A stretch of 64,000 nucleotides of DNA from Eledone cirrhosa (taxonomy: Eukaryota), in contig OZ024743.1 of NCBI GenBank assembly GCA_964016885.1, positions 192,324,001 to 192,388,000 on the forward strand, given 5' to 3'. A program made the translations under genes and the position numbers. Positions 1 through 64,000 of this stretch are shown one piece after another. Numbering within the stretch: the first letter of the stretch is position 1; every line of letters starts with the position of its first letter. The notes below the pieces were generated by a model. The model did no database searches and was not told where the DNA came from. It saw nothing but the letters and a program-made list of their open reading frames with translations.

Positions 1-90
1 TATATATATACATATATATATATATATACACATATATATATACATATACATAAACAAATAACAATCAAAGAGTGTTTAAGAACATTTAAT

Positions 91-137
91 TACTAACGAT
101 CATTTCATCCAAGCACAAGACCAGAATCATCGGAGTA
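91..137 (-). ncRNA. Degenerate type I hammerhead ribozyme motif (U4C core)
   Basis: Minus strand: tact-CCGATGA-stem II (weak, G-U rich)-GAAA-t gatc g-TT-agta, followed by ATTAAA. Stem I is tact/agta and the stem III loop GATC is palindromic. Confidence 0.45.
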
Positions 138-147
138 TAAATCAAAA

Positions 148-434
148 GTTAGAACACTGATAACTTTTTCAAAGAACATTCTGGGAATACTGCATATGGG
201 AAGAAAGCAAAAATAATAGATATTAACATTGATATAAGAAAGGAAAGCAAGAAGCATATGAAAAGCATGGTCATATAAATATAATGCTGATTCTTAATTA
301 TATTTATATGACCATGCTTTTCATATGCTTCTTGCTTTCCTTTCTTATATCAATGTTAATATCTATTATTTTTGCTTTCTTCCCATATGCAGTATTCCCA
401 GAATGTTCTTTGAAAAAGTTATCAGTGTTCTAAC
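148..434. repeat. Perfect inverted repeat, 138-bp arms, 11-bp spacer
   Basis: 148-285 is the reverse complement of 297-434. Spacer is gctgattctta. The unit lies between (TA)n tracts. Confidence 0.95.
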
Positions 435-556
435 GTATATACGTATATATATATTATAATATATATATATATATATATATAACGAAGGAAATGTGGTAAG
501 GAACCAGGTGGACCATAAAGCTCCAAAGTACTCAATACTTGGGGTAGTAGAGTGGG

Positions 557-639
557 TAATAGGAACCAGTAAGACCCCGACGGCTGAGCTCAAGCCGTTT
601 CGACGGCTTGAGCTCAGCCGTCGGGGTCTTACTGGTTCC

Positions 640-644
<5 letters not shown>
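557..644. repeat. Perfect hairpin, 42-bp arms, TTCG loop; contains the 3' half of a hammerhead
   Basis: 557-598 pairs with 603-644. The minus strand from 602 reads cGAA-ACGGCT-tgagctc-AGCCGT-C (GAAA, stem III, UC site). Flanked by (TA)n. Confidence 0.85.
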
Positions 645-678
<34 letters not shown>

Positions 679-681
679 CAT

Positions 682-713
<32 letters not shown>

Positions 714-773
714 TAGAAAGTGAGATTTTTTTACAAAATGAAAAAAAAACGAGGTGTTCTACACGAGTGAAAG

Positions 774-2155
774 TATAAGGAAAAAAGATGAAATCGAAAA
801 TGCAACTGGAGTCTTTTTTTTTAAATATATTTATGTGGTTCCTTTACAGGTTTCGCAGTTCTTGTTCTTTTCAAAAGTAGAATTGTGAGATGGAGGTTTT
901 GTGGTTTTCTCGCATCTGGTTGATGTTCGAATGTTACTTCTGTTTTACATGGAAAAAAGTGGTTCGAAATGCTAGATTTTTAGAAAAGTAATTTGGTTGG
1001 TTGATGACTGTCATGTGAATAAGTATAATAAATTTCGCGCCCCAGTTCATGTTACAAAGTTCTTATTATATTTGCCTTCAAAAAAAAAGGGGGGGGGGGG
1101 GGGGCTCAGATTTTTTTTTCATATATGAGTGAAGTTTGGTTGGTTGATGCAGTTACGTGAATAAGCACATCAGCTTTCGTGCCAGTTTGTGTTTGAATTT
1201 CTTTTTACATAAAAAAGTGGCTCACAAAGGCTTTATTTATAAATGTAATTTGATTGGTTATAAATGAAATTATGACTGTCACGTGAACAAGTACATTAAA
1301 TTGCGCGCTGTATTTTGGAACTTTTTTGTAGCCATTTAGAGAATTGTGTGCCAAACAAAAGATAATGGTCAAGAACGGGATGGGGAGAATTGTTCTGGTT
1401 CAGGGATTATGGCTGATGTGCTGAAATGTAATTTGATTGGTTATAAATGAAATTATTACTGTCACGTGAATAAGTACATTAAATTTCGCGCCCGTATTTG
1501 GGAATTTCTTTTGTAGCCATTTAGAGAATTTTGTGCCAAACCAAAGATAATGGTCAAGAACGGGATGGGGAGAATTGTTCTGGTTCAGTGAGTATGGCGG
1601 ATGTGCTGGCGTGTCAAAATTCAGACTTTCTATTGAAATAAAGAAAGTAGAGATATGTATGTTTATTTGTGTGCTGGTGTGTAATTTCATTTATAACCAA
1701 TCAAATTACATTTATAAATAAAGCCTTCATGAGCCACTTTTTTTAAGTAAAAAGAAATTCAAACACAAACTGGCACGAAAGCTGACGTGACTGCATCAAC
1801 CAATCAAACTTCACTCATATATGAAAAATAAATCTGAGTCCCCCTTTTTTTGAAGGCAAATATAATAAGAACTTTGTAACGCGAACTGGCGCGAAATTTA
1901 TTATACTTATTCACATGACAGTCATCAACCAACCAAATTACTTTTCTAAAAATCTAGCATTTCGAGCCACTCTTTTCCATATAAAACAGAAGTAACATTC
2001 GAACACCAACCAGATGTGAGAAAAACCACAAACCCTCCATCTCAATTCTACTTTTGAAAAGCGCAAGAACTGCGAAACCGGTTAAGGTACCAAATAAATA
2101 TATTTAAAAAAAAAAGACTCCAGTTGCATTTTTGATTTCATCTTTTTTCCTTATA
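774..2155. mobile_element. Non-coding element with imperfect ~480-bp inverted arms, an internal tandem duplication and a terminal hammerhead motif (Penelope-like architecture)
   Basis: 774-1272 is inverted relative to 1682-2155. 1241-1400 is repeated at 1424-1590. The 3' tail recurs at ~2352-2435. Ends at (TA)n. Confidence 0.6.
2049..2089 (+). ncRNA. Minimal type I hammerhead motif, U3-A8 core variant
   Basis: ctt-TTGAAAA-gcgcaagaactgc-GAAA-CCGG-TT-aag, then AATAAA. A diverged inverted copy is at ~836-880 (-). Confidence 0.5.
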
Positions 2156-2665
2156 TATATATTTATATAAATATCAAGCGTGAAACTAATACTAATATCA
2201 TTTGTACTGCCTATTCGTTTTTCTGTTTTTTGTTCTCTGTTTATTTATTAAACTATACATTTATATATGTATATATATATATATATTTATATATATAGTA
2301 ATAATAAATGTGAAGACTAAAATCCCGTTAAGGGTGAAAACAGCGATTCTTTGCGAAACCGGTTAAGGAACCAAATAAATATATTTAAACAAAAAAGACT
2401 CCAGTTGCATTTTCGATTTCATCTTTTTTCCTTATATATATATTTTTTTTTTCTTCCCATGCTGGCCAGTATGACTGTCTCTACGAAGTCATCTACTCAC
2501 TTTTTGGTTTATTTCGCTGAAATCCTCTAAGATGTCATAGGCCTTGATGGCTACCTATCTCACAATTTTCCTCCCGCCCATCTCGTCACACCACCATAGG
2601 CTATTCGACCAATCAAACCTCAGCAACATGTCCCCACCCATTACCAGCCCCAACAAACTCTGCCA

Positions 2666-2666
2666 T

Positions 2667-2724
<58 letters not shown>
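2666..2724. repeat. (CTA)n microsatellite
   Basis: Direct inspection. Confidence 0.95.
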
Positions 2725-2725
<1 letters not shown>

Positions 2726-2949
2726 TCTCTCTCTCCTCACCCGTCCCAGCCCCAACACACCCTGCCATTATTACCACCACCACTGTTCTTCTAGCCCTGA
2801 ATTTTCCTACCGTTATGTATGGATGAGAATAAATGGAGCAACCCTGAACTAATAAATGAAAATGAATATGAATCCGTGAGCTACCAAGCACCCATGTGAA
2901 GCTTCAATTCAGAGACAGGAAGCATACACACACCCCTGCATAAATTTAC

Positions 2950-5900
2950 CCTTTCCCATGAATGTTGACAAATGTTGAGAAATTTTAGAGATGCTAGAGC
3001 GAAAGGAAATTGATGTATGCTGTGTGCAAGAGACTAGATGGAGAGGAGAGTCTGCCAGAGTCCTTGTAGGAATAAGTCAGTGCTACAAATTTTTCTAGGT
3101 GGGAAATGATGATGGGATGGGTGGTGTAGGTATCCTACTAGCTGACAAATGTGTAGATAAGGTAATCTCAGTGAACAGGGTGAATGCAAGAATCATTAAA
3201 CTCAGACTAGTCCCGAATAAAACAATTACCACAATAATATCAGCTTACGCACCCCAATCGGGGTTGCCAGACGAACTTAAAGATAGGTTTTACGAGTCCC
3301 TAATGCACACTACGGCTCTAACAAACGACAATGACTTCCTAATCATTGCAGGAGATTTTAATGGACACATAGGTAAACACCGTGACAGCTTCTATAGAGT
3401 CCATGGAGGCCATGGGATTGGCACAAGAAATGAAGAAGGCTTCAGGCTTCTAGAATTCTGCAACGCCAATGACATGTCGATATGTAACACAAACTTCAAA
3501 AAACCCGACAACCATCTGATCACCTATAGTTCAGGGGAGCATTCTAGTCAGATAGATTTTATCCTCATCAGAGGACATGACAGATGGACGGTCGTAAACA
3601 CAAAAGCCTTTCCTGGTGAGGAATGTACCTCCCAACATAACTTAGTTGTCAGCGACCTCACGGTCAGAACTAAACGAACCTGGAAACAGAAGCTAACCTG
3701 GAGTAGAAAGATCTGGAAGCTGAAAGACCCCTTAGCCAGTAACAGATTTAAAGATATTTTACTCGACGCCTATGACAGTAAAGAAGAACAGATAGAGACA
3801 TTCAATGTAAAGAGCACTGGGAGTTCCTAAAGAATAACTTACTAAAGGCGACGGATGAGATCTGTGGCTGGAGTAAGACCACAGGCAGGAGAAGAGTGAC
3901 TTGGTGGTGGAACAATAAGGTAGATGAGGCGGTTAAGGCCAAGAGACAGGCATAGAAAGAATGGAAGAAGGGTGGAAGCAGGGTACATTATATAGAGACC
4001 AGGAGGGAAGCTAGGCGACAAGTATACTTAGCTAGGAGGGAAGCAGAGGATAGAAAATTCAAGCATGTTTTGCAACGTGAGGACCAGAAACAGGAGGTGT
4101 TCAAGATTGCGAGGCAGTGTGTCAGAGAGAACTGTGAGGTCATTGGAGAGAAGTGTGTTCGGAATGATAAAGTTGAGCTTGCCCTCACAAGTGCTGAGAA
4201 GAAAGATGCGTGGAAGAGCCATTATGAAAGATTACTAAATGAGGAGAATGCATGGGAAGAAAAGACCCTATAAAACGGCCAGCAGTACAAGTCAGCAGCA
4301 GCGTAGTATGTAAGGCAATCAAAGATATGAAGACGTGAAAGGCAACCGGTCCATCGGGTATAGCTGCCGAGATGCTGAAGGCATTTGGGTCGGTAGGTCA
4401 CACCATAACCACACATATTGTTAACTAGGTAATACTAGGTGTCATACCAAAGGATTGGTGCAGTAGCATCATTGTCAACTCCTATAAAGGTAATGCACTA
4501 GATAGAGGAAACTATAGAGGTATAAAGCTGATGGACCAGGTCATGTAAGTAACAGAAAGAGTTATAGCACAGTTGATTAGGGACCGGGTGAAACTAGATG
4601 AGATGCAATTTGAATTTGTGCCAGGAAGAGGCACCACTGATGCCCTCTTCCTTGTGAAGCAGTTACAGGAAAAGTTCCTAGCTAAAAGTAAGCCACTCTA
4701 CCTGGCATTCGTCGATCTTGAGAAAGCCTTTGACAGAGTTCCCCGTGCTATAATCTGGTGGGCTCTTAGAAAACCAGGAGTAGATGAATGGCTTGTGAAA
4801 GCTGTACAAGTCATGTATAGGGGAGCAGTCAGCAAAGTTAGGATTAGCAATGAGTATAGCGAGGAATTTAGCGTACAGGTTGGTGTCCACCAGGGCTCTG
4901 TTCTTAGCCCTCTCCTGTTCATCATATTTCTGCAGGCAATAACGGAGGAGTTTACGACCGGATGCCCATGGTAACCCCTGTATGCAGATGACCTCACACT
5001 TATACCTGAATCTATGGTAGAACTAGAGAAGAAATTCCAAACATGGAAGCAGGGACTAGAAAGAAAGGGTTTCAAAGTCAACCTGACAAAGACTAAAGTC
5101 TTCATAAGTAGATGAGAAAACAGAACCCAGATCCCCTCAGGGAAATGGCCTTGCTCAGTATGTAGGAAAGGTGTAGGTAGGAACTTCATCGTCTGCCCAA
5201 ATGCAAAAAATGAGTACACAAGAGATGTAGCGGGATCTCAGGAAGCTTAACTAAGAATGTAGGCTTCACATGTAGCAGCTGTGCTGGGACAGCAAGCAGC
5301 AAACAGCCACAGGAAACAAGTACCACCAAACTCTGGGAGGGCTCTGTAGATACAGTAGACAGCTTCTGCTACCTAGGTGATCGAATTAGCAGCGGAGGTG
5401 GGTGTTCAGAAAGTACAATAACTAGGGTAAGAACGGGGTGGAAGAAGTTCAGGGAACTACTGCCACTACTAGCTGCAAAAGGCTTCTCCCTCAAAATGAA
5501 AGGCAGACTGTATGATGCGTGTATACGAACAGCAATGTTACATGGTAGTGAGACCTGGGCGCTGTCTGTGGAAGACTTGCGTAGATTAGAAAGAAACGAA
5601 GCCTGCATGCTCCGATGGATGTGTAATAGTAATATACGTGAAAGGCAAAGTATAAACGAATTGAGAGAGAGACTGAGCATAAGAGGAATCAAATGCTGTG
5701 TGCAGGAGAGGCGGTTGCGTTGGTATGGACATGTGATGCGTATGAAGGATGACAGCTGCATAAAAAGGTGCAGAATACTAGAAGTCGATGGAAACCGCGG
5801 AGTGGGGAGACCCAAGAAGACCTGGGATGAGGTGATAAAAGCCGACCTTACCCAATTACACCTCTCAAAGGCGATGAGACACGACCGTGACTTCTGGCGT

Positions 5901-6214
5901 CACGCAGTAATACAAAAGACCCAAGTTCACACAGGTACAAGCCGAAGCTGAAGCATATAGACAATATTCCTGCACACCCTCCCACTGTAAAGTGGACGTG
6001 TAGGTGCCACGGCAAAAAAGCACCCAGAACTCACTGTAAATGAGGTTAGTGTTAGGAAGGGCATCCAGCTGTTGAAATCAAGCCAGAATCAGTTCCCGTA
6101 TGAGCAACACAAGGTCAGCCGACCGGACACTGCCCACAACAGGACAACAAGTCTAACCCATGCTAGCGTGGAAGAACGGACGTAAAACGGTGATGATGAT
6201 GATGATGATGATGA
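2950..6214 (+). mobile_element. RTE-clade LINE, decayed (stops and frameshifts); 5' boundary approximate
   Basis: APE motifs (VQETRW, ISAYAPQ, AGDFNGH, SQIDFIL, SQHNLV) at ~3020-3660. RT motifs (FVDLEKAFDRV, GVHQGSVLSP, YADD at 4981). RTE-type C-terminus (RRLRWYGHVMR, GRPKKTW) to 5951. 3'UTR ends in (GAT)n. Confidence 0.9.
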
Positions 6215-6415
6215 TATATGGGCAATGATAAATAAAATTGAATGGCAGTTTATAAAATTAGTTCAGAACCCATACCTTGCCAAAAATGCCAGCTATAACT
6301 CAGATTTAAGTAACTTTACTATTTTGACACTCCTAACTAATATAGTTGTTCATCTCTTTCATCTAAATACATATCTGTCCAACCCATCAAGCATGGATAA
6401 AACAGACATAAAAAC

Positions 6416-6465
<50 letters not shown>

Positions 6466-6508
6466 GGAGGAGGAGGAGGAGGAGGAGGGGGAGGAGGAGG
6501 AGGAGGAG
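6416..6508. repeat. Compound (GAT)n(GAG)n microsatellite
   Basis: Direct inspection. Confidence 0.95.
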
Positions 6509-6654
6509 CATCATCTCCATGAAGAATAGACATCAATAAAATGTTGTACAAGTCAATAATATATTTAGAATTAATCACAGCTGATAAGATTCAAGCAATA
6601 TTTTGGTCTCCCAAACCATTGTTGACAGTCAAAATGCAAAAGACTTTAGTGAAT

Positions 6655-7092
6655 GATAATAATGGTTTCTAATTTAGGCACAAGGCCAGCAATTTGAGTG
6701 GAGGTAGGAGAAAAAGTTGATTAAATCAATCCCAGTATTTGATTGATACTCTATTTTATCGATCTTGGTAGGATGAAAGTTGTCTTCAGCAAGATTTGAA
6801 CAGAGAATGTAAGGGACCAAAACAAATACTGAAAAATATTTTGTCTAGTGCTCTAACGATATCCCAATCCACCACCCTCAAAATAATGGTTTCAGATTTA
6901 AGCAGAAGGCCAACAATTTTAGGGGAAAAGAAAGTCAATTAAATCAACCCCAGTGTGTATTGGTACTTTAATTTATGGATAAAAGGCAAAGTTAATCTCT
7001 GGGGGATTTGAACTCATAACATAAAGGGCTGTAACTATATACTGTAAAGCATGTTGTATGTCTGACACTCTACGAATACTGCCAATCAACCA
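6655..7092 (-). mobile_element. Two old tandem copies of the tRNA-derived (ATT-tailed) SINE
   Basis: Reverse-complement similarity to the 20532 SINE (ggcacaaggccagcaatt..., gatttgaac B-box complement), present twice. Confidence 0.65.
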
Positions 7093-7093
7093 C

Positions 7094-7146
<53 letters not shown>

Positions 7147-7407
7147 TTTCTTTATTAACCACAAGGGTTTACATAAAGTAGACATTAAGGACAGTGCAGG
7201 ACAATGCAGGACGGTACAAATGGGCATTTCTGCGTGTAAAAAAAACAAAAACAGAGGATGTAACAAAAATAACAATGAAAATAACAATGAAAAATTCCCC
7301 AATAGGGGGGAGACTTCGGAGGGACATTTGTGGAGAAAGCCCAGTAAAAAGCCACAATGACCCTGACCACCAAGGCAAGTGCCCTCTCCCAGTTTTCCAC
7401 CTTTAGT

Positions 7408-10400
7408 TTACAGATATATACTCAGAGTCGGCCCATTCACTCGGGCCATTCTTGCTTCTCTCACCCATCTTTCAACAAAATGCTGGGAAGAGAGCACTTC
7501 CTTCTCTACTCTGATTTTCCTTTTCAAATGAAATTTGAAAAAGTCAATCAGAGCATCACCGAAGAGGTAAGTGCTCGTCTTCAGCCCTTTCAAACGTGTC
7601 CACCATACTATCTCTTTCGCCATGGCCACCAGACAGATAAAAACTGCCTGCCCTTCTCGGCTAAAGGAGGAGGGCGGGGCAATCCTCACGATAGACTCAG
7701 ATGATAGCTGGATCCGTCCTAAACGCGACAGCAGGTGTTCGACATAAACCCACAAGTCAGCAATTTTCGGACACTGGACGAGTGCGTGCAGGACGGTTTC
7801 GTCGCCCTGCGCGCATCTCGGACATGCCCGGCTGACGGCACCTCCATGCCTGTAGAGTTTATCCCGAACTGGCAAGGCTCCTCGGTAGCACTGCCAGGCC
7901 AGAGATTTCTGGAAGTTGTCCATAGGCCCTGGCCCGAAAGTTCTTCCGAAGAGATTGGCTAGTTGATTTTCGTCGACGCCTAGAGTTTCCCCAAGTACGT
8001 CGTCGCTCTTCCCCTCCACTAATCCTCTATAGAACGCCGAGGTGGAGTTTCCACCGATCACATTGCCCGATTGGTCGAGGGCTGTGAGCGCCTGAAGACA
8101 TTCCAGTCTCCAGGCGCTCCCTCTCGGTCTTCGCTTGACCCAGGACTGCAGCTCCGTCAAGGAAACGAGCTGGGGAAAAACGCGTCTAGCAAACGGCGAC
8201 CACACCTGATCACCGTCGAGGAAGAGGTGGAGATGTCGTAGCCTGAGCGCGTGCCTGCGCATCATCAGCCACGGCATGCCCAGCCCTCCACGTAGCGGGT
8301 GTTGACAACAGATGGACCGCCTGACCATCGGAGCACGTCCCTTCCACAAAAAGCGAAAGAGCAAACGCTCCAGCGCAGTCAGGCGAGGCTTAGGACAAGG
8401 TACGACGGTTAGGCGGTAGCAGATGACAGACGCGATGTACGCGTTAGCCACCTCCGCTCGACCTTTCAGGGATAGCTTCCTCTCCGCCCATTTCTGGGTG
8501 AGAGAAGCCACCCTGCTCGTCACCTCGTCCCAGTTTTTGTCCGTCTGGAGGTCCGGACCGAACCAGACCCCTAGCAATTTAACCGGTCCGTCCGTCCAGC
8601 GCCCGACGACGCTGTTGGACGGCATGGACCTGCCTCTCCAGGTGCCGAGCTGCAGGCCCACTGACTTTTCCTGGTTGATCATTGCTCCTGTCACCGCTTC
8701 GTATTCTCTTAGTGTAGTGCCGATCGCCTCGATGTGTTTGGCGTTCGACACCACTACGGTGACATCGTCCGCATATGCTGACACGGATCTTCCGCATCCT
8801 AGTTCGCGCGGGACCCCCCTCAACGTCTCCAGTTTGTGCAGTAATGGCTCGAGAGTCAATACGTACAAGAGGGACGAGAGGGGACATCCTTGGCGGACCG
8901 AGCGCATGATGTTGAACGGTTCCGACAGGTGACCGTTCACTCTCACCACAGAGCAGATGTCGCTGTGCATGGCAGCGATCCAGCCTCTGAAGACGGGCCC
9001 AAAGCCAGCCGCCCTCAGGACTGCCGCTAGGTAACGATGGTCGACCCTATCGAAAGCTTTCGACTGATCTAAATTGATCAAGGACCCACCCGTGCCAGGT
9101 TCCCTAGCTACCCTCTCTACGATGTATCGCATGAGGTGGAGGTTGTCGTGGATGGATCTGTCGGGAATGGCGCATGTCTGCGCCTCTCCCACCAGACCAC
9201 CAACGACAAGCGCCAACCTCTTTGCTAGCACCTTGGCCAAAATCTTAAACTCTGTGTTTAGCAGAGTTATGGGCCGGAAATTGTCTATGTTATCCCCCTT
9301 GTTCGGATCCTTTCTCAGCAGTGCCACCGCTCCTCGGCTCACAGAACTGGGAATTCTCCCGTTCTGTTGCCAGTTGCAGTAGACGTCCGCCAAGAGGCCT
9401 CCGAACAAGTCTGGCATCTGTACGTAAAGTTCATAGGGCAGACCATCCAAACCAGGCGATTTACCCCTTGTGCAGCCAGTCATTGCCTCCCGTACTTCAG
9501 CGGCTGTTATCGGCTTTTCGCAACACTTCGCCTCAGTGGCCGAGAGCCGCGGCAGTCCGTCGAGGTAGACACTAAAGTCCATCCCTCTACCCGGCCCCCC
9601 GCTGCCCCCGAACAGCTGAGTGAAGTGTCGCTGAAAAGCTTCACACATTTGCCCGGGATCGAGTAGCATGCGCCCGTCGTGGTCCACCAAAGACCGGATC
9701 GTGGCTTTGTTGCCACGACGCGCCTCCGCCACTCGGGCCCATTGAACGGCTTTCGTCCCCTCGTCTCTGAGAGCACGCACCCTAGCTCTGACAACGCAGC
9801 CTTCGTGCTTTGCATTGAAGAATTGGTCAAGGGCCAATTTCGCCGCAAGCACGTCGGTCGCAATGCCTTTGCTAAGCGCCTCGTCTAATTTTCTAACTAG
9901 TTCTCCCTCTGCTCTATTTTTCTCTATTGCTAAAGCCTTACTAAACCTAATCGATTCTATTCTAATCGCTCTTTTCAGAGCAAACCACCACTTGTTGTTG
10001 ACGATGGCCCCCGTCAACGCCCGCTTAACTAGTTCGCTAATCCGGTCTCTGTAGGCCTTGCGCGCTGGTAAGGACGCGTTTAGCTTCCAGTAGCCGGGTC
10101 CTCGTCTATGAAGCCTATCTAAGTCAAGCACACAGATCACGAATTTGTGGTCCGTGTAGCTGACTATCTTGAATTGTGGACAGCCTATGCTAGACCTATC
10201 TATTTCCCTACAAAATACTCTATCTAGATATGATCTGGATGACCCTATGCGGTTTGTCCAAGTCCACATTGGCACATTCGGGAAATCCAATCGGTACCTG
10301 TCAGACAGTTCAAAACGCCTGAGCAGGTTGGTGAGGCTCTTGCACCCTCCACCCCTATCCGCTAATCCCACACAGTCCCAGCGTGCATCTAAGATCCCGT

Positions 10401-10827
10401 TCCAGTCGCCCACTAACACTAAAGAGCGCGACGTTCCAAGAAAGGTCTCCAGACGCCGGAAGAAATCAGGCCGCCCTGCTCCTGTCGGGGCATAGACGGC
10501 CACTAGCCTGAAAGCTTGCCCGTCTCCGCTGGTCACGTCCAGCACCACCAGCTTACCCTCTGGGTCCAGGAAGATGGCCCGTATGGCGAGATCCAAACCT
10601 CTCCGAAAAAGTACAGCAACTCCTCCACCGGATCCAGGACGGCTGGGAGATGCGTACACATCGTAGCCGCCGAAGATCGGTGCGAAGGCCCGTGCTTTGG
10701 AGATTCTGGTCTCGCTGATGGCCACTACATCTATGTTTAGTGACCTGAGGTCGTTGAGCAGGTGACCCTGCTTCCATGACGACCCCAAGCCACGCGCATT
10801 TATGCTGCCTATTCTGAGTGAGGTCAT
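7408..10827 (-). CDS. Tx1/L1 ORF2p: APE endonuclease, reverse transcriptase and C-terminal zinc finger
   Basis: 1139 aa uninterrupted. Motifs SINARGL, SETR, GDWNG, LDRV, TDH; KSPGLDG, NFRPITLLN, DQSKAFD, RQGCPLS, YADD; CPRC...ETVLHALVQC. Confidence 0.95.
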   Translation of the reverse strand: MTSLRIGSINARGLGSSWKQGHLLNDLRSLNIDVVAISETRISKARAFAPIFGGYDVYASPSRPGSGGGVAVLFRRGLDLAIRAIFLDPEGKLVVLDVTSGDGQAFRLVAVYAPTGAGRPDFFRRLETFLGTSRSLVLVGDWNGILDARWDCVGLADRGGGCKSLTNLLRRFELSDRYRLDFPNVPMWTWTNRIGSSRSYLDRVFCREIDRSSIGCPQFKIVSYTDHKFVICVLDLDRLHRRGPGYWKLNASLPARKAYRDRISELVKRALTGAIVNNKWWFALKRAIRIESIRFSKALAIEKNRAEGELVRKLDEALSKGIATDVLAAKLALDQFFNAKHEGCVVRARVRALRDEGTKAVQWARVAEARRGNKATIRSLVDHDGRMLLDPGQMCEAFQRHFTQLFGGSGGPGRGMDFSVYLDGLPRLSATEAKCCEKPITAAEVREAMTGCTRGKSPGLDGLPYELYVQMPDLFGGLLADVYCNWQQNGRIPSSVSRGAVALLRKDPNKGDNIDNFRPITLLNTEFKILAKVLAKRLALVVGGLVGEAQTCAIPDRSIHDNLHLMRYIVERVAREPGTGGSLINLDQSKAFDRVDHRYLAAVLRAAGFGPVFRGWIAAMHSDICSVVRVNGHLSEPFNIMRSVRQGCPLSSLLYVLTLEPLLHKLETLRGVPRELGCGRSVSAYADDVTVVVSNAKHIEAIGTTLREYEAVTGAMINQEKSVGLQLGTWRGRSMPSNSVVGRWTDGPVKLLGVWFGPDLQTDKNWDEVTSRVASLTQKWAERKLSLKGRAEVANAYIASVICYRLTVVPCPKPRLTALERLLFRFLWKGRAPMVRRSICCQHPLRGGLGMPWLMMRRHALRLRHLHLFLDGDQVWSPFARRVFPQLVSLTELQSWVKRRPRGSAWRLECLQALTALDQSGNVIGGNSTSAFYRGLVEGKSDDVLGETLGVDENQLANLFGRTFGPGPMDNFQKSLAWQCYRGALPVRDKLYRHGGAVSRACPRCAQGDETVLHALVQCPKIADLWVYVEHLLSRLGRIQLSSESIVRIAPPSSFSREGQAVFICLVAMAKEIVWWTRLKGLKTSTYLFGDALIDFFKFHLKRKIRVEKEVLSSQHFVERWVREARMARVNGPTLSIYL

Positions 10828-10862
10828 GTTTAAAATAGAGTGGAAAAGATGGGAAAGACCAC

Positions 10863-12953
10863 TTACCGTACTTTTGGTAGAGGAGGGATGGTTTTTACAT
10901 CCCTTTTCACTTGATCGTCTGGTGAAGGGACCGTTGAATCGTCCCTTCGGCTGGTCGTCGGCTCTTCTAAGAGAATGTCTGAGTATACTCTTCGATTGAT
11001 GGTTCCTCCTAGGTCTCTGAAATCACCAACTGCGTTGGGGAATTTCGTTTTAATATTTGTGTATTGTTTCTGTGCTATTTTTAGCAGTCTTATGTTAGTT
11101 GGCGTTTTGATTGGTGCTGGTATTATGTAGTCCTGTTGTGAAATGTCTGTGTGTTCAATTATGTAAGTCATTAGTTTCTTGTGTGTATTTATTGCCGTGC
11201 ATTTGTTTTTCTGGGGGTGGGGTGTGGTTCTGCTATTTTCTTGTCGTTGTTGCTGGGTGTGTGTGTTTTGTTGTTGTGTTTGCGATGTTGGTGCTTGTGG
11301 TGGTGGTGTTGAAGGTGTTGTTGGCGGTGGGGTTGTCGCCGGTGGTGATGGTGGCGCTAGTGTGGGTGGTGATGGTGTTGGTGTTGTTGCTGCTGTGGGT
11401 CTCTTTGCAGTAGACTTTACCCTTTTCTCATTTCTTTCCTCCCTTTTCAAAGGCGACGATGCGCTGCTTCTGCGTTTGTGCCTTCTTACGACCTTTTGCC
11501 ATCCCTCTCCCACCTCACACTCCATGTCTGATTCTGTGAGGTCGGGGAGGGGTACCAGCTCCACTCTTTCACTTGTTGTTGGTGATGTTTGCACTGGAGT
11601 CTCTGTTGCAGCTGCATTTGGTATTGCTGTTGTTGTTGTTAATATTTCCACTGCTGCTGCTGTTTTTGATTTCCGTGGAGTGGGTATGGGTGCCACGGAC
11701 CTATCGTTCCTGGTTGCCGCTTGTCCTGTTGCTGGTAGCCGTGGAGCCGGATTCGGAAGGAGGGGGGTTTTCTCCTTTCTCAGGGTCTTCTCGTTGCAGA
11801 AGGCCCTGAGGTGAGTCTTCGATCCACAGCGAAAGCATTTCGGGCGTTTGCCCTCAACACTTATGGGCAGTTGAGTGCCGTTATCGAAGTCTATCACATC
11901 CGGGATAGCTTCGATGCACTCCTGGTTGGTTTGGATTAGCATCTCAATGGAGGAGCCGACCCAATCTTCTCTTACTTTTTTCTGTACTTGCAGTACAGTT
12001 GTTTTGTCCTCGATTCCGACGAGGACAGACGCGGCCAGCCAAGAAGGGGTCATTCCGGGGGGGACGTGGGTTAGTTTGACCCTCACAATTTTTTGCCCAC
12101 AGTAGGAGGGCACCAACACCATTTCCTCGCTCCTTAGGGTCACTACTGATTGGGCCTTTGCCTCCTGGGGTGTGGCAAAAAGTACGTCTACGGTGGCATA
12201 TTTTTTGCCTCGGGTGATGTGCGTTTTCCGCTGCCACACAGACCCCAAGGCTTTTTGTATTTGGGCCTCTGTGGCTCTTTCCACCCTACGGGATTTTGTA
12301 CTTACTGTACGGTACGTGACCGTACAGTGCTCTTGGGTTTCGAAAAAATTTTTCGCTGCCTTGCAGATTGCTCGGTGTCCGTTCTTTGTCACCATCTTCT
12401 TCGCTTCCTCTAATTCCTCATTTGTTATGAGGATTGTTTCCAAGTTTTTCGCAATACCTGCAAATGAGATTGGTTTTTCTCTGCTGTTGTTGTTGTCGTC
12501 AGAGCTGCTGGTACTTTTGTTGTTGCTGCAGGTACTACGACTACTGCCTCCGCCGCTGTTGCTGTGGTTGTTGTTGGTGTTGCTGCTGCTAATGCTGTTG
12601 TTGTTTATGCTGCTGGTGATGCTGTTGCGGCTGCTACTGTTGTTTTCATTGTCACTGTTGCTGTTGTTATTACGGCTGCTACTGCTATTATTCCTGACGT
12701 CAGACGAATGAACTGGGTTTTCGTATTTCCCGCACACCTGTTTCGTCGCTGTCGTCGTCGTCGTGGAGAAACCTTGCACGCTTTGCACGGGACTTTTCTT
12801 TTCTTTCGTCACTTGCGAAAGAGAAGGGAGGGAGAGAGACACATTTAAAGAAGGGAGGGAGAGAGACAATCTTCTCTCTGCTGTAGTGATGATTGAGGAA
12901 GAAGAAGACGGAATGAGTGGGAGTGACGTATGAAATTTCTTTTTCGTAGCCAT
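10863..12953 (-). CDS. Tx1/L1 ORF1p (type A): CCHC zinc knuckle, probable RRM-like region, low-complexity N/S/T/P tracts
   Basis: 696 aa open. CFRCGSKTHLRAFC (CX2CX4HX4C). Lies directly upstream of ORF2. Confidence 0.9.
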   Translation of the reverse strand: MATKKKFHTSLPLIPSSSSSIITTAERRLSLSLPSLNVSLSLPSLSQVTKEKKSPVQSVQGFSTTTTTATKQVCGKYENPVHSSDVRNNSSSSRNNNSNSDNENNSSSRNSITSSINNNSISSSNTNNNHSNSGGGSSRSTCSNNKSTSSSDDNNNSREKPISFAGIAKNLETILITNEELEEAKKMVTKNGHRAICKAAKNFFETQEHCTVTYRTVSTKSRRVERATEAQIQKALGSVWQRKTHITRGKKYATVDVLFATPQEAKAQSVVTLRSEEMVLVPSYCGQKIVRVKLTHVPPGMTPSWLAASVLVGIEDKTTVLQVQKKVREDWVGSSIEMLIQTNQECIEAIPDVIDFDNGTQLPISVEGKRPKCFRCGSKTHLRAFCNEKTLRKEKTPLLPNPAPRLPATGQAATRNDRSVAPIPTPRKSKTAAAVEILTTTTAIPNAAATETPVQTSPTTSERVELVPLPDLTESDMECEVGEGWQKVVRRHKRRSSASSPLKREERNEKRVKSTAKRPTAATTPTPSPPTLAPPSPPATTPPPTTPSTPPPQAPTSQTQQQNTHTQQQRQENSRTTPHPQKNKCTAINTHKKLMTYIIEHTDISQQDYIIPAPIKTPTNIRLLKIAQKQYTNIKTKFPNAVGDFRDLGGTINRRVYSDILLEEPTTSRRDDSTVPSPDDQVKRDVKTIPPLPKVR

Positions 12954-13192
12954 GTTGTTTTTTGTTTAAAATGAAATTTTGGGTACAAAACCCCAATAAC
13001 TGGTTATTTAACCCCGAAGGGCCAAATAACGGACAGAAAGACCCCTCTCACGAGGAGGAGGGTGTCTTTATCAACAATTTGGTTCAAGTTTTAAACAATT
13101 TACAATTGTTTTAACGGTTAAAAATTACTATACCTTACAGAGCCGAGCCTCCGTCAACCATGGCATTCAATAATAATAATAATAATAATAAT

Positions 13193-16100
13193 GTTTTCTT
13201 TATTAACCACAAGGGTTCACATAAAGTAGACATTAAGGACAGTACAGGACAATACAGGACGGTACAAATGGGCATTTCTGCGTGTAAAAAAACAGAGGTT
13301 GAAATAAAATAACAAAGAAAAATTCCCCAATAGGGGGGAGACTTCCAAGGGACATTTGTGGAGAAAGCCCATTAAAAGACCACAGTGGCCCTGACCACCA
13401 GGGCAAGTGCCCTCTCCCAGTTTTCCACCTTTAATTTACAGACACATACTCAGAGAAGGCCCATTCATTCGGGCCATACTTGCTTCTCTCACCCATCTTT
13501 CAACAAAATGCTGGGAAGAGAGCACTTCCCTTTCTACCCTGATTTTCCTTTTCAAATGAAATTTGAAAAAGTTAATCAGGGCATCACCGAAGAGGTAAGT
13601 GCTCGTCTTCAGCCCTTTCAAACGTGTCCACCATACTATCTCTTTCGCCATGGCCACCAGACAGATAAAAACTGCCTGCCCTTCCAGGCTAAAGGAAGGG
13701 AGCGGGGCAATCCTCACGATGGACTCAGCTGATAGCTGGATCCGTCCTACACGTGACAGCAGGTGTTCGACATAAACCCACAAGTCAGCAATGCTCGGAC
13801 ACTGGACGAGTGCGTGCAGTACGGTTTCGTCGCCCTGCACGCATCTCGGACATGCCCGGCTGACGGCACCTCCATGCCTGTAGAGTTTATCCCGAACTGG
13901 CAAAGCTCCTCGGTAGCACTGCCAGGCCAGGGATTTCTGGAAGTTGTCCATAGGCCCCGGCCCGAAAGTCCTTCCGAAGAGATTGGCTAGTTGATTTTCG
14001 TCGACGCCTAGAGTTTCTCCAAGTACGTCGTCGCTCTTCCCCTCCACTAATCCTCTATAGAACGCCAAGGTGGAGTTTCCACCGATCACATTGCCCGATT
14101 GGTCGAGGGCTGTGAGCGCCTGAAGACATTCCAGTCTCCAAGCGCTCCCTCTCGGTCTTCGCTTGACCCAGGACTGCAGCTCCGTCATGGAGACGAGCTG
14201 GGGAAAAACGTGTCTTGCAAACGGCGACCACACCTGATCACCGTCGAGGAAGAGGTGGAGATGTCGTAGCCTGAGCGCGTGTCTGCGCATCATCAGCCAC
14301 GGCATGCCCAGCCCTCCACGTAGCGGGTGTTGACAGCAGATGGACCGCCTGACCATCGGAGCGCGTCCCTTCCACAAGAAGCGAAAGAGCAAACGCTCCA
14401 GCGCAGTCAGGCGGGGCTTAGGACAAGGTACGACGGTCAGGCGGTAGTAGATGACGGATGCGATGTACGCATTCGCCACCTCCGCTCGACCTTTCAGGGA
14501 TAGCTTCCTCTCGGCCCATTTCTGGGTGAGAGAAGCCACCCTGCTCGTCACCTCGTCCCAGTTTTTGTCCGTCTGGAGGTCTGGACCGAACCAGACCCCT
14601 AGCAATTTAACCGGTCCGTCCGTCCAGCGCCCGACAACGCTGTTGGACGGCATGGACCTGCCTCTCCAGGTGCCGAGCTGCAGGCCCACTGACTTTTCCT
14701 GGTTGATCATTGCTCCTGTCACCGCTTCGTATTCTCTTAGTGTAGTGCCGATCGCCTCGATGTGTTTGGCGTTCGACACCACTACGGTGACATCGTCGGC
14801 ATATGCTGACACGGATCTTCCGCATCCTAGTTCGCGCGGGACCCCCCTCAACGTCTCCAGTTTGTGCAGTAATGGCTCAAGAGTCAATACGTACAATAGG
14901 GACGAGAGGGGACATCGTTGGCGGACCGAGCGCATGATGTTGAACGGTTCCGAAAGGTGACCGTTCACTCTCACTACAGAGCAGATGTCGCTGTGCATGG
15001 CAGCGATCCTGCCTCTGAAGACGGGCCCAAAGCCAGCCGCCCTCAGGACTGCCGTTAGGTAACGATGGTCGACCCTATCGAAGGCTTTCGACTGATCTAA
15101 ATTGATCAAAGACCCACCCGTGCCAGGTTCCCTAGCTACCCTCTCTACGATGTATCGCATGAGGTGGAGGTTGTCGTGGATGGATCTGTCGGGAATGGCG
15201 CATGTCTGTGCCTCTCCCACCAGACCACCAACGACAAGCGCCAACCTCTTTGCTAGCACCTTGGCCAAAATCTTGAACTCTGTGTTTAGCAGAGTTATGG
15301 GCCTAAAATTATCTATGTTATCCCCCTTGTTCGGATCCTTTCTCAGCAGCGCCACCGCTCCTCGGCTCACAGAGCTGGGAATTCTCCCGTTCTGTTGCCA
15401 GTTGCAGTAGACGTCCGCCAAGAGGCCTCCGAACAAGTTTGGCATTTGTGCGTAAAGTTCATAGGGCAGACCATCCAAACCAGGCGATTTACCTCTTGTG
15501 CAACTAGTCATTGCATCCCGTACTTCAGCGGTTGTTATCGGCTTTTCGCAACACTCCGCCTCAGTGGCCGAAAGCCGCGGCAGTCCGTCAATGTAGACAC
15601 CAAAGTCCATCCCTCGATCCGGCCCGCCACTGCCCCCGAACAGTTGCGTGAAGTGTCGCTGAAAAGCTTCACACATTTGCCCGGGATCGAGTAGCATGCG
15701 CCCGTCGTGGTCCACCAAAGACCAGATCGTGGCTTTGTTGCCACGACGCGCCTCCGCCACTCGGGCCCATTGAACGGCTTTCGTCCCCTCGTGTCTGAGA
15801 GCACGCACCCTAGCTCTGACAACGCAGCCTTCGTGCTTTGCATTGAAGAATTGGTCAAGGGCCAATTTCGCCGCAAGTACGTCGGTCGCGATGCCTTTGC
15901 TAAGCGCCTCATCTAATTTTCTAACTAATTCTCCCTCTGCTCTATTTTTCTCTATTGCTAAAGTCTTACTAAACCTAATGGACTCTATTCTAATTGCTCT
16001 TTTCAGAGCAAACCACCACTTGTTGTTGACGATGGCCCCCGTCAACGCCCGCTTAACTAGTTCGCTAATCCGGTCTCTGTAGGCCTTGCGCGCTGGTAAG

Positions 16101-19097
16101 GACGCGTTTAGCTTCCAGTAGCCGGGTCCTCGTCTATGAAGCCTATCTAAGTCAAGCACACAGATCACGAATTTGTGGTCCGTGTAGCTGACTATCTTGA
16201 ATTGTGGACAGCCTATGCTAGACCTATCTATTTCCCTACAAAATACTCTATCTAGATATGATCTGGATGACCCTATGCGATTTGTCCAAGTCCACATTGG
16301 TACATTCGGGAAATCCATTCGGTACCTGTCAGACAGTTCAAAACGTCTGAGCAGGTTGGTGAGACTCTTGCACCCTCCTTCCCTATCCACTAATCCCACA
16401 CAATCCCAGCGTGCATCTAAGATCCCGTTCCAGTCGCCCACTAACACTAAAGAGTGGGACGTTCCAAGAAAGGTCTCCAGACGTCGGAAGAAATCAGGCC
16501 GCCCTGCTCCTGTCGGGGCATAGACGGCCACTAACCTGAAAGCTTGCCCGTCTCCGCTGGTCACGTCCAGCACCACCAACTTACCTTCTGGGTCCAGGAA
16601 GATGGCCCGTATGGCAAGATCCAAACCTCTCCGAAAAAGCACAGCAATTCCTCCCCCCGATCCCGGACGGCTGGGAGATGCGTACACATCGTAGCCGCCG
16701 AAGATCGGTGCGAAATCCTGTGCTTCGGAGATTCTGGTCTCGCTGATGGCCACTACATCTATGTTTAGTGACCTGAGGTCGTTGAGCAGGTGGCCCTGCT
16801 TCCATGACGACCCCAAGCCACGCGCATTTATGCCTGCCTATTCTGAGTGAGGTCATGTTGAAAAGGAGTGGAAAAGATGGGAAAGACCACTTACCTTACT
16901 TCTCGTAGGGGAAGGACGGTTTTTCCATCCTTTTCACTGCTTGTGGCCTCCTCAGGAAGGATGTCCTTATAAATCCTCCTGGAGAGTGCTTGTCGGAAGT
17001 CTCCGATGTCTTTGGGGAATTTTTGTTTTAGTGTCATGTACGTTTTCTGTGTGATGCGAGTGATTTGTATGTGTGGAGGTGGTGTGAATTTTGGGGTTGT
17101 TGTGTAGTCTTTTTCTGTGATGCTGGTGTTGTGTTGGATGTAGTGTAATAATTGCTTGTTGTTCAAATTTAATGCTGTGTAGTGTGTATCGTTTTGGTTG
17201 TTTTGTTTTGTTTGCGTTTGTTGTGGGTTTGTTTCTGTTTCGCATTTTGGTGACTTTTGTGGTGTAGGTGATGGTGGTGTTGGAGTTAATGATGGTGATG
17301 GTGTTGGTGTTTGGGTTGATGGGGTTGGTGATGCTGGTGTGGATGGTGGCATATCTGTCCTAACTTTTTTGTTTCTTAGTTTATTTGTTTCTCTCTGTAT
17401 TTTGTTTTTGGAGGGGGAAGGAAGAGAATTTTTTCTTTTTTGGTTTCTTTTTTTTTTTCCGGATATCGTTTCCCACTCCTCGTCGTCACAATCTGTCTCC
17501 AGTTGTGATAGGCCGGGGAGTGGAAAATCCTCCACAGCCGTTAGTTTTGGTTGTGGTGTGGTGGATGGTGTAGGCGCTGGTGCTAGTTCTGAAGCGTTGG
17601 GTGGTGGTGGTGTTGGTTTTGCTGGTGGTGGTAGTGGTGTTGGTTTTGCTACTGTTGCTGGAGTTGTTGCTGTTATAGTTGCTTCTGTTGTTGCTGCTAC
17701 AGTTGTTGCTGCCATCTCTGCTACTGGTGGTGTTGATGGTTGTGTCACTGGGGTGGGTAGGAGAGGTGGCCTCAACCTTTTAGCCTGAGGGCAGAAAGCC
17801 CTTAGGTGGGTTCCTTCACCACAAACGACACACCTAGGTCTTCTGCCCTCGACAATTACCGTGAGGTGGCTGCCGTCAGTGAGGTCTATTACCTCTGGGA
17901 TCTCCTCAATGCTTTTTTTGGTCCGCTTGGATCAGGAGCTCCATCCCAGATCCGGACCAGTTTTCCTGCTTTTCTTTTGCTACTGCTATTATTTTCGTGT
18001 TGGCTTCGATGCCGGCGAGGACAGCCGCTATTAGCCAGGGAATTTCGATGGCCGGTGGAACGTGGGTCACCCTGATCTTTACGAGTCTCTGGCCACAATA
18101 GCTTGGGACGAGTGTGAGGTCGTCACTTTTAAATGGGGCCATGGAGTGTTCTCTAGCCTCCTCTGGTGTTTCAAAGAACACATCCACGGTTCCATACTTT
18201 TGCCCACGTCTGATGTGGGTTTTTCTTGCCCACACATGTCCCAAAGCTTTTGGGATTTGGGACTCGGATGCCCGTTCCAGTCGGCGCGATTTTACATTTA
18301 TTGTTCTATACGACACGGTGCACAGGCGCCGATGCTCCATTTTATTAGGTGGGGGGGTGAGGCTGACCCTGTACCCATCTTTCTTTACCATTTGTTTGGC
18401 ATTTTCTAAATCTTCTTGAGTTACCGTGAACGCTTCGAATTATTTTGCTACGATGGCGAAACTGAGGGTCGGTTTTATAATGTCATTGTTGTTGTTGTTG
18501 TTATCGTTATTTGTGTTAATCTTAATTTTTGTTTCAGTTGTGGTGGTGGTGACGTCAGTCGTCTTTGGTGGGGAAGAGTCCATTTTGCTTGATTTCATTT
18601 CGACATCACGAGTTAATTTATTTTTTTCTTCTTTTGTTTCTGTTGTCGCGGTGGTGGTGGGGGTGGGGGTTGTCGCGGTGGTGGTGGTGGTGGTGGAGGC
18701 TTTAACACCTGCAGTCATTGGTAATGGCGGGAAATGAATGTCTGCCTGAGACAAATTTAAAATATTGCTACTGCTTATATTTTTTTTTGTGTTGGCAAAC
18801 GTAGTAACATTTACAATGGTGGTGTCGGTGTGAGGTGTTATTTTGTGAGGAAGGCTTTCAGCTGCTTCGTGCAGAGGGGAATTAGCCATTTTTTTTCAAA
18901 GAAATTTTTTGATAATAATAAAAGTTAAAATTTTGGGCACAAAGCCCCAATCTTTTTGGGTGTCCTTTTCGGAAAACAATGTATGTGTGCTTATAAACAG
19001 TTAACAATAAAATTTTCCATAAATGGCAATTTTTAACAAACGGAAATAACAAACCTTTGCGGAGCTCACGATGATACGATTTACTACGTAGGTCGCC
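13193..19097 (-). mobile_element. Full-length Tx1/L1 LINE, copy B (type B ORF1, frameshifted)
   Basis: ORF2 is nearly identical to copy A but has a 1-bp insertion near its start (~16833). ORF1 is in pieces over 16891-18889 with CVVCGEGTHLRAFC. 5' end GGCGACCTACG abuts (AAT)n at 19098-~19150. Confidence 0.95.
13436..16856 (-). pseudogene. Tx1 ORF2 (APE-RT-ZnF), one frameshift just after the start codon
   Basis: 1126-aa open frame. The N-terminal MTSLRIG is in a different frame, and RQGCP is changed to RQRCP. Confidence 0.85.
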
Positions 19098-19147
<50 letters not shown>

Positions 19148-19189
19148 TAACTATATATTACTTTTTTTATTAATCAATTATTATTATTA

Positions 19190-20006
19190 CTCATAACGCT
19201 TTTGCTCTGGCAGATGTTATACCAACACTCTAACAAAACAGTGAGCCATAGCCAAAGGTCCTTTGACTTATTCCTTCTCCTTCAACTTTCCAACACTCTT
19301 CTTAGAATCCTTGCTGTTCCCAGCAAGGTTGTTTTCAGCAACAATCCTGTCCTAATGGTAATTCCTAGCTTTTAGAGCCATGCATCCAACCTTCTACTTA
19401 CTACTCCCAGTCTGCCAACCACAATCAGTACCATTTCTCTATGTTTGATTCTTCCTAGTTTATCTCTTCAGCTTCTGGTATTTCTCAACTTTCTCACTTT
19501 CCTTCTCATTCACTTTGTGGTCCCACAGTGAAGTAATATCCACAGTACATACCTTGTTATTCTTCTTTTCTACAACAATGTCTCGCTTTCTAGCCATGAT
19601 AAAATGAAAATGGTCGCACTGGATATACATGTCCCTCAATATCTTATACTGTTCATTTTCAGCAACCCTTTCCGGTTGGTGTTCATACCATTTCATGCTT
19701 ATGCCATACTTATGACAGCTTCCAATGAACCAATCTGGCAATGTTGTTGTGCCTTCTATTGTACTCTTTCTGAGCTAGCATCTTACATTCCCTAATGTGG
19801 TTTTATTGTTTCACCTTTCTCATCACACAGCCTACAGAATGGGGAATGCAATGACTTGTCAATATTGAACTTAATATAATTCATTCTCAGTACCTGTTCC
19901 TTGGCTGCTAAAATAAGGGGCCTCAGTTTCAACTTTTAAGTCATATTCTTAGTCCATTGCCAGTTCTTATCTTTGTCAACCGTCTCAGGAATTTCACGTA
20001 AGAATT
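19190..20006 (-). mobile_element. 3' fragment of an R4/Dong-like RLE LINE (diverged family)
   Basis: KWYEHQPERV..., DIVV...VDIT..., EKVEKYQKL RLE motifs (ORF 19460-19741). The 3' end runs into a TAA-rich tract. Confidence 0.75.
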
Positions 20007-20462
20007 CATCATCATCATCATTATCATCATCACCATTTTACGTCCGTTTTTCCATGCTAGCATGAGTTAGACGGGTTGTCCTGTTTGGGAGCAGTGTCCA
20101 GTCGGTTAATCTTGTCTTGCTCATACGGGAACTGATTTTGGCTTGATTTCTACAGCTGGATGCCCTTCCTAACACCAACCTCATTTATAGTGAGTGTGGG
20201 TGCCTATTTTCCGTGGCGCCTACATGTCCACTTTTACAGTGTGGGCTGGGTGCTTTTTTGCTGTGGCACCTCCACGACCACTTTGCAGTGGAATGATAGA
20301 GACCCCAGTCCTATCATCTCATTTCTACAGCTGAGTAAACTGGAGCAATGTGAAATAAAGTGTCTTGCTCAAGGAAACAACACATTACCCGGTCCGAGAA
20401 TTGAACTCACAACCTTTCGATTGCAAGCCTAATGCTCTAATCACTAAGCCATGCACCTTCAC
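20007..20462 (-). mobile_element. tRNA-derived SINE with RTE-derived 3' tail
   Basis: Minus head has A box TGGCTTAGTGATT and B box GAGTTCAATTC, then a TCCTTGAGCAAGACAC core. The last ~240 bp match the RTE 3'UTR at 5980-6214, including (GAT)n. Confidence 0.85.
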
Positions 20463-20531
20463 CATGCATATTTATTAATCAATTATTATTATTGTTATTA
20501 TTATTATTACCTCGGCGGGATTTGAACTCAG

Positions 20532-20730
20532 GGCGGTGGATTGGCAGTATCGGTAGAGGGCTGGACGCCATGCCTTACAGCAAAGAGTTACAGCTCTTCA
20601 TGGACTGAGTTCAAATCCCACCAAGGTTAACTTTTCCTTTCATCCTTAAGGGGTCGATAAAATAAAGTACCAGTTATATACTGGGATAATTGCTGGCCTT
20701 GTGCCAAAAGTAGAAACAATTATTATTATT
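20532..20730 (+). mobile_element. tRNA-derived SINE ending in (ATT)n
   Basis: TGGCAGTATCGG A box, GAGTTCAAATCC B box, tail GGCCTTGTGCCAAAAGTAGAAAC(A)ATT. Multicopy within this window. Confidence 0.85.
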
Positions 20731-21472
20731 GGTGATTACTAACATTGGCACAGATTTACAGAATGGTTGGTTACTCTAACATGAAACTAATGAAGATTAA
20801 CCCTTTAATTACCAACCTGGCCATAACCGGCTCGTGTTCTATGAAATAAAGCCACCCGTTTTAAAGGTTTCCAATTCAAGTTAAAATCTTCCAATATAAT
20901 TTTATACAAGAACCTTATGTTAAGTTACTATCTTAGTAATGAAATAATTAATAATTCTAGTAAATCTCTCAAAATTCTTCATTAATTAATTAAACTAGAG
21001 TGTATTTCATAAGAAATGGTTGTGCTTCAGAGTCCATAATCCTTTAGAGGAGGACCTGAGGCAACTTTAGTAACCACCAAAATCTTGGTTCACCACTTAC
21101 AGGAATTGAACTCATGGGGCACCATCATGACATTTAAACCTGGTGGAACCCATCCCACTCCAGATAAAAACATAGCTAATTTCTTTCTTCTGGAGGAATA
21201 GAAAAAAAGTGAGAGAGGCAGATTTGACCTCAGCATTCAACTAGTACTTTATTTATTGACATCGAATGATGACAGGTAAAGTTGACCTCGATGAGATTTG
21301 AACACAGAGTGCAGAGTGACTGAACAAAGTAAAGCTTTCTATCTGACATTCTAATAACTCTGATGCTTTGTCACGTTAGACAATATATGTATATAACTAA
21401 ATACCACAAGGAATTTAATATTGCATTAACATTTTCACAATGCCATCCTTGTATTATTAATATTACTATTAG

Positions 21473-21688
21473 TGGCGGTGGATTGGCAGTATCGGTAGAG
21501 GGTTGGACGCCATGCTTTGCAGCAAAGAGTTACTGCCCTTTATGGTCTGAGTTCAAATCCCGCCGAAGTTAACTTTGCCTTTCATCCTTACGGAGTCGAT
21601 AAAATAAAGTACCAGTAATACACTGGGATATTTGCTGGCCTTGTGCCAAAAGTAGAAACAATTATTAATATTATTATTATTATTATTG
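21473..21688 (+). mobile_element. tRNA-derived SINE ending in (ATT)n
   Basis: Near-copy of 20532-20730. An older minus-strand relic lies at ~21230-21360. Confidence 0.85.
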
Positions 21689-21690
21689 TT

Positions 21691-22008
21691 CTTTGAGTCT
21701 CAGTCATTGATGTTATTTCACTGGAAAGTTTGTTGAAATGAATATCAAGCCGCTACCTGCAGCCTCAGATATTCAGGACGTATCGGAGGGCTCTTGCTGT
21801 TCCCAGCAAGCATACCTTTTGAAGTGTTCCAAAAAACGGTGCTGGACTAATCTGCTTTAACCATCCTTGGAAACTCTTTGAGTTTGTCCCTAGTGGTAAT
21901 ATGACAATCGGGACGACCGTGATCTCATGGCAGTTACTAATCCTTTTTAACTCCCATTTTAAATCCTGGTATCGGTTAATTTTCTCCCTCTTCTTTTCTT
22001 GCACTCTC
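21691..22008 (-). mobile_element. 5'-truncated R4/Dong-like fragment (same family as 48908-53461)
   Basis: EKINRYQDLKWE...LLGTARALRYVLNI and the 3'UTR match the long copy. ATT tracts on both sides. Confidence 0.9.
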
Positions 22009-22020
22009 ATTATTATTATT

Positions 22021-25000
22021 GAGGAGGGTGCAAGAGCATCACCAGCCTGCTCAGACGTTTTGAACTGTCTGACAGGTATCGGCTGGATCACCCGAATGTG
22101 CCAATGTGGAGATGGACAAACCACATCGGGTCATCCAGAGCGTATCTCGATAGGGTATTCTGCAGAGAACTAGATAAGGCTAGTATAAGTTGTCCACAAT
22201 TTAAAATAGTCGACTACACAGACCACAAATTTGTGATCTGTGAGATCGACATAGACAGACTTCATAGACAAGGGCCTGGTTACTGGAAGATGAACGCGTC
22301 TTTCCCGGCGCGCAAAGCCTACAGAGACCGGATTAGCGCATTAATTAAGCGGGCGTTGACGGGAGCGGTCGTCAACAACAGGTGGTGATTCGCCCTGAAA
22401 AGATCAATTAAGGTAGAGTCGATTAGGTTTAGCAAAGGACTAGTGATAGAGGAAAATAGAGTAGAGGGAGAGCTAGTCAGAAAGCTAGAAGAGGCGTTTA
22501 GGACAGGCATCGCAACCGACGTGCTTGCGGCGGGATTGGCACTCGACCAATTCTTCAACGCAAAACACGAAGGCTGCGTTGTCAGAGCTAGAGCGCGTGC
22601 TCTGAAACACGAGGGGACAAAAGCCATCCAATGAGCCCGGGTGGCAGAGGCGCGACGTGGCAACAAAGCCACAATTAGGTCTTTGTCTGACCAAAACGGG
22701 TGCGTGATGCTCGAACTCGAGCGGATGTGTGAAGCTTTTCAGCAGCACTTTGCTGAACTGTTCGGGAGCGGCGGCGACCCAGATCGGGGCATGAACTTCA
22801 GTGCATACCTCGACGGACTGCCTCGGCTCTCGACGACCGCAGCACAGTGTTGCGAAAAGCCAATAACAGCCGGTGAAATAGGGGAAGCGATGGCTAACTG
22901 CACAAGGGGTAAATCGTCAGGTTTAGATGGTCTGTCCTACGAGCTTTATGCATTTATGCCAGACTTGTTCGGTGACCTCTTGGCAGACGTCTACTGAAAC
23001 TGGCAGCAGAACGGGAGCATTCCCAGTTTTGTGAGCCGGGGAGCAGTGGCGCTGCTGAGAAAAGACCCGAACGAGGGGGATGTTATCGATAATTTCAGCC
23101 CCAAAACCCTGCTAAACGCAGAGTTCAAGATTTTGGCCAAGGTGTTAGCAACGAGGTTGGCGCTTGTCGTCAAGGGTCTGGTGGGAGAGGCGAAGACATG
23201 CGCCATTCAGGACAGATCCATACACGATAACCTCCACCTCATGCGATATATCATAGAGAGGGTGGTTAAGGAACCTGGCAAGGGTGGGGCCCTGATCAAC
23301 TTGGATCAATCCAAAGTATTGGATAGGGTCGACCATCGGTACCTGGCGGCGGTCCTCGAGGCAGCCGGTTTCGGGCCCGTTTTCAGGGGTTGGATCGCAG
23401 AAATGTACAGCGACATCTGCTCAGTTGTGAGGGTGAGCGGTCACCTGTCGCAGCCGTTCAGCATCATGCGCTCAGTCCGCCGGGGTTGTCCCCTCTCGTC
23501 CCTCTTGTACGTATTGGCTATCGAGCCATTACTGCACAAACTGGGGGTGATGAGGAGCGTCCCACGCGAACTAGGATGCGGTAAATCTGAGTCGGCTTAC
23601 GCCGACGACGTCACCGTGGTGGTGTCGAGCACCAGACACGTCCAGATGTTCGGCACCGCTCTCAAGGAATACGAAGCGGTGACAGGAGCAAAGATAAACC
23701 AGGAAAAGTCGGTGGGCTTGTAGCTCAGCACCTGGAGAGGCAAGTCCATGCCGTCCGACAGCGTCGTGGGGCGTTGGACGGACGGACCGGTTAAATTGCT
23801 CGGGGTCTGGTTCGGACCGGACCTCCAGATGGAGAAAAACTGGAGCGAGGTGACGAGCAGGGTGGCCTCCCTCACCCAGAAAGGGGCTGAGAGGAAGCTG
23901 TCCCTGAAAGGCCGGGAGGAGGTGGCGAATGCGTACATCGCATCCGTCATCTGCTACCGCCTCACCGTCGTCCCTTGCTCCAGCCCAACTTTCACCAAAA
24001 TGGAGCGCCTCCTCTTCCGCTTTTTGTGGAAGGGACGCGCTCCCATGGTCAGACGATCCATCTGCTGTCAACACCCGTTGCGTGGAGGACTGGGCATGCC
24101 ATGGCTGATGATGCACAAACATGCACTGAGGCTGCGACATCTCTGGTGCTTCCTTGATGGTGAACGGGTGTGGTCGCAGTTCGCCAGGCACGTTTTCCCA
24201 CAGCTCGTCTCCTTGACGGAGCTGCAGTCCTGGGTCAGAAAAAGACCGAGGGATAGCGCTTGGAAACTGGAATGTCTCCAGGCGCTCACTGCCCTCTCCC
24301 AGCTGGGCACCAGTATCGGTGGAACATCCACCTCGGCGTTCTATAGAGGACTAGTGGAGGGGAAGAGCGACGACATTCTCGGAGAGATGCTGGGCGTCGA
24401 AGAAGATCAGCTGTTTGCTCTCTTCCGGAGAACTTTCAGCCCGGGGCCTATGGATAACTTCCAAAAATCCCTGGCCTGGCAGTGCTACCGGTTCGAGATA
24501 AGCTCTACAAGCACGGAAGTGCCGTCAGCCGAGCCTGTCCGAGATGCGCGCAGAACGACGAAACCGTCGTGCACGCACTCGTTCAGTGCCGGAGCATTGC
24601 TGACTTGTGGAGCTATGTCGAACAGTTGCTGTCGCGTGTGGGACTGATCCGGTTATCGACTGAGTCCATTGTGCAGATGGTCTCGCCGTCTTCCTTCGAG
24701 GAGGAAGGGCAGGCGGTTTTCATCTGCCTGGTGGCCATGGCGAAAGAGATTGTGTGGTGGACAAGGTTAAAAGGGTTAAAGACAGACACTTTCCTCTTCG
24801 GCGAATCCCTAATTAACTTTTTCAAGTTTCACTTGAAGAGGAAAATCAGGGTGGAGGGGCAAGTGCTGCCTTCTAGCAAGTTTGTTGAAAGGTGAATGTA
24901 GCGAGAATGCTCCAAGTGAACGGGGGACCACTCTGAATATACGTCTGTAGTTTGAGAGATGGAAAAATTGAGAGAGGGCGCTTGCCCTGGTGGTCAGGGT

Positions 25001-25666
25001 GGCCGTTGTCTTTTGTGTGGTTTTCGCCACGAGTAACCCTCGGAGGTTTCCCCCCTATTGGGGAATTTTTCATTGTTTCAATTTTCATTTTTATTGTTTA
25101 TATATATATTTAGCAGCATAGTATATAAATGTTATTGAGACACGAGTAACATAATAATGATGTCAACAGCAGAAATTAGAGATGAAATGTATGTTTATTT
25201 TTGTTGTAGCACAAATAATGTTTGTTAACTTGTATGGTTGAAGTTACACATAAAATGAGGTTACAAAAGGGAATGTGCCATTTTGCCAGGCCCAAGGAAG
25301 GCCGGCAGGCCAAAGTGCAAAATCTCACCGTCACATGTTGTACGTGTTGCTGCTTCGAAGTTCCGGGTGCGAGAGAGAGATTCTTCAAATCTTCGCGGGG
25401 AATTTCTACCTCAGGGCGCGTAGGGATACATCCTCTTCTACTGGCGCTGATTGGCTGAGCTGAGCCAAATCACGCACAGAGAATGTATGTGAGCCCGCGG
25501 AATGTAGGTCACTACATATATATGTTTCTATGTCCTTTTTTTTCTTTTCTTATATAAATAATAAAAATATTTACACGCACAAAACCCACATCGTACCGTC
25601 CTGTACCGTCCTGTGCCGTCTGTAATGTTTTTCTTGATGTCAGCCCTTGTACCCAATAAATAAATC
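22021..25666 (+). mobile_element. 5'-truncated, decayed Tx1 LINE, copy C
   Basis: ORF2 homology from mid-APE to the C-terminus with many stops. Preceded by (ATT)4 and ends AATAAA...(ATT)n. The 3'UTR is interrupted at 25109-25516. Confidence 0.9.
25109..25516 (-). mobile_element. Probable solo LTR inserted in the (TA)n of a Tx1 3'UTR
   Basis: Absent from the paralogous 3'UTR at ~28860-28930. The minus strand starts TGTAG and ends CTAAA (near-inverted termini), with CCAAT and AATAAA inside and TATA on both flanks. Confidence 0.55.
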
Positions 25667-25680
25667 ATTATTATTATTAT

Positions 25681-28593
25681 GACCACATGTGTGAAGACGT
25701 TACAATTCTGCAGGAGAAAAGGTTCGTAATTTTAAGCTGTTTTAAAGTATCATTTTTTGTATTTTCTTGTCGATAACGAAGCATAAGATACTCACCTTGT
25801 TCCAAGGAAGGGAGACGTCTCAATATTCGTGCTTTAAACCCGAATATTCCGATTTATTTTTAAAAGCTTCGAAAAGCCCCCCCCCCCCCAAATGGAAATT
25901 TTCAACCTTGAAACGGTAAACAACATATAGGTCAAAAGGTCAAAAACAGCCACTATATATCTCACCAAGACTACTACTACAACAGACATGTCTGTCGTCC
26001 ACTCCACTGAATATAAAAACAAAACACAGGAGTTACCATCACAACCGCTCCCTTCTGTGATAGTAGCAGTACCATCTCAAAACCACATCACCACCACCAC
26101 AACAACAACAACCCAGAAAAACAACAACAATAACACCAACAGCCTCAATATAAACACTAATAACGGTAGCAACAGCAACAACAAACAAAACAACAAGAAC
26201 AACAACAGCAACAACGACAGCACCAACATCAAGAACAACGGAGAGTAAAGGTCCGCATTCCCAGGATCCCACCAGGAATGAACATATGGTGGCTCCTGGG
26301 ATATGTAATCGAGGAGGAAACAGACACTACCCTCCTAGATATCAAAAAGACACAGAGAGAAGAAGACTGGTCCGGAATGGATCTGGAGATTCTTCTCCTA
26401 ATGAAACCAGAGGACATCAACAACATCCCGGATTTTTCCCGCCTGCAGGACGGGACAACAATCCAATTAATCACTGAGGGTTGAAGGCTACACTGCTTTG
26501 TCTGCGGAGAAGCAACGCATCTGCAAGCCTTTTACCCTCAGCTCAAAAATGCAAGAATTCGCAAACCTTCTTTGTTGCCAACGGCATTGTCAGCACAGAA
26601 AGCTGCACCACCACCATCAAAAACAACACCAACAATGACACGGGTAACCCCACCATAATAAAAAACAGCCGGACTACCACCAGCACCGAAACCAACCCAA
26701 GGGGAAAACGAGGAAAGCTTTCCCACTCCTCCTACCCCTCCAATTATGCATATAGACAAAACCATAAATGCACACATAGACACAGATACACTCACAGCCA
26801 CAGACCCTTTGTCTTCAGCCCTGTCTTCAGAAGCTGGATCGCTGCAATGCACAGCGGTACCTGCTCGGTGGTCAAGGTCAATGGCCACCTCTCGGAACCG
26901 TTTCGGCTCTCCCGATTGGTCCGTTAAGGGTGCCCTCTCTCTTCCCTTCTATACGTATTGACTCTCGAGCCTTTACTGCGGAAGCTGGAGCTGTTGCAGG
27001 GCATCCCGCTCGAACCGGGGCGAGGAAAGGTTGTGTCGGCTTATGCGGACGACATCACCGTGATGGTGTCGGGCACATCGGAAATCGAGGTGGTCGGCAC
27101 CTTATTGAAGGAATATGAAAGGTTGACAGGAGCCAAACTTAACCCGGAAAAGTCGGTGGGTTTGCAGCTCAGCACCTAGAGAGGCAAATCCATGCCATCC
27201 AACAGCATCGGGGGCGGGGGGGCTGGATGGATGGACCGGTAAAGTTGCTCAGGTTTGGTTCGGACCATACCTCCAGGTGGAAAAGAATTGGGACGACGTA
27301 ACGAGTAGGGTAGTCAGTCTCACCCAAAAATGGGATGCAAGGAAGCTATCACTGAAAGGTCGCTCAGAGGTGGTGAATGCGTATATCGCGTCCATCATCT
27401 ACTACCGCCTGACCGTCGTTCCTTGCCCACATCCGTGCCTCGCCAGGTTGGAACGACTCCTCTTCAAATTCTTGTGGGGAGGACAAGTCCCGTTGGTGAG
27501 GCGATCTATCTGCTACCACCACCCTCTACACGGAGGGCTGGGCATGTCATGGTTAATGATGCGAAGACATGTGCTGAGGCTGTGACTATTTCCAGATATT
27601 CTGCCTAAACGGTGAACAGGAGTGGTCGTCGTTTATCAGATGAGCCTTTCCGCAGCTCGTTTCTTTGACTGAGCTGTAGTCCTGGGTCAAGAAGAAACCA
27701 AGACTGGGTGACTGGCACCTGGAATGTTGCCAGGCACTCATTGCCCTCTACCAAGCGGGCAATGCGATCGGTGGAACTTCCACTCTTGAGTTCTATAGAG
27801 GTGGGAAAGTGCAATGAGAAGCTTTGGGCCTCAACGAAGTCGAACTGACCAGTCTGTTCCGGAGGACTTTCGAGCCAGGGATGATGGACAATTTCCAGAT
27901 ATCCCTCGCTTGGCAGTGCTACTGGGGGGGTACTGCCAGTTCGGGATAAACTCTACAGGCACGGAAGTGCTGTTAGACGGACCTACCAGAGATGCGCACA
28001 GAGCGACGAAACCATTCTGCACGCACTTGTCCAATGTCCGTGCATTACTGACTTGTGGAGTTATGTCGAACAGCTACTGTCACGTGTAGAACGGATCTGG
28101 CTATCAGCCAAGTCCATAGTGAAGATCGACCCGCCGCCTTCCTTTGGCCAGGAAGAGCAGGCAATTTTCCTGTCTGGTGGCAGTTGCGAAAGAGGTTATA
28201 TGGTGGACCAGATTGAAAGGACTGAAGACAGACACTTTTTCTCTTCAGCCAATCCCTCATCAAGGTGAGAATGGCCCGTGTGAATGGGCCTACTCTGACC
28301 ATGCTCCTATAGGCTAGGTAATTTGAGGAGAGGGGTTCTCTCCCTGGGTGCCCTAGAAGTGCAGGGTGGTTCAGGATTGGTGGGGTACCTGAGTCACCCC
28401 TGAGTCGTCCACCACCCTACAGGGGAATTTATTTTATTATATTTATGCATAGATTATTTTATATTTTTATATCTCCATTGTTAAATTAGTCTTGCCATTG
28501 TGCACTTTTACTCGACCTTATTGTAAACCCCCACTGTCAGTGTCTCTGTATTGTACCCTACATGTCGGCCCTTGTGGCCAATAAATGAAATCA
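25681..28593 (+). mobile_element. Divergent Tx1 subfamily copy with a large internal deletion (ORF1 joined to mid-RT)
   Basis: ORF1 relic (EEDWSGMDLEIL, CFVCGEATHL), jump at ~26810 into FSPVFRSWIAAMHS, YADD at ~27042, distinct 3'UTR ending AATAAATGAAATC-ATT. Confidence 0.85.
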
Positions 28594-29205
28594 TTATTAA
28601 CTTTTTCAAGTTTCACTTGAAAAGGAAAATTAGTGTGGAGAGGCAAGTGCTGCCTTCTTGCAAGTTTGTTGAAAGGTGGCTGAAAGTAGCGAGAATGGTC
28701 CGAGTGAACGGGACCGCTCTGAATATATGCCTGTAGTTTTAGAAATGGAAAAATTGAGAGGGCGCTTGCCCTGGTGGCCAGGGTGGCCGTGGTCTTTTGT
28801 GTAGTTTTCGCCACAAGCAACCCTCGGAGGTTTCCCCCCTATTGGGGAATTTTTTCAATTTTCATTTTTATTGTTTATATATATATATATATATATATAT
28901 GTTTCTATGTCTTTTTCTTTTTCTTTTCTTATATAAATAATTGTTTCTACGTTAGGCACAAGGCCAGCAAATACCCAGTGCATTACTGGTACTTTATTTT
29001 ATCGACCCCGTAAGGATGAAAGGCAAAGTTAACCTCGGCGGGATTTGAACTCAGAATGGCAAGGGCCGTAACTCTATACGTCAAAGCATGGCGTCCGACC
29101 CTCTCCCAAAACTAAATCTTTACACGAACAAAACCCACATCGTGCCGTCCTGTGCCGCCTGTAATGTTTTTCTTGATGTCAGCCCCTGTGGCCAATAAAG
29201 AAATC
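28594..29205 (+). mobile_element. Short 3'-end Tx1 fragment (copy C-like) carrying a nested SINE
   Basis: INFFKFHLKRKI...NICL plus 3'UTR. A minus-strand ATT-tailed SINE sits at ~28940-29108. Confidence 0.85.
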
Positions 29206-29443
29206 TCTGGGTTCAAATCCCGCCGAGGTTAACTTTGCCTTTCATCCTTATGGAGTCGATAAAATAAAGTACCAGTCACGCACTGGGTTCGATTTAATCG
29301 ACTTTCCCCTCCCCCCAAATTACTGGCCTTGTGCCGAAATAAGAAACCATTATTATTATTGCCTTTCATCCTTACGGAGTCGATAAAATAAAGTACCAGT
29401 AATCCGCTGGGTAATTGCTGGTCTTGTGCCAAAAGTAGAAACA

Positions 29444-29479
<36 letters not shown>
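29206..29479 (+). mobile_element. Two 5'-truncated ATT-tailed SINE pieces in tandem, then (ATT)n
   Basis: Both match the 3' part of the 20532 SINE, and each ends in ATT repeats. Confidence 0.8.
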
Positions 29480-32400
29480 GACGGTGAATCCACGCACGCT
29501 TCTTATCGCCTCCAGTTTTTTTCAACAGTTTACCTCGTTTTCAACCGTTCTAAACCTTTTCTAAAGTTTTAAACTTGATAAAAGTTTAGAAGTGACCCAC
29601 CTAATACAGGGGTTCACTCGTAAATAATATTATTTGAAAAAAAATTAATTTCTTTCAACATGGATAACACAAGAAAGAGAGAGAGCGCTGTCAGACATCT
29701 CAGAGAGAGGGAGACTTTGTCAACATATCAACAAGACAGCGTTCTAGCGAAGGTAAATATAAAAGAAAATATTACGAATGAAAAGAGGAACAATTGCATT
29801 TTTAATGATATTGTTACAGATTTAAAATTACCAAATATTTCTAACACAAACAACACCAACAATAACACCAACAACAACACCATCAATAACAACAGCAACA
29901 ACAAAAATAACAACGGTAAGGTCGAGAACGACAATAACAATGACAATAACAACAGCCACAACAACAATAATAGTAGGAACTGTATCAACAAAAACAACAA
30001 CAACAGCAACAACAGTACTGTAGCAAGAGTTGCCTCCCTTGTTGTGACGATCACATCACCAGTAGAGTAACGCTCTCTAGACAGGAAGTAGCTGGAGTTA
30101 CTTCCCGTTGTGGTTACCTTCTTTGTCAATTCCGTCCAGGGACCATATAAAAGGGACAGCTCAAAGATGTCTCCCTCTCATTTGCCCTTTCGGCTGCTGG
30201 CCTTTGGCCAGGCGCGTTCCGCCCCGCCGAGGGTATACTCTCTGGCAACCTGAACATGATAATGTAAAGACCTCTCGGTCCCTTGCGCGATGATTTCAAA
30301 ACGGTAACAAATAACTTTACTTCATTTTTTCATCTACTCTTGACATGTCAACCATTCTATTCTACATAACTCAACTATGTTAAATAAACATTGTACATAC
30401 AACTGAGTCTCCTGTTATATTCATACAATCCAGTATTCTGTTATAGTACCAACGAAAACATCAACAATGACATCGATACCTGTAACAGCGATCTCAGCAA
30501 GACCAGTAGCGGCAGCAATAGTGGTGCCTCTGAAAAAGGGACCACTTCTTTTGAAGGTGTCGCCCGAAATATCGAAACAGTGTTAGTCACAGAGGAGGAG
30601 GTGGCAGTCGCAAGGGCCATGGTGACAAGAAATGCCAATAGAGTTTCCCTGAAACCTCCACCCGATTTTTTCAAGGACCAGCAGCTACGGACGGTGACTT
30701 ACCGCACCGTAAGCAAAATGTCACATCGGGTGGAGAGAGCCACGGAGGCTCAAATCCAAAAGGCCTTGGGGTGCGTCTGGGCATGCAAAACCCACATCAC
30801 CCGAGGCAGAAAGTACGCTACAGTAGACGTACTTTTCGCCACCTCCAAGAAGCGAAGTCTCACTTTAGGGTTTGCAAAGAGTGAGACTTCAAAGTGACAC
30901 AGATCTCACACGACGTGCCCATACCTTGGCTGGCCACTTGCTGGAATAGAGGACAGGACGACCATGCTGCAAGTAGAGAAAATGTGGAGAGAGAACTGGT
31001 CAGGTATAGGCATGCAAATGCTTATACAAACTGACCAGGAGTGTATCGACGCTACCCCTGATATCATAGACCTCGAGGAAGAACTCCAACTCCCTATAAG
31101 CGTGGAAGGAAGACGGCCAAAATGGTATCTCTGTGGGTCAAAACGTCACCTCAGGGCCTTTTGCCCGCAGAAGACAGCGAAGAAGAAGGCCCCTCCCCTT
31201 CCAATACCTGGTCCGCTGCTACCAAGAGCAGGGCAGGCAACAAACGCAGAAGCCCCTTCTACAGTGAGTAGGAGGGCAACGTCCGTGGCACCCGTACCAA
31301 AGCCACAGACAACTAAAGCAGCAGCATCAGTGGCGGCAACACCAGTAGCTACATTTGCAGTAGCTGCACCAGCAACAAAATCGCCGGAGAGGGCTCCACT
31401 ACCACCACCAACAGCCGTGGAGCACATACCCCTCCCAGACGCCACGGAATCCGACAGGGAGTCTGAGGCGGGAGTGAAGTGGCAAACGGTCTGCTACAAA
31501 AAACAAAATAACTTCACCCTCCAAAAGCGAAGGCACACAAAGAGTGGTAAAGGCTGCAAGGAGACTTGCAGCAACACCATCACCATCACCACCACAAGCA
31601 CCACCGCCAACAACAACCACACCACCACCAGCAACACCAAAAACACCAACAACGCAAACACAACCAAACACACACACCCAACAGCAACAAAATCACCCCT
31701 CCCCCAAAAAATACACAGCCATAAACATGGCAAATAAAGAACTCATACAACATATAAAGCAGCACACAGACATCACAGAAAAAAAACTACTACACTCTAC
31801 CAACACCAAGAACTCTCCCGACAAACATAAGCATCATTGATATCAAAATAGAACAATACAAACGTTTAAAACAAAAATTCCCCAACGCAGTTGGAGACTT
31901 CAGATGATCGGTTACCAAGAGGATATACACTGACATCCTCTTGGAAACACCCATGACCAGCCAAAGGGACGGTTCTACTGTCCCTTCACCACATGATCAA
32001 GGTAAGTGACTCTTTCTCACTTGCCCCATTTCTCATCCAACATGGCCGTACTTAGAATAGGCAGTATAAATACACGTGGCCTGGGGTCATCTTGGAAGCA
32101 GGGTCACCTGCTCAACGACCTCAGGTTACTAAACATAGATGTGGTGACCATCCGTGAGACCAGAATCTCCGAAGAACGAGCCTTGGTACCGATCTTCGGC
32201 GGATACGATGTATACGCATCTCCCAGCCGTCCAGGATCGGAGGGAGGGGTTGCCGTCCTTTTTCGGTGAGGCTTGTCTCGCCATACAGGCCATCTTCCTG
32301 GACCCAGAAGGTAAGTCGGTGGTGCTGGACGTGACCGGCAGCGAAGGCAATGCTTTCAGGTAGCAGCCGTCTACGCCCCAACTGGAGCAAGACGACCAGA

Positions 32401-34883
32401 TTCCTTCAGACGTCTAGAGATCTTTCTTGGAACGTCCTGCTCTTTAGTGTTAGTGGGCGACTGGAACGGTATCTGGGATGCACGCTGGGATTGTGTGGGG
32501 CTAGTGGATAGGGGAGGGGAGTGCAAGAGCCTCACCAACCTGCTCAGACGTTTTCAACTGTCTGACAGGTATCGACTGGATCACCCGAATGTGCCAATGT
32601 GGAGATGGACAAACCGCATCGGGTCATCCAGAGCGTATCTCGATAGGGTATTCTGCAGAGAACAAGATAAGGCTATTATAAGTTGTCCACAATTTAAAAT
32701 AGCCGACTACACAGACCAGAAATTTGTGATATGTAAGATCGACATAGGCAGACTTTATAGACAAGGACCCGGTTACTGGAAGCTGAACGCGTCTTTCCAG
32801 GTGCGCAAAGTCAACAACAGGTGGTGATTCGCCCTGAAAAGATCAATTAAAGTAGAGTCGATTAGGTTTAGCAAAGGAGTAGTGATAGAGGAAAATAGAG
32901 TAGCGGGAGAGCTAGTCAGAAAGCTAGAAGAGGCGTTTAGGACAGGCATCGCAACCGACGTTCTTGCGGCGAGATTGGCACTCGACCAATTCTTCAACGC
33001 AAAACACGAAGGCTGCGTTGTCAGAGCTAGAACGCGTGCTCTGAAACACGAGGGGACAAAAGCAGTCCAATGGGCCCAGGTGGCAGTGGCGCGACGTGGC
33101 AACAAAGTCACTATTCGGTCTTTGTCTGACCAAAACGGGTGCGTGTTGCTCAAACCCGAGCAGATGTGTGAGGATTTTCAACAGCACTTTGTTGGACTGT
33201 TCGGGAGCAGCGGCGGGCCGGATCGGGGTATGGACTTCAGTGCATACCTCGACGGACTGCCTCGGCTCTCGACGACCGCAGCACAGTGTTGCGAAAAGCC
33301 AATAACAGCCGGTGAAATACAGGAAGCGATGGCTAACTGCACGAGGGGTAAATCGCCAGATTTGGATGGTCTGCCCTACGAGCTTTATGCATTTATGCCA
33401 AACTTGTTCGGTGACATCTTGGCAGACGTCTACTGCAACTGGCAGCAGAACGGGAGCATTCCCAGTTTTGTGAGCCGGGAAGCGATGGTGCTGCTGAGAA
33501 AAGACCCGAACAAGGGGGATGTTATCGATAACTTTAGGCCCATAACCCTGCTAAACGCAGAGTTCAAGATTTTGGCCAAAGTGTTAGCAACGAGGTTGGT
33601 GCTTGTCGTAGAGGGTCTGGTGGGAGAGGCTCAGACATGCGCCATTTCGGACAGATCCATACACGGCAACCTCCACCTCATGCGATACATCGTAGAGAGG
33701 GTGGTTAAGGAACCTGGAACGAGTGGGGCCCTGATCAACTTGGATCAATCCAAAGCATTCGATAGGGTCGACCATCGGTACCTGGCGGCGGTCCTCGAGG
33801 CAGCCGGTTTCGGGCCCATTTCAGGGGTTGGATCGCTGCGATGTACAGCGACATCTGCTCAGTTGTGAGGGTGAACGGTCACCTGTTGCAGCCGTTCAGC
33901 ATCATGCGTTCGGTCCGCCAGGGTTGTCCCCTCTCGTCTCTCTTGTACGTATTGGCTCTCGAGCCGTTACTGAACAAACTGGGGGCGATGAGGGGCGTCC
34001 CACGCCAACTAGGATGCGGTAAATCTGAGTCGGATTATGCCGACGACATCACCGTGGTGACGAGCAGGGTGGCCTCCGTCACCCAGAAATGGGCCGAGAG
34101 GAAGCTGTCTCTGAAAGGCCGGGAGGAGGTGGCGAATGCGTACATCGCATCCGTCATCTGCTACCGCCTCATCTGCTACCGGCCCAACTCTCACCAAAAT
34201 GGAGCGCCTCCTCTTCCGCTTTTTGTGGAAGCGTCGCGCTCCCATGGTCAGACGATCCATCTGCTGTCAGCACCTGTTGCGTGGAGTACTGGGCATGCTA
34301 TGGCTGATGATGCACAAACATGCACTGAGGCTGCGACATCTCTGGTGCTTCGTTGACGGTGAACAGGTGTGGTCGCCGTTCGCCAGGCACGTTTTCCCAC
34401 AGCTCGTCTCCTTGACGGAGCTGCGGTCCTGGGTCAGGAAATGACCAAGGGCTAGAGCTTGGAAACTGGAATGTCTCCAGGCGCTCACCGCCCTCTGCCA
34501 GCTGGGCACCAGTATCGGTGGAACATCCACCTCGGCGTTCTATAAGGACTATTGGCGGGGAAGAGCAACGACGTTCTCCGAAAGACTCTGGGCGTCGAAG
34601 AAGATCAGCTGTTTGCTCTCTTCCGGAGAACTTTCAGCCCAGGGCCTATGGATAACTTCCAGAAATCTCTGGCCTGGCAGTGCTACCGGGGAGCGTTTCC
34701 GGTTCAAGATAACGTCTACAGGCACGGAAGTGCCGTCAGCCGAGCCTGTCCGAGATGCGCACAGAGCGACGAAACCGTCGTTCACGCACTCGTTAAGTGC
34801 CCAAGCATTGCTGATTTGTGGAGCTATGTCGAACAGTTGGTGTCGCGTGTAGGACCGATCTGGTTATCAACTGAGTCCATTAT
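29480..34883 (+). mobile_element. Decayed Tx1 LINE, copy F (5'-complete, 3' end lost; ORF1 related to type A)
   Basis: ORF1 relics (RVERATEAQIQKALG, YLCGSKRHLRAFC), ORF2 ATG at 32042, RT motifs, internal deletion at ~34057. Starts right after (ATT)n. Confidence 0.9.
30019..30445 (+). mobile_element. Probable solo LTR (Gypsy-like, 4-bp TSD)
   Basis: 427-bp insertion splitting the Asn-rich ORF1 tract. GTAC at 30015-18 and 30446-49, termini TGTAGCA...TGTTATA, TATAAAA at ~30146, AATAAA at ~30383. Confidence 0.7.
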
Positions 34884-35882
34884 GTAGCAAAAAAAACAAC
34901 AACAAACCGAACAATGTGCGAGCAACTTAAGGTAAGAAAATCCAAAACCACAGCGATAAGAGAACTTAAGTTCAACAGCGTGTGGGCAAGCGAAAAGACA
35001 CGTCTGACCCCAGCGAGTGTAAGTGAGAAAAGGACTGCTAGAGGATCGGTTTGTTGTTTTTTTCGCTGTTTTCTCTTTTCTTCTCTTTTCCCTTCTATTT
35101 TCCTTCCCTCTCTCCTCCGTTTTCCCAATAACTTACCCAGTTATTGAACGCTCTGGGCGGTAGATATCTTGTCTTTAATGCGTGGAAATATCCGAGACCC
35201 CCAGTATACAACTGACGAGGAACCCCCGTTCTTTCTTTCTTCTTATTCTCCCTCCATTTTAAGCTACCTTAACTAACAACTACACAACCAATCCTATTCT
35301 CCATATATTTTATCATGTTTCGCTGTGACCAGTCTTCTCTCTCCTTCTACCTGCCTATTTCGTTACTATCTACTCTTACCCCTCTTTCTTCCTCTCCCTT
35401 TCTCCCTCTCACTTTCACTCACCCTCTCTTTGCTAGCCACCTCATTGTTTCCCTCGCCTGACCCGCTAGCAGTCCTTTTCTCACTTACACTTGTTTGGGT
35501 CAGACGTGTCTTTCGCTCGCCAACAGGCTTTTGAACTTAAGTTCTCTTATCGCTGTGGTCTTGGATTTTCTTACCTTAAGTTGCTCGCACATTGCTCGGT
35601 TTGTTGTTTTTTTCACTGTTTTCTCTTTTCTTCCCTTTTCCCTTCTATTTTACTTCCCTCCCTCCTCCGATTTCCCAATAACTTACCAAGTTATTGAACG
35701 ATCTGAGCGGTAGATATCTTGCCTTTAAAGCGTGGAAATATCCGAGACCCCCAGTAGACGACTGATGAGGAAAACTCTCCCCCCCCCCCCACCCACCCAA
35801 CTACGGTTCTTGCTTTCTTCTTATTCTCCCTCCATTTTAAGCTACCTTAACTAGCAACTACACAGCCAATCCTATTCCCCAT
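34884..35882. mobile_element. Unclassified non-coding element with nested inverted and direct repeats
   Basis: ~34890-35049 is inverted relative to ~35458-35612. ~35047-35305 is directly repeated at ~35597-35882. Ends at (TA)n. Confidence 0.6.
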
Positions 35883-35893
35883 TTATATATATA

Positions 35894-38627
35894 CTAGCAT
35901 TAAAGCCCGGCGTTGCTCGGGGTCAGTAAGTTACCAAAGTTAGGTCGCACCACTCATTTTATGGCAGCACTTTTTTGTCTGCCAGGCACTGGTTGAATGA
36001 ATTGCAAACCTGCACTGCCGAAGCAGGAGCTGCGCCAGCAGTGACAATTGTAGTTTCGCCTATTGATATTATCTTTGTGCAAAGAAGTGTTCAAATTTAT
36101 TGTTTCACAGTACTTGCGCAACACGCGCGTAGACGATGCCAGCCTTACAACAGAGCTGCGATGGAGTTGTTCTGCATGACATGTTTTAACGGTGGAGGGG
36201 GTGGATTGAGGGAATCGCAAACAGGGGCCTGAAAACATTGTCGAATTATGACAACCAAAAAAGAGGAAGAGGGGTCATTGTATGGTTGGTGCATCATGTA
36301 CGTCGGACGTAGAAGATGAGCCTGCTGCTGTGCCGACGCAGGGAGGGAAATAGAGCTGAGCGGAGGCCAGGTGTTGGTGAAGTGTGAAGTAATTGCAGGG
36401 AACCGCCTAAAAATGTAAATCCTGTCATTAAAGCATTGTTCACCCTTTGAGAGTCGTACGGAGGTGAAATACTAACCTGTCCACGGTCCTTCGAGGCCCA
36501 CCAAACGGGGGTTGGTGAGGAGCAACAGCTGATATTTGAGTAGGGTCAGAGTTGCAATGAAGCTTTGTAACGCCGCGAGAATCAGCCTTTGTACGGCCGA
36601 TGGTGGGGAGTTTCCAGTGCATTGCAGTGACGGTTAACCTACTTAGAAAGTACTCACGAAAAGGCAAAAAATAAAAAAATAAAAAAGTTATAAAATTAGG
36701 AATCGAGGTAATCCTATAAAATCTTGTACACAATGTTTTTTTTGTTTTTCCTTGCGGAACGAACGCGAAATAATCACTCTTGCTGCCGACACGCGAGCAG
36801 CCAACGTAAAGCTGACCATGAGAGAAACACGGCTCCCCTAATGTATTACCGCGACAGACAGTGTTTGTCCCTGCGCTTTGTTAATTGACATTGCGAAGCA
36901 TGGCCTGACCGGGAACTGGGACCTCCGAAATGTGAAAGGTAGGTCTGCTCCTGATAGGAAAAGATGCATCCTCGGTATGAGCACAACCTTGCCCCGACCG
37001 CACCCTGTGATTATCGTGGCCTCAATCAGATTGGGAGCTAAGGACTTAACGACCAAACGTGTGTCATTGCATTGTTTCGGCGGAACCAAATTTCGAATGA
37101 GCATTATAGGGGCACCAACTTTAAGTTTCAAAATGTGTGGGGGGTAATCCGGGGGGCTCAAAGGAATTTAGTACCTCTATTGGATAGTTGATGACGTCCT
37201 CGGGGTTAGGAGTTCTATCGATAGACTTATATACGTAGCCATCCCTAGGAATGAGTTTTAGCATTTGATCATTAATATGGTTAACAGTTTTATTCCTCGG
37301 CGCCAGAATAGCCCTTTGGGCAAGCCAATCCATATTCTGATAATTTGCTTGGAGATCTGGGAACACTGCATCCCTGAGATCAGAAGGCGTACTAACAACG
37401 GTACAAAGTGAGTCGATGGCAATATTACCCTTTTTATCCCCGGGCGTTTTGCCTTCGCCAAGTGCAAGGAGGGTGTGAGAAAATGCTGCTGATGCGATAT
37501 CACCTCGCATATGAGCACGCATATTAGTGTGAAGTTTCAGAGTCTTCACCAGGGGCCACAATGTGGATGACTTAAGACACGCACGTACTGCATCAGCTGT
37601 AGTCCCCTTGGGAATAACGGGAAGCGTTTGCCTGAAGTCCCCTGAAAGAAGAAGTGTTATGCCTCCTATGGGAGCCGTAGAGTTTTTGATGTCTCAGAGT
37701 TCTATCTAGCGCCTCAAGAGCACCTCTGTGGGCCATCGTGCATTCGTCCCAAACGATAAGCTTGCATCGTCTGAACACTTCTGCCTGATCGGAGCTATTA
37801 CTGATGTTGCAAGTGGGTGTCTCAGTCTTCGCTAAGTCAAGCGGGAGCTTGAAATAGGAGTGAGCTGTCCTGCCGCTCGGCAACAAAGTAGCCGCAATTC
37901 CAGTCATGTATTTAGTTTTATCGATTATTTCCGTAATTGTGGGTGATTTTGAAATAAATAAATAGTCGTTAGACCATTTACAACATTCTTACAGAGGCAA
38001 ATAAATAACTCACAGTTTGTTGAAAGCGCGCTTCTGTCAGCAATGTGAAGTTGTTTGGCCAAAAATACCTATGTGTTTTTTTTTTCACTCAATAAACGTG
38101 TAAATATGTTATACACAAAATGTAATTGTGTGTGAGTTGGATTATAGATGTTTTAAAAAAAGATTGTCGCTATTTTTCTAGTTGTTGAATAAATTTAACT
38201 GTTGCTTTTGAATAATTGTAGTTTGGTATAAAATGTAAGCGTCATGTATTTAACGTTTGTCTTTGTCTCTCACTCTCTGGCTCACTCCTTTATTTTTTTC
38301 TCTCTCTCTAAAGGAAATTATTAAGGAGTGGGTTTATAAGCGTATATAAGAGAAGGTTGCAGCATGTATTTTTTTTCGATTTTTAAAGGGAGTAGAGAGA
38401 GTAAATCAGATTGTATTAGAGGGGTAAAGCGTCATGTATTTAGTTTTATCGATTATTTCCGTAAGTGTGGGTGAATTTGAATGAAATAGTCGTTGACCTA
38501 AGTTAGACCATTTACAACATTCTTACAGACTTTGATTCCAATTGGTTTGAAATTGTGCAAATGTATAAACATGGAACATGCACACACACACACACAACAA
38601 CAACAATCTGTCTTTTATAGATAATGA
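35894..38627 (-). mobile_element. Internally deleted Helitron (Pif1 helicase C-half only)
   Basis: Minus strand: A|TC start at 38627 and 3' hairpin CCCGAGCAACGCCGGG followed by CTAG|T. Motifs GRTAHS, IVWDECTM, ILAPRN, FAMSINKAQGQTL at 36790-37907. Confidence 0.85.
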
Positions 38628-38677
38628 TATATGCATACATATACACATACACACACACATATATGTATATATGTATA

Positions 38678-38747
<70 letters not shown>

Positions 38748-38988
38748 GTATACATAATATACACATACACATAGATACACCCATATACATATATGTATAT
38801 ATACACACGTATATGCATATATATATACACACACATACACACACACATATACATACATATATACATATACACACATACACATGTATACGCACACACGAAG
38901 TGTACACATACATGCACATACACACACACACATATACATACATATATACAGACATGCATATATATATATATATACACATATATATACA
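38628..38988. repeat. (TA)/(CA)/(TACA) compound microsatellite
   Basis: Direct inspection. Confidence 0.95.
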
Positions 38989-39086
38989 TTATTAAATATT
39001 TGCTCTAACGTTCTTATATATTTGATATATATTTATCCTTATCGAGCCCTCTTTGGATTTTAGTCTTCAAATTTATTATTATTACT

Positions 39087-39129
<43 letters not shown>

Positions 39130-39229
39130 CTTTTATCATATTTATTCGGATTTTAGTCTTCACATGCACTGGGATAATTGCTGGCCTTGTGCCAAAAGTA
39201 GACACAATTATTATTATTACTTCTACTAC

Positions 39230-39411
39230 GGTGGATTGGCAGTATCGGTAGAGGGTCGGACGCCATGCTTTGCAGCACAGCTACGTCCCTTTACGGACTG
39301 AGTTCAAATCCCGCCGAGGTTAACTTTGCCTTTCATCCTTACGGGGTCGATAAAATAAAGTACCAGTAATACACTGGGATAATTGCTGGCCTTGTGCCAA
39401 AAGTAGAAACA
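39230..39411 (+). mobile_element. ATT-tailed SINE with 17-bp target site duplication
   Basis: ATTATTACTTCTACTAC at 39213-39229 and 39412-39428. Inserted in the tail of an earlier SINE fragment. Confidence 0.85.
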
Positions 39412-39492
39412 ATTATTACTTCTACTACCATATACACATATATACATATATACATATACATACATACATACACACATATATGTATATATATA

Positions 39493-42400
39493 TTTATATA
39501 TATATAAATCTGAGGATGTGTGTGTTAAGGTTTGTAACGTATGCACGTCCACAATTATTGGTCAGGAAAAGGTCGTGAGGCAAAAAAATGTCAAATCCAT
39601 CAACAATAAGGGCTAAAATCGATCATGATCATTCCTCCTCTCTATAATTTAACTGCTTTACTCTCTCTCTCTCTCTCTCTGTCGCTCTTCACTCCCTATA
39701 TGACAACACTGCAGTGGAGCGTTCCATATTGAGCGTTCCGTATTGACATACGGCTTATCTGGGGCATTTTCAATCGACTTATTGCAAATAACAAGCCGCA
39801 AAATAACACTTCATATAACAGATTAATGCTATAGACATATGAATCGGAATGTAACTCGTGAACTTTTTCCTGGGCAAAATTATTCGAACAGACATGACCT
39901 CATTGCCAGAGTGTTCAGACTGAAACTGGCTAAACTCATGGCTTTAATCAAAAAGGGTCAGGTATTTGGGGCTGTAAAATGGCAAAAACGAGGGCTGCCA
40001 CATGCTCACATTTTGATTTGGTTAGCTGATAAAATCAATTCAAATCCATAGACAGCTTCATTTCGGCTGAAATCCCTAACCCAGCAACTGACCAGAAATT
40101 ACATGACATCGTCAAAGCTAACATGGTCCGTGTGCGTCGGGTCCTAATGAGCATCACACGTGTCTGAAAGGGGGGTCGTGCAGTAAGGGATACAAAAAAA
40201 AATGTGTTGACCAGATTCAGACTGGTGGCGACGGGTACCCCCTGTACAGGCGGAGACGGCCCGAGAACGGTGACTTCACAACAGTAAAGGGAGGTCAAGT
40301 CGACAATAGATGGCTGGTCCCTTACTGCCCGCTTCTCTTGAAGATGTTCAATGCTCACATCAACGTTGAGTTTTGCAACTTCGTCAAGTCGATAAAATAC
40401 ATATGCAAATATGTAAATAAGGGTTCTGATGCCGCAATGTTCGCATTTCAAGCTGAAAATAGCAGGGACGAGGTAACAAAATACCTGGCAGGGCGGTACA
40501 TCAGTAGGAATGAAGCTTTTTGGCGCCTATTTGGTTTACCCCTACACCAACGGCACCCCGCCATCGTACAGCTTGTGGTACATTTGGAAAATGGGCAAAG
40601 GTTTACTTTACGGACCAAACCGCCACCAAGTTGGCCGCCGATCCGAAAGAGACCACTCTGATGGGTTTCTTCAAACTTTGTCAGTTCGATACATTTGCGC
40701 AAACAATCGTGTACCCCCAGGTTCCATTCTACTTTATATGGTTGAAAAAACACATGGGTGCGAAGAAAGTCAGGCCAGGCTGCTGAAAGACATCCTGGTG
40801 TAAAATTTGACAGCTGTCTTGGAAAGGGTTACACTGTGCCTCCAAGTCAGCATGAGTGCTTTCATCTCCGCCTTCTTCTGCATGAAGTTGTAGGCCCACA
40901 AAGTTTTCAGGACCTCAAAACTGTTGATGGAGAAATATGTGATACATACCGGGAAGCCTGCTTTAAGCGAGGTCTTTGGAAGATGATTCGCAATGGGATT
41001 CCACTTTAGCAGAGGGTGCTTTGTTGAAATCACCCAAAGGTCTACGGGAACTCTTTGCCATTTTGCTTCAAAAGTGTGAATTGGGTGATCCCCCCCATAA
41101 AAAACGGTTCCCCCAAATAAAAAACGGACCCCCCCCCCCAACCAATAAAAAATGGATCCCCCCAATAATAAAAAACGGATCCCCCCCAAATAACCCACCC
41201 CATGCAATCGGACACCCCCCACCCAAACGCCTCCCCCACCCTCAAATAAAAAACGTATTCCAAATAAAAACGCCCGCCCCCCAATAAAAAAAGTCCCCCC
41301 TCCCGATAAAAAACGGATCCCCCTAATAAAAAACGAACCCCTCCCCCATAATAAAAAACGGACCTTCCCCATAATAAGAAACGGACCCCCTAAATAAAAA
41401 ACGGACCCCCTCCCCAAATAAAAAACGGATCCCCCCAATAAAAAACGGACTCCCCATAATAAAAAACGGATCCTTCCAAATAGAAAACGGACACCCCCAA
41501 TAAAAAACGGAGCCCCCCCAAATAAAAAACGGACCCCCAAAATAAAAAATTCCCCACCCACCCAAAAACATAAAAAACGGACCGCCCTCCGAATAAAGAA
41601 CGGACACCCCCTCCCCCAATAAAAAACAGATTCAAATAATAAAGCCCCCCCCCCTCTCCCCCCAATAAAAAACAGATTCCAAATACCCTCCTCCCACAAA
41701 TAGAAAAAACAAATCCAAATACCCCCCCACCCCCAAATAAAAAACGGATTCAAAATAATAAACGCCCCTTTCCTCCCCCAAATAAAAAACTGATCCTCCA
41801 ATAAAAAACGGACACCCCATAATAAAAAACGTATCCCCCAATACAAAACGGAGCCCCCAATAAAAAACGGATACCCCCATAAAAACTGGACACCCACCCA
41901 CACCCACACCCACACCCAGATAAAAAACGGATACCCCCAATATAATATGGACACCCCCATAAAAACGGACCCCCCTCCAGAAAAAAAAATAAAAAACGGA
42001 TTCCAAAATAATAAACAACGCCTCCCTCTTCCCCAAATAAAAAATGGACCCAGCCCCAAATAAAAAACGGATACCCCCAATAAAAAAACGAACCCCCGCG
42101 TAATAAAAAACGGATTCCAAATAAAAAAACACACACACACACCCCCTCTCCCCAAATTAAAAACGGACCCCCCTTAAAAAACGGATTCCAAATAAAAAAC
42201 ACTCCCCCCTCCCCAAACAAAAAACGGACACCCCAATAAAAAACGGACCCCCCCCCCATAAAAAACGGACCCCCCCCCCCATAAAAACCGGATAATCAGG
42301 GGAGACGACTGTGTATATAAATTATTGTCTTATTTACAAAACTATATTTCTAATATCGTGTTTAATATTTCATATTGTGTCGTCTGGTTTCCTTCCAATC

Positions 42401-44203
42401 AATCACGATATAACTTTCAAGTTACTCCCCTTCATTTACTTACTGTCCCACTCTCTTTCTTTTTTCCCTCTCACACAGCCTCTGCTTTCTCTCTTTTTAT
42501 TTGTTCCGGTCCCTTCTCTCACACATCCTTTCCTCTCTCTTTTTTTTTTCCTTTCCTTCTTTGTCTCTTTCGCTGTTTTTCTCCTATAGTCACTCTCTCT
42601 TTCTTTTTGTTTACCTCTCTCTGTAACTCTGCACTTTCCTATTCCTCTCTTTCCCTCTCTCTCATTCTCAAATCCTTCTTTCTACTTTCTCCCCCACTGT
42701 TCTCTCTATGTATCTCCTCCTTTCCCTCTGCAACTCCTCTGTATATCCTTGCCTTTCTCTCAAACTTCTGTCGGACCAAAGGTTGGCCTATTTAACTATC
42801 ATTGATGCGGTTCAAAATCAGACAGGGGGTATTTACTTTCTAGATGCTCCTGGGGGTACCGGAAAAACTTTTGTAACGAAATTGATTCTCACTAAGATTC
42901 GTCCGAAGAAAAAAGTTGCGTTGTCCGTTGCATCGTCCGGGATCGCTGCTACTTTGCTGCCGGGAGGTAGGACAGCACATTCAGCCTTTAAACTCCCCTT
43001 GGATTTAGTAAAAACTGAGACACCAACATGCAATATCAGCAAGTGTTCACACAAAGCTCTGGTTCTCAAAAAATGTTTGGGATGAGTGCTCAATGGCACA
43101 CAAGGATGCCCTTGAGGCATTGGACAGGTCCCTGAAAGACATTAGGGATTCTACGGCTCCTTATGGGTGGCGTAACCCTTCTGCTATCAGCAGATTTTCG
43201 GCAAACGTTGCCTGTCATCCCCAAAGGTACAAGAGCTGATGAAGTCCGTGCCTGGCTCAGCGAAATGAAGTGCGTGATTGGCTCAGCGAAAGAGCCATCC
43301 TTGCTCCGAAAAATACCATGGTTAATTTTATTAACGAGCAGCTGATTGAGAAGATTCCTGGTAAAGAGCACATCTTCAAATCTATCGACCGGACGTCAGA
43401 CCCCGACGATATCGTTAATTATCCGGTTGAGTTATTAAATTCCCTTGAGCCCCCAGGGCTCCCACCTCACATTCTTAAGCTTAGGGTTGGCTGTCCCATT
43501 ATGCTAATAAGGAACTTGCGTCCACCAAAGCAGTGCAACGGTACTCGCATGGTCGTCAAGTCACTGACGCCCCACTTGATTGAGGCCACCATTATAACGG
43601 GGTGCCGGAGAGGGGAGAATGTTTTCATTCCAAGGATGAACCTTTTCTCCTCGGCGTCAGATATCCCGTTCGATTTCCGGCGATCCCAATTCCCGGTGAG
43701 ACCATGTTTTGCCATGTCCATTAACAAGTCACAAGGGCAAACATTGTCGATGGCGGGTATCCATTTGGGGGAGCCATGCTTCTCCCATGGCCAACTTTAT
43801 GTTGCCTGTTCCCGCGTAGGGAGCAGGAATGGACTTTTTGCTTACACTCCTCAAGGGATGACACACAATATCGTCTACAAAGAGGTGCTATAGATGTTGG
43901 AGGTGTTGGAGCTATGCCGTCTGGAACACTATTTCCTGGTAGGGTCACCCATGGCGGACAGATCTGACACCCAGCGGCATCAGGGCCATCATCTTGCAAC
44001 TTTGGTCTACTAAATTGCTATTGGAAGATTATTAACCCATCATTGATTGTCCAGAATGCTAATTGGTTCGTAACTTTTAATAACCGGTTCAACTGCTTTA
44101 TGCACTTAATTGATAAGCTTATTCGCTTTCAAGCCACGTTTACCTGTATGTAACTTTTCATAGCAAATGAACAAACCCGAGCGACACCGGGCTAAACTGC
44201 TAG
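39493..44203 (+). mobile_element. Decayed Rep-helicase Helitron
   Basis: HUH motif KWQKRGLPHAHIL (~39980), KYICKYVNKG, Walker A APGGTGKT (~42850), FAMSINKSQGQTL, HGQLYVACSRV. 3' hairpin CCCGAGCGACACCGGG plus CTAG|T at 44200-03. 5' end approximate. Confidence 0.9.
41090..42310. repeat. ~20-bp minisatellite array (AATAAAAAACGGA-Cn) ending in a TIR-like sequence
   Basis: Dozens of degenerate units. The right end reverse-complements to CAGTCGTCTCCCCTGATTATCCGG. Confidence 0.85.
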
Positions 44204-44226
44204 TATAACATATACACAGACACACA

Positions 44227-44576
44227 CATCATCATCATCATCATCATCATCATTTTACGTCCGCTTTTCCCTGCTTGCAAGGGTGGGACGGGAACTGATT
44301 CTGGCTTGATTTCTACAGCTGGATGCCTTTCCTAACACCAACCTCATTTACAGTGAGTGTTGGGTGCTTTTTTGCCGTGGCACCTCCATGACCACTTTGC
44401 AGTGGCATGATAGGGACCCCAGTCCTATCATCTCATTTCTACAGCTGAGTAAACTGGAACAATGTGAAATAAAGTATCTTGCTCAAGGAAACAACACATC
44501 ACCCGGTCTGAGAATTGAACTCACAATCTTTCAATTGCAAGCCCAATGCTCTAACCACTAAGCTATGCGCCTTCAC
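44227..44576 (-). mobile_element. tRNA-derived SINE with RTE tail (internally deleted)
   Basis: Near-copy of 20007-20462. Confidence 0.85.
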
Positions 44577-44696
44577 ATGTATGTATATATATGTGTGTGT
44601 ATACATATAGGTACTGCCCTCCCCCCTCCATTGCGTTCCATTTATTACATTTTCATATGTAAAATCACAGGTTTTGAAATCAATATATATATATAT

Positions 44697-45173
44697 AAAA
44701 GAAAATTTCGCTCTACATGACTGAATACAATAAATGTAATCTGACTGTTTCGAATATTAATAATAACATTCGATTCGTTTGCAATTATGCAAACAATCCT
44801 CAATTTTATAGCCATGTCAGTAGAATGAACACTTCATTCTTGCTCTTATGTTGGCATGCGAACAGAACTGCAGACACTAATGATTCTGGGTATCACCCTT
44901 CATCAGTACAGCTCATTGTTCACCTGCCAAACTGTCAGAGCTAGTGAAAATATATGCTATTTTCAAAAATACACAGTGACTGATCGGCCTGATTTGCATA
45001 TTAGCAGATTGGCTGATCAGTCAGATCTGCATATTAGCAGAACCACTGATCAGCCAGATTTGCATATCAGCAGACTAGCCAGTCAGTTTCCTGTATACGA
45101 GCGATAAATGGACGGCTTTGCCAAATTCAAATAAAAAAGAAAATTTCGCTCTACATGGCTGAATACAATAAAT
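44697..45173. other. Segment bounded by 39-bp direct repeats with three 33-bp octamer-containing repeats
   Basis: Direct repeats at 44697-44735 and 45135-45173 (1 mismatch). Internal units start at 44980, 45013 and 45046. Confidence 0.75.
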
Positions 45174-45551
45174 ATATTAAGCAGTGAGGAATGCTTTTCC
45201 TACCCATGTATTCCTCACTGCTTAATATAGTATTACACCAATATTCTGTTATACATGCTTAATACCATTGCTTGTTCTTTTACCTTATTATTCTGTACAT
45301 GCCTAATACCTCTGCACTCTTTCTATATGTATGCCTATGTACCACTAATGTCCTCATTTTGTGAGTAACTTTCTTTCATAATTCTTCTATAATTGTTTCA
45401 TAATTGTTTTATAATCTGTCACACCACCTGATACTGACCACATCATCATCACACTCTAAATATGACACTACTGATAACAACAGTAATATCTACATATCTT
45501 TACGATTGTTCTTTGGAATAGGAGGTTAATTATATGTCTAAACTTTGCCAA

Positions 45552-45598
45552 TGCTCTGATGAATCCGAAAGAATGTTTGGAAGAAACGATTGTTAGCA
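45552..45598 (+). ncRNA. Type I hammerhead ribozyme motif
   Basis: tgct-CTGATGA-a tccga...ttgga a-GAAA-c gatt g-TT-agca, overlapping AATAAA. Confidence 0.6.
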
Positions 45599-45835
45599 AT
45601 AAAATGCTTTGAACATCCTTGTCTCTCTATCTCGCTCCGTTGTTTTTCTTTACATACATCTCTTCATCTTCTTCTTTTTTTTTACATACATCTCTTCATC
45701 TTCTTCTTCTCATCTTCGTTTTTCTTTCTTTATAACTGTCATAACAGTTTCACTACCAAATCAACTTTTTAAATGGAAGTTGCATTATTACAAGGTATGT
45801 CACTAATTATTTATAAAACAGCTTATGTATTGTAA

Positions 45836-45895
45836 TTTGTCTGAGGAAGGCATACCATATTTTTAATATGATATCCCAGAAATATATATAACAAA
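45836..45895 (+). ncRNA. Type I hammerhead ribozyme motif
   Basis: tttgt-CTGAGGA-long imperfect stem II-GAAA-tatata-TA-acaaa, then AATAAA. Confidence 0.55.
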
Positions 45896-46026
45896 ATAAA
45901 TATGGTTTTATAAATATAGTTTCCATTTGTTTAATATCGTAAACCTACTCCAGAAACTATTGAGTGCTTTTATATCAGTTATAAAATATTTACTCGTTGT
46001 AACCCAACAATCTTAAATAAAACTTT

Positions 46027-46071
<45 letters not shown>

Positions 46072-47598
46072 GTAGAACACTGGAAGGTAATATATGTAGT
46101 GGTAGAGCACTCAGTCCAAGGACCAGCTAGTAGCGTACGGTTGTCCTTCCTGTTCCGTATAACCATGTCCATTACGAGCTGAGGATCTGCTAAGGTGAAA
46201 CAATTGTTCTCGGTATGGTGAACTAACTGTTCATATATATATATTATATATATATATTAGTTATACGGAACAGGAAGGACAACACGTGCTATTGAAATGC
46301 TGGGTAAATATTCTACGGCTGTTGATCGCGAATAGGTGGCTATCGTTTATTTATCTATTATTTCTTCACAGATGCCTTTTAATCTTATAGCCTGGTTTAA
46401 TTGTTTTTTTGTGTGGTTAATTATGCTAATTGGGAGAGGAAATTGAGTATATATCTTATCAAATGATGCTAAGGACATTATTTATAGTATATTGCTCTGA
46501 TTATTTAATTTATTAATTCATCATTGAGCGACATCGTGAATGGTTGCCAAAAACATATCTATGACTTTGTCTAGTTTGTGTATATGTAAATCTTTATATT
46601 TGATAATCTCCCATAAGGTTGAGATGCAATTTAGACAATATTAGGCTGCGCTTTCTAGCAACCAGCCTACTAGCCGTAAGGCACCAATCACATTCTTTCT
46701 GACTTGACCACTGCCACGTCACAGTTCTTAGCCATTTTGAATTCGTTTCTGGCGGGGATCATTTAAGAAAAATTTTTGTCCAAGTGAGTTATTTATTTCT
46801 TAATTTTTAAAATTAAATTTAATGTTCAACCCCTTAATCGTTAATTTTTAATCATGGATATATAAGATTGCTTAATCTTAAATTCATTAATTTTTTTAAT
46901 TACGGGGTTTAGAACTCTTAAAATTCAAATCCTAACTTAAATCTTAATATTTATATTATCGACTCCCTTAATCATTAACTTTATTAACCTGTTAAATCTT
47001 ATTGAAAGTTCTTTTCCCTAATTTTTAATTTTTAATTTTTAATTTCTGAGTTTAGAACTTTAGTAGGGAATATCAAAACTTCGTAAATTTTCTGAAATTT
47101 TTTAACGAGATCTCTTATAAAAATTTTTTTTTTCTTTTGAAGGAATTTTTTAGGAAACTTTATATTTTTTTAGGAAACTTTATATTTTTATTTTTTTATT
47201 TTTTTATTTTTTTATTTTTTTATTTTTTTATTTTTTTATTTTTTTAGTCTCTTAATCTCTTCTGGTTTGTTAGGTTTATTGGGGCTTATAAGCTTTATGC
47301 ACTTATTGAGGGATTTTTTAAGGTGCTTCTACGAGATCCCAAGTCTTTTACTTTTAATGCGTAACTTATAAATTCTCTAATTTTTAACCTTCAATCCCTA
47401 ACTCTTAGGCCCTTTTCAAATTCTCGTAACTCCCTATAACCCATCCCTTTTACAACTCCTACAACTAATATAAAAGAGCCCCCTTAGAATACAGACCCCA
47501 AATATACAAACGGAGCTGTTGATGTATACCACAATTTCAAACTGCTAATCTTGAGTGAAACGTTGATGTAAATAATGAACTTACAATCACCTGTTATA

Positions 47599-47645
47599 TG
47601 CCTTGAAAAGTCCCACCATATGGTCGGACGAAACGGCTGTCGGCA
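47599..47645 (+). ncRNA. Type I hammerhead ribozyme, U3-A8 core variant
   Basis: tgcc-TTGAAAA-gtcc(caccatatggtc)ggac-GAAA-c ggct g-TC-ggca, overlapping AATAAA. All three stems pair and the cleavage triplet is GUC. Confidence 0.75.
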
Positions 47646-47689
47646 ATAAACTTGTTATAATGTCATAATAGTTCCTTTGTTCTTTTTCA

Positions 47690-47743
<54 letters not shown>

Positions 47744-48015
47744 AAAGGCAAACAGAAACAACAAAGCAAACGACACAGCACAATGAAGAAACATTATTAG
47801 CTTTATGCTTGATACAGAAGGAAAAGAGCCGCAACGTTTCGGATGCCAGTCCTTCATAAGAAGAAAGAATAAGAAACTAAAGAAGGAATAGAAAGATTGA
47901 GGAGACGGGCAGGGTCGAAATGGAAAATAATGTTTTTATATATATATATATATATATATTTCGTTTCTGAATTTGTTTAGCAAGATTCTTTATCTGAAAT
48001 CGTGTGTTGAAACCG

Positions 48016-48536
48016 ATATTGTTATACTTTGGGAGGGTCATGTTGCCAATAAGAAACACACGCACCAGTTGCTTTCACTTCAATTTAATTTAATATATAT
48101 TTATAAATTTACAAATTTATAAATTTCTGGTTGGTTGGTTGGTTCCACAACCAGATAGTTGTTTATATATATATAGTCATAGTTCTTTCGTCACACACTC
48201 TGTGACCTCTTCAGTGACTGGGGATTTCTTTCTTCGTTTCTGTGCCTTTCCTTTCTTCTATCCTACGCCATTTTGTTTGTCAAACAAAATGGCGTAGGAT
48301 AGAAGAAAGGAAAGGCACAGAAACGAAGAAAGAAATCCCCAGTCACTGAAGAGGTCACAGAGTGTGTGACGAAAGAACTATGACTATATATATATAAACA
48401 ACTATCTGGTTGTGGAACCAACCAACCAACCAGAAATTTATAAATTTGTAAATTTATAAATATATATTAAATTAAATTGAAGTGAAAGCAACTGGTGCGT
48501 GTGTTTCTTATTGGCAACATGACCCTCCCAAAGTAT

Positions 48537-48544
<8 letters not shown>
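48016..48544. repeat. Perfect palindrome, 264-bp arms, 1-nt spacer
   Basis: 48016-48279 is the reverse complement of 48281-48544. Lies between (TA)n tracts. Confidence 0.95.
48341..48385 (+). ncRNA. Type I hammerhead ribozyme motif (mirror copy at 48175-48219, minus)
   Basis: agtca-CTGAAGA-g-gtcaca gagtg tgtgac-GAAA-gaac-TA-tgact. Confidence 0.7.
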
Positions 48545-48586
<42 letters not shown>

Positions 48587-48861
48587 ACACATACTTACAA
48601 AGCAACTAATTGCATTTGATGTCTCCCTATTTCATAGGTCATTTAGTAAGCTAAATAAAAATATTCATAGGGGAATGAGTAGGGTAGAAAGAGATACGAA
48701 CTGTCACTTGTAATAGATACTTAGATTTGAATGCAAAATAAATGAAGAAATCATAATTAAAACAAAGAATGTTGTTTACCTGGGAGCTCTTACGAAATGT
48801 CCGTGAACATATGTGATAGAATTTATCTCCCTTCGTAAAAGTGGTAAATTTTGTATTTTCG

Positions 48862-48898
<37 letters not shown>

Positions 48899-48907
48899 GT
48901 TGTTATT

Positions 48908-51900
48908 CCTTGAATCTCAGTCATTGATGTTGGTTAACTGGAAAGTCCGTTGGATTGAATATCAAGCCACTACCTGCAGCCTCAGATATTCAGGACGTAT
49001 CGGAGGGTTCTTGCTGTTCCAAGCAAGCATGCCTTTTGAAGCGTTCCAAAAAGCGTGAAGGGGCCGATTTTCTTTAACCATCCCTGGAAACTTTTGGAGA
49101 TAGTCCCCAGTGCGCCTATGACAATCGGGATCACTTTGACTTCATGGCAGTTCCAAATCCTTTTCACCTCCCACTTTAGGTCCTGGTATCGGTTAATTTT
49201 CTCCCTCTCCTTCTCTTGCACTCTCGTGTCGAACGGGCAGGCCACATCCACAATCAGACACGATCTTTTTTCTTTGTCCACAACCACCAGGTCAGGTCTA
49301 TTGTGTTCCAGTTTTTTGTCCGTCTGTATCCTAAAATCCCACAGCACCTTCACCTGATCGTTCTCCATCACCGCCTCTGGCCTATGCTCATACCATTTCT
49401 CAGAATGTGGTAAATTGTTTACTTTGCACAGGTGCCAGTGGATCACCCTGCCCATCACATCGTGTCTCCAGCCCTTGTAGTGGGTCTGGGCTAGGTGTTT
49501 ACACTCGGACACAATGTGAGCCACAGTCTCCTCTCTCTCTCCACAGATCCTGCACAGTGGGCTAGCCTCCTCCTTGTAAATATGGTGCTTCAACCACTTC
49601 GTTTTGAGGGCCTGCTCCTGCGCAGCCATTAGCATTCCTTCTGTAGCCTTTTTGAGGTCTCCTCTTCTCAACCAGTTCCATGTCTGTGGATCTCTAAATT
49701 CAGTTTTCTCAAAGAAGGTACTATGAAGGGATTTTCCCTTAAGGCTGCTCTTCCTCCTTGATGTTATTTCCTCCTTGGACATCCCCTGGCCTACTGTCCC
49801 CTCCTTCAGTACAGTTCTGAGCATTGGCTCCTTACTATAGGTCACGTATTTGTATAGGTTGTTTTTCTCCATCTGAACACAGTCCTCTATGCTGATAAGA
49901 CCTCTTCCACCCTCAGATCTCCTTAGGTAGAGTCTATCGACATCACTCCTCTTGTGGAACATGTTGTAGATAGTCAATAGCTTCCTAGTCTTCCTATCCA
50001 TTTCTTTTTGTTCAGCAACATTCCATCTCAGAATTCCCGCACTGTACCTAATAATAGACACAGCTCGGGAATTTACTGCGCTTATGGCATTTCTGCTGTT
50101 CAGATGTGACTTCAATACGCTCCTTACTCTCCGAATGTATTCAGTTCTTAACAATTCCTTCATTTTTTTGTTCTTTATGCCATCAGCCTCCAGAACGCCC
50201 AAATACTTGTATCCTTCCTCAGAGTCAATTTCCTTTATCATCTCACCTGTTGGTATCTGGATCCCGTTACTTCTGCTCAACCTACCCCTCCTCATCACAA
50301 TGACTCCACATTTACCAATACCAAACTGCATACATATATCACTGCTGAAAATACGGACAGTGTCAACAAGCACATCCAACTCCTTCTCACTTTTCCCGAA
50401 GAGCTTAAGATCGTCCATGAAGAGGAGGTGATTGATGGTAAGCTCTCCCCTTCCCAACTTGTATCCTGCTCTCACTTTTGGCAGCATAATGGTCAAGGGC
50501 ATCAGGGCAAGGACAAACAACAGAGGGGACAGGCTATCTCCCTGGAAGATACCTCTCTTGATCTTCACGCTTCCCAAGGATACTCCAGTTGATGTCAACT
50601 CTGTCTCCCAGGACCCCATACTCCTGCCTAGCAACTGTCTGATGTTATCTGTCACCCTGAAGATCTCCAGGCTTTTGGTGATCCAAGAATGAGGCACCAT
50701 GTCAAATGCCTTTCTGTAGTCTATCCATCCCATGGCAAGATCAGTGTGTCTCCTCCTGCAATTCCCCATTACCATCTTATCAATAAGTAACTGGTCCTTT
50801 GTACCACGTGACTTCTTTCGGCATCCTTTCTGTTCGTCCGGTAACAAGTTGTTTGTGTGGAGGTGATGGTAGATTTCCTCAGACACAATGCTCGTCAACA
50901 GTTTCCACATTACGGACAGACATGTGATAGGTCTATAGTTGGTAACATCATTACCCTTGATTCGGTCTTTCATTATCAGAACTGTGGTACCTTTTGTCAA
51001 CCACTCTGGCACCTCACCCGACACCAAGCAGTCATTGAACATGGCCGTCAGCTTCGGGTGGAGGGATGTTAAATGTTTAATCCAATACCCCTGCACACCA
51101 TCTGGGCCTGGTGATTTCCAGTTGGTTAGTTTTTTGGCCTGCCCCTTAAGAGTTTCAACTGTGATACTCAAATCAGTTTGTTGTTGTGCCTGCTCACCGA
51201 TCTCCCTCTGTACTGTCTCAATCCACCCTGCCTGGACATTATGTCTAACATCCTGCTCCCATATTCCTCTCCAGAATGTTTTAGTTTGCTCCGCCCCAGG
51301 GATCAAGTCGTTGCCTCTTTCTTTCCCCTCAAGCTGTCCAAACAGCATCTTCTGGTTGTTGTCGAACATGCGGTTCTGTTTATACTGACTGACTCTGTTC
51401 TCGTATCGCCTGATTTTTGCACTCTTTGCTACAATGCGTTGCTTCAGTTCCTCTATGGTAATATTTAGCTTTTTCCTCCTAGTTTTGTATTTTATTTCCA
51501 GTCTATTTTTAGTGCCTATGTTTTTTAGTGTCCCATTCAGTAGTGACTCAAGCTTTCCTATGTCATTTCTCATTTCCCCGATTTGCCCACTCAGTCGCTC
51601 TTCCACCACGGCTCTGCTCTTTCTTGTCTGTTGTTTCCTCTCGCTTTTATACCAAGTAGTTTCCTCACCGTATTTGCTGTTGCTTTGAGGATATTGTTGC
51701 ACTGGTGAAGGCTCCTCGCCTCAAGGTATGGGATGACTTTGTTTACCTTAGCTGTTGTTTCTTTTAACTTTTTCCTGTCTACAAATCTTAGGTTCATAGG
51801 TCTCCCACTATCATTGTTCAATTCATCTACCACTAAATTTAGGATGTCAACCGAATCTTGTCCTAGCCCGTCAGCATTCATCTCCTCAGTGGCCGTATCT

Positions 51901-53461
51901 CTGTTCCAGGTATTATTTATCTCAGTATTCAGATCATTGTCTGCTTCGGGTGGTTCCTCCGTTCTCAGGACCTCTTCACCTTCATTTCCCACTGGCTCGC
52001 TTGTCTGGCATACTACACCCGCCATCTCCAAGCCATTCTCTCTGCTCAGTTCCTCCAGTTCCAGCTCGCTTATCCACCCATTAGTTCTTATTACCCGAGC
52101 CTGCCCGGCCAATTTTTGTTCATCTAATTTAAATAAACCAATCTCGTTCCAGATGTTATGCATCCGTCTCCTGTAGCCCCTCTCCTTGGGGTTACTTTTC
52201 AGGTAACATTGCATAACAGTTCTATTTAATTCTTTCGTCCAGTTGGTTCTGGCCCCTTTCCTTCTTCTCCTTCCTCCAACATCAGCAGTATTTGGTTGAC
52301 AGTCAGGTTCCTGCTGCTGAGCCAGGGGGCACCTGTTGGGTGAGAGTCTGTCACATGACGTTCTAGTCTCCATTTCACCGTTATTCGAACTGTTTATGTT
52401 CGATATTTAAACACTCTTATCGAGGATTGGCGAATGTATGGTTACATAGCCATCTGTGGATCCGCCATTCCACTTGGCCCTTGTGTGGCATTATCACCAC
52501 GCTGTATACGAACACACATAAACAAACAAACAGACAGGCAGAAAGGGCCCCAAAAATGAATAAGCATAAGTTTCATTGTAATGTAGTGTTCGAATGTCTG
52601 ACTTAGTTTTTGTTTTTTAAGTTTTAGTTTTTCCCCCCTCTTCTCTGTCCGTCCGCCTGCTTCTCTCTTCATTCTTATTTTCTTTACGCTTTTGGGGTTT
52701 TTTTTTTTGTTTTTGTTTTTGTTTTTATTTTTGTTTTTGTTTTTCTCTGTTTGTTTTTCTCGTTTTTTGCTGTTGTTGCTGTGCTGCTTTGGTTTTGTTG
52801 TTTGTTTTTTCTTTTTTCTTTTGAGTCTATCTATATATTTTGATGCCTTCCTCTTTTTTAGCAGTAGGGATTCTATAATGTGGTGGCAGCAGCCAGCTGG
52901 AAGAGTGGGTGCCTGGCGGCGGTAGCGATACTGAAACAGTGGTGGTGGTGATGTCGATACCGAGGCAGTGGTGGCGGTGATATGACCGTATTACTGTAGT
53001 GATGGTGCTGTAGCGGTGGTAGCAGTGAAGGAGTGAAGGGGTGGTGGCGGCGGTGATGGGATAATGGTGGTAATGATGGCCGTAGTGAGCGGTGGTGGTG
53101 AAAATGCCGTTATCTGGCTGTTGTGTTTAGTGTACACAGGTGATGGGGTGGGTGGTGTATCTAGTTTCTGGTGTTGGTGAGTTTCGCTGTTCTATATAGT
53201 GTAGACAGAGGAGAGGTGGAGGGGGTTCTTCTTCCATTTATAGCCATTTTCTTTTTTGGATATACAGTGTACAATACAAAGTTGAATATTTGAATATTTG
53301 AGCCTTATAACAATATATTTGGGGTCCGAATTTTTTTGGGGCTCAAGCCGGGTGCTTTACGTAGCGTTTGTACTAAGAGTTGTTATTTCACAAATGATTT
53401 AAATATGTTAAAAATTCAAAACTTACGGGAGCGATTTCATGACCTCCGCCACCTTCTTCCC
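48908..53461 (-). mobile_element. Full-length R4/Dong-like RLE non-LTR retrotransposon (one frameshift)
   Basis: Bounded by TAA repeats on its sense strand (48871-48907 and 53462-53510). The single long ORF is broken near ~51590. Confidence 0.9.
48982..52373 (-). pseudogene. R4/Dong ORF: N-terminal domain, RT, CCHC finger and restriction-like endonuclease
   Basis: Overlapping ORFs 51591-52373 and 48982-51702. Motifs KSPGPDG, NYRPITCL, DYRKAFD, IFQGDSLSP, LFMDD, CRICG...ETVAHIVSEC, RHD, RPDLVVVD...DVACPFD. Confidence 0.9.
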
Positions 53462-53510
<49 letters not shown>

Positions 53511-56500
53511 GGCGACCTACGTAGTAAATCATCGTGAGCTCCGCAAAGGTTTGTTATTTCCGTTTGTTAAAAATTGCCATTTATGGAAAATTTTATTGTT
53601 AACTGTTTATAAGCACACATACATTGTTTTCCGAAAAGGACACCCAAAAAGATTGGGGCTTTGTGCCCAAAATTTTAACTTTTATTATTATCCAAAAATT
53701 TCTTTGAAAAAAATGGCTAATTCCCCTCTGCACGAAGCAGCTGAAAGCCTTCCTCACAAAATAACACCTCACACCGACACCACCATTGTAAATGTTACTA
53801 CGTTTGCCAACACAAAAAAAAATATAAGCAGTAGCAATATTTTAAATTTGTCTCAGGCAGACATTCATTTCCCGCCATTACCAATGACTGCAGGTGTTAA
53901 ACCCTCCACCACCACCACCACCGCGACAACCACCAGCACCACCACCGCGACAACAGAAACAAAAGAAGAAAAAAATAAATTAACTCGTGATGTCGAAATG
54001 AAATCAAGCAAAATGGACTCTTCCGCACCAAAGACGACTGACGTCACCACCACCACAACTGAAACTAAAATTAAGATTAACACAAATAACGATAGCAACA
54101 ACAACAATGACATTATAAAACCGACCCTCAGTTTCGCCATAGTAGCAAAACAATTCGAAGCATTCACGGTAACTCAAGAGGATTTAGAAAATGCCAAACA
54201 AATGGTAAAGAAAGATGGGTACAGGGTCAGCCCCCCCCCCCCCTCACCCCACCTAATAAAATGGAGCATCGGCGCCTATGTACCGTGTCGTATAGAACAA
54301 TAAATGTAAAATCGCGCCGAGTGGAACGGGCATCCGAGTCCCAAATCCAAAAAGCTTTGGGACACGTGTGGGCAAGAAAATCCCACATCAGACGTGGGCA
54401 AAAGTATGGAACCGTGGATGTGTTCTTTGAAACACCAGAGGAGGCTAGAGAACACTCCATGGCCCCATTAAAAAGTGACGACTTCACACTCGTCCCAAGC
54501 TATTGTGGCCAGAGACTCGTAAAGATCAGGGTGACCCACGTTCCACCGGCCATCGAAATTCCCTGGCTAATAGCGGCTGTCCTCGCCGGCATCGAAGCCA
54601 ACACAAAAATAATAGCAATAGCAAAAGAAAAGCAGGAAAACTGGTCCGGATCTGGGATGGAGCTCCTAATCCAAGCGGACCAAAAAAGCATTGAGGAGAT
54701 CCCAGAGGTAATAGACCTCACTGACGGCAGCCACCTCACGGTAATTGTCGAGGGCAGAAGACCTAGATGTGTCGTTTGTGGTGAAGGAACCCACCTAAGG
54801 GCTTTCTGCCCTCAGGCTAAAAGGTTGAGGCCACCTCTCCTACCCACCCCAGTGACACAAGCATAAACACCACCAGTAGCAGAGATGGCAGCAACAACTG
54901 TAGCAGCAACAACAGAAGCAACTATAACAGCAACAACCCCAGCAACAGTAGCAAAACCAACACCACTACCACCACCAGCAAAACCAACACCACCACCACC
55001 CAACGCTTCAGAACTAGCACCAGCGCCTACACCATCCACCACACCACAACCAAAACTAACGGCTGTGGAGGATTTTCCACTCCCCGGCCTATCACAACTG
55101 GAGACAGATTGTGACGACGAGGAGTGGGAAACGATATCCGGAAAAAAAAAGAAACCAAAAAAGAAAAAGTTCTCTTCCTTCCCCCTCCAAAAACAAAATA
55201 CAGAGGGAAACAAATAAACTAAGAAACAAAAAAGTTAGGACAGATATGCCACCATCCACACCAGCATCACCAACCCCATCAACCCAAACACCAACACCAT
55301 CACCATCATTATCCCCAGCACCACCATCACCTACACCACAAAAGTCACCAAAATGCGAAACAGAAACAAACCCACAACAAACGCAAACAAAACAAAACAA
55401 CCAAAACGATACACACTACACAGCATTAAATTTGAACAACAAGCAATTATTACACTACATCCAACACAACACCAGCATCACAGAAAAAGACTACACAACA
55501 ACCCCAAAATTCACACCACCTCCACACATACAAATCACTCGCATCACACAGAAAACGTACATGACACTAAAACAAAAATTCCCCAAAGACATCGGAGACT
55601 TCCGACAAGCACTCTCCAGGAGGATTTATAAGGACATCGTTCCTGAGGAGGCCACAAGCAGTGAAAAGGATGGAAAAGCCGTCCTTCCACTACGAGAAGT
55701 AAGGTAAGTGGTCTTTCCCATCTTTTCCACTCCTTTTCAACATGACCTCACTCAGAATAGGCAGCATAAATGCGCGTGGCTTGGGGTCGTCATGGAAGCA
55801 GGGCCACCTGCTCAACGACCTCAGGTCACTAAACATAGATGTAGTGGCCATCAGCGAGACCAGAATCTCCGAAGCACAGGCTTTCGCACCGATCTTCGGC
55901 GGCTACGATGTGTACGCATCTCCCAGCCGTCCGGGATCGGGGGGAGGAGTTGCTGTGCTTTTTCGGAGAGGTTTGGATCTTGCCATACGGGCCATCTTCC
56001 TGGACCCAGAAGGTAAGTTGGTGGTGCTGGACGCGACCAGCGGAGACGGGCAAGCTTTCAGGTTAGTGGCCGTCTATGCCCCGACAGGAGCAGGGCGGCC
56101 TGATTTCTTCCGGCGTCTGGAGACCTTTCTTGGAACGTTCCGCTCTTTAGTGTTAGTGGGCGACTGGAACGGGATCTTAGATGCACGCTGGGATTGTGTG
56201 GGATTAGTGGATAGGGAAGGAGGGTGCAAGAGTCTCACCAACCTGCTCAGACGTTTTGAACTGTCTGACAGGTACCGAATGGATTTCCCGAATGTACCAA
56301 TGTGGACTTGGACAAATCGCATAGGGTCATCCAGATCATATCTAGATAGAGTATTTTGTAGGGAAATAGATAGGTCTAGCATAGGCTGTCCACAATTCAA
56401 GATAGTCAGCTACACGGACCACAAATTCGTGATCTGTGTGCTTGACTTAGATAGGCTTCATAGACAAAGACCCGGCTACTGGAAGCTAAACGCGTCCTTA

Positions 56501-59057
56501 CCAGTGCGCAAGGCCTACAGAGACCGGATTAGCGAACTAGTTAGGCGGGCGTTGACGGGGGCCATCGTTAACAACAAGTGGTGGTTTGCTCTGAAAAGAG
56601 CAATTAGAATAGAGTCCATTAGGTTTAGTAAGACTTTAGCAATAGATAAAAATAGAGCAGAGGGAGAATTAGTTAGAAAATTAGATGAGGCGCTTAGCAA
56701 AGGCATCGCGACCGACGTACTTGCGGCGAAATTGGCCCTTGACCAATTCTTCAATGCAAAGCACGAAGGCTGCGTTGTCAGAGCTAGGGTGCGTGCTCTC
56801 AGACACGAGGGGACGAAAGCCGTTCAATAGGCCCGAGTGGCGGAGGCGCGTCGTGGCAATAAAGCCACGATCCGGTCTTTGGTGGACCACGACGGGCGCA
56901 TGCTACTCGATCCCGGGAAAATGTGTGAAGCTTTTCAGCGACACTTCGCTCAACTGTTCGGGGGCAGAGTTCAAGATTTTGGCCAAGGTGCTAGCAAAGA
57001 GGTTGGCGCTTGTCGTTGGTGGTCTGGTGGGAGAGGCACAGACATGCGCCATTCCCGACAGATCCATCCACGACAACCTCCACCTCATGCGATACATCGT
57101 AGAGAGGGTAGCTAGGGAACCTGGCACGGGTGGGTCTTTGATCAATTTAGATCAGTCGAAAGCCTTCGATAGGGTCGACCATCGTTACCTAACGGCAGTC
57201 CTGAGGGCGGCTGGCTTTGGGCCCGTCTTCAGAGGCTGGATCGCTGCCATGCACAGCGACATCTGCTCTGTAGTGAGAGTGAACGGTCACCTTTCGGAAC
57301 CGTTCAACATCATGCGCTCGGTCCGCCAAGGATGTCCCCTCTCGTCCCTATTGTACGTATTGACTCTCGAGCCATTACTGCACAAACTGGAGACGTTGAG
57401 GGGGGTCCCGCGCGAACTAGGATGCGGAAGATCCGTGTCAGCATATGCCGACGATGTCACCGTAGTGGTGTCGAACGCCAAACACATCGAGGCGATCGGC
57501 ACTACATTAAGAGAATACGAAGCGGTGACAGGAGCAATGATCAACCAGGAAAAGTCAGTGGGCCTGCAGCTCGGCACCTGGAGAGGCAGGTCCATGCCGT
57601 CCAACAGCGTCGTCGGGCGCTGGACGGACGGACGGACCGGTTAAATTGCTAGGGGTCTGGTTCGGTCCAGACCTCCAGACGGACAAAAACTGGGACGAGG
57701 TGACGAGCAGGGTGGCTTCTCTCACCCAGAAATGGGCCGAGAGGAAGCTATCCCTGAAAGGTCGAGCGGAGGTGGCGAATGCGTACATCGCATCCGTCAT
57801 CTACTACCGCCTGACCGTCGTACCTTGTCCTAAGCCCCGCCTGACTGCGCTGGAGCGTTTGCTCTTTCGCTTCTTGTGGAAGGGACGCGCTCCGATGGTC
57901 AGGCGGTCCATCTGCTGTCAACACCCGCTACGTGGAGGGCTGGGCATGCCGTGGCTGATGATGCGCAGACACGCGCTCAGGCTACGACATCTCCACCTCT
58001 TCCTCGACGGTGATCAGGTGTGGTCGCCGTTTGCAAGACACGTTTTTCCCCAGCTCGTCTCCTTGACGGAGCTGCAGTCCTGGGTCAAGCGAAGACCGAG
58101 AGGGAGCGCTTGGAGACTGGAATGTCTTCAGGCGCTCACAGCCCTCGACCAATCGGGCAATGTGATCGGTGGAAACTCCACCTTGGCGTTCTATAGGGGA
58201 TTAGTGGAGGGGAAGAGCGACGACGTACTTGGAGAAACTCTAGGCGTCGACGAAAATCAACTAGCCAATCTCTTCGGAAGGACTTTCGGGCCGGAGCCTA
58301 TGGACAACTTCCAGAAATCCCTGGCCTGGCAGTGCTACTGGGGAGCTTTGGCAGTTCGGGATAAACTCTACAGGCATGGAGGTGCCGTCAGCCGGGCATG
58401 TCCGAGATGCGCGCAGGGCGACGAAACCGTCCTGCACGCACTCGTCCAGTGTCCGAGCATTGCTGACTTGTGGGTTTATGTCGAACACCTGCTGTCACGT
58501 GTAGGACGGATCCAGCTATCAGCTGAGTCCATCGTGAGGATTGCCCCGCCCCCTTCCTTTAGCCTGGAAGGGCAGGCAGTTTTTATCTGTCTGGTGGCCA
58601 TGGCGAAAGAGATAGTATGGTGGACACGTTTGAAAGGGCTGAAGACGAGCACTTACCTCTTCGGTGATGCCCTGATTAACTTTTTCAAATTTCATTTGAA
58701 AAGGAAAATCAGGGTAGAGAGGGAAGTGCTCTCTTCCCAGCATTTTGTTGAAAGATGGGTGAGAGAAGCAAGTATGGCCCGAATGAATGGGCCTTCTCTG
58801 AGTATGTGTCTGTAAATTAAAGGTGGAAAACTGGGAGAGGGCACTTGCCCTGGTGGTCAGGGCCACTGTGGTCTTTTAATGGGCTTTCTCCACAAATGTC
58901 CCTTGGACGTCTCCCCCCTATTGGCGAATTTTTCTTTGTTATTTTATTTCAACCTCTGTTTTCTTACACTCAGAAATGCCCATTTGTACCGTCCTGTATT
59001 GTCCTGTACTGTCCTTAATGTCTACTTTATGTGAACCCTTGTGGTTAATAAAGAAAA

Positions 59058-59058
<1 letters not shown>
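53511..59058 (+). mobile_element. 5'-complete Tx1 LINE, copy D (type B ORF1), defective
   Basis: Same 5' end as copy B. ORF1 53713-55707 frameshifted. ORF2 55742-58815 has a stop, a 350-bp deletion at ~56966 and a 4-bp duplication. (ATT)n on both sides. Confidence 0.95.
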
Positions 59059-59127
<69 letters not shown>

Positions 59128-62100
59128 GGCGACCTACGTAGTAAATCGTATCATCGTGAGCTCCGCAAAGGTTTGTTATTTCCGTTTGTTAAAAATTGCC
59201 ATTTATGGAAAATTTTATTGTTAACTGTTTATAAGCACACATACATTGTTTTCCGAAAAGGACACCCAAAAAGATTGGGGCTTTGTGCCCAAAATTTTAA
59301 CTTTTATTATTATCCAAAAATTTCTTTGAAAAAAATGGCTAATTCCCCTCTGCACGAAGCAGCTGAAAGCCTTCCTCACAAAATAACACCTCACACATAC
59401 ACCACCATTGTAAATGTTACTACGTTTGCCAACACAAAAAAAAATATAAGCAGTAGCAATATTTTAAATTTGTCTCAGGCAGACATTCATTTTCCGCCAT
59501 TACCAATGACTGCAGGTGTTAAAGCCTCCACCACCACCACCACCGCGACAACCACCACCCCCACCACCACCGCGACAACAGAAACAAAAGAAGAAAAAAA
59601 TAAATTAACTCGTGATGTCGAAATGAAATCAAGCAAAATGGACTCTTCCGCACCAAAGACGACTGACGTCACCACCACCACAACTGAAACTAAAATTAAG
59701 ATTAACACAAATAACGATAGCAACAACAACAACAATGACATTATAAAACCGACCCTCAGTTTCGCCATAGTAGCAAAACAATTCGAAGCATTCACGGTAA
59801 CTCAAGAGGATTTAGAAAATGCCAAACAAATGGTAAAGAAAGATGGGTACAGGGTCAGCTTCACCCCCCCCCCCCCTAATAAAATGGAGCATCGGCGCCT
59901 ATGTACCGTGTCGTATAGAACAATAAATGTAAAATCGCGCCGAGTGGAACGGGCATCCGAGTCCCAAATCCAAAAAGCTTTGGGACATGTGTGGGCAAGA
60001 AAAACCCACATCAGACGTGGGCAAAAGTATGGAACCGTGGATGTGTTCTTTGAAACACCAGAGGAGGCTAGAGAACACTCCATGGCCCCATTAAAAAGTG
60101 ACGACTTCACACTCGTCCCAAGCTATTGTGGCCAGAGACTCGTAAAGATCAGGGTGACCCACGTTCCACCGGCCATCGAAATTCCCTGGCTAATAGCGGC
60201 TGTCCTCGCCGGCATCGAAGCCAACACGAAAATAATAGCAATAGCAAAAGAAAAGCAGGAAAACTGGTCCTGATCTGGGATGGAGCTCCTAATCCAAGCG
60301 GACCAAAAAAGCATTGAGGAGATCCCAGAGGTAATAGACCTCACTGACGGCAGCCACCTCACGGTAATTGTCGAGGGCAGAAGACCTAGATGTGTCGTTT
60401 GTGGTGAAGGAACCCACCTAAGGGCTTTCTGCCCTCAGGCTAAAAGGTTGAGGCCACCTCTCCTACCCACCCCAGTGACACAACCATCAACACCACCAGT
60501 AGCAGAGATGGCAGCAACAACTGTAGCAGCAACAACAGAAGCAACTATAACAGCAACAACCCCAGCAACAGTAGCAAAACCAACACCACTACCACCACCA
60601 GCAAAACCAACACCACCACCACCCAACGCTTCAGAACTAGCACCAGCGCCTACACCATCCACCACACCACAACCAAAACTAACGGCTGTGGAGGATTTTC
60701 CACTCCCCGGCCTATCACAACTGGAGACAGATTGTGACGACGAGGAGTGGGAAACGATATCCGGAAAAAAAAAAAGAAACCAAAAAAGAAAAAATTCTCT
60801 TCCTTCCCCTCCAAAAACAAAATACAGAGGGAAACAAATAAACTAAGAAACAAAAAAGTTAGGACAGATATGCCACCATCCACACCAGCATCACCAACCC
60901 CATCAACCCAAACACCAACACCATCACCATCATTAACTCCAACACCACCATCACCTACACCACAAAAGCCACCAAAATGCGAAACAGAAACAAACCCACA
61001 ACAAACGCAAACAAAACAAAACAACCAAAACGATACACACTACACAGCATTAAATTTGAACAACAAGCAATTATTACACTACATCCAACACAACACCAGC
61101 ATCACAGAAAAAGACTACACAACAACCCCAAAATTCACACCACCTCCTCACATACAAATCACTCGCATCACACAGAAAACGTACATGACACTAAAACAAA
61201 AATTCCCCAAAGACATCGGAGACTTCCGACAAGCACTCTCCAGGAGGATTTATAAGGACATCGTTCCTGAGGAGGCCACAAGCAGTGAAAAGGATGGAAA
61301 AGCCGTCCTTCCCCTACGAGAAGTAAGGTAAGTGGTCTTTCCCATCTTTTCCACTCCTTTTCAACATGACCTCACTCAGAATAGGCAGCATAAATGCGCG
61401 TGGCTTGGGGTCGTCATGGAAGCAGGGCCACCTGCTCAACGACCTCAGGTCACTAAACATAGATGTAGTGGCCATCAGCGAGACCAGAATCTCCGAAGCA
61501 CAGGCTTTCGCACCGATCTTCGGCGGCTACGATGTGTACGCATCTCCCAGCCGTCCGGGATCGGGGGGAGGAGTTGCTGTGCTTTTTCGGAGAGGTTTGG
61601 ATCTTGCCATACGGGCCATCTTCCTGGACCCAGAAGGTAAGTTGGTGGTGCTGGACGTGACCAGCGGAGACGGGCAAGCTTTCAGGTTAGTGGCCGTCTA
61701 TGCCCCGACAGGAGCAGGGCGGCCTGATTTCTTCCGGCGTCTGGAGACCTTTCTTGGAACGTTCCGCTCTTTAGTGTTAGTGGGCGACTGGAACGGGATC
61801 TTAGATGCACGCTGGGATTGTGTGGGATTAGTGGATAGGGAAGGAGGGTGCAAGAGTCTCACCAACCTGCTCAGACGTTTTGAACTGTCTGACAGGTACC
61901 GAATGGATTTCCCGAATGTACCAATGTGGACTTGGACAAATCGCATAGGGTCATCCAGATCATATCTAGATAGAGTATTTTGTAGGGAAATAGATAGGTC
62001 TAGCATAGGCTGTCCACAATTCAAGATAGTCAGCTACACGGACCACAAATTCGTGATCTGTGTGCTTGACTTAGATAGGCTTCATAGACAAAGACCCGGC

Positions 62101-64000
62101 TACTGGAAGCTAAACGCGTCCTTACCAGCGCGCAAGGCCTACAGAGACCGGATTAGCGAACTAGTTAAGCGGGCGTTGACGGGGGCCATCGTCAACAACA
62201 AGTGGTGGTTTGCTCTGAAAAGAGCAATTAGAATAGAGTCCATTAGGTTTAGTAAGACTTTAGCAATAGAGAAAAATAGAGCAGAGGGAGAATTAGTTAG
62301 AAAATTAGATGAGGCGCTTAGCAAAGGCATCGCGACCGACGTACTTGCGGCGAAATTGGCCCTTGACCAATTCTTCAATGCAAAGCACGAAGGCTGCGTT
62401 GTCAGAGCTAGGGTGCGTGCTCTCAGACACGAGGGGACGAAAGCCGTTCAATGGGCCCGAGTGGCGGAGGCGCGTCGTGGCAATAAAGCCACGATCCGGT
62501 CTTTGGTGGACCACGACGGGCGCATGCTACTCGATCCCGGGAAAATGTGTGAAGCTTTTCAGCGACACTTCGCTCAACTGTTCGGGGGCAGAGTTCAAGA
62601 TGTTGGCCAAGGTGCTAGCAAAGAGGTTGGCGCTTGTCGTTGGTGGTCTGGTGGGAGAGGCACAGACATGCGCCATTCCCGACAGATCCATCCACGACAA
62701 CTTCCACCTCATGCGATACATCGTAGAGAGGGTAGCTAGGGAACCTGGCACGGGTGGGTCTTTGATCAATTTAGATCAGTCGAAAGCCTTCGATAGGGTC
62801 GACCATCGTTACCTAGCGGCAGTCCTGAGGGCGGCTGGCTTTGGGCCCGTCTTCAGAGGCTGGATCGCTGCCATGCACAGCGACATCTGCTCTGTAGTGA
62901 GAGTGAACGGTCACCTTTCGGAACCGTTCAACATCATGCGCTCGGTCCGCCAAGGATGTCCCCTCTCGTCCCTATTGTACGTATTGACTCTCGAGCCATT
63001 ACTGCACAAACTGGAGACGTTGAGGGGGGTCCCGCGCGAACTAGGATGCGGAAGATCCGTGTCAGCATATGCCGACGATGTCACCGTAGTGGTGTCGAAC
63101 GCCAAACACATCGAGGCGATCGGCACTACACTAAGAGAATACGAAGCGGTGACAGGAGCAATGATCAACCAGGAAAAGTCAGTGGGCCTGCAGCTCGGCA
63201 CCTGGAGAGGCAGGTCCATGCCGTCCAACAGCGTCGTCGGGCGCTGGACGGACGGACGGACCGGTTAAATTGCTAGGGGTCTGGTTCGGTCCAGACCTCC
63301 AGACGGACAAAAACTGGGACGAGGTGACGAGCAGGGTGGCTTCTCTCACCCAGAAATGGGCCGAGAGGAAGCTATCCCTGAAAGGTCGAGCGGAGGTGGC
63401 GAATGCGTACATCGCATCCGTCATCTACTACCGCCTGACCGTCGTACCTTGTCCTAAGCCCCGCCTGACTGCGCTGGAGCGTTTGCTCTTTCGCTTCTTG
63501 TGGAAGGGACGCGCTCCGATGGTCAGGCGGTCCATCTGCTGTCAACACCCGCTACGTGGAGGGCTGGGCATGCCGTGGCTGATGATGCGCAGACACGCGC
63601 TCAGGCTACGACATCTCCACCTCTTCCTCGACGGTGATCAGGTGTGGTCGCCGTTTGCTAGACACGTTTTTCCCCAGCTCGTCTCCTTGACGGAGCTGCA
63701 GTCCTGGGTCAAGCGAAGACCGAGAGGGAGCGCTTGGAGACTGGAATGTCTTCAGGCGCTCACAGCCCTCGACCAATCGGGCAATGTGATCGGTGGAAAC
63801 TCCACCTTGGCGTTCTATAGGGGATTAGTGGAGGGGAAGAGCGACGACGTACTTGGAGAAACTCTAGGCGTCGACGAAAATCAACTAGCCAATCTCTTCG
63901 GAAGGACTTTCGGGCCGGAGCCTATGGACAACTTCCAGAAATCCCTGGCCTGGCAGTGCTACCGGGGAGCCTTGCCAGTTCGGGATAAACTCTACAGACA
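59128..64000 (+). mobile_element. Tx1 LINE, copy E (type B ORF1), defective, runs off the window end
   Basis: Follows (ATT)23. ORF2 ATG at 61366. Carries the same deletion (~62590) and GGAC duplication (~63250) as copy D. Confidence 0.95.

Follow-up and report, generated by a model that had tools for sequence, protein, structure and literature searches.

A conserved 5′ splice site at the ORF1/ORF2 border of L1-clade LINEs in Eledone cirrhosa, a candidate U1 docking site

Seven subfamilies of L1-clade LINEs in Eledone cirrhosa have a consensus 5′ splice site (donor) where ORF1 ends, 35–41 nt ahead of the ORF2 start. This feature is real, and it is wider than in the original prediction, in which the donor was paired with a nearby acceptor as a micro-intron whose regulated excision would fuse ORF1 to ORF2 in frame. 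Its conservation goes beyond chance, and the comparison of subfamilies indicates that the donor is selected at the nucleotide level. As to its function, the explanation that we tentatively place ahead of the others is a selected docking site for the U1 snRNP, mostly without excision of the spacer, with ORF2 being made from the unspliced two-gene RNA.

The window analysed here comprises 64,000 nt of the E. cirrhosa genome and is populated by L1-clade LINE copies, both tandem and scattered; all genome-wide counts refer to the 3.0-Gb genome. ORF1 in these LINEs has around 650–700 aa and a CCHC knuckle, and the ORF2 domains PF03372, PF00078, and PF13966 (APE, RT, and the C-terminal zinc domain) score above cutoff. 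The solved structure nearest to ORF2 is that of human L1 ORF2p (E 2e-52, residues 5–855), the second figure being that of R2 (E 1e-21). A separate ORF1, a 3′ poly(A) signal, a simple-repeat tail, and the absence of LTRs place the elements in the L1 clade, and they are putative members of the Tx1 subclade, as labelled in the original prediction. Full copies start after and finish in (ATT)n runs (A, B, G, and H) or (TCTA)n runs (I and J). A related fragment, 62–64% identical, lies inside an Octopus sinensis protein, and active L1-Tx1 families have been listed for octopus in a paper whose main text does not contain the term “splic” (PMC13282606). The copies and reading frames of the window referred to below are:

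7145..13168, minus strand: copy A, a full-length, intact L1-clade (Tx1-like) LINE, flanked by two (ATT)n runs
10863..12953, minus strand: ORF1 of A, about 696 aa, with a CCHC knuckle (from the translation) and low-complexity ends, its TAA stop lying within the donor hexamer
7408..10827, minus strand: ORF2 of A, 1139 aa, with APE endonuclease, RT, and zf-RVT
13193..19097, minus strand: copy B, full length, with a broken ORF1 and a 1-nt insertion directly past the acceptor
26820..28600, plus strand: a G-family copy, 5′-truncated and without the junction, which served as the starting point to full G copies elsewhere

The junctions between the two reading frames are found at the following positions:

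10861..10869, minus strand: donor of A, ACG/GTAAGT, phase 2, 39 nt upstream of the ORF2 ATG
10814..10866, minus strand: would-be 53-nt micro-intron of A, composed of the donor, a pyrimidine-rich spacer, the ATG, and a weak CAG
16843..16897, minus strand: donor of B, AAG/GTAAGT (phase 2), and its 52-nt would-be intron, with the ORF2 ATG at 16856
31999..32060, plus strand: junction of copy F, AAG/GTAAGT, phase 1, the donor lying within a predicted 9-bp hairpin and the ATG at 32042
55701..55755, plus strand: junction of copy D, B type
61325..61379, plus strand: junction of copy E, B type

The donor G/GTAAGT at the end of ORF1 was reproduced in copies A, B, D, E, and F, as were the predicted spacers (A 10866–10814, 53 nt; B 16894–16843, D 55704–55755, and E 61328–61379, 52 nt each), all four of which run from a phase-2 donor as GT...CAG. 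It is the sole donor scoring at least 8 of 9 across 5.8 kb of an A-type copy. Removal of the spacer had been predicted to join ORF1 to ORF2 in frame, which it does in A, D, and E but not in the window copy B, whose own ORF2 is frameshifted by the 1-nt insertion past the acceptor. The pyrimidine tract described between donor and acceptor does follow the donor, but it does not adjoin the acceptor of A/B, where the 16 bases ahead of the CAG include only 9–10 pyrimidines. The 1-nt difference in spacer length between subfamilies leaves the spliced frame unchanged, a property that holds for any intron and is hence no evidence for this one. In the diverged copy F, the donor (32002) is in phase 1, as had been suspected; splicing to the first AG (32055) would meet a stop one codon on, and it is the TAG at 32060 that keeps the frame. 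The 348-nt deletion in ORF2 that is common to D and E was considered as a splice product and rejected, its boundaries not being GT-AG; it is a CAG microhomology deletion.

Further subfamilies were gathered without using the donor as a query. The F family was collected from the window copy, the G family from the ORF2 fragment, and H, I, and J were found via a degenerate motif of the ORF2 N-terminus (100 of 1,265 matches); the N-terminus of the query P0001 had returned only A/B/F copies among 30 of 150 matches. Seven subfamilies, belonging to five lineages, carry the donor, the ORF2 proteins of A, G, J, and I being 68–79% identical. The distance to the ORF2 start stays within 35–41 nt in all seven, each representative scores 8–9 of 9, position −3 is always A, and the spacer after the donor is 72–81% pyrimidine. 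The hexamer is present in 29 of 30 F copies, in 15 of the 16 G copies having a junction and, among the matches listed, in 5 of 7 H copies; also among the matches listed, J has GTGAGT in 16 of 17 copies (the remaining one is truncated) and I has a donor in all 16 (11 GTAAGT, 5 GTAGGT). A-to-G changes of this kind are tolerated in 5′ splice sites. When 60 donor-anchored columns were compared across the five lineages, the six donor positions G/GT.AGT were the only invariant ones; at the rate of invariant four-fold ORF2 sites (77 of 278), such invariance of the donor has a probability of ~4.5e-4. The donor lies in ORF1 phase 2 in A/B, phase 1 in F/H and J, and phase 0 in G and I, and since it is found in all three phases protein coding cannot account for it, so that it is kept as an RNA sequence. 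Conservation of both GTAAGT and YAG across further subfamilies had been anticipated: the donor is kept, as GTRAGT or GTAGGT, whereas the position and the frame of the acceptor vary. Distant L1/Tx1-like metagenome loci, which are only 21–32% identical and partly redundant, contain such a donor at most 120 nt from ORF2 in 1 of 69 cases (69 of 80 loci reach the ORF2 start).

The reading that we consider improbable is the original one, in which regulated excision of the micro-intron yields an ORF1–ORF2 fusion protein and only the unspliced RNA is retrotransposed. The first AG downstream of the donor is in frame solely in A/B and G, that is, in two of the five lineages, which is the chance level (p = 0.54). 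In G the frame is kept over spacers of 26, 28, 30, and 32 nt, the second AG of F is in frame, and A resembles a chimera of an H-type ORF1 and a B-type end in which the B phase is retained, three points that speak for a fusion. Against it, the remaining subfamilies, F, H, I, and J, would lose the frame at their first AG; within 110 nt of the donor an in-frame AG is missing from H, that of I is an AAG at +92, and that of J a GAG. The would-be introns measure 26–54 nt across the subfamilies, and the first-AG distances of G (26–32 nt), J (34 nt), and I (39 nt) are at or near the floor of 30 nt reported for GT-AG introns in the available text of PMC4675715, those of G reaching below it. The acceptors of J and G are textbook ones, with 14 and 16 pyrimidines, respectively, in the 16 bases before them; the same stretch holds 8–10 in A, B, F, H, and I, so G and J are the only subfamilies whose tract adjoins the acceptor, the A/B acceptor being weak. 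No partner acceptor was found to be conserved among the subfamilies compared, either locally or in the 3′UTR. Two conserved acceptors within ORF2 (+415 and +2801) were rejected as partners, as they are explained by codons, with no clear synonymous excess.

A precisely intron-less copy, which the fusion model led us to look for, was found in none of 4,330 A/B copies genome-wide (95% upper bound 0.07%), a count that requires an exact 22-nt upstream match and thus covers young copies, with acceptors starting with GT and products of 5′UTR donors outside its reach. A G follows the exon end in 4,259 of these copies and is missing in 71; a further 41 of the 4,259 lack the following T. All 112 exceptions were inspected, and they are single-base changes, short insertions or deletions, or, in three cases, deletions that extend into ORF2 and do not bring the exon end up against a base that follows an AG. 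Of the 58 matches on the acceptor side, 50 were examined, among them every one of the 18 with A at −3, and none of the 50 is spliced; twelve exceptions in F and two matches in G and J are likewise unspliced, these three families having no denominator. Spliced retrocopies of human L1 amount to 116 of 6,609 full-length elements, ~1.8% (PMC5860796, in the part available), a rate that applied here would give ~78 spliced copies. Given the cis preference of L1 (PMC4423928, available part), one would expect a fusion RNA that encodes RT to copy itself, often enough to leave many such copies, and their absence weighs against the fusion model unless spliced RNA is actively kept out. When contigs from four runs of unrecorded kind were compared with 10775–19080, those of X4, X5, and X6 crossed a junction unspliced; in contigs of the same runs, the donor is unused in the 15 joints listed, with 1,344 more beyond them, and we count these contigs neither for nor against splicing. 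A query with ORF1 residues 160–400 returned no relatives of near or greater length and is hence uninformative on fused proteins.

Family I, a subfamily without an AUG for ORF2, provides a natural experiment on ORF2 initiation. Translation of L1 ORF2 is said to be AUG-independent. In family I, ATA replaces the ORF2 ATG in 16 of 16 copies among the matches listed and is overlapped by the TAG stop of ORF1, no YAG within 110 nt joins ORF2 in frame, and the first methionine is codon 35 in two of three translated copies. Changes shared between copies are 15 synonymous to 9 non-synonymous versus 24 to 41 among singletons (p = 0.053), a borderline signal of purifying selection, pointing to an ORF2 that was still expressed with neither an AUG nor a usable splice. 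The pattern favours reinitiation on unspliced RNA, although a −1 frameshift or mobilisation in trans could also produce it. The arrangement resembles the termination-reinitiation described for bicistronic L1 in the accessible part of PMC4423928 in its two ORFs, its short spacer, and an ORF2 probably made from unspliced RNA; it differs in the conserved donor within the spacer and in that a natural subfamily has ATA where ORF2 begins.

In the U1 docking model that we prefer, the U1 snRNP would bind the donor where ORF1 ends, the short spacer would mostly stay in, and ORF2 would be translated off the unspliced bicistronic RNA, probably starting by termination-reinitiation across the pyrimidine-rich spacer. 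The benefit may be that the full-length RNA is shielded from premature 3′-end formation, or that elongation is aided; occasional splicing would remain compatible with this role. A donor conserved without a conserved partner is what U1 docking predicts. A precedent is provided by the plant Ty1/Copia element EVD, in which, according to the available text of PMC5580714, U1 binding at the GAG/POL border suppresses premature termination of the full-length RNA. The donor of its shGAG system is likewise a conserved U1-type site at the border between structural and enzymatic parts, and its replication template is the unspliced full-length RNA, as proposed here for the LINE. However, EVD is an LTR element with a single ORF, a linked poly(A) site, and a real intron of ~300 nt from which the GAG stop arises, whereas the LINE has two ORFs, the first with a stop of its own, and neither an acceptor nor a poly(A) site was found to be conserved in it. 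The U1 site of EVD is also a real splice site, which argues against docking without excision. Poly(A) hexamers near the LINE donor occur at about the chance level, and in J the 800 nt upstream and the 1,500 nt downstream are free of them, so no clear poly(A) site to suppress was found, a second point against U1 docking. Nor does a model without splicing explain the textbook acceptors of J and G, which lie too near the donor to be used with ease, and the selection signal of family I is no more than borderline. The idea of a HUSH decoy was discarded, since protection by introns is independent of the 5′ splice site in the available text of PMC8770142.

The main rival, second after U1 docking and already an alternative in the original prediction, has the donor pair with an acceptor farther away, in the 3′UTR, the next tandem copy, or the host. 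The resulting mRNA would encode ORF1 only and increase ORF1p relative to ORF2p, as Copia gag RNAs do, and it would rarely be retrotransposed for lack of RT in cis. We regard this rival as rather unlikely. The donor stands at or just ahead of the ORF1 stop, so ORF1 would be left nearly whole whatever the phase, and the copies are arranged in tandem arrays. In addition, the A/B 3′UTR contains a strong acceptor-like site:

13278..13300, minus strand: T-rich tract plus CAG in the 3′UTR of B (the same site lies near 7230 in A)

This CAG is CAC in F/H and unalignable in G, I, and J, G having a TAG after a T-rich tract, and the site is not conserved in F/H, I, and J. Moreover, no copy joining ORF1 to the 3′UTR was found among the 112 A/B exceptions (acceptors beginning with GT lying outside that search), though such an RNA would retain the 3′ tail. 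A broader reading, that this LINE clade sets its protein ratio via the spliceosome at the ORF1/ORF2 border, as Copia does, with isoforms kept out of retrotransposition, is possible but doubtful; these isoforms would mostly be ORF1-only RNAs, and the ORF1–ORF2 fusion that it adds for A/B and G is hardly likely. Alternatively, the motif and its spacer could serve ORF2 reinitiation as an element of translation or RNA structure and only look like a donor. The fixed distance to the ORF2 start, the pyrimidine content of the spacer, and the A at −3 would suit such an element, and the donor is predicted to be paired in most families, within the 9-bp hairpin in F/H; yet the folding is no better than that of shuffled sequences (z −0.14, +0.29, and −1.42), for which reason the hairpin was rejected as a selected feature, and the pairing arm varies by family while the donor letters are fixed. 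This makes a structural role appear improbable to us. Far less probable still, and already largely refuted, is a functionless coincidence of stop-codon context and pyrimidine-rich spacer inherited from the common ancestor of all families: the TAA stop of A/B does form half of the hexamer, but F/H, J, G, and I stop elsewhere and the hexamer persists amid unalignable flanks.

In the prevailing view LINEs avoid splicing, and that of human L1 leads to dead-end copies. The SpIREs of human L1 show a likeness to the present case in having splice signals within an L1-clade element; as far as the available text of PMC5860796 goes, their donors are in the 5′UTR and the spliced RNAs leave retrocopies, whereas the Eledone donor lies where ORF1 ends and such copies are absent among those matched. 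No report of a donor like this one in Tx1/L1 elements was found in the literature covered, with subscription papers, Repbase, and supplements outside its scope. Being short, the site can be mutated easily, and a near-perfect donor that is fixed while its surroundings turn over suggests that LINEs, as Copia elements, can recruit U1.

Donor-like sequences also occur elsewhere in these elements. The unrelated 5′UTRs of B, G, J, and I each have a donor scoring at least 7 of 9, 43–63 nt from the 5′ end, so that 4 of the 14 such sites upstream of the junction fall there versus ~0.45 expected, a comparison made post hoc that we count in favour of U1 docking. The corresponding sites of the window are:

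13128..13136, minus strand: donor-like site in the 5′UTR of A, AAG/GTATAG (6 of 9), ~35 nt from the 5′ end
19049..19057, minus strand: donor-like site in the 5′UTR of B, AAG/GTTTGT (7 of 9), ~43 nt from the 5′ end

A second donor, at position +271 of ORF2, is kept in B, F, H, and G and is missing from A, I, and J.

The spacer of family G, a further subfamily of the same LINE clade, carries a (CT)n repeat that slips in length (genomic loci L246-L265), and at its commonest length, found in 10 of 16 cases, ORF1 and ORF2 lie in the same frame with a single TAG between them. Because of this arrangement, readthrough of the TAG would be another possible route to ORF2. In family I, the ORF1 stop overlaps the ORF2 start, where ATA replaces ATG in every copy (16/16; loci L408-L417, L421-L425 and L431); the signal of purifying selection on this ORF2 is borderline.

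Sites resembling a splice donor are also found in 5'UTRs that are mutually unrelated, and a second GTAAGT lies inside ORF2:

Window 13128-13136 and 19049-19057, and loci L401, L450 and L455: donor-like 5'UTR sites, with 35-63 nt separating them from the 5' end
Window 16584, 32311, 56013 and 61637: second GTAAGT at ORF2 +271, kept in B, F, H and G

The 5'UTR site in J and G could be joined to an acceptor just before the ORF2 ATG, giving an ORF2-only RNA. The LINE-derived part of an Octopus sinensis tectonic-3-like protein model (P0004) stops at residues matching the +271 GTAAGT.

Copy A appears to be a recombinant, with a 5'UTR and ORF1 of H type and the last 43 nt, spacer and ORF2 of B type, as read by comparing window 10867-12953 with loci L190 and L453. 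Both D (window 56965) and E (window 62589) have lost 348 nt of ORF2 through a shared microhomology deletion, and this points to a local tandem duplication. Units of ~6 kb are arranged head-to-tail in arrays (window 7097-19145 and 53463-64000; loci L406, L407 and L450), and are parted by (ATT)n in A and B and by (TCTA)n in I and J, a pattern suggestive of LINE insertion into microsatellites, their own tails included.

Other mobile elements in the window were assigned by eye, the Helitron/PIF1-like and non-LTR ones from their translations:

3099-5951, plus strand: RTE-like LINE fragments (endonuclease, RT C-terminus)
37121-43893, both strands: Helitron/PIF1-like helicase fragments
48982-52406, minus strand: separate non-LTR element; its long RT ORF is accompanied by a zinc and restriction-like nuclease region at the C-terminus
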